This document shows positions 1-32,000 of a stretch of 32,000 bases of DNA, piece by piece. The DNA is from Candidatus Poseidoniaceae archaeon (GTDB lineage: Archaea; Thermoplasmatota; Poseidoniia; Poseidoniales; Poseidoniaceae): assembly GCA_943789275.1 (NCBI GenBank), contig CALSTM010000001.1:330001-362000 (forward strand), in the 5' to 3' direction. The notes under the pieces are model-generated. The model did not search any database and was not told the DNA's origin. It worked only from the letters and a program-made list of their open reading frames with translations. Within the stretch, counting starts at the first letter, position 1, and each line of letters begins with the position of its first letter. The position numbers were made by a program, and so were the translations under genes.

Positions 1-3000
1 GACGGTTCAGTGTTCGAAATTTCTTCGTCCGCTGAGATTATCGATCAATATCCAATTTCTGAGGATTTAGAGACCGCTCTGCGTCAATCCAATGCATCCG
101 TGACTGAATTGGCCCATGGGCCCGCAGGTGGCGGAGCAAACATGCTTTTCGTAGGTACAGACCGAGGTCTGCTCACTGCAGAAACCACAACTGCTCGTGA
201 TGAGTTCGAGCCGAGTTGGAGATTTTACTACACTCCCGAAACCACTCCCTTCCCCACTTCAATTGATGAACTCCGTTCACTCTCGTTGGGAATGGTCGCC
301 AATCCTGCTGAAGTCCGGACGATGATTCTTGATGGGCCGAATGCAGCCAATGCTCAAGTTTTATGGTTTGGTACGCCATCTGGAGTCCACATGTTGAATT
401 TGGTAGAGAACTCCATTTCTCACAGTGGCCTGTTGGAGCATCCCGGTGTTGAAGGCCGATATGTTCGCGAATACAACAACATTCACGCTTTGCATGTGAC
501 CGGTGATGAAGTCTTGGTCGGTTCAATAAAAGGCATGTGGGCTATTTCTGGAGATTATTCAGCTGTTTATGGCTTCCAAGAACAAGAAACCATTTATGGT
601 GAAATTGTGACGATACAGTCGCTGTTGATTGATGGTAACACAACAATTTTGACTGGTTCTTCTCCAGGTAAATACGCAAACATTGAGCTCATCAATCCAG
701 GTGCGAACGATTCTGACAACGACGGAATGCCCGATGGATGGGAAGTCGCTAACGGCCTTGATCCAACCGATCCCTGGGATTCTCTGTTCGATGCAGACAG
801 CGACGGCCTTGATCTTGACCAAGCCGAAGACGGATTCTTGGAACGACTTTGGACCAACCTTGATGAATACCGGTTTGTATCTCAATCTTTGAACGGCTAC
901 AACTCGACCAACCCCAAAGTTGGCGACACTGACGGTGATGGATTAGGCGATGGAAGCGAATACTTCGGGTTCTTCTATGAAACATCGAACCTTTGGTGCC
1001 ACTACACTGTCCAGATGCAGTACGTCTGCGATGATGCAGCAGGACAGGCTGCCAATGCGACCTACCTTGGATTGTCAAGCACCGACCGTGGGACTGACCC
1101 GACGAATTTCGACAGTGACGGTGACGGAATGCCTGATGGCTGGGAGATTGAGCACAGGAGATGGATTGGTTCCTCGTTCACCGGCGGCAACAATTGGACA
1201 CTGGACCCCAACCGTGCTGATGATGCAAACTGGGACGCAGACAGCGATGGACTGCCTAACCTTTGCGAGTACCAATGGTCTGTCGTTCGCAGTGCAGCAG
1301 TCGACGGCTTGTTGTATGAATCTCATGGAGAATCAGTGAACTCCAGTTTGGAATGGTTTGAAGCAGACCCGAACAACATCGATTCAGATGGAGACTCTCT
1401 ACCTGATGGCTGGGAGTCCGGGGGCTCATGCACATGGGATCCCTCTCGACAAGGCGTAAACCCGCTCAATGCTTCAGATTTGTACCAAAACCCTGATGGC
1501 GATGGATACGATATCAACCACAATGGTATACTGGAAGAAAATGAAGCATTCGTAAACTATCTCGAATTCCACGTCCGTTCGGACTTGTTCAACGGTAACC
1601 AAACCTTCACCGGCGAGTCATTGCCTAACGGTTTTTCCACTGACTTGTTCACCAACATCAGTCTCAACGGCGCCCCTGAAGCGTCATTCGGTGACCGTGC
1701 ATCAGGCTCTGTAACCGCCCTGCAATCGGCCACAAGTGTCGGCTCTTCCAATCCTTTGAGTGCCGACTCGGACGCTGATGGAATGCCAGATGGATGGGAA
1801 GTTTGGTTTGCTCGTTGGAATATTCTTGATGATGCTTGGACCCTGAATCCTTTGGATTCTTCAGACCGTTGGCAAGACGCAGATGATGATGGAATGGCGA
1901 ACTGGGAGGAATACAATTCCATCGCTCCAGAATATTCAGAAACCGACCAAAATCGTTCCTCACCTCAATGGTTTGTAACCACGGTTGGCTCGGCTTTTGC
2001 CTTGCAACAATGGCCAGGCAACACCGTTGAATTCTCGTTTGGTTCGTTCATTGAATCCGACCAAATCAACATTTCCGGGTGGACATCGGACCCGAACAAT
2101 GTCGATACAGACGGCGATGGAATGATTGACGGAATCGAACAATTGTTCACTTCATGGAACCTCAGTGCAGGCCGTTGGACGCTCAATCCTTTGGTGGCCG
2201 GTGATGGTCTGTTCGATGGTGACGCTGATGGTCTCACTGATAGCCAAGAATTTGCCATCGCTGTTGAAAATCCAGAGAACGGAGTAGAACATCCTTCAGA
2301 TGCTCCATTGTTGCATCTCGATGGTGATGTTCAACAACCGACTGAAAAGGCTCAACGTGTGTTCAATATGCTCATCACCAAAGAAACGCGCGGTAAACGC
2401 CTCCTCAATGATTTCAATGATTGGCAAGCTGGAGTTCCGCCGAATGCAATTTTATCTACGCTCTTAGGGATGTCCGATCCGACCAACCCTGATACAGATG
2501 ACGATGGTATGTACGATGGATTTGAATATTGGTTCACTGAATGGGATTTAGAAGAAAACCGTTGGAGTATGAACCCCCTTATTGACAGCGATGTAAACCT
2601 CGATACAGACGGTGACAGTTTCGACTGTGACGGTGATGGTAACATTTCAATGGACGAACGGTTTTCGAATTTACGAGAATGGGAGTCAAGAACGTACGGT
2701 AAGTACAGTGAACGGTTCTCAGTTCCACCTTCGGCAGGTCTCATCGACTTTGGCGAAGATGCGATACAAGCCTACACCGAAGAACTTGGTTTTACCCTGG
2801 CTCAGGCCCAACAAGCGTTGTACGTCGACTTTGCTTCCAAAAATCAAGAAAGCGCAGACAGAATGCTGATGATTAACGAATTTAACGAGGAGAATTTTAA
2901 CCGAACTCTACTCGGTGTTGCAGATCCCACGAACAGCGATTCTGATTCTGATGGTATCGAAGACGGTTGGGAATATTGCTATGCATTGTACGGCATGGAT

Positions 3001-4209
3001 GACCCGACAACCATCAACCATTGGGCATCCAACCCACTCAATCCTTGGGATATTCATTACGATGGAGATCATGATGGATGGTATGACCGCTCTGCGTTTG
3101 ACCAACCTGCAGAACAGGGGACTTGGTCCAGCCGAGTCTTTACTCCAGACTCAGCAATCATTCAATCAGGTTTTGGAGACCTGCCCTTCACGAACTGGAT
3201 GGAGTGGGACAACCAAACTCGGCCAGACTTGAACGATTCCGACGGCGACAGTGTATCGTTTACGACTGTGGTTTCAAATGGCCAGGTTGTGTTGCATGAA
3301 CAAGACTTCAATCTTTCAGATGGCCGTGAAGTGTTCAAGTACGGAATCAACCCGAGTGACAACGATTCCGACGGGGACATGCTTCCTGATTGGTATGAAT
3401 ATGCGAAGGCATGGAATGAAGATAACGACAACTACAGCACCTTCATGCAAATACGTGTGATGTGGATTGATGCGGCTACAGGTGGAGAATGTACGACCGA
3501 CACCAATTCATGTCTTCCACTGTCACAGCAAGGTGCCAACGGTGTGTTGTCACGTCCAGATTTGTCCTTTACTTGGTTCACAATGAATCCGGCAGATCCT
3601 CTTGATGCAAACTTTGACCCTGACCAAGACGGGAACTGGGATTGTACAGGGGCCGGTTGCGTCTATGAACCGTATACGAATTTCCAAGAGTTCTATGCAA
3701 TCACCACCCCCGACCTTTCCTCACCGAATGCAGTTCGTTTGAGTGGCCTCATTTATGATGGGGAAATCGTTCTCGAGTGGTGGCAATTGCGTGCGGCTAT
3801 GTTGAAATTTGACGCATCAGGCGCAAGCAACGAAAATTACCTCAAAATGGACAAGTCGTTCGGAAATGATATACGGTTTGCCTATGTTGTTGACGACAAA
3901 GACACCAACTTCCTTCTCTTGGATTCAGGGGATGATGAAGTTCTCTTAGCAGGTAACCGTACCGATGCATGGGATATCTACTATGTTGGCTCGCCCAATA
4001 CTGCACCTGTACGTTCGGTAGGTGAGCATGAATTCGGCTGGTACCTCCTTGATTATGACAACGATCACATTGCTGAAGGAACGGATCCGACCAATTGGGA
4101 CACTGATGGTGATTGGATGGTGGACTGGTTTGAGGTTCACGATGACGAAGAAGACGGTGTCCGTGGTGACTCTTCACCTCTCCGTTATGATTCTCGCCAA
4201 ACAGGATGA
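1..4209 (+). CDS. Giant secreted/envelope protein, 5'-truncated by the window edge. It has N-terminal beta-propeller-like blades followed by about 18-20 thrombospondin-type-3-like Ca2+-binding repeats, and no C-terminal membrane anchor.
   Basis: The frame is open from nt 1 (codons 1-9 = D G S, no stop), so the GTG at 10 is probably not the true start. The ORF is uninterrupted for 1399 aa. The motif DxDxDGxxDxxE recurs many times, e.g. NDSDNDGMPDGWE, FDSDGDGMPDGWE, DSDADGMPDGWE, DTDGDGMIDGIE, DTDDDGMYDGFE, DSDSDGIEDGWE, DNDSDGDMLPDWYE, WDTDGDWMVDWFE. N-terminal segments such as MLFVGTDRGLLTA, LWFGTPSGVHMLN and VLVGSIKGMWAIS resemble propeller blades. The protein ends ...RYDSRQTG with no hydrophobic segment. 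Confidence 0.9.
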   Translation, partial: DGSVFEISSSAEIIDQYPISEDLETALRQSNASVTELAHGPAGGGANMLFVGTDRGLLTAETTTARDEFEPSWRFYYTPETTPFPTSIDELRSLSLGMVANPAEVRTMILDGPNAANAQVLWFGTPSGVHMLNLVENSISHSGLLEHPGVEGRYVREYNNIHALHVTGDEVLVGSIKGMWAISGDYSAVYGFQEQETIYGEIVTIQSLLIDGNTTILTGSSPGKYANIELINPGANDSDNDGMPDGWEVANGLDPTDPWDSLFDADSDGLDLDQAEDGFLERLWTNLDEYRFVSQSLNGYNSTNPKVGDTDGDGLGDGSEYFGFFYETSNLWCHYTVQMQYVCDDAAGQAANATYLGLSSTDRGTDPTNFDSDGDGMPDGWEIEHRRWIGSSFTGGNNWTLDPNRADDANWDADSDGLPNLCEYQWSVVRSAAVDGLLYESHGESVNSSLEWFEADPNNIDSDGDSLPDGWESGGSCTWDPSRQGVNPLNASDLYQNPDGDGYDINHNGILEENEAFVNYLEFHVRSDLFNGNQTFTGESLPNGFSTDLFTNISLNGAPEASFGDRASGSVTALQSATSVGSSNPLSADSDADGMPDGWEVWFARWNILDDAWTLNPLDSSDRWQDADDDGMANWEEYNSIAPEYSETDQNRSSPQWFVTTVGSAFALQQWPGNTVEFSFGSFIESDQINISGWTSDPNNVDTDGDGMIDGIEQLFTSWNLSAGRWTLNPLVAGDGLFDGDADGLTDSQEFAIAVENPENGVEHPSDAPLLHLDGDVQQPTEKAQRVFNMLITKETRGKRLLNDFNDWQAGVPPNAILSTLLGMSDPTNPDTDDDGMYDGFEYWFTEWDLEENRWSMNPLIDSDVNLDTDGDSFDCDGDGNISMDERFSNLREWESRTYGKYSERFSVPPSAGLIDFGEDAIQAYTEELGFTLAQAQQALYVDFASKNQESADRMLMINEFNEENFNRTLLGVADPTNSDSDSDGIEDGWEYCYALYGMDDPTTINHWASNPLNPWDIHYDGDHDGWYDRSAFDQPAEQGTWSSRVFTPDSAIIQSGFGDLPFTNWMEWDNQTRPDLNDSDGDSVSFTTVVSNGQVVLHEQDFNLSDGREVFKYGINPSDNDSDGDMLPDWYEYAKAWNEDNDNYSTFMQIRVMWIDAATGGECTTDTNSCLPLSQQGANGVLSRPDLSFTWFTMNPADPLDANFDPDQDGNWDCTGAGCVYEPYTNFQEFYAITTPDLSSPNAVRLSGLIYDGEIVLEWWQLRAAMLKFDASGASNENYLKMDKSFGNDIRFAYVVDDKDTNFLLLDSGDDEVLLAGNRTDAWDIYYVGSPNTAPVRSVGEHEFGWYLLDYDNDHIAEGTDPTNWDTDGDWMVDWFEVHDDEEDGVRGDSSPLRYDSRQTG
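705..4160 (+). repeat. Coding-level array of TSP3-like calcium-binding repeats, degenerate at the DNA level.
   Basis: Repeated peptide motif DxDxDG(M/L)xDGxE. At the DNA level only short near-identical stretches exist, e.g. GGAATGCCnGATGGATGGGAAGT at about 724-746 and about 1780-1802. Confidence 0.85.
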
Positions 4210-4265
4210 TTCAGACCGAACCTGAAGGGGTTTAATTCAAAGGCCATAGCGCCTGTGGTGTTTCC

Positions 4266-4271
4266 GGGGAG
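4266..4271 (+). promoter_or_regulatory. Shine-Dalgarno-like site (GGGGAG) 5 nt upstream of the ATG at 4277.
   Basis: The sequence reads tttccGGGGAGcagacATG, complementary to the conserved CCUCC 3' end of archaeal 16S rRNA. Confidence 0.5.
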
Positions 4272-4276
4272 CAGAC

Positions 4277-7200
4277 ATGCAGAACGAATTTTCAAACGGG
4301 CGCGGCATCATGTTCGTACTTTTTTTCATCATGGTTCTTTCACCGATGGGGCCAATGGCGGAAGTTTTCGTAGGTTCTGCTGACGCTGCCGGCGTTTCAC
4401 GGCACATTTATGAATTCAGTGATGGTTCTACGGAACACGTGGCCTTGTACCAAGGTGCGAATCCAGACATCGGTGCTGAAATCTCATTGCCAAAGGGTGC
4501 GTTGGTGACTGAAGTTTCGATGACGCTTTCGGGCGCATCTGCTACAGGTTGGAGCCAAACCGTGACGGATGATCGTGATGAATGGATTGCAGGCGGAGCC
4601 TCCGCAACCGATTCGCGAAGCGGCGATTTGAGCCTCGACTTGGCAAACAGTTCATCCAGTTTCTTTGCACACGGTTTTGACGAAACCGTTAATCCTGCCT
4701 CTGATGCATGGCTCGATAACGGTTCATACGCTGTTCGACAACCGCACACATCGAATTCGACAGAAAGCCGATTCTCTCAGCAAGTTCTCAAAACTTCGTC
4801 GAATTTTAACAAGCAGAGTCAGGGTGCTGTACTGAAACATCATGACTGGTTGTTCATGTCCACTTGGAGTTCTTCAACCTTTCAAAACATTGTCCATCGA
4901 CTTTATCCAAACAACGCTACCAAAGAGTCTGTAATCACATTGGACCAAGCTCAGTGTACTCTTCCAAATTTGCATTCGAGTACGTACTATGCAAACTACG
5001 GATTCCGTGACTGGACAATTACCGATGATGAACGAATGTTCGCCATTTTGTCTGGATACAAATACCACTATTCGTCTTCAGCACCTACACAGTACCACCG
5101 TGTTTTAGAGATGGATATTTCTCGAGATGATGTTTGGACTTGTATCGACTCTTACGATGTTTCACCTCAATATTCAGAGTATACCGCAATCGCCTATGAT
5201 CGCACAACAGAAGATGTTTGGATTGTGCATAACGCACAACGACGGATTGTTCCTTATACATTCAGCGAAACGCCTGATGGAACTTACACCCGTGGAGATA
5301 ACATGTACTCGTATTCATCATCATCCGGTAGTGCATGGGAGTGTGGCAAGACCGGGCAACAGGTTCGCGGTTTGGAAGTGAACGAAACGACGTTCTTCAT
5401 GCGATGTCAAAAAGGCTCAACGAGCCAAGACAAGGACCAACTTGAAGCATGGACAATCTCCGGTTCTTCAACCTCCCTTGTTCCGCAATCCGGAACACGC
5501 CTCCTCTCTGCACTCGGATATGGGCTGCAATATGATGGGTCACGTTTTGTTACCGCGGACTGCGGTTACTCAACATGGTCTTCTTCGACACTTTACTACC
5601 GTGAATACGGCACAGGATGGCAATTTAAGACCACACCTGCGCCAGGTACAACCACTTGGCTTGGTCCAGTCATTAACTCAACTGAACCGGTGCTTGCTGC
5701 GAACATGCAGACCTATTGGTCCGCGGCATCAATCGGTGACCGTGTCGACTACTGGATATCAGCCGACAATGGGACGCACTGGGAGCCTGTAACTTCCAAT
5801 TCCACGATTCATTTTGATTATCCTGGTAACGAACTTGTTTGGAAAGCACAACTCATCGGCTCAACTGCAGTTTCATGGTGGGTGGATGTCGAGTATGCTA
5901 CAGAATATACCACTTCTGGCAGTTGGACTTCAACACCTCTGGTCACCGGGACCAAAGTTGGTAAAGTCCGACCCAACTGGCAAGCAGATGTTCCAGCCGG
6001 AACCTCAATACTCGTTCAGGTTTCAAACGATAACGGCTCGTCTTGGTTGCCTGCCTTGAACAATCAAGAAGTAAGTTTCCCATCGACAGAAGCAGGTGAC
6101 ACAATTCGTTACGCTATCAGCATGTCGACATCGGATTCAACACGAACGCCGCTCATTGATTTGGTCACATTGGAATACGAGGAAGGTTATCCAGACCGGC
6201 CGAAAATCGATGTTGGTAACGATTTGGTTTGGGATTGGGAATCGGTTCTTTTCTTGAATGAATCTTCTGTCGTTGCAAGTGACATGTCGCTGGTCAATGC
6301 TGAAGTAAAGTATCAACCAACACTTGTCCAAGCGTTTAACGCCCTCATTCCACAGAACGGTGAGGGCGATGTCCTCATTCCAATTGCGATTAAGGCAGCA
6401 ACCTCTGGTCGCGTTAAGATTTCGAACCTCGACATTACGTACAAGATGCAAACCAGGGCGATTGACGCATCGCTTGAGGGTGGAATCATCTCTCCAGACG
6501 GTGTCTTTAGGAACTTGCATGTTCGAATCGCACCAGGTGATGACGTTGACCGAGTGACGAGCTCTCTGGTTGCGCTCAACAATTCATACGGCGAAAACCC
6601 TGCCTTTGAATGGGAACGCGGTGACACCTGTTCGGTCGTCAGCGATGCAGATGGTATCGTCCAATTCGATGCAGCAAACTGTACTTCTGTGATGGACTCA
6701 ACTGGCCTGGTCACGATTCGGATGCCGATGTCTGTCAACTGGTCATGGGACGATGAAAGCAAATTACAAGCACTCATATCGGTTCAAGATGACTTGGGAC
6801 AAGCCGTCGTTTCATGGCAAACTGAATCCTTGGACATGGTTGTCGAAAACGATATTCAAATTGACGGACTTCGAGTCTATGAAGAAACAGGCCGTGAACT
6901 CTATTCTCAAGACTGGGTCCGTGGAGGCTACCTGATGTCGTTTACTGGCGTTATACATTTCCAAGATTCACAACTCACGCCGTTGGGTGGTCAATTTGCA
7001 CTCCGAATCTTGGGTCAAAATGTAACGTATGACGGGGATCCGATTGGCGAGCCAATCGAACTTACACGTGAACAAAATCCTGCGTTTGGCGCTTTCAATA
7101 TCACCATTACCTCACCGATGGAATCGGCACCGGGTGGAATGGTATTCTACGTCGAGGCCATTGAATTGAAGAACGGCTCAACATTCACTAATCCTGGTTA

Positions 7201-9670
7201 CAATACCATCCGTTTGGTACTCGACGGTAACTCACCGTTGGTCCTAAGTTCCACTCCAGCGGACGGTTCAGAACGCCATGCAGGCCCGCCAGCACCAGGT
7301 GGTCAAGCGCTTAGTGTCGTGGTTCAAGACTCAGTCGATCCCCCGAGCCAACTCACACTCAACTATTGGATTGGGTGCAAGGCAAGTGAAGCAATTGGTT
7401 GCAGCGACTACAATTTTGACGGATTACCGAATGCCAACGAATATGAAATGAAGGTGCTTAATTCACCGGAAACCCAAACTGGAGGTTTGAATATTTTTGA
7501 TGGACTCATCGATGACTCAATGCTTCAACACGGCCAACTGGTTTCATATTTCATTACAGGCAAAGACGCTCAAGACAACGCTATCGCAATGGGCGGTGGA
7601 CCCGTTTGCCCAGACAGCAACACCGCATGCGGCTATGTACCTGGGGAAACCGAACCTGATTGGGACAATGATTTGGGCACCTATCGTATCCGAGTTGAAT
7701 TTGAGCCAGAGCTTGATTTGGACAATTCCACCATCCTCGGCCACGACGATTCGGCTCCTTTGCACCCAGGTATTCCTTACACGGCACAAATCGTACTCTC
7801 TGACCGAAATGGATGGGAAGATATTCAGTACATTCAACTGGCGCTCGGTGGAGATTACGATGATGATGAAAGTTCGTTGTTCATCTCCTTGACTAAGGGA
7901 CATGATGGCCTACCAGTCGCAGTTATGGAGTCCGGCTCCGCAAACATAGCAGTATCGAATCTGTATTCAAGCGTGAGTTTAGATGAAACAGACAACAACC
8001 TCATCAAAATACTTGCACGTTTCCAACTCACTTGGACGTTCCCAGAAATATTTGATACCGATGGTGCCAGTCTTATCATTCCAAAAATAAAGGTGACCGA
8101 CTTACCTTGCAATGACATCGAAGTTACTCCTTGTTTCGAAACCAACGAAGGTCTTGGAAACGATGCATGGAGTCTTGATAACGACTTCAGGTTTGATACA
8201 ATGGAAGGCCATATTCGAGCAGTTGAACTGCGCGATGGAACGAACCATTACAATTCAGACTTTGATGAAACCCTCATCGGTGCTGGACAAGCTCTTCGCG
8301 TCAACGGTCGCGTACTTTTCTCAGAAGACGAAACACCAGCACCACCTGGTGCTTTTGACGTTGTTTTTGGAGATTACGACAACACTTGGACGACCTCTAC
8401 TCGCGTCGATGGGGAATTCAGTCTCGACTTGTTGATTCCATCTGTTCCATCAGGACATCTTGATTTACAACTTGGTTTGGGTGATTTACCCGGTTTTGCC
8501 ATGGATGAAACATCCACGACTCAGCGTGTTCGTTTGGCTGTTGATAGCGAACGTCCAACCATTGCCGCCATCACCTTAGATGAAGTCAATTCTGGTTCTC
8601 CACTTTCCATTGGGGCTTGTGGAGACCTACAGGTTATGCTTGAGACATTGGATGACTACGGTTTTGATCTCGATGAACCTGCAGTTGTCCACTATCGTGT
8701 ACGTGCAGGTGAAGCAGAAATCTCCCGGGGAAGTGTTCCTTTGCCGGACACAACTCCGTTTGGTGAACAATTCTTTTGGACTGGTAATCTTGATTTGACC
8801 GATGCAGGGGCAACAACCCTTTTGCCATCCTATATGGTTGATGTCTGGGTTTCAGGTTCTGATTCCGCAGGGAATCCGTTCGATACGACCGGCAATTCGA
8901 TTGACGAGCCAATTGCGTCATGGTCTTTGGCTTTGCTCGGCCCAAGTATCGACCTCAATGCTGCAACGAGCAGTTTCTCATGGGACGACCCAAGTCCAAT
9001 CGCACAACAAGCTGTGAACCTTGATTTCGAGGTCCGAAACCTTGGCGGTAAGGGAGATGTTGCTCTGGTTCTCCAACGTGCTGTTGAAGGTGGCTTTTGG
9101 GAGAATATCGCTCGAGTTGACATTGTAGCAACAGCGGGTGGTGAGTTGACAGGATCTCTACCGACAATTGCCGATGCAGATGTTGGTGACAGCATCGAGT
9201 TCCGACTTGTGGTATTGGTGGACGAGGTGGAAATGGACCGCACTTCTCTGGAACCTCTTTTCATCAAAGAACAAACCATTCGCGATGGCAAAGCGCTGGC
9301 TCAGCAAGCACAAGAAGGGACATTCAGTATTGTACTGTACATCGTCGCTCTACTTTCTCTCAGCATGGCTATGTGGCTCTTGGTGATGAACCGACGAATT
9401 CGTGAAGGAGAACTCGATCCAGGTGTTGAAGACCAAACTGAAGAAGTGCTCGAAGACCTTCAAAATTCCAAGGTGCTTCCGGCTATTGATCAAGACCTTC
9501 CGCCACCAAGTGGTTTGACATTACCTCAACCAGCGACTTCTCCTGCCCCGGCAGTTGCCTCGGCTGTAAAGGCTCCACCACCTCTACCTCCAACAGGTCT
9601 TCCTGAAGGATGGACAATGGACCAATGGAATCATTTCGGATGGCAATACGTCGAATCGATGAAGAAGTGA
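4277..9670 (+). CDS. Giant type-I membrane-anchored surface protein (1797 aa). Architecture: signal peptide, very large ectodomain with two Asp-box/BNR-like motifs and a CARDB-like domain, single TM helix, proline-rich cytoplasmic tail.
   Basis: The N-terminus MQNEFSNGRGIMFVLFFIMVLSPMGPMAEVFVGSADAAG has signal-peptide character. Asp-box-like SADNGTHW lies at 5759-5782 and SNDNGSSW at 6023-6046. VNLDFEVRNLGGKGDVALVL is a CARDB-like strand pattern. The TM is FSIVLYIVALLSLSMAMWLLVMN followed by RRIRE (about 9322-9390). The tail is rich in P (PPPSGLTLPQPATSPAPAVASAVKAPPPLPPTGLPEGW). Confidence 0.92.
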   Translation: MQNEFSNGRGIMFVLFFIMVLSPMGPMAEVFVGSADAAGVSRHIYEFSDGSTEHVALYQGANPDIGAEISLPKGALVTEVSMTLSGASATGWSQTVTDDRDEWIAGGASATDSRSGDLSLDLANSSSSFFAHGFDETVNPASDAWLDNGSYAVRQPHTSNSTESRFSQQVLKTSSNFNKQSQGAVLKHHDWLFMSTWSSSTFQNIVHRLYPNNATKESVITLDQAQCTLPNLHSSTYYANYGFRDWTITDDERMFAILSGYKYHYSSSAPTQYHRVLEMDISRDDVWTCIDSYDVSPQYSEYTAIAYDRTTEDVWIVHNAQRRIVPYTFSETPDGTYTRGDNMYSYSSSSGSAWECGKTGQQVRGLEVNETTFFMRCQKGSTSQDKDQLEAWTISGSSTSLVPQSGTRLLSALGYGLQYDGSRFVTADCGYSTWSSSTLYYREYGTGWQFKTTPAPGTTTWLGPVINSTEPVLAANMQTYWSAASIGDRVDYWISADNGTHWEPVTSNSTIHFDYPGNELVWKAQLIGSTAVSWWVDVEYATEYTTSGSWTSTPLVTGTKVGKVRPNWQADVPAGTSILVQVSNDNGSSWLPALNNQEVSFPSTEAGDTIRYAISMSTSDSTRTPLIDLVTLEYEEGYPDRPKIDVGNDLVWDWESVLFLNESSVVASDMSLVNAEVKYQPTLVQAFNALIPQNGEGDVLIPIAIKAATSGRVKISNLDITYKMQTRAIDASLEGGIISPDGVFRNLHVRIAPGDDVDRVTSSLVALNNSYGENPAFEWERGDTCSVVSDADGIVQFDAANCTSVMDSTGLVTIRMPMSVNWSWDDESKLQALISVQDDLGQAVVSWQTESLDMVVENDIQIDGLRVYEETGRELYSQDWVRGGYLMSFTGVIHFQDSQLTPLGGQFALRILGQNVTYDGDPIGEPIELTREQNPAFGAFNITITSPMESAPGGMVFYVEAIELKNGSTFTNPGYNTIRLVLDGNSPLVLSSTPADGSERHAGPPAPGGQALSVVVQDSVDPPSQLTLNYWIGCKASEAIGCSDYNFDGLPNANEYEMKVLNSPETQTGGLNIFDGLIDDSMLQHGQLVSYFITGKDAQDNAIAMGGGPVCPDSNTACGYVPGETEPDWDNDLGTYRIRVEFEPELDLDNSTILGHDDSAPLHPGIPYTAQIVLSDRNGWEDIQYIQLALGGDYDDDESSLFISLTKGHDGLPVAVMESGSANIAVSNLYSSVSLDETDNNLIKILARFQLTWTFPEIFDTDGASLIIPKIKVTDLPCNDIEVTPCFETNEGLGNDAWSLDNDFRFDTMEGHIRAVELRDGTNHYNSDFDETLIGAGQALRVNGRVLFSEDETPAPPGAFDVVFGDYDNTWTTSTRVDGEFSLDLLIPSVPSGHLDLQLGLGDLPGFAMDETSTTQRVRLAVDSERPTIAAITLDEVNSGSPLSIGACGDLQVMLETLDDYGFDLDEPAVVHYRVRAGEAEISRGSVPLPDTTPFGEQFFWTGNLDLTDAGATTLLPSYMVDVWVSGSDSAGNPFDTTGNSIDEPIASWSLALLGPSIDLNAATSSFSWDDPSPIAQQAVNLDFEVRNLGGKGDVALVLQRAVEGGFWENIARVDIVATAGGELTGSLPTIADADVGDSIEFRLVVLVDEVEMDRTSLEPLFIKEQTIRDGKALAQQAQEGTFSIVLYIVALLSLSMAMWLLVMNRRIREGELDPGVEDQTEEVLEDLQNSKVLPAIDQDLPPPSGLTLPQPATSPAPAVASAVKAPPPLPPTGLPEGWTMDQWNHFGWQYVESMKK

Positions 9671-9679
9671 GTTGCTGAC

Positions 9680-10132
9680 ATGTCCGATGGAAACAATTCA
9701 GCCGTCGCTGGAATGGTGACCTTGCAGGAACGCATGGTCAATTTAATCAATCAGCTCAATATGCCCCTCATCGAAGTCAGTCTTGTTCTCAGCAAGCATA
9801 TTGCGGGGCTGTCGCGTTCGCTCGATGAACACATAACGGCAACTCAGCAAGAGTTCCCTGAAACCGTCACTCATCCGTGGCCCATTCAGACCGGTGAGGA
9901 TGACCAATCTGGATTTCAGTTTGATTTGGAGAAAATTTTCAAGATTATCGATGAAGATCGAATGGATATCTTAGCAACGTTGGTTCGTGTTACGCTGGTG
10001 GAAATCGATGCATCATTAGCGGAAGGATTGCTCGCTTTACGACCATGGGAGGCTCTTTCACGTACGCAACTTTCCAATGCCAAAAGTCCAGGGCAATTGT
10101 TTTCACCGCTTGAAATTCCAGAGGAATGGTAA
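9680..10132 (+). CDS. Small acidic cytoplasmic protein of unknown function (150 aa), probably co-transcribed with the upstream giant gene.
   Basis: The ATG lies 9 nt after the stop of the 1797-aa gene. There is no signal peptide or TM. The composition is helical and acidic. No motif recognised. Confidence 0.7.
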   Translation: MSDGNNSAVAGMVTLQERMVNLINQLNMPLIEVSLVLSKHIAGLSRSLDEHITATQQEFPETVTHPWPIQTGEDDQSGFQFDLEKIFKIIDEDRMDILATLVRVTLVEIDASLAEGLLALRPWEALSRTQLSNAKSPGQLFSPLEIPEEW

Positions 10133-10168
10133 GCAATGGTTTGAAAATAACCAGCACCAGCGCACACC

Positions 10169-10960
10169 ATGGGCAGACTTCATCGCATCGGTATTGGCAT
10201 TCTTGTGCTGCTTCTCATGCCTGCTCTATCCGGTTGCTTAAGCGGTGACGGTATCCTTGATGTATCGGGTAACCGAGGTATTCCAGGAAGCCTAACCCTT
10301 GCCTGTTTAGATGATTCCAAATACACTTCCATGGTTATCGAAATTGATTATGAACCGGGCTACTTACCCGAATCAACTTCGACAGATATGCTCAAACAAC
10401 GTCTTGAGTCCGTGTGTGCGAAGCCGATGGGAATTAGTTTTGTGTTCACAGAAACTGATTTTTCAATCGAAGACACCTGGTCTGCAAACGATGTGCGCGA
10501 ATTAGGGGATGAGGCAAAAAGTTCCTCTCCTCAATCGGGTTCAACACTCACTTGGCAGATTCTGTTCCCAGCGGGAACATACGATGACACCAGCGTTCTT
10601 GGCGTCGCAGTCGACGCATCCACTGTGGCGATTTTCAAAGACTCCATCGATGAGGCTGAAAATATTTTCCGCCGTCCTTCTGCAGAGAAAATAGAGAACA
10701 GTGTTTTGGTTCACGAAGTTGGCCATCTTTTGGGATTGGTAAACACAGTATACACTTCACCAGTCGATCACGAAGACAGTTCACATCCAGGACATTCCAA
10801 CAACGAAGATTCGGTTATGTACTGGGCCATCGAGTCCACGAGTATTGCGAACTTCTTTGACAATGATTTACCGACGGAGTTTGACAGCGACGACCTCAAT
10901 GACTTGTCCGGTCTTGCTGATGGCAGTATCTCGTGCACTGACCAGTTATGGCGGCCTTAG
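10169..10960 (+). CDS. Secreted lipoprotein, metzincin/matrixin-like zinc metalloprotease (263 aa).
   Basis: Signal peptide with lipobox LSGC (Cys23, 10235-10237). The zinc motif VLVHEVGHLLGLVN begins at 10712 and is followed by ...NEDSVMYW, a possible Met-turn. Confidence 0.8.
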   Translation: MGRLHRIGIGILVLLLMPALSGCLSGDGILDVSGNRGIPGSLTLACLDDSKYTSMVIEIDYEPGYLPESTSTDMLKQRLESVCAKPMGISFVFTETDFSIEDTWSANDVRELGDEAKSSSPQSGSTLTWQILFPAGTYDDTSVLGVAVDASTVAIFKDSIDEAENIFRRPSAEKIENSVLVHEVGHLLGLVNTVYTSPVDHEDSSHPGHSNNEDSVMYWAIESTSIANFFDNDLPTEFDSDDLNDLSGLADGSISCTDQLWRP

Positions 10961-11295
10961 TCGTTACGTTCTGCGCTCAATTGGGTGGCTGCTCTCCATG
11001 CATCAAAGATGGAATAGAGCCACAGGCCAATCCACAGCACAATGGTCAAGGCAAGAGGTATTTGTAAGAGTGACCAGTCCATCGCTTTCCTATGTTGTCG
11101 GTTCGCATGCTGGCCGAGGAATAAGAAGGGGACTGCTGCAAGGAGTGCGGTTAACAGTGGACGTAAAGTACCCCACGCGCCAACGCCAAAAGTGAATTCT
11201 TTCCAAATTTCACGGAGAAGTCGAACAGGTCTCAAATTGGAAAATCCGTCTTCCTCCTCTTGGAGGTCCATTGGTGGTTCATCCGCCGATTCCAT
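10957..11295 (-). CDS. Small two-TM membrane protein, unknown function.
   Basis: The ORF runs 10957-11355 but its first codon is TTG. The first ATG is at 11295 (MESADEPP...), preceded by GGGGAG. Two hydrophobic helices are present (WGTLRPLLTALLAAVPFLFLG and LLQIPLALTIVLWIGLWLYSIF). The competing + strand ORF 10845-11195 has no such features. Start uncertain. Confidence 0.55.
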   Translation of the reverse strand: MESADEPPMDLQEEEDGFSNLRPVRLLREIWKEFTFGVGAWGTLRPLLTALLAAVPFLFLGQHANRQHRKAMDWSLLQIPLALTIVLWIGLWLYSIFDAWRAATQLSAERND

Positions 11296-11388
11296 GCTCC
11301 CCACGAACTGACGTGTCACTACTTGTTTGTCAAGATGACGCAAGATGCGATGCAAGAGTATGAAAAACCCTCACGCTAACGAAGCGTC

Positions 11389-12426
11389 ATGGCTCAGGTA
11401 CTGGTGACCGGATTTGAGCCGTTCGGTAACAATCAACGGAACATTTCCATGGATGTTCTTTCTTCACTTCCCAAGGCGTTCAATTGCCCAGACCCGTGGT
11501 CAATGCGAAGAGCGAGAGAATTGGAACCCATCCAAGTCACAGTTGATTCAATGGTCCTATCGGTTGATGAAAAGGGTTCCACCGCAGTATCGAATCTCCT
11601 TTTAGCGGGCCATGAGTGGGACCTTATTGTCCATTTAGGTCTGTGTGAGTCATGCACAGTGCCACGAATTGAAACCCGTGCTCAAAATACACTCTCGATG
11701 CGAATTCCGGACAACTCCGGACGCCAAGTTTTCGAACAGCCCCTATCTGCACAGGGTGATTTATTCGTTTCAGTCCCGGTTAAAACTTGGGTAAAAAACA
11801 GACTGGAGTCAGTCTGGGAACTGTCGACGGATGCAGGCACGTTCATCTGTAATGAAACTCTATACCGAACCCTCTACACTCTTTCAATGCCTGGTGTCGA
11901 CTCAAAGCCTTGCCTTTTCATTCACCTTCCTGACTATGAAGAATGTTCGTTGGAACAAGCCTCAACGCTCATTCAAGAAGTTATTCAACGCATGCTTTTC
12001 AGACCTGTTGTATCGGTTGTTGGAGGATTGGTGACTCGCAACCGCAGTTATCTTGTTGCTCGCCGTGCACCGCACGAAACACATCCTGGCAAATGGGAGT
12101 TCCCAGGAGGGAAAGTCGAGATCGAGGAAACAATGCAACAGGCTGTTGTGAGGGAGTTCAAGGAGGAACTTGGGTGGGATGTCACTGCAAAGCCTTCCGT
12201 TGGGGTTTGGCACCATGAATTAGAGATGTTTGATATTGCCTTGAACATACTACCTGTCGAGTTAAGTGATGAAGGACTTGACCTCATGGATTCAAGCTCT
12301 TGGACTGCTCATGATGCTTTGGCTTGGAGGGCTATCGATGATGATTCGCCACTCGATTGGTTAGGAAGCGATGAGCACATCGTTGATTGGATGAGGGAGA
12401 CCGGTTATCTCTCTAAATCCAAGTGA
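11389..12426 (+). CDS. pcp: Fusion protein: N-terminal pyroglutamyl peptidase I (peptidase C15, Pcp) plus C-terminal Nudix (MutT-like) hydrolase.
   Basis: The N-terminus VLVTGFEPFG is the Pcp signature. Catalytic-triad equivalents are present: E95 in PRIETRAQN (11671-11673), C154 in AGTFICNE (11848-11850) and H179 in LFIHLP (11923-11925). The C-terminal half carries a perfect Nudix box GX5EX7REUXEEXGU = GKVEIEETMQQAVVREFKEELGW (12109-12177), preceded by GKWEFPGG. Confidence 0.88.
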   Translation: MAQVLVTGFEPFGNNQRNISMDVLSSLPKAFNCPDPWSMRRARELEPIQVTVDSMVLSVDEKGSTAVSNLLLAGHEWDLIVHLGLCESCTVPRIETRAQNTLSMRIPDNSGRQVFEQPLSAQGDLFVSVPVKTWVKNRLESVWELSTDAGTFICNETLYRTLYTLSMPGVDSKPCLFIHLPDYEECSLEQASTLIQEVIQRMLFRPVVSVVGGLVTRNRSYLVARRAPHETHPGKWEFPGGKVEIEETMQQAVVREFKEELGWDVTAKPSVGVWHHELEMFDIALNILPVELSDEGLDLMDSSSWTAHDALAWRAIDDDSPLDWLGSDEHIVDWMRETGYLSKSK

Positions 12427-12928
12427 CAGCTTCACCGTCGGCACCCATTGTATTGTCATCTTGGATACTGCGCGGAACGGTATCACGACCCTTATGCCAT
12501 GTGGCTGCTTCAAGCCAATCACCTAAGTTTTGGCCTTCAAGAACGACATGGATTAGACCTCCGAGTGGACGTTCACCGGGCAAGGGGAAGGCGACTTTTC
12601 CAACAATTGCAGCCTGTCGGAGTAATGAAAACTCTGTTTTCGAACCTTCAAAAGAAGCCGTCATTGCGTCCAAAGCCGTATCGAGAATGCGCTGTTCATG
12701 CAGTAGTTTGAGAAACGTCGCAAGCGATACATTCTGCCCAGTCCAAACTGTGTCGATTGCCTGACCGAGTTGCGGATTTTCGTGGTGCGTTGGTACGGGG
12801 AACTCGGGGAATATGGTCAGCACGGCAAGTTCCACTTTTTGCGGTACATCTGCTCCTCGTAATGCTGTCTCGATACGAATCTGCAAGTTTTCATTGACGC
12901 CATTGAGGCGCAGCATTGGTTCTTGCAT
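12413..12928 (-). CDS. Hypothetical cytoplasmic protein.
   Basis: The ORF is open 12413-13045, but codon 1 is TTG and would overlap the divergent GT2 gene. The first ATG is at 12928 (MQEPMLRLNG...). No family recognised. Its 3' end overlaps the pcp-nudix gene by 14 nt. Confidence 0.55.
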   Translation of the reverse strand: MQEPMLRLNGVNENLQIRIETALRGADVPQKVELAVLTIFPEFPVPTHHENPQLGQAIDTVWTGQNVSLATFLKLLHEQRILDTALDAMTASFEGSKTEFSLLRQAAIVGKVAFPLPGERPLGGLIHVVLEGQNLGDWLEAATWHKGRDTVPRSIQDDNTMGADGEAVTWI

Positions 12929-13011
12929 GAACCGTCCAAGAACCCCCTCCACATGAACATGCCTTTCAATCGCTATTTCGGCGAACAGGTGAAAGGTGAG
13001 CGTACATACGG

Positions 13012-14049
13012 GTGGATATGAGTGGTTCAGGGCCGGTGATTGCAACCGTCCTGCCCGTGCTCAACGAAGAGAACTACATCGAAGCATGTCTTCAATCACT
13101 TATCCAACAGAGCCTACCAGCCGAGCAACATATGATTTTGGTTCTTGATGGAGGTTCGACGGATTCAACACGAGAAAAAGTCGAACGTATGATTGCTTTG
13201 AGCGTTCAATCGAAAGGACCTCGGATTGAATTGCATTCCAATACGGGCAAGTACGTTGCTCAAGCCCGTAACTTGGCGCTTAAGATTCTGCCATCATCCG
13301 TACAATTTACGGTCGAGATGATTGGTCATTCGACCGTCGACCAGGACCATCTTGAAGTCCGGTTAAGCGAGTGGAACTTGCTTGAAGAGGAGCATTCGAA
13401 ACCGTTAGGTGGGGTTGGCGTGAAAGTGTTGCCAAGTTTAGGTCGCCACGGTGCGGTCGAATCTTGGATTGAAGGATGCCTCACATCTCCTTTCGGCAGT
13501 GGTAATGGCCAATTCGATGGATTCAAATCCAGAGGGCTCACACAGGTTCCAGCGTTTGCTATGCATTCACGCCAGGCTCTTGAGTCGGTGAATGGCTGGG
13601 ATACAAACTTCATCACGAGTCAAGACAGCGATCTTTCAATGCGGTTACTCAACGCTGGTTTCACATTGGCCCGAACCCCTGCAACCCATGTGCGTATGGT
13701 CAAGCGTTCCACCCTGGGCAAATGGTGGAAGATGGGTCATCGTTACGGATTCTGGCGTGCTAAAATTTTACGTAAGCACCCGAAACGGACAAGCGTTCGA
13801 GAATTTTTACCATGGATTGGCGCTATCGTTACCCTCTCCCTCTTAGGAGCAGGTTCATCATTTACGGGAATCTTACCCGCATGTTATGGGACAGTTCTTC
13901 TTCTTGAAGGTCTACGAAGTGCACGAAAGGCAAGACGAATTTCGTTGATTTTTGGTGTCCCGTTCTGTTTGGTTTTACTTCACTCGAGTTTTTCGGTGGG
14001 TCTTGTCGATGGATTGTTTCGAAAGGGCCGTGCTTCGCAAGACCGATAA
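13012..14049 (+). CDS. Family 2 glycosyltransferase (GT-A fold) with C-terminal TM helices.
   Basis: VIATVLPVLNEENYIEACLQSLIQQS...ILVLDGGSTDSTRE is the typical GT2 N-terminus. A C-terminal hydrophobic region is present (FLPWIGAIVTLSLLGAGSSFTGILPACYGTVLLL, ISLIFGVPFCLVLLHSSF). The start is either GTG 13012 or ATG 13018. Confidence 0.82.
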   Translation: MDMSGSGPVIATVLPVLNEENYIEACLQSLIQQSLPAEQHMILVLDGGSTDSTREKVERMIALSVQSKGPRIELHSNTGKYVAQARNLALKILPSSVQFTVEMIGHSTVDQDHLEVRLSEWNLLEEEHSKPLGGVGVKVLPSLGRHGAVESWIEGCLTSPFGSGNGQFDGFKSRGLTQVPAFAMHSRQALESVNGWDTNFITSQDSDLSMRLLNAGFTLARTPATHVRMVKRSTLGKWWKMGHRYGFWRAKILRKHPKRTSVREFLPWIGAIVTLSLLGAGSSFTGILPACYGTVLLLEGLRSARKARRISLIFGVPFCLVLLHSSFSVGLVDGLFRKGRASQDR

Positions 14050-14099
14050 TGTGTTCAAGCAATGTATGCCAACTTTCTTGAGTGTAGTAGGAAAGCGCA

Positions 14100-14104
14100 A
14101 GGTG
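14100..14104 (+). promoter_or_regulatory. Shine-Dalgarno-like AGGTG, 6 nt upstream of the ATG at 14111.
   Basis: The sequence reads gcgcaAGGTGttgaccATG. Confidence 0.4.
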
Positions 14105-14110
14105 TTGACC

Positions 14111-15094
14111 ATGGTGGAGGAGCGTTCAGCAACGGCCCGTGGTATTGCGATATTGCCATTTCTGTTGATGGGTGCTGTGCATTTGACGGTCACACCTCTT
14201 CGTCAAATTTTTGACCTTGAACCACTGATTATGTATGTATGGTATGGAATTGCCGTTGTTCTTGGTATCGTTCTTTTTCGTAAAACTCGGACGGTACGTG
14301 ATTTCGAATACCATCGTTCGCGTTCCATGAAGTCCATGAAGAAAGTATACCAAGCTGAAGAAGCAGGAGTTTGGCAAACCAATGTCCAACTTGATGGTAA
14401 CCTCAGCCCTGAAGGAAAATTGGCCCTGCAAAGCCAAGTTGCCAACATTGACATGGAATCACCTGAACTTGAACTGCATGAAGATGAGAAAGTCGAAGTG
14501 GACTTACTCCTGGAGTCTGCGCAAGTACGACGGGCAAATCGTAGAGTTTCGGGAGACGAAATGTTCGGTGAAGAACAAGTACACTCAACCATTGGAGCCA
14601 AGCGTAAGGCATCACCGATGGATTCATTGCTCGATTTTATTGGGGCGATTTTCGGTCGAGGCGATGCAGATACGCGACGTGAGGAACGTCGCCAAGCAAC
14701 GCTTAGGGCAGCATCCACTGCCGCACCTGTGATTGCTCAGCGACCAGTTGCTCCAATGCGCACGAATTCAAACCAAGATGATTCTGAACTGAAAATGACC
14801 TCGGTGAGTGACGATGGGGGAATCGATTCGGTCATGTCCGAAACAGGGGCCAGTCTCCCTGATGTTCAAGCATCTGCAATGCAGATGGATACAACTTACG
14901 CTTGGGATTCACCACCACCGGTATCCAATCAAGGCAGCATCGAGGAAATGGCCATGATGAATACCGCACAGTTCGCTACTGCACCACAGACCAGTGTTCC
15001 TGCACCACCGCCAGCAGGTAACCTCTGCAAAGGCTGCAGTTCGTCGATACCTGTCGGCGAACCGTTCTGTCTTCATTGCGGTCTTGATGCTTGA
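14111..15094 (+). CDS. Membrane protein with two N-terminal TM helices, a long low-complexity cytoplasmic region and a C-terminal zinc ribbon.
   Basis: The ORF is open from 13952, but that would overlap the GT2 gene. ATG 14111 has an SD-like AGGTG upstream; ATG 14066 is an alternative. TMs are GIAILPFLLMGAVHLTV and LIMYVWYGIAVVLGIVLF. The C-terminus CKGCSSSIPVGEPFCLHCG (15025-15079) is CxxC-x11-CxxC. Confidence 0.72.
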   Translation: MVEERSATARGIAILPFLLMGAVHLTVTPLRQIFDLEPLIMYVWYGIAVVLGIVLFRKTRTVRDFEYHRSRSMKSMKKVYQAEEAGVWQTNVQLDGNLSPEGKLALQSQVANIDMESPELELHEDEKVEVDLLLESAQVRRANRRVSGDEMFGEEQVHSTIGAKRKASPMDSLLDFIGAIFGRGDADTRREERRQATLRAASTAAPVIAQRPVAPMRTNSNQDDSELKMTSVSDDGGIDSVMSETGASLPDVQASAMQMDTTYAWDSPPPVSNQGSIEEMAMMNTAQFATAPQTSVPAPPPAGNLCKGCSSSIPVGEPFCLHCGLDA

Positions 15095-15151
15095 GGCGAT
15101 GGATTTTGTGCGTGATGTTGAAAGAGGACTTCACTACCCCTAGGCTTGTTC

Positions 15152-15157
15152 GGTGAG
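15152..15157 (+). promoter_or_regulatory. Shine-Dalgarno-like GGTGAG, 3 nt upstream of the dnaJ ATG.
   Basis: The sequence reads ttcGGTGAGcatATG. The same GGTGAGnnnATG geometry occurs at 21462-21473. Confidence 0.5.
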
Positions 15158-15160
15158 CAT

Positions 15161-16285
15161 ATGTCTGAGAAACGTGACTATTACGAAGTTCTTGGTGTGG
15201 AGAAACAGGCGACTTCTGCAGAACTCAAGAACGCCTTCCGTAGTCTTGCCCGTAAGTACCATCCAGATCGGAGTGAGGAAGAAAATGCTGAGGATATGTT
15301 CAAAGAAATCCAAGAAGCATATGCCGTTTTATCCGATGATGAAAAACGCTCACAGTACGATCGATTTGGGCATAATGGGCCTGGTGGCTCTCCGTTTGGA
15401 GGCTTCGGCGGCGGTGGTTTCAACATTAACCTTGAAGACATTCTCGGCGGCGACTTCTTTTCCAACATATTTGGTGGTGGCGGTGGGTCTCGCCGTTCAC
15501 GCCGTAGAGGGTCAGACATTCGGATGATTCACACTGTTGACATGTTCAAGATCTATGCGGGCAGCACTGAGGAAGTTGAAGTTGAACTTCCGGTCGCCTG
15601 TACACATTGTGACGGGACAGGAGCCAAAGACGGTGAAACATCGGAATGTGGAGATTGCAGTGGTCAAGGTCGAGTTCGCATGCGCCAACAAGTCGGACCC
15701 TTCGTTCAAGATGTCGTTCGAGAATGTCCGACGTGTGGCGGTTCCGGTAGTACAGCCGTTGAGTCATGTTCACATTGCCGTGGTAACGGCAAGGATATCA
15801 AATCCACGACGCTTCGATTTAATGTCCCAGCAGGGGCTGAGGCGGGAACTCGCTTGCGCATGCGAGGTAAAGGGGAACCAGCACCACAAGGTAAAGGTGA
15901 GAATGGTGATTTGTTTATTGAAATCGACATTGAACCTCACCCATGGTTTGAACGCTCCAGTGCAGATCTCATCATGTCGTTACCTCTCGGTTATGCTGAC
16001 TTGGTGCTCGGAACGACCGTTACCATTCAACACGTTGACGGGAAAGAACTGAACATTAAGGTGCCAGCGTATTCGAATTCTGGAGACACCCTTGAAATTC
16101 GAAAACGAGGTTTACCTCATAGCAGAGGCAGTGGGCGTGGCGATGTTGTTGTTCTTCTGAAATTACATATGCCTAAGAAAGTCGACAAGAAGTCGAAAAA
16201 AGCTCTGCAGGATTTGAAGTCAGCCCTCGCGCCGAAGGACATTTTGGAGCGCATCAAGGATGATGCTAAGGATCGACGAAACTGA
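15161..16285 (+). CDS. dnaJ: Type I DnaJ/Hsp40 co-chaperone.
   Basis: J domain: KRDYYEVLGVEKQATSAELKNAFRSLARKYHPDR. A G/F-rich linker follows (GGSPFGGFGGGGFN). Four CxxCxGxG zinc-finger repeats are present (CTHCDGTG, CGDCSGQG, CPTCGGSG, CSHCRGNG). ATG 15161 is preferred over the upstream TTG 15146. Confidence 0.95.
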   Translation: MSEKRDYYEVLGVEKQATSAELKNAFRSLARKYHPDRSEEENAEDMFKEIQEAYAVLSDDEKRSQYDRFGHNGPGGSPFGGFGGGGFNINLEDILGGDFFSNIFGGGGGSRRSRRRGSDIRMIHTVDMFKIYAGSTEEVEVELPVACTHCDGTGAKDGETSECGDCSGQGRVRMRQQVGPFVQDVVRECPTCGGSGSTAVESCSHCRGNGKDIKSTTLRFNVPAGAEAGTRLRMRGKGEPAPQGKGENGDLFIEIDIEPHPWFERSSADLIMSLPLGYADLVLGTTVTIQHVDGKELNIKVPAYSNSGDTLEIRKRGLPHSRGSGRGDVVVLLKLHMPKKVDKKSKKALQDLKSALAPKDILERIKDDAKDRRN

Positions 16286-16328
16286 TGAAGCAATCATTTC
16301 CTCCTCTTAATCCACGTCTTTCGACGGC

Positions 16329-16345
16329 ATAAATATCGTATTAAT
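16329..16345 (+). promoter_or_regulatory. AT-rich TATA-box-like elements (ATAAATAT, TATTAAT) upstream of the ORF starting at 16376.
   Basis: This is the only strongly AT-rich stretch in the 90-nt intergenic region. It lies 31-47 nt upstream of the ATG, which is compatible with an archaeal TATA box at about -26 and a short leader. Confidence 0.3.
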
Positions 16346-16375
16346 CTTCATAACCTCTGGACATTTGGTCGTAGC

Positions 16376-16678
16376 ATGTCCGAGAAGCGTGTACTGCGCA
16401 AGATGAAGAAACTCGCTTCTCGAATTCATGACAAAATGGAAGCAGTTCGTGATGTCATGGAAGATTTGGAAATCGAGTTCGAGTTACTCCAAAATCAGAT
16501 TACAAAACTTGAATCCAAGAAGGGCTTGACTCGTGAAGAAAAAATCTTTGAGAGTAAGTCGACCTCACGCGCCGAAAATGACTCCATGGACGAATCAGAG
16601 TCGGATAAAGAAGAAGATGACGATGATCTGCTCGACTTGGAGAACACTTCCGTTGTAACCGTCCGTCCAAAGTTTTGA
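16376..16678 (+). CDS. Small coiled-coil protein with an acidic C-terminal tail (100 aa), unknown function.
   Basis: ATG start with a plausible upstream promoter. A heptad-like helical N-terminal half is followed by ESESDKEEDDDDLLDLE. No family recognised. Confidence 0.6.
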   Translation: MSEKRVLRKMKKLASRIHDKMEAVRDVMEDLEIEFELLQNQITKLESKKGLTREEKIFESKSTSRAENDSMDESESDKEEDDDDLLDLENTSVVTVRPKF

Positions 16679-16730
16679 GCAGCATATGCGATTTGAGCGT
16701 AATGCCGCTTTCATCTCGAAGGTGATTTCA

Positions 16731-18956
16731 TCATTCTTCTTCAAGCGATTGAATGTGAAGCGTTGAAGGAATCCTTACTGCGCTCGGTTCTCCGTTCATG
16801 CGCCCGTTGAGTTCGATATCGACTACGGAAGCAGTGCCGTTGATTTCCGCCATGATAAATGTGCGATTTCCATTTGCCATCGTGTCGAGGAATACTTCCT
16901 CACCTCGGTTCAGGAATCTCGGTTCAACATTTTCAACATTCCACGCCTGACCAACTGGCGCATCAAATCGAAGTGCTGCTAAGTCCCAATGGCCTTCAAC
17001 AATGTGAATGCCGACCATGAGTGGTATTGCCCCTTTTGATTTCGCAATCCTTTCGTCGAGTTTCCATACCGCCATTGCAACGGTATCGGTTCGGTAGTCA
17101 AGGTCAGGCTTACCCCATGCCGAGTTTGCTTCATCCCACGAAAGTAATGTCACGGCCTGAAGAGCTCGTGCAAGATTCGCACGCGATTGTTTTGGTGTTG
17201 TTTCGCCTGAATCAAGCAGTGATTTGAACCAGGCAAGTTGTTCAGATTTCATCGAGAATTCTCGTGCTGTCTTCAAGTTGCGGTATTGGAGTAGGCCGAA
17301 GTACAGGACTGGCAAAAGGAACAGAGAACCGAGGAAGAATCGAGCTCGAACACCCCACTTTTCGGCGTTCTCATCGGGCGGGAAGTACGGTTCTTCACCT
17401 TCATCAATAATTGAATACGAAGAGGAAAGAAGATACGTCAGTGACGGTGACTCCTCTCCCCAAGGATGTGGCGTGCTGTTCGTTGCATCAACCAAAGCGA
17501 CTCGCAGAAAATGCGTCCCCGGTCCAACCTCAAGTGATGCCTGAATTTTACCGTTGCTGAATGTACTGCGACGTGAGTCAATGACTTCCCAAGTTTCTTG
17601 GTCCATGCTCCATATCTCCAACTCAAACTGCTCGATGTTCATGCTCTCAAGGGAGAATCGAACGAGATGTTCTGATTCGACCCAACCGTCCACCTCCAAC
17701 TTGTACACATCGGCTGTATCGTGTATGGAAAGGGTCATCTCACCTTCAATCGTGCCCGAATCGAGGCTCATTGAGGGCCATGAAGAATTATCACTGAGGC
17801 GTGATAACGGACGTACCGAAGGTGCTTCAAGGCCTGAACCAAGGTCTGAAAAATCCTCCACTTGAACAGTGACATAATGCACTGGTGATAGCAAATGAAC
17901 CCGCACAGCACTGATGTTCGGATACGGGTAAAACACATACGCTGGGTCTGTGGTGATGTTCAGTTCACTGCCCAAAATCCATGTACCACCAACGAGTTGG
18001 TCTGTTCGGATTGACGTGTCAAAATACAACGGTTGGAAGGTGAACTTCTGAGTCTCATTCATGGCAAGCGTTGCCGAAGTGGAGTGATGCCCTACAAGGT
18101 TTAGATTGTGGGGGTTTTCAATCAATTGAACCGATGAATTATCGCTGTAGCGCATCGTCTTGATTGCCCAACCCGTATCTGCTACACTGGCTTCGATTTT
18201 GACCAGTACCCTGCCGGATTCATCGAAGTGCCAAAGACCACTTTCTCCAGACTCCGATGCATTCAGTCCTTGCGCCAAAACAAGGGTCAATTCGTGGTGG
18301 GTTTCTGCTGAAGAATTTTGAGAGTAGACAGAGATCGTCATCCCGTCGGTTGCATGCATCACCTGCAATTCCAATGTATCTCCACCGGCTATACTGAATG
18401 CCACGTATTCAGTGCCGACTTGTTCATGGACCCCTGTGACAAAATGTTGCGAGGAATATTCGCCAAACGGTATTCCATCAAGGTGTCCTTTAGAGGGCTG
18501 GATGCATTCAGTTGTATTGAAGCAATATTCGAGGACTCTTTGCTCCCTCTCCTCCAGAGGTGCTGGTCGAACCGATGGGAACGATTCTTCGATTGTTTCA
18601 ATCAAGGAATAGCGTACCGTCTCTGAAAGTGGTGAATGCATATTGAGTGTTGCAGTTCCATTAGCGTTCGATTGAACAGTGATTTGACTCGTGACTTGAT
18701 GGACGACGCCAGCAAGATCCAGTTCAGCAGAGCATTGTTGGCATTCAAGAACGAGACTTGTCCATTGACCTTCTTCGATACTCCACTGACGCGAGTGGTT
18801 GTCCACACCATTCGAGGTATAGCCGATAACTCGGCCGTCGATGTAGAGCAAATCTTCCGTTCCACTCTCTGCTGATGTGACGGGCAGTGGTGCCAACGAT
18901 AGAAGACAAAGCAGACATGCCATGAGTACGCCAGCACCCATCCGGCGCTTTGCCAT
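16731..18956 (-). CDS. Large type-I membrane surface protein: signal peptide, ectodomain of about 530 aa, one TM helix and a 183-aa non-repetitive cytoplasmic domain.
   Basis: The ORF extends to 18983 (TTG). ATG 18956 gives MAKRRMGAGVLMACLLCLLSLAPLPVTSAES, which has a classic basic n-region plus hydrophobic h-region. The TM is FFLGSLFLLPVLYFGLLQY (about 17283-17350), followed by RNLKTAREF... No family recognised. Confidence 0.8.
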   Translation of the reverse strand: MAKRRMGAGVLMACLLCLLSLAPLPVTSAESGTEDLLYIDGRVIGYTSNGVDNHSRQWSIEEGQWTSLVLECQQCSAELDLAGVVHQVTSQITVQSNANGTATLNMHSPLSETVRYSLIETIEESFPSVRPAPLEEREQRVLEYCFNTTECIQPSKGHLDGIPFGEYSSQHFVTGVHEQVGTEYVAFSIAGGDTLELQVMHATDGMTISVYSQNSSAETHHELTLVLAQGLNASESGESGLWHFDESGRVLVKIEASVADTGWAIKTMRYSDNSSVQLIENPHNLNLVGHHSTSATLAMNETQKFTFQPLYFDTSIRTDQLVGGTWILGSELNITTDPAYVFYPYPNISAVRVHLLSPVHYVTVQVEDFSDLGSGLEAPSVRPLSRLSDNSSWPSMSLDSGTIEGEMTLSIHDTADVYKLEVDGWVESEHLVRFSLESMNIEQFELEIWSMDQETWEVIDSRRSTFSNGKIQASLEVGPGTHFLRVALVDATNSTPHPWGEESPSLTYLLSSSYSIIDEGEEPYFPPDENAEKWGVRARFFLGSLFLLPVLYFGLLQYRNLKTAREFSMKSEQLAWFKSLLDSGETTPKQSRANLARALQAVTLLSWDEANSAWGKPDLDYRTDTVAMAVWKLDERIAKSKGAIPLMVGIHIVEGHWDLAALRFDAPVGQAWNVENVEPRFLNRGEEVFLDTMANGNRTFIMAEINGTASVVDIELNGRMNGEPSAVRIPSTLHIQSLEEE

Positions 18957-19019
18957 GTTGCCGTCCATGCATGTGCCTGCCAAGTATGCTCTTTGAACTT
19001 AGGCCCTTCTTCGTGTCCA

Positions 19020-20828
19020 ATGCTTGAAGAAGCAATGGCTTTTGGACCAACCATGGAGGATGGTCTGGGTCGAACCGTTGTTGCACGTTATCGCTTTGCT
19101 CGACAGTGGGCATTGGGTGACCGTAAGAGTCCGGTATCGTCGACTCCTGCACTGGTTTTACTCGATGGAGACATTGAGGTTGAACCTCATCTTGCTCCGT
19201 TCCGTTCCTCGACCGATGGTGCAATTCCAGCAACGCTACATTTTGAATCGAGACTTCCCCTCTCGCCTCCGGACTTTTCGACCAACTCCCCTTCATGGAG
19301 TGTGTCGATTGGACATGTATTGCCTCCATCGCTGGATGAGGCTGATGCGGGTGAAGTTGCAGGCACCGCCCAAGTTTTGCCCGTCTCTTGGCAGCGGCTG
19401 AATCACGATGCTAGCCTCACAGACCCTGAATTGAAACCCGATGTCGTGGTTCTTGTCGATGCGGTGCAACTTGCAGCCCAACCAGGACGATTGGTTGAGG
19501 CAATATCGATTTTGAAACAACAATTTCCTGGTGCGCTCTTGTGGACACCGGGTCTTGGGGGCCCGGATAACTTGGCAGTTCTTGTTTGGTTCGGCGTCGA
19601 TTTGTTCGATCTCTCCCGGTCGCGTCAGGCTGCTGCCGCTGGAGTGTTGTTGACCGAACAAGGACCAAGGCACAGCGTTGAATCAATGAATGAATCTACT
19701 GATATGGAGGCACAAGTTTCACACTGGGTGAATGCGATAGCATCTGTGCGAGGTGCATTGGCAACCGATCAGATGCGTTCCCTGGCTGACCGCCAATCAC
19801 TGACAAGTCCGAGATTGGTTGAACACCTTCGCCGTCATGACCTCTTGTGTCAAAATATTCCAGGCCTTCTCTCATCACATGTTGCCTCCGATTTCAAATT
19901 CCCTTGCCATTCTGCATCAATACAAACAGATCCTCTCATTGCCGATTGGGAATCTTATATTTCCACGAATTATACGGCGCCTGAGGGATTGGATACAATT
20001 TTGGTTTTGCTTCCATGTTCCGCCAGAAAACCGTATCGACTTTCAAAATCACATGGTCGGTTCATCCGGGCAATTGGCACCAGTGCATGCCACGAAGTCA
20101 TGGTCACATCACCTCTTGGTTTGGTCCCAAGAGATCTTGAGGAAGTTTGGCCTGCAGGTCACTATGACGTCCCAGTTACCGGTGATTGGACCGGGGATGA
20201 ACTCGCAAGGATTCAGCGTATGTTTCACATTTTGGTGGATCGGCACAACTACAAGCGAATAATAAATCATTCAGGCATAGGATTTGAGCACGCTTCGCTT
20301 GCAGTCATTGATACTCGGCAAGGCGATTCTGCAGGCTCACACGATGCTTTAGAACGTCTTTCGGAAGCTGTCCGTGATGCAGTGGATACCTTTAGCGCTC
20401 GTGGCCGTCGCACAGAGAAGATTTTGCTTGACAATTTCGCAAGCATCTCTCGCAAGCAAATGAACAACGATTCGTGGCTTGCCGATATGAAAGTGCGTGG
20501 TAAACCCCCACGGTACCGACTCGAACGGGATAAAAATCAGATGGCACTTTGGTCCATCGACCGCAGTGGTTTTTCGCTACCGAAGGCCGTCATTCCAACA
20601 TTGGATGAACTTGAGGCACTGCCCAAAGTTCACCTTCGGCCAGATATTGCTTGGAAAGGGGACATTTTCGGAACACTCGTGGAATCGTATGACGCATCAA
20701 TTCGCGCCGGTAGCGATGTCTTGGTGTATCAAAACAACACGGTGATTGGGTTGGCTCGCGCTCATGCCCCGGCATGGGAGTGGCCGAACACGCCAGGTCG
20801 ACTTGCAAAATCCCATCAACGACTGTAA
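19020..20828 (+). CDS. arcS: Archaeosine synthase ArcS (tRNA-guanine transglycosylase-like protein with a C-terminal PUA domain).
   Basis: The ArcS signature PC-X3-KPY-X2-S-X2-H is matched exactly: PCSARKPYRLSKSH (20013-20054). The C-terminal segment ...IRAGSDVLVYQNNTVIGLARAHAP... is PUA-like. The size of about 600 aa is typical. The start is ATG 19020, or TTG 18993. Confidence 0.85.
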   Translation: MLEEAMAFGPTMEDGLGRTVVARYRFARQWALGDRKSPVSSTPALVLLDGDIEVEPHLAPFRSSTDGAIPATLHFESRLPLSPPDFSTNSPSWSVSIGHVLPPSLDEADAGEVAGTAQVLPVSWQRLNHDASLTDPELKPDVVVLVDAVQLAAQPGRLVEAISILKQQFPGALLWTPGLGGPDNLAVLVWFGVDLFDLSRSRQAAAAGVLLTEQGPRHSVESMNESTDMEAQVSHWVNAIASVRGALATDQMRSLADRQSLTSPRLVEHLRRHDLLCQNIPGLLSSHVASDFKFPCHSASIQTDPLIADWESYISTNYTAPEGLDTILVLLPCSARKPYRLSKSHGRFIRAIGTSACHEVMVTSPLGLVPRDLEEVWPAGHYDVPVTGDWTGDELARIQRMFHILVDRHNYKRIINHSGIGFEHASLAVIDTRQGDSAGSHDALERLSEAVRDAVDTFSARGRRTEKILLDNFASISRKQMNNDSWLADMKVRGKPPRYRLERDKNQMALWSIDRSGFSLPKAVIPTLDELEALPKVHLRPDIAWKGDIFGTLVESYDASIRAGSDVLVYQNNTVIGLARAHAPAWEWPNTPGRLAKSHQRL

Positions 20829-20942
20829 TTGAAGCCTTCTTTGACCTCGCAATCCTGCGTTGAGACGTGGTGAAAAGCGCTTGGTTGAAGCGGAGCGGTT
20901 AAGAAGGGGTGACAAGTCGGCTTTTTCCTTGGAGTTGTCCTT

Positions 20943-21401
20943 ATGGCACGGATGTATAAATCACGCAAAGGAAAGAGTGGGTCCAGTAAACCCTATGTCA
21001 GCGAAGCACCAGAGTGGTCAAACACGGATGCTGCGGCGGTAAAGCAACTTGTTATTGATCTCGGTAAGGAGGGTCATTCCTCTGCTGTAATCGGTACAAT
21101 TCTACGTGACCAACACGCAGTTCCTAACGCTCGGCTCGTTCTCGGTAAGAGAATCGGTGCGGTTCTCATAGAGAACAACATTGGTGGTACCTACCCTGAA
21201 GACTTGATGAATTTGATGCGACAAGCAGTCGGTATCATCAACCACTTGGGCAGTGGAAACCACAAAGATCTTCACAACAAGCGCTCGCTTGAAATTACTG
21301 AATCTAAGATTCGCCGACTTTCCAACTATTACAAGTCTGAAGGTCGATTGCCATCCGATTGGCGATACAAGCGTGAAGAACTCCGCCTGATGGTCGAGTG
21401 A
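20943..21401 (+). CDS. rps15: 30S ribosomal protein uS15 (archaeal S15P / eukaryotic S13e type).
   Basis: The protein is 152 aa. The N-terminus MARMYKSRKGKSGSSKPY is the archaeal/eukaryotic-specific S13-N extension. The C-terminal S15 fold is indicated by ...DLHNKRSLEITESKIRRLSNYYK. Confidence 0.95.
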   Translation: MARMYKSRKGKSGSSKPYVSEAPEWSNTDAAAVKQLVIDLGKEGHSSAVIGTILRDQHAVPNARLVLGKRIGAVLIENNIGGTYPEDLMNLMRQAVGIINHLGSGNHKDLHNKRSLEITESKIRRLSNYYKSEGRLPSDWRYKREELRLMVE

Positions 21402-21461
21402 TACTTTACGCTCTTCCTTACAATGTGAGGCTTCATCAACGGTCACCTTTTCCATTCAAAT

Positions 21462-21467
21462 GGTGAG
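21462..21467 (+). promoter_or_regulatory. Shine-Dalgarno-like GGTGAG, 3 nt upstream of the ATG at 21471.
   Basis: The sequence reads aaatGGTGAGaccATG. Confidence 0.5.
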
Positions 21468-21470
21468 ACC

Positions 21471-22373
21471 ATGAACGACTTGCTTCAAACTGCCCCGTTT
21501 GTAGACATTCAATCCCATCTTGTGGGTCATGTTCAACGGATTCATGAAGCGGAAATGGTACACATCCATGCACCGGCTGACTTGCAGGGTTTGCTCGCTT
21601 TAACGATACTTGAATCTGCTTTTCTTGATACCGGGACATCGTACAGACGACGATTTTTACCACCGCACCAACATATTCCGCGCGATGAACGTCAAGAACC
21701 CCAATCGTCGCTCGACGGCCTCCTTATTTTCATCGATCCATTTGACGACACATGGGCATTTGAAGACTTACCTCAGACGGATTTCATTCACATTACTCCG
21801 CTGTCTGTCACCGTGCGTTTGGGTTCAAATCAATCTGAACGTAGGGGGGCATTGGATACTGTCGCTCAGTGTGCAGCCTTAGCTGCTGCGTTGTCTCCCA
21901 ATGGTCAAAAAACACGCCTCTTACGGCCATTTGCTTCAACTGGCCTTTGGCTTCGTGAAGCGCTCGATACAACATTCGATCCAATACATACTTCGATGCG
22001 TGACCATCTGCGGGATGAGGGTGCTTTCAGAGTGGTCCCACTACCGGATGTCCCTTCACCTGCGTCGGGGATGATTCCTGACCTTTCAGAGCGAATGCTC
22101 GCTCGGCTGAGAAAGGGTTGGCCTCAGATGGATGCTGAGGCTCGTTCCGCAGCGCTAAGCGAACTCCTGCTTCCGGCCCTCCAAAACCCATCGCTTTCTA
22201 CTCCTCGTTTAGAAGAACTTGTTTGGCATCGATTGATGCTAGGCACCTCAGATGTCGACGTGATGAGTCAAGTTCACCTTGCAGAACAATCGTGGCCCAA
22301 AGAAGCAGGAGAAGCGAAAGTCCATGCCTCAAAGTTGGCTGATATTTTCTTGAAATCAGGACTTTTAATCTGA
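21471..22373 (+). CDS. Hypothetical protein, possibly a short, catalytically degenerate RecJ/Cdc45 (DHH-fold)-like protein.
   Basis: The gene sits immediately downstream of rps15. The N-terminal segment VHIHAPADLQGLLALTILESAFLDTG aligns by eye with DHH motif I regions of archaeal RecJ/GAN (..H.DADG..a.aIL..a....G), but the DxD is lost. LLIFIDPFDD is motif II-like. No DHH triplet is present. The assignment is tentative. Confidence 0.7.
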   Translation: MNDLLQTAPFVDIQSHLVGHVQRIHEAEMVHIHAPADLQGLLALTILESAFLDTGTSYRRRFLPPHQHIPRDERQEPQSSLDGLLIFIDPFDDTWAFEDLPQTDFIHITPLSVTVRLGSNQSERRGALDTVAQCAALAAALSPNGQKTRLLRPFASTGLWLREALDTTFDPIHTSMRDHLRDEGAFRVVPLPDVPSPASGMIPDLSERMLARLRKGWPQMDAEARSAALSELLLPALQNPSLSTPRLEELVWHRLMLGTSDVDVMSQVHLAEQSWPKEAGEAKVHASKLADIFLKSGLLI

Positions 22374-22413
22374 ATCTGTTCATCGACGGGTTGAAACCCG
22401 AGAACCAATTGGG

Positions 22414-22770
22414 ATGTTCATGGCCATTGAACGATTGCTTACTGGTAGTATACGAGACCAAGTTCAAGATTTGATGTCGACCGAAGACCTCGTCATCGAA
22501 GCATTCCGAGATTTGGTCAAGGATGAACTTAAAACTCATATTCGAAGTAAAGTCGAGGAAGACCCTGAGTTGAAAGCAGAAATTAAAGAGGCTGTCGCCT
22601 ACTATTTCCATACGAAGGCACGAACGGTTTATGCGGAATTGAAAGCAACCCGAGCTGCAACCCGTCTTGGTCTACGCCTGCTTCCTGACGATCTACAGGG
22701 TGAGGTTGGCGAAGCAGTTGTTTCACTCTTTGAGAAAGAATTAGGTGCGCTTCTTGAGAAGGCACTTTGA
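22414..22770 (+). CDS. Small helical cytoplasmic protein (118 aa), unknown function.
   Basis: ATG start 40 nt after the upstream stop. The composition is helical and charged. No motif recognised. Confidence 0.6.
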   Translation: MFMAIERLLTGSIRDQVQDLMSTEDLVIEAFRDLVKDELKTHIRSKVEEDPELKAEIKEAVAYYFHTKARTVYAELKATRAATRLGLRLLPDDLQGEVGEAVVSLFEKELGALLEKAL

Positions 22771-22828
22771 TACGGTTTGTTCACTAAAAGGCGCTTCTCT
22801 TATGTGCCATGCGCGCTGGGGTGATATT

Positions 22829-22833
22829 GGTGA
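22829..22833 (+). promoter_or_regulatory. Shine-Dalgarno-like GGTGA, 4 nt upstream of the ATG at 22838.
   Basis: The sequence reads attGGTGAagttATG. This supports 22838 as the start rather than 22745. Confidence 0.45.
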
Positions 22834-22837
22834 AGTT

Positions 22838-24901
22838 ATGTCTGCACGCCCGCTGCTGATTGTGCTGATTTTTTTAGCATCCATCGCTGCTCCCTTTTCA
22901 GACGGTTATTTAGGAGAGGCAACAGCAGAGGATACGCTGGTTTGTTGCGACTCAGCTTCAGCAACTTTGCATCTGCTTGGCTCTGCTACTGCAGGTACCA
23001 TGTCTCCGTTTTCTCAAGACCTCTCGACTGACTCACCGTCCTCGGCAACCATAGCGAGTTCTGTAGCCTCCGAAGAGACCGTTGCGAAATGGGTACTCCC
23101 TAATGTTTGGCCAGGAACCATTCCAGCAAACACTTGGGAGGTCTCGATTGAATACGAACTTCGAGATGCAGCTAGCGCTCAAATCAATGCCACAGCCTCC
23201 CTCAAGATTGGTAGTCAAACCTTCAGTGCAGCAAACGACCCTGGGAGTTCTGTTCTTGGGCAAGGAACAGGAACACTCACTTTTGATATCGATGTAGATG
23301 CAACCTCCATTTCCGATATGGGTGCAATTGAACTTACTCTTACCGCTCGCTCACTGATCTTCACGATTCCAACAGGTGATGCCCAACTTGAGTTCTTTTG
23401 GGGGTCTGAAGACAAAGATTCGTTCATCGAGGCAGAAATCCCGCTTTTTGATATGTCTTTAATGGAACCAGAGGTTGAAGGGTCGGATGTTTATTTTTCA
23501 GTCTTGATTGATTCAAATTGGGGCATGGACCTCCTCTCAAAGTCTGATTCTTTGCGTATTTTCGTTGCGGGAAGTGAACTTTCAGGCGACCCAATTGAGA
23601 CCGGTGCTGACGGTGCCGTTCGAGTCACATGGACTTGGCAAGGCGCTAAGGGCGGCATAGAAAGTGTGAGTGTGGAAGCTCGTCTCACCATTGAATCAGG
23701 CGGTCCATCTCTTTCTGGTTCAACCACTTTTGAAATTGAAACATTCGATACCAGCGGTGGAACCGGGACATACTACCCTCCCGACGAGCCTCTCAAGACA
23801 AATGGAGATGGAAGTCCGATTGCAGTTACTGGGACTTTTACTCTTGAAAAAAACTCCAATGGTAAACTCCAATTGGACCGAACGACTCGACTCGAAGTCG
23901 GAGGAGAAATGGCATTTTGGATGCGATGGGGAATGGACCATATTGGTGACGAAGTCACAACTCTATCGCCGGTTTTGAAGAGTTTTGATGCAGGTGTGGT
24001 CTCAGATGATGAACGCGTCAGTCGTAACATTGAGCAGTCAGAAGTCATGGAGATGGAACGCCAGTTGCTGAGCACGACTCTTCTCAACTATTATCTGAAT
24101 ACTGGCCTTGGTCTGGAAGTGGAGGATTTACTTGGACATGACCTCCTCGAGTTCCAAAATCATGATGTCAATATCGACTTGAATGGAGAGTCTCAAGTTG
24201 TGAACCATCCGGTAACCGTCGTTATGACAACAATCATGCAGTTCGGCGTTGATGATGCGCCAAGAGAAGGCGAACGAATCAAACTCATTGGTGGCTTCAT
24301 TACTGCCCAACCTACTCCCCTTTGGTCTGATGTTTCACTTTCACTGAAGGGGACGTCGTCCGGTATGACCTCATTCTCATTCCCAAAGGTATCTTCGACT
24401 GACTCAGTCACCTATCGGCATCTACGTATGCCTTGGGGTGAATCTCTGAGTCTAGAAGGTTCAAACATTGATACCGATGATTACTTTTCTTTCCAAATCA
24501 CACCAACCGGTTCAATCGCAGCGACACCTGCAGTATTGTCTATTCTCGTGTTGTTCGGTCTGTGTCTTGGTTTCGTGTTCGCTCTTTCCTTTTCCCGCAG
24601 CCGTCGCCGTAGCATTCTCTTCCTCGAGTTGATTCTCGTTCCATTGGCCGGCGTCATCCACATCCTTGCTTATCCATCTGTCTATGTTGGAGCGGCCGTG
24701 GCTATTGTGGTCGGTATCTGGTGGGTTACTGCTGTAACAAGTCCTCGTAAGCGAGGACACCTGATAGAAGAAGCAATTTCAGTTACCACTCCAGTCATCA
24801 ACTGTCCTGCGTGCTCTACACCAAATCCAGTCGAAAGCCAAGTCCGTCCACTTCGATTTGCCTGCGTTGGCTGCCAACGCGTCATTCGAATTGAAGCTTG
24901 A
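22838..24901 (+). CDS. Large membrane protein: signal peptide, ectodomain of about 560 aa, three TM helices and a C-terminal cytoplasmic zinc ribbon.
   Basis: MSARPLLIVLIFLASIAAPFSDG is signal-like. The TMs are AVLSILVLFGLCLGFVFALSF, ILFLELILVPLAGVIHILAY and VGAAVAIVVGIWWVTAV. The terminal CPACSTPNPVESQVRPLRFACVGC (24803-24874) is CxxC-x15-CxxC. Confidence 0.8.
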   Translation: MSARPLLIVLIFLASIAAPFSDGYLGEATAEDTLVCCDSASATLHLLGSATAGTMSPFSQDLSTDSPSSATIASSVASEETVAKWVLPNVWPGTIPANTWEVSIEYELRDAASAQINATASLKIGSQTFSAANDPGSSVLGQGTGTLTFDIDVDATSISDMGAIELTLTARSLIFTIPTGDAQLEFFWGSEDKDSFIEAEIPLFDMSLMEPEVEGSDVYFSVLIDSNWGMDLLSKSDSLRIFVAGSELSGDPIETGADGAVRVTWTWQGAKGGIESVSVEARLTIESGGPSLSGSTTFEIETFDTSGGTGTYYPPDEPLKTNGDGSPIAVTGTFTLEKNSNGKLQLDRTTRLEVGGEMAFWMRWGMDHIGDEVTTLSPVLKSFDAGVVSDDERVSRNIEQSEVMEMERQLLSTTLLNYYLNTGLGLEVEDLLGHDLLEFQNHDVNIDLNGESQVVNHPVTVVMTTIMQFGVDDAPREGERIKLIGGFITAQPTPLWSDVSLSLKGTSSGMTSFSFPKVSSTDSVTYRHLRMPWGESLSLEGSNIDTDDYFSFQITPTGSIAATPAVLSILVLFGLCLGFVFALSFSRSRRRSILFLELILVPLAGVIHILAYPSVYVGAAVAIVVGIWWVTAVTSPRKRGHLIEEAISVTTPVINCPACSTPNPVESQVRPLRFACVGCQRVIRIEA

Positions 24902-25360
24902 TCAAAGGCTCAAACTTTTCAACGATTGCACAAGGTTCGTCGCTTCTTGATAATCGCCTGGTGAGAAATAGCCAGCAAATTCGCCATTCGTATCAGTCGC
25001 TACAACTGCTTGTGGTCCTCGCTTTTGAACTTCGGAAAGGACTGATTTCAGAGTATCACTAAGTTTGACTTCGAGAAAATCCATTTCCATCCATTCTGAG
25101 CATTTTGAAGTGTTGGCATCAACATTCTCGGACAGAGCCTTGAGGAATTGGCGATGTCCTATGACGCCTTTCGTCTTCGAATCTTCATCGAGTACGACCA
25201 ATATTCCACCGGTCATGGTAAGCAAACGACCTGATGCTTCAGCAATGCTGTCATCAATGCCAATGGTCATGTGTTCATCATCAAGGTCTAAATCTGCCAC
25301 CGTCTTTGCCATCGTCGTCACTGAGTAGCGGTAGCGTTCCAGAATTATATTCTTACCCAT
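24902..25360 (-). CDS. CBS-domain pair protein (152 aa).
   Basis: Two CBS-like units are present (...IDDSIAEASGRLLTMTGGILVVLDEDSKTKGVIGHRQFLKAL... and ...LSDTLKSVLSEVQKRGPQAVVATDTNGEFAGYFSPGDY). The ATG lies 3 nt after the gltX stop, which suggests translational coupling. Confidence 0.8.
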   Translation of the reverse strand: MGKNIILERYRYSVTTMAKTVADLDLDDEHMTIGIDDSIAEASGRLLTMTGGILVVLDEDSKTKGVIGHRQFLKALSENVDANTSKCSEWMEMDFLEVKLSDTLKSVLSEVQKRGPQAVVATDTNGEFAGYFSPGDYQEATNLVQSLKSLSL

Positions 25361-25363
25361 TCT

Positions 25364-27124
25364 TCAAGAATGGGTGAACACGAGTGTTGATGCGTCTACA
25401 ACTTTTGCATATCCTATTCTTTCAATTTGCAGCATTGTTCCAATCGGGTAGTCGTGCTTTTCGATCTTCCCTTCAAGACGGATAATTTCACCGTCCTCAG
25501 CGAGTAAAAGGGTGCCTTCTATCGCATTGGATTCACTCAGCCAGTGTACAATGGAACGCCGGTCAATACGGTCAATTGAGCCAACGGTCGCTTGATCTCC
25601 GGTAACTTCTACATTTGCAAAACCTTTCAATCGAATCTCTTTCTTCTCGGCATCTTCTTGTTCGACCCACACAGCGTTACTGGTTAATCCAAACGTTCGT
25701 GCACCAAGTTGAGGATGATTCGGATGTACATCGACCTCTATGGAATCTTGGTGCTCACCGACCAGTTCCAGTTTTTTCGGATTTCGAACAAAAGACAGAC
25801 GTGGTGCATCATCATCGATGCTTTTCGTATTGTGTGAGTAGAGCGTTGACAGTGGGACTGAAATGTCTTTTTGGGTGACGCCTAACTCGATCCAGAAGTT
25901 TCGTAATGCTTCGGCAGTAATTCCTCTGTTTCTTAGTCCAGTCAGCGTTGGTAATCTCAAATCATCCCACCCGGTAAACAGACCGGCTTCGATATCTCTG
26001 CGCATTTGTGAAGTCGAGAAACCACCCCATTCGTGGACCTTTACTCGACCCCAATACATGGTTTCAGGATAGGTCCAACCAAAGTGTGCGTAAAGCAAAG
26101 TTTGCTTACGGGTTGAATCCATGAGATCTTTTCCACGTATGATGTGCGTGACGCCTTGAAGATGATCCTCAACAGCACTTTGGAAATCGAGAAGTGGCCA
26201 GACACGGTACTTCGAACCAATTTCTGAACGTGGGTGCGGGTGTTCGGCTGTATTCTGAATTCGCAGTGCAGGCCAGTCGCGCAGTGCAGGGTTCTTCAAG
26301 TCCATTGCCGTTTTTACACGCACGACGGCATCACCTGGGACGAAGGTACCGTCCAACATTTTGTTCCACAGTTCCATGTTCACTTCAACTGAATTGACTC
26401 TGCACGGACATTCAGTTTTTGAAACACGGAACTCCTTGAAGGCTTCTCCGCTGCACTGGCAGACATAACCAAAATCTCTCTGCAGCATCATTTCTGCATG
26501 TTCATAATAATGTGGTATTTGGTCGCTAGCAATAACAATTCTGTGGGGTTTGAATCCCAGCAGCCATTCTGCTTCCTCGGGTATCTGGTTGTACGCTACC
26601 GGCAAAGGTGGTTTGACAACCGTATCGGTATCATCGAAACGAAGAATTAATTCTCCATCCCATTCTTCCGCATATTTTCCGTTAATGACGATTCCTCGGG
26701 CATGTCCAAACGAAAGTGGTCCGTTTGGGTTTGGCGCAAACCGGAGCACAACTTTTCCTTTCGTTGCGTTTTTGAGTTCAGGCAAACCTTCTCTCCGTTC
26801 CTTTTTCTCACGCTTTTCGAGCAAATGTGGAGCCTCCAGTTCCAAAATCGCTTGCAGTGCCGCAACGCCCTGTTCTGCAGCCATAGCGTTTGCATCAGCT
26901 ACGGCTTTAGCGATCAAAGGTGAAATGATTTTCCCATGGGGTCGAAGGTCACTTCGAGTGCCCATGAGCCGGCCGATAACGGAACCTGGAGCAGCCTTGC
27001 CTTCGTACTCGATTGCATTTTGCAGAGCAAGGTGTCGGAACGATGCAAGTGTTTCTTCATCTGGTGTCCATGTCATGGGGCTCAACCTTTGCTGTAACCT
27101 TTGCTTCATCAAGTGCTCGCCCAT
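25364..27124 (-). CDS. gltX: Glutamyl-tRNA synthetase, archaeal/eukaryotic type.
   Basis: VVLRFAPNPNGPLSFGHARG...LILRFDDTD is the class-I Glx-RS catalytic-core signature. A ...GGFSTSQMRR segment sits at the KMSKS-equivalent position. The length of 586 aa is typical of archaeal GluRS. Confidence 0.93.
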   Translation of the reverse strand: MGEHLMKQRLQQRLSPMTWTPDEETLASFRHLALQNAIEYEGKAAPGSVIGRLMGTRSDLRPHGKIISPLIAKAVADANAMAAEQGVAALQAILELEAPHLLEKREKKERREGLPELKNATKGKVVLRFAPNPNGPLSFGHARGIVINGKYAEEWDGELILRFDDTDTVVKPPLPVAYNQIPEEAEWLLGFKPHRIVIASDQIPHYYEHAEMMLQRDFGYVCQCSGEAFKEFRVSKTECPCRVNSVEVNMELWNKMLDGTFVPGDAVVRVKTAMDLKNPALRDWPALRIQNTAEHPHPRSEIGSKYRVWPLLDFQSAVEDHLQGVTHIIRGKDLMDSTRKQTLLYAHFGWTYPETMYWGRVKVHEWGGFSTSQMRRDIEAGLFTGWDDLRLPTLTGLRNRGITAEALRNFWIELGVTQKDISVPLSTLYSHNTKSIDDDAPRLSFVRNPKKLELVGEHQDSIEVDVHPNHPQLGARTFGLTSNAVWVEQEDAEKKEIRLKGFANVEVTGDQATVGSIDRIDRRSIVHWLSESNAIEGTLLLAEDGEIIRLEGKIEKHDYPIGTMLQIERIGYAKVVDASTLVFTHS

Positions 27125-27132
27125 CCATCGGG

Positions 27133-27861
27133 TTATCGGTCGAACAATGTCGATTGATGTTTATCTGTGAACGGACGTTTTGGAGGGTCAATGCCGTATA
27201 TTTCCTTCCATGCTCTGGTCACTGTTTTCCAAGACCAACGCAGTGAAGGGTGCGGTGTTTTTTCACCTAAGAGGGCTGGAAGTGCTGCTTTGGTTTTGGG
27301 GTCGCTTGGATACCCAGAACCAATGGGTGAACCAATTTCTTCTGCAAGCTGAAGTATCGCTTCATCGCGTTTGACCTTGGCCAAAATACTTGCCATACCG
27401 ACGATGGCATGGTTCGTGTCTGCTTTATGTTCTGAGTGAATACTGGAATCCTTCCATGGCCAGCCAGGAAGTCGAGCTGCTATTCGGTCACTGAACCGTT
27501 GTTCGTTCACATCACAGGCATCGTTCAAAATCGAAATGGAATCATGGACCTTTTCCCGTATCTCAACAAGAGCCTCTGCAAAAAGTTCCACTTCCAGCAA
27601 ATTGAGTCCCGTCGATTGAACGGCATGGTCGATACGTTCTGGACGGCACACGATGAGTGAGTGATACCAATTTCTTTGTTCAGCGTGTTCATGAAACCAC
27701 TTGACGAGTTCGAGTCTTTTCTTATGCGTCAAATCCTTTGAATCTTTGACGCCTCGCTCAGTTAGCATTTGGACATCGTCAACTGGAAGGGCAACAGCAC
27801 CAACGACCAGTGGGCCCAATACTGGCCCTCGGCCAGCTTCATCAACACCAACATTCCACAT
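27133..27861 (-). CDS. rnhB: Ribonuclease HII.
   Basis: The N-terminus MWNVGVDEAGRGPVLGPLVVGAV matches the RNase HII catalytic DEAGRGP motif. Later segments ...SKDLT... and ...DACDV..., plus ...ASILAKVKRD and the GSGYPSDP tail, are typical. Confidence 0.93.
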   Translation of the reverse strand: MWNVGVDEAGRGPVLGPLVVGAVALPVDDVQMLTERGVKDSKDLTHKKRLELVKWFHEHAEQRNWYHSLIVCRPERIDHAVQSTGLNLLEVELFAEALVEIREKVHDSISILNDACDVNEQRFSDRIAARLPGWPWKDSSIHSEHKADTNHAIVGMASILAKVKRDEAILQLAEEIGSPIGSGYPSDPKTKAALPALLGEKTPHPSLRWSWKTVTRAWKEIYGIDPPKRPFTDKHQSTLFDR

Positions 27862-27870
27862 GCTATCACT

Positions 27871-30291
27871 TCAGATGTCAAAGTCATCGTCGACCGGCAG
27901 AGCAAGATTGGGTGGTTGGGTCCGAACAGGTTCCTTCTTTGGCTGTATTGTTGTCGGGAAGACTTCCATTCCGGATACAGGTGAGGCGGTTTTTGCAATT
28001 TGCTTGTCGGCGAAGAGCGAATTGGCTGATGCGAGTGCATCGTTCGAACTGTGGTATTCAAGCACTGATGTGGCTGCTTGTGTTAACGCTGTATCTACCG
28101 GAGCACTTGCTTGCTTATATTCTCCTGAACGCTTTTGGAAAGCCTGCTTGAAGTGTTCAGGGTTGACTTGAACAGAAGCGTCTTTGACAACTTCCGGCTC
28201 AGTTGCACTGAATTTGTTCATCCAATCACCAGCTGACTGCTGTGGTTGCGGTTGACTCAACGCCTCGAGTTCACGTCGCTCTAAAGTTCGCGCATTTCGT
28301 GAAACAACTGATTTGTAGATGACCACCCCTGATATCAACACAGCGCCAATCATAAATGACCATGCTTTGAGGATTTCAAAACCGAGTGCTATCATGCCGA
28401 ACACATCCAATGACTCTTTTTCAAGTTCTTCTTGCCAAGTAACACCGATGTAATCTCCTTTACTGGTGTGTACAAACGAATTACTCGGTTCAAACTGGGA
28501 GCGAACTGAAGTGTTCACCCAAACAGTACCGTTCGTAGTCTGGTCTTGTGGAAGGTCAACCCATGCTCGAACCGTAAAGTTGTATCCGATTGGAATGTTA
28601 CTCACTTCAAAGGACCGTGGGTACTCGATGCCTTGTTCATAGACTGCGAAACTTGGAGGTATAAACGACATAGGGGTGGAGTGTGACGATTGCAATTGGA
28701 CCAGCAAACCGTCCGCTGTGTTGCCTTCATTTCTCAGAGTCAAGGCAATCGAGAGTCGACCATCGTTGTCGATTTCTTCGACTACGTCTGTAAAGTTCCA
28801 CTGAATCACAGGTGCAATTTTAACGGGAACACGTGATGTCCCAACGGATGTGTCCGTGTTAAGAAAATACGTCTCAATAACGACCTCGCCAAGTTCGAAA
28901 GCCAATGCGGATGCGTTGGCTGTAATCTCGATAAGTGTGAGGTTCTCATATTCACCGGGCTGCAACTCAGTTGTGGTTTGAATCAACTGAGCGGTAACAA
29001 AGTCAGGAACTTGAGTGATCGAATACTCAAAGGAGTCAACAGCATTCCCGCCGTTGTACACTTCGACACCAGCAGTGCATGTTTCAGCAGGTAAGAGTGA
29101 TTGACATTCATTGGTACGAAGTTCAACGCTACCGTTTCTCTCCCAACCAATAGAACCGCCGACATCTATTGTTCGTAGATTGAGCATGGCGCCTACAGCA
29201 AACACGCGCACTCGAACATCGAATTCCCCTGAATACTCAAACGGTGCTTGGAAACCAATTCTGATGGTTCTGGATTCGTTTGGTTGGAGAATGTTTTCTT
29301 CAAGTCCATCAAACAAGGCGACAGTCCAACCATCGGACGTAATTCGGTCAAAGTTCGGGATGCCAGGGATTGGAATCCCTTGTGCATCGATGGCTTCGAG
29401 TGTGATGTTGAGATAGTTTGGTGAGTTTCCCGTATTTCGAACATCGATGGAAACCCGTTCAACACCACCTGGTTCAATGACCGCATCCGGTCCGGACTGG
29501 TCGATTGAAGCATTTTTGTATTCACTCATGAGCATATCAAATGACCATTGCACGACATCGCCATCAATGCTTGACACGGCACTGATTTGGAATCTTGGGC
29601 CGTTGTTAAACAGCGGTGAACCATCAATGACGAAAGGTACATCCACCCACAGGAAAATGAACGTGACCGAATCAGGCTGAATTGTTTCATAGGCGTTTAC
29701 TCCATCGGTTGAGTTCATCGTCCATCCCCAATTCCAATTGGAGGTCGAATAGAGGTTGAAGGTCACTTCATCTTCCAAAGTGGCGTTGTTGGTGATGTTC
29801 ATGGCAACCGAAGTCCGTGTATTCTGATTGACAATGAAAGATGAAATTCCACTGGAGCCAAAATTTAGATTTGAATACGGTGCGATTTTGGTATGGAATG
29901 ATTCTGTTTGGTTCCAGTTCACATCATTGAGCGAAGTGAAACGCAGCGAAAGATTGTACACTCCATAAATGGCATCATTGTCTGCCGATATATTGAATTT
30001 AACTTGACGCAGGTAACCGCTTTCGACGGTTTTGGAGTGCGGTAAGCCAGTGGCAGTCAATCCATCAATTTCCGCGACCAAATCAAAACTAAAGGTGTCT
30101 TCAACTTCTCCGAGGTTATGCAATGTGAACAGCACTTCAACCAATTCACCGCGGTGAACTGTCACTTGATTGAGCCCAATGACATCGAGTTGAGCATCGC
30201 GACTCTCGGTGGTCACAGCATGACTCACGGCCCCAGCAAAAGGAACCATGACATGCATCAGTATGAGCATCCCAACGAACACACTGCGCAT
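27871..30291 (-). CDS. Large type-I surface (glyco)protein with about five tandem CARDB/Ig-like beta-sandwich modules, one TM helix and a 144-aa cytoplasmic tail. It is a candidate major envelope protein.
   Basis: Signal peptide: MRSVFVGMLILMHVMVPFAGAVSHA. The strand motif h-x-h-x-h-x-N-x-G-N/E-x-x-D recurs at aa about 59, 168, 286, 413 and 521 (LFTLHNLGEVED, AMNITNNATLED, SIDVRNTGNSPN, VEVYNGGNAVDS, ALTLRNEGNTAD). I counted 16 N-x-S/T sequons in the ectodomain. The TM is AWSFMIGAVLISGVVIY. Confidence 0.85.
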   Translation of the reverse strand: MRSVFVGMLILMHVMVPFAGAVSHAVTTESRDAQLDVIGLNQVTVHRGELVEVLFTLHNLGEVEDTFSFDLVAEIDGLTATGLPHSKTVESGYLRQVKFNISADNDAIYGVYNLSLRFTSLNDVNWNQTESFHTKIAPYSNLNFGSSGISSFIVNQNTRTSVAMNITNNATLEDEVTFNLYSTSNWNWGWTMNSTDGVNAYETIQPDSVTFIFLWVDVPFVIDGSPLFNNGPRFQISAVSSIDGDVVQWSFDMLMSEYKNASIDQSGPDAVIEPGGVERVSIDVRNTGNSPNYLNITLEAIDAQGIPIPGIPNFDRITSDGWTVALFDGLEENILQPNESRTIRIGFQAPFEYSGEFDVRVRVFAVGAMLNLRTIDVGGSIGWERNGSVELRTNECQSLLPAETCTAGVEVYNGGNAVDSFEYSITQVPDFVTAQLIQTTTELQPGEYENLTLIEITANASALAFELGEVVIETYFLNTDTSVGTSRVPVKIAPVIQWNFTDVVEEIDNDGRLSIALTLRNEGNTADGLLVQLQSSHSTPMSFIPPSFAVYEQGIEYPRSFEVSNIPIGYNFTVRAWVDLPQDQTTNGTVWVNTSVRSQFEPSNSFVHTSKGDYIGVTWQEELEKESLDVFGMIALGFEILKAWSFMIGAVLISGVVIYKSVVSRNARTLERRELEALSQPQPQQSAGDWMNKFSATEPEVVKDASVQVNPEHFKQAFQKRSGEYKQASAPVDTALTQAATSVLEYHSSNDALASANSLFADKQIAKTASPVSGMEVFPTTIQPKKEPVRTQPPNLALPVDDDFDI

Positions 30292-30385
30292 AGTCTGTCC
30301 AAGCCATTCACCCTTTGAACTTCACCCAATTCCTGCATCAAGTGACCTTCGCAGTCTTCATCAAGCAGGAGTTCGTCGTAGTGAT

Positions 30386-30766
30386 ATGCCTCCTTTCTGG
30401 CCCTTCGGGAAAAAGAAGCAACCTCTGCAAGTAGACGAGCCGGAACCTCAAGCGATCGTCTATCGAAAGGATTCAGGTTCTGCCAAGGAAACTCTTGAGG
30501 ATTCATCCCATCGAAAGTCGGATGACTACATGGCTGCAGTATCTCTTTTTGGAAACGGGGACACGACCATTAAGCGTGCAGAAGAGCAATCGCAATTTTA
30601 CGAAGGAATCGTGGACTCAAGTTCACTCAAATCACCTGCACCAGAGAACTTCACGTGGGTTCATCATACGGACGGATACCATTACAAGAAGAACAACGAC
30701 GGTTCCTTTGATTCAGTTGCTCACCAAAAGAACGATGATGGGACGTATGTTCCGTATCAGTCTTAA
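30386..30766 (+). CDS. Small, probably disordered protein (126 aa), unknown function.
   Basis: The ORF is open from 30248, but that part overlaps the divergent 806-aa gene start. ATG 30386 gives MPPFWPFGKKKQPL... The composition is low-complexity and charged. The C-terminal DG(Y/S/T) triplets are spaced 11-13 aa apart. The coding status is less certain than for the other CDS. Confidence 0.45.
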   Translation: MPPFWPFGKKKQPLQVDEPEPQAIVYRKDSGSAKETLEDSSHRKSDDYMAAVSLFGNGDTTIKRAEEQSQFYEGIVDSSSLKSPAPENFTWVHHTDGYHYKKNNDGSFDSVAHQKNDDGTYVPYQS

Positions 30767-32000
30767 ACAGGGTCGGGTAAAACAGATTGCAGTGCTTGAA
30801 TATCAAACTCAGCCCCATTGAGTGGGACTTTGAGTTCGTACAGTGCGCTGACAGCGGGGTCCATTTCACCAAAGCAGCCAACATGTTCACCGTTCACAAT
30901 GACTTTTGCACATCGCCCGGCCAGCCAAGGTCCCATTTCCCCACCAAGCGGTTCGATGGAATATTCTGCAGCACCTAAATCTCTCATGAGCGCTTGAATA
31001 CGTCCACGAACAGCTGCAAAACCGCCGCTTTGTTCTGCGACGAGGAAAGCGAATCGATCGCCGTTTGAGTGGTTTCGTACGACTGTTCCCAATTCATAGA
31101 CGGCTTGAGGAAGGTCGTGGTGTCTGTTTGATGCCATCAAGCGAAACAATCCAGGAAGCAAATATTGCCGAAGCAGGGTGTGTTCAATCGTGATTGGGTT
31201 CGTTATTCGTGTCACATCACCCATTGCAGGCCATCGCATGGCTTCAAATTGGTCGAAATCGTTGGAAAGAGTGAGGGATTGTATCTGCATCAGCCCAAGT
31301 CCTTGCAGAGATTCCCGAATTCGTCTACGAATCTGTGAATCCGAACGAGGTATTGCTGTCATCGGTGCTTTCGGGACATCGTGGCCGAGGTCTTCGTACC
31401 CGTGACCGATAGCGACATCTTCGACCAAATCGATTGGATGTAAGATGTCGAATCTCCACCTTGGCATGGCGAAGGTAAGAATCGTATCGCCTTGGATGAC
31501 GTCGGACATCCGGTTGTTCGGATCCTTCGTGAATGTTTCAGCAGGTGTTCGACCGAGGAACTGGCCACCCATTCTGTTTGTGGCTGTGCCGATTTCTTCA
31601 TCGGTCAAACTGCGGCCAAGTAATCCATCGAGCAGTCTTTGAGTTACTTCATGGTGAATGGGTTCTGGATGCGGTAGGTGCTCTAAAGTACCGTTGTAAC
31701 CGTTCACTTCGATGGACTCAATTTTTCCACCTCGCTCTGCCAGTTGAAGGGCAATGAGCATCATGCTCGATTCGCAGGCTCGCCGGTCCCAACCCGTTAC
31801 TTCAATCAAAAAGTCAGTTGTTAAATGTGTGACCGTTGTTTGGACACCGTTGATAATTGGGGGGAAGGAGAGAACTTGATTGTTAGAATCTGTAATAATT
31901 GGATACAAATTCAGTCCATCAAGCAAATGAGCATAATCTATGCCTTTGGGGTGCGATTCCAAAATTTCTTGGAGTGACATATCTTTTTCCATACCGAGAG
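30763..32000 (-). CDS. pheT: Phenylalanyl-tRNA synthetase beta subunit (archaeal type), with the 5' end beyond the window.
   Basis: The frame stays open past the ATG at 31992 to the window edge. LESHPKGIDYAHLL, the B5-like middle region and the C-terminal ...VNGEHVGCFGEMDPAVSALYELKVPLNGAEFDIQAL are typical of archaeal PheT. Archaeal PheT is about 550 aa, so about 140 aa are missing. Confidence 0.88.
   Translation of the reverse strand, partial: LGMEKDMSLQEILESHPKGIDYAHLLDGLNLYPIITDSNNQVLSFPPIINGVQTTVTHLTTDFLIEVTGWDRRACESSMMLIALQLAERGGKIESIEVNGYNGTLEHLPHPEPIHHEVTQRLLDGLLGRSLTDEEIGTATNRMGGQFLGRTPAETFTKDPNNRMSDVIQGDTILTFAMPRWRFDILHPIDLVEDVAIGHGYEDLGHDVPKAPMTAIPRSDSQIRRRIRESLQGLGLMQIQSLTLSNDFDQFEAMRWPAMGDVTRITNPITIEHTLLRQYLLPGLFRLMASNRHHDLPQAVYELGTVVRNHSNGDRFAFLVAEQSGGFAAVRGRIQALMRDLGAAEYSIEPLGGEMGPWLAGRCAKVIVNGEHVGCFGEMDPAVSALYELKVPLNGAEFDIQALQSVLPDPV

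Follow-up and report, generated by a model that had tools for sequence, protein, structure and literature searches.

Sequence comparison indicates that a gene cluster of a Poseidoniaceae (Marine Group II, MGII) archaeon is found only in MGII archaea, and that its invariant core consists of two genes, one encoding a giant secreted protein with predicted Ca2+-binding motifs (g1) and the other a small cytoplasmic protein (g3). The two remaining genes, which encode a membrane-anchored giant (g2) and a putative lipoprotein with a metzincin fold (g4), appear to be optional. We tentatively favour the explanation that the locus specifies a constitutive, calcium-stabilised envelope structure, in whose biogenesis g3 may assist as a co-produced cytoplasmic factor, with g2 and g4 as accessories. 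No published description of the cluster was found in the literature, and the view of the initial annotation that these genes form a surface-related, linked and undescribed set was upheld.

Within the window (the whole stretch of 32,000 nucleotides of DNA that was analysed), four open reading frames (ORFs) lie on the plus strand: g1 (1(10)-4209), of which the C-terminal 1402 codons are present, g2 (4277-9670; 1797 aa), g3 (9680-10132; 150 aa) and g4 (10169-10960; 263 aa). The co-directional order and the spacers of 67 nt (g1-g2), 9 nt (g2-g3) and 36 nt (g3-g4) noted before were reproduced from the ORF calls. As had also been stated, g1 starts outside the window; the source contig (L091) gives the full gene (L091:4180-9933; 1917 aa), whose N-terminal 515 aa, signal peptide included, are encoded before the window begins. 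At its 3' end, the co-directional block is bounded by a convergent gene for a small two-TM membrane protein (x5m; 10957-11355, minus strand), the stop codon of which overlaps that of g4 and the position of which is kept in all lineages. Scans of the cluster region for Rfam families and for tandem repeats found none, and the intergenic gaps of the cluster contain no oligo-T runs.

The g1 product has a signal peptide (MRRSLTTLLTTLAVVASLLFMSQFPAVSS) and, according to predicted topology, neither a TM helix beyond it nor a C-terminal anchor. Full-length g1 contains 27 [DN]x[DN]xDG motifs, 11 of which extend to the full ...DxxE form, as well as 29 N-x-S/T sequons. The initial annotation had described an anchor-less protein made up entirely of TSP3-like repeats. 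The absence of an anchor and the type of motif hold, but the motifs are spread out, with a spacing of 30-100 aa, and none lies between residues ~340 and ~750 of the full-length product. From these motifs, we infer that g1 probably depends on Ca2+. The Pfam TSP3_bac profile (PF18884; gathering threshold 25 bits) scored just below its cutoff for g1 (24.5 bits for the copy in the window and 23.1 bits for the full-length protein) and above it for the orthologues in lineages L089 (45.6 bits) and L088 (30.3 bits); the L087 orthologue scored 16.8 bits, and no TSP3_bac match was obtained for that of L090. The identification of g1 as CglD (NCBIfam NF033765) was rejected. Its match is partial, lies in the repeat region and scores 38.4 bits against an equivalog cutoff of at least 400, and with such a score it reflects the repeats only. 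Sequence and profile searches of g1 and g2 against all PDB chains returned matches at chance level and no homologue of known structure, and thrombospondin and COMP chains were not retrieved by sequence search with g1. The two giants are not paralogues.

For g2, predicted topology bears out the earlier proposal of a signal peptide (aa 1-~38, with a hydrophobic segment at aa 9-33), one TM helix (aa 1680-1705; nt 9314-9391) and a proline-rich cytoplasmic tail (nt 9392-9667), that is, a type I membrane giant. Searches of its ectodomain against Pfam, NCBIfam and PDB sequences found no robust domain and gave only faint BNR/Asp-box matches. Identity among g2 orthologues ranges from 38 to 95%. Comparison of these orthologues revealed a conserved motif at the end of the tail (GLPEGWTMDQWNHFGWQY; 9596-9649, plus strand), whose consensus, PPLPPTGLPxGWxMEQWxHYGWQY, is common to Poseidoniaceae and L089; L088 and L090 have degenerate versions, and L087 has none.

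The third gene encodes an acidic, cytoplasmic protein as suggested previously (D+E 15.3% versus K+R 6.7%, no hydrophobic segment), and its AlphaFold2 (AF2) model is all-helical (pLDDT 80.7, pTM 0.72). A structure search with this model found no matching fold in PDB or BFVD, and no relative, chaperone families included, was retrieved from Pfam, NCBIfam, PDB or BFVD. Among 1.84 billion proteins, the g3 family comprises only 130 clusters at 50% identity, and the named sources of these matches are all Poseidoniales, Poseidoniaceae, Thalassarchaeaceae or simply Euryarchaeota, which points to a family confined to the order Poseidoniales/MGII. In every locus with enough upstream sequence, the gene immediately before g3 is g2 or, if g2 is missing, g1, and g2 and g3 are usually separated by 3-11 nt. 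The C-terminal motif of g3, PGQLFSP..(I/L)PE(E/D)(W/F), is invariant apart from its loss in L087, and it is kept as PG(Q/G)LFSP...(D/E)(D/E)(F/W) in loci without g2. The g2 tail motif is lost in L087 as well, and this joint loss would fit a contact between g2 and g3.

The g4 product is best described as a predicted lipoprotein that has a metzincin fold and belongs to a family not yet characterised. Both features assigned to it by the initial annotation were recovered: a lipobox (...LLLMPALSGC; Cys23 at nt 10235-10237), whose G22 and C23 are invariant in 36/36 and 13/13 aligned homologues, and an HExxHxxG motif (HEVGHLLGL; nt 10712-10738), which takes the form HE(V/I/F/A)GHLLGLVN in the family and has an invariant HExGHLLGL. 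The third-zinc-ligand position (H/D of HExxHxxGxxH/D) is occupied by an invariant Asn192, so that g4 departs from the extended motif; the invariant H201 or H209 might be candidate replacement ligands. Downstream of the zinc motif lies an invariant, Met-turn-like stretch (S215-V216-M217-Y218-W219), although the confidence of the AF2 model is low at residues ~200-230. With this model (pLDDT 79.1, pTM 0.76), Foldseek retrieved metzincins from PDB with a probability of ~1.0 and E values of 1e-4 to 1e-2, including fragilysin (E 1e-4), archaemetzincin 2x7m (TMt 0.65), adamalysins and MMPs. Searches with g4 gave no match above threshold in Pfam or NCBIfam and none in PDB by sequence, even with a profile. 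Thus, neither g3, which is without relatives, nor g4 could be placed in a characterised, unrelated family.

According to the initial annotation, no recognisable promoter separates the four genes. In contrast, we observed a TATA-like, promoter-like TTCAAA element in the g1-g2 gap (4236-4241, plus strand; 41 nt before the g2 ATG) and a TTGAAA element 28 nt before the g4 ATG (10141-10146, plus strand). TT[CG]AAA is enriched upstream of the genes in the window (6/20 versus ~1 expected, P = 3e-4), and its positions before g2 and g4 are conserved; no such element occurs at a conserved position before g3. It was found 28-29 nt before the g4 ATG in 61 of the 89 loci (anywhere in the gap in 67/89) and in the g1-g2 gap in 40 of the 74 loci, 34 of which have it 30 or 40-43 nt before the g2 ATG. 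These elements may act as promoters. The position of TTGAAA before g4 would fit an archaeal TATA box combined with a leaderless mRNA, and g4 is probably under its own promoter. Of the three junctions, only that between g2 and g3, which leaves no room for a promoter, looks truly coupled.

We then compared gene order across MGII. The complete order g1-g2-g3-g4 was present in all sufficiently long Poseidoniaceae loci and in L088 and L089, in agreement with the expected synteny of the quartet, which did not extend to other, divergent lineages. In L087, L090 and L092, g1-g2-g3 occurs without g4. In L093, L094 and 62/62 classifiable metagenome loci of a large clade, g1 is followed by g3 and both g2 and g4 are missing; g4 was absent from 68/68 loci of this g1-g3 clade with enough downstream sequence, and these absences refer to the locus itself (±10 kb), so that copies elsewhere in the genome are possible. 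The g1-g3 junction is clean: it varies between an overlap of 4 nt and a gap of ~38 nt and contains no remnant of g2. Since divergent lineages drop g4, or g2 together with g4, the invariant unit is g1 plus g3 and not the quartet that had been taken as the core. The three architectures nest in a midpoint-rooted neighbour-joining tree of a single gene, DnaJ, which is consistent with a stepwise loss from 1234 to 123 to 13. Poseidoniaceae and a small number of deep lineages have retained both g2 and g4.

These data bear directly on the obligate four-part surface module proposed by the initial annotation, in which g2 would tether or display g1, g3 would dock on the g2 tail and g4 would mature or release the complex. 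Such a module could account for the invariant and tight spacing of the quartet in all Poseidoniaceae loci, the short g2-g3 gap, the strong conservation at the end of the g2 tail, the disappearance of the g2 and g3 motifs together in L087 and the surface tethering and protease fold predicted for g4. However, g1 persists at loci from which g2 is missing, and it therefore needs no g2 tether; a contact between these two non-paralogous giants is also unsupported. Similarly, g3 is still coupled to g1 and keeps its C-terminal motif where the g2 tail is missing, which argues against an obligate link between them, and the protease is dispensable in three g1-g2-g3 lineages as well as in the g1-g3 clade. 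The conserved promoter-like elements before g2 and g4 also speak against a single obligate unit. We consider this module improbable.

On the other hand, part of the gene linkage could be mere inherited gene order. The ~20-kb neighbourhood as a whole is collinear throughout the order, and the synteny of the quartet in Poseidoniaceae is not specific because the housekeeping genes of the next ~10 kb downstream (C15-NUDIX, GT2, DnaJ, DUF5591/TGT and rpS15) are equally well kept order-wide. If this were all, the genes would be neighbours through collinear descent and act independently, with which the promoter-like elements before g2 and g4, and the loss of these two genes independently of g1 and g3, would agree. 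It is difficult to reconcile with the behaviour of g3, which adjoins or overlaps the preceding giant in every architecture, even where the 5.4 kb of g2 have been cleanly lost, and which was found nowhere else in the protein set searched. Moreover, each of the four genes either has a product with a predicted link to the envelope or is coupled to an envelope gene, and all are under similarly high constraint. The absence of any functional module is quite improbable in our view.

The cluster is single-copy and occupies a fixed position by the housekeeping genes in every lineage sampled. Median identities were 69% for g1, 65% for g2, 62% for g3 and 63% for g4, as compared with 69% for DnaJ, 54% for GT2 and 41% for C15-NUDIX; conservation of g1 was equal to or higher than that of GT2 in 59/60 loci and that of DnaJ in 48/60. 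By this measure, g1 and g2 are conserved to the level of DnaJ, as is the locus along its full length. As a rule, adhesins evolve rapidly, vary and have a patchy distribution, and the level of constraint estimated here is unlike that of such diversifying proteins. This is relevant to the possibility that g1, with or without g2, is a Ca2+-dependent adhesin for particles or phytoplankton, to which g3 and g4 would be ancillary. The TSP3-type repeats of g1 are in favour of this idea, as is a weak match of part of g1 (38 bits) to CglD, an adhesion lipoprotein of Myxococcus, and thrombospondin genes, which are widespread in Poseidoniales, have been interpreted as adhesion factors (Rinke et al., 2019; PMC6461757). 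However, a single-copy locus fixed in every lineage and conserved to this degree is not what would be expected of an adhesin, and the strictly coupled cytoplasmic partner would be left unaccounted for. We regard an adhesin locus as unlikely, though still deserving some weight.

With a small, helical cytoplasmic protein tightly coupled behind a giant secreted repeat protein, the locus also recalls a polymorphic toxin (g1) with its immunity protein (g3). However, the last ~45 aa of g1 are almost invariant between clades rather than polymorphic, g3 is highly conserved, and the locus occurs universally and always in the same place. The gene upstream of g3 is in most lineages g2, whose product ends in a TM helix and tail and not in a toxin domain, and no toxin domain matches were obtained. 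A toxin-immunity pair is thus highly improbable.

The preferred explanation, a constitutive calcium-stabilised envelope structure, starts from the observed gene content, predicted topology, conservation, phyletic pattern and fold of g4, from which we infer Ca2+ dependence, a coat function and the roles of g3 and g4. The g1 protein (~1900 aa, N-glycosylatable, with ~25 EF-hand/TSP3-type Ca2+ sites) would be exported by Sec and fold with seawater Ca2+ into a rigid, constitutive component of a surface coat. Where present, g2 would be a co-assembled, membrane-anchored partner. Made in stoichiometry with the giant or giants, g3 might conceivably serve as a dedicated cytoplasmic factor that holds or escorts the very long pre-proteins, possibly also touching the g2 tail in lineages having g2, and g4 would optionally trim or remodel the coat. 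As neither giant has a homologue of known structure, we use the coat or S-layer-like label on the basis of architecture and conservation. In a bolder version, which we consider rather unlikely as a whole, g1 (plus g2 in Poseidoniaceae) would be the principal S-layer-type envelope protein of MGII on a Ca2+-loaded TSP3-repeat scaffold, g3 would represent a new class of cytoplasmic factors dedicated to the biogenesis of giant proteins exported by archaea, and the series from 1234 to 123 to 13 would record a stepwise envelope simplification during MGII diversification.

MGII are among the most abundant archaea of the surface ocean and are uncultured, and to our knowledge nothing is known about their cell envelope. 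The locus offers a concrete candidate, being single-copy, present order-wide and predicted to encode exported proteins of ~1900 aa conserved to DnaJ level. If it specifies the envelope, its products could become targets for antibodies, cell sorting or enrichment and would be candidate virus receptors; if it is merely an adhesin cluster, it would be a well-delimited but ordinary case. The three architectures would provide a marker separating MGII clades. Because g3 is taxon-restricted, has no detectable fold relative and is strictly coupled to giants, it represents a tractable entry to the archaeal handling of very large secretory substrates.

Several known systems resemble parts of this cluster. 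The LapA-LapG-LapD system of Pseudomonas comprises a giant Ca2+-binding adhesin, a dedicated protease and a trans-membrane signalling component that control retention and release, a concept that parallels the earlier proposal of a module of giant and protease. LapG is a cysteine protease, whereas g4 has a metzincin fold and is dispensable, and no RTX repeats, T1SS genes or c-di-GMP receptor were found near the cluster. Compared with metzincins (fragilysin, archaemetzincin, adamalysin/reprolysin and MMP), g4 is alike in fold, HExxHxxG and the Met-turn-like SVMYW but differs in the Asn at the third-ligand position and a putative lipid anchor via its lipobox. The g1 protein shares with TSP3 proteins (TSP3_bac, CglD and thrombospondin/COMP) many extracellular DxDxDGxxDxxE Ca2+-binding loops; however, its motifs are interspersed with long unique segments, it has neither a VWA domain nor a lipobox, and these proteins offer no counterpart to the order-wide fixed locus or to the g3 partner. 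TorD/DmsD, FliT and the T7SS Lap proteins are dedicated cytoplasmic chaperones encoded beside their exported substrates. In the structure search with g3, FliT and LapA3/4 came up only at E 6-9 with a probability of 0.02-0.03; no significant similarity was seen in fold or in sequence, and the likeness is one of analogy: g3 is small, acidic, all-helical and cytoplasmic, and its gene directly follows, in apparent translational coupling, that of a very large exported protein.

In Sulfolobales, slaA, the gene for a large, anchor-less secreted protein, is followed by slaB, which encodes its membrane-anchored partner with a signal peptide and a C-terminal TM helix. A homology of g1 and g2 with SlaA and SlaB was rejected because matches to any PDB chain were at chance level by sequence and profile. 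Nevertheless, the tandem order of an anchor-less large subunit and a TM-anchored subunit is alike; both systems are rich in N-glycosylation sequons, and both are candidate constitutive envelope structures. The MGII cluster differs in that g2 has ~4 times the length of SlaB, ends in a conserved tail on the cytoplasmic side and is dispensable in a large clade, while g1 is built round TSP3-type Ca2+ sites and the core includes the coupled cytoplasmic protein g3.

At the 5' end of the window, we recovered the four co-directional genes at exactly the positions and with the intergenic gaps (67, 9 and 36 nt) reported in the initial annotation. Based on ORF calls, they comprise g1 (1-4209, +, open from base 1), encoding a giant protein with Ca2+-binding motifs, g2 (4277-9670, +), a membrane giant of 1797 aa, g3 (9680-10132, +), a small cytoplasmic protein of 150 aa, and g4 (10169-10960, +), a lipoprotein of 263 aa. 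Full-length g1 was taken from the source contig of the window (L091, ENA ERZ10646650 contig_12130, 627 kb), which was identified through an exact match to g2 and on which all window proteins are 100% identical. There, the block begins with g1, since a divergent Lactamase_B gene precedes it by 240 nt, and ends with g4, since its stop is overlapped by that of a convergent small membrane-protein gene. Downstream of the block are genes for a C15 pyroglutamyl-peptidase/NUDIX fusion, a GT2 glycosyltransferase, a zinc-ribbon protein, DnaJ and a DUF5591/TGT-like protein, followed by ribosomal protein S15 with an archaeal/eukaryotic N-domain, GluRS, RNase HII and PheRS-beta. Neither an Rfam family nor a tandem repeat was found in the region.

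Several features of this neighbourhood were recorded. The C15-NUDIX fusion (11389-12426, +) keeps its position throughout Poseidoniales, and the L093 call covers only the C15 part. The GT2 (13012-14049) and zinc-ribbon (13952-15094) ORFs overlap by ~100 nt in the ORF list because far-upstream GTG/TTG starts were chosen there; on L091 the zinc-ribbon gene is called from a later start, giving 327 aa, and the starts in the list should not be relied on. Three large ORFs at 16731-18983 (-), 22745-24901 (+) and 27871-30291 (-), encoding 750, 718 and 806 aa, have signal-like N-terminal and hydrophobic C-terminal segments and lack Pfam matches. Judged from such features, the neighbourhood is rich in putative uncharacterised envelope proteins.

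To assess synteny in Poseidoniaceae, we used six contigs retrieved via three g3 homologues and 80 species-representative genome loci. As the initial annotation had expected for related genomes, g1-g2-g3-g4 occurred in this order in each locus that was long enough, yet the downstream genes (the convergent two-TM membrane gene x5m, C15-NUDIX, x7m, GT2, zinc-ribbon and DnaJ) were equally retained. Conservation of the quartet within this family is therefore, taken alone, no evidence for a module, and mere inheritance of gene order is a rival explanation. In two loci, L048 (~6300-12500) and L073 (~10500-16750), an insertion of ~6 kb lies between g4 and the convergent gene, and the quartet is intact.

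More distant loci revealed which genes stay together. Beyond the Poseidoniaceae set, the complete quartet was observed in L088 and L089. The former (ENA ERZ26167216 ctg495766) is a 3.0-Mb contig of 68% GC, both unusual for MGII, in which g3 has a Pro/Ala-rich N-terminal extension of ~90 aa and the g2 tail is divergent. Three loci (L087, L090 and L092) contain g1-g2-g3, and g4 was not detected by tblastn within 10 kb on either side. Two loci from independent samples, L093 and L094, have neither g2 nor g4. In both, g3 lies after a full-length g1 orthologue (42% identity over residues 1-1916); the two genes overlap by 4 nt in L093 and are 33 nt apart in L094. Using this reduced lineage as seed, we retrieved 80 loci from metagenomes, in which g1 directly precedes g3 in all 62 with enough upstream sequence, g4 is absent from all 68 with enough downstream sequence, and no g2 was found within 10 kb. 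The downstream housekeeping genes keep their position under all architectures. In a neighbour-joining tree of DnaJ, the three states nest from the complete quartet through g1-g2-g3 to g1-g3. This fits a stepwise loss, g4 first and g2 next, although the order is only suggested by a single, midpoint-rooted gene.

Thus, the invariant pair is the secreted Ca2+-motif giant g1 and the coupled cytoplasmic helical protein g3; the type I membrane giant g2 and the metzincin-fold lipoprotein g4 are lineage-dependent accessories. The locus is an order-wide, Poseidoniales-specific envelope locus, and source-named homologues of g3 and g4 carry the labels Poseidoniaceae, Poseidoniales or Poseidonia, which places the window in a Marine Group II (MGIIa) archaeon. 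The initial annotation had proposed an obligate four-part surface module, in which g2 tethers g1, g3 engages the g2 tail and g4 acts as protease. Its observation was largely real and its interpretation found partial support, but the core that it named was the wrong one: g1 persists without g2, which therefore cannot be a tether that it requires; where g2 is absent, g3 persists as well, with its C-terminal motif, so docking to the g2 tail cannot be the defining function of g3; and g4 is dispensable. On the other hand, L087 lacks both the tail motif of g2 and the C-terminal motif of g3, a joint loss that is compatible with a g2-g3 contact in lineages possessing both proteins.

Full-length g1 (1917 aa) starts with a signal peptide (MRRSLTTLLTTLAVVASLLFMSQFPAVSS) and has no further hydrophobic segment. 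It contains 27 [DN]x[DN]xDG Ca2+-loop motifs over its length, with none in residues ~340-750, as well as 11.8% Asp and 29 N-x-S/T sequons. For Pfam TSP3_bac, the window protein is marginally under threshold and its orthologues are clearly over it. A match to CglD (38 bits versus a cutoff of 400) is due to the repeats only. Paralogy of g1 and g2 was rejected (best local alignment 28% over 146 aa, E 0.014).

MGII 'thrombospondin' genes have been interpreted as adhesins (PMC6461757), and both an adhesin locus and a toxin/immunity pair were considered here. The N-terminal signal region and the last ~45 residues of g1 are nearly invariant between clades, and median identities over loci are high for g1 (69%), g2 (65%), g3 (62%) and g4 (63%); those of the neighbours are 69% for DnaJ, 57% for DUF5591, 54% for GT2 and 41% for C15-NUDIX. 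Such conservation differs from that of fast-evolving adhesins or polymorphic toxins.

In g2, a signal peptide is followed by an ectodomain of ~1640 aa without a robust domain match, a single TM helix (aa 1680-1705) and a proline-rich tail with the conserved end motif PPLPPTGLPxGWxMEQWxHYGWQY. Eight g2 orthologues scanned one by one gave only faint BNR, MG4, CARDB and EF-hand matches. In L090, which lacks g4, the compact ending with the GW motif is replaced in the tail (~9600-9988) by ~90 extra residues, including an EF-hand-like loop (FFDSDGNRYLTAEELE). In the window, g2 and g3 are in the same frame, separated by one TGA and 9 nt; readthrough of the g2 stop into g3 was rejected due to varying gaps and frames between loci (3, 8, 9, 10, 11 and 27 nt, plus overlaps). 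Two database proteins, P0328 and P0370, have the g2 tail joined to g3 via frameshifts. These joins are probably sequencing or assembly errors, but they provide independent confirmation from other contigs that g2 and g3 are adjacent.

The g3 protein is acidic, strongly conserved and devoid of hydrophobic segments, with an invariant DxxRMDIL core and C-terminal PGQLFSP..(I/L)PE(E/D)(W/F). Its AlphaFold2 model, built from a 41-sequence alignment, is an all-helical bundle (pLDDT 80.7, pTM 0.72), and the best E values of fold searches were 3 in PDB and 0.7 in BFVD, neither of them significant; sequence and profile searches of PDB revealed no relative of known structure. An exhaustive profile search of 1.84 billion representatives recovered only 130 clusters, mostly fragments, and a second profile made from distant full-length members recovered 819 proteins, one named Thalassarchaeaceae. 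A protein of the representative library, P0300 (153 aa), combines a TatA/E-like N-terminus (…GGSEWMIIIFVAVVLVLGTGKLPGAAKKMGK…) with the C-terminal half of g3. Since none of ~170 loci has a TatA-like gene, this protein may reflect a chimera or a rare rearrangement. A Tat-dependent route in which g3 would act as TorD-like chaperone was rejected, because the RRx-hydrophobic-hydrophobic pattern is not matched after the conserved MRR start of g1; the absence of TatA-like genes and the apparently isolated nature of P0300 also oppose it, and such a role of g3 survives solely as an analogy.

Invariant motifs of g4 are the lipobox LSGC, HExGHLLGLVN and SVMYW. Its model (pLDDT 79.1) resembles fragilysin, archaemetzincin, adamalysins and MMPs. 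The position of the third zinc ligand of metzincins is Asn in g4. No threshold of curated families was reached. For all four proteins, Pfam and NCBIfam gave only sub-threshold motif matches, and PDB sequence and profile searches gave nothing meaningful.

The initial annotation had recognised no promoter between the genes, which is not supported: the g1-g2 and g3-g4 gaps (medians 67 and 37 nt) each contain TT[CG]AAA, at 4236-4241 (+) and 10141-10146 (+) in the window, ~41 and ~28 nt from the g2 and g4 start codons. Of 20 gene starts in the window, 6 have this element 15-50 nt upstream (~1 expected, P = 3e-4), the other four being those at 12928(-), 15146, 21471 and 30291(-). Across loci, it precedes the ATG of g4 by 28-29 nt in 61 of 89 and that of g2 by 30 or 40-43 nt in 34 of 74. 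Such spacing is compatible with that of an archaeal TATA box for mRNAs with a short leader or none, and TT[CG]AAA is probably the TATA-like promoter element of this kind in MGII archaea; g2 and g4 may be transcribed separately. The supplement of a published mdRNA-Seq start-site study of deep-Mediterranean fosmids mentions neither thrombospondin nor surface genes. Typically, 3-11 nt separate g2 from g3, and in the reduced clade g1 and g3 overlap or are up to ~38 nt apart. Only the pair of a giant gene and g3 looks translationally coupled.

We propose that g1, together with g2 where present, would form a surface coat that is constitutive, is stabilised by Ca2+ and may resemble an S-layer. The role of g3 would be that of a dedicated factor for biogenesis or escort, produced in step with the giant(s), and g4 would remodel the coat. 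In the literature searched, neither the cluster nor g2, g3, g4 or the cell envelope of MGII was described, and we found only a general remark on thrombospondin genes. Among archaeal loci for giant surface proteins, this system is an undescribed variant, and its partner protein g3 lacks any detectable fold relative.
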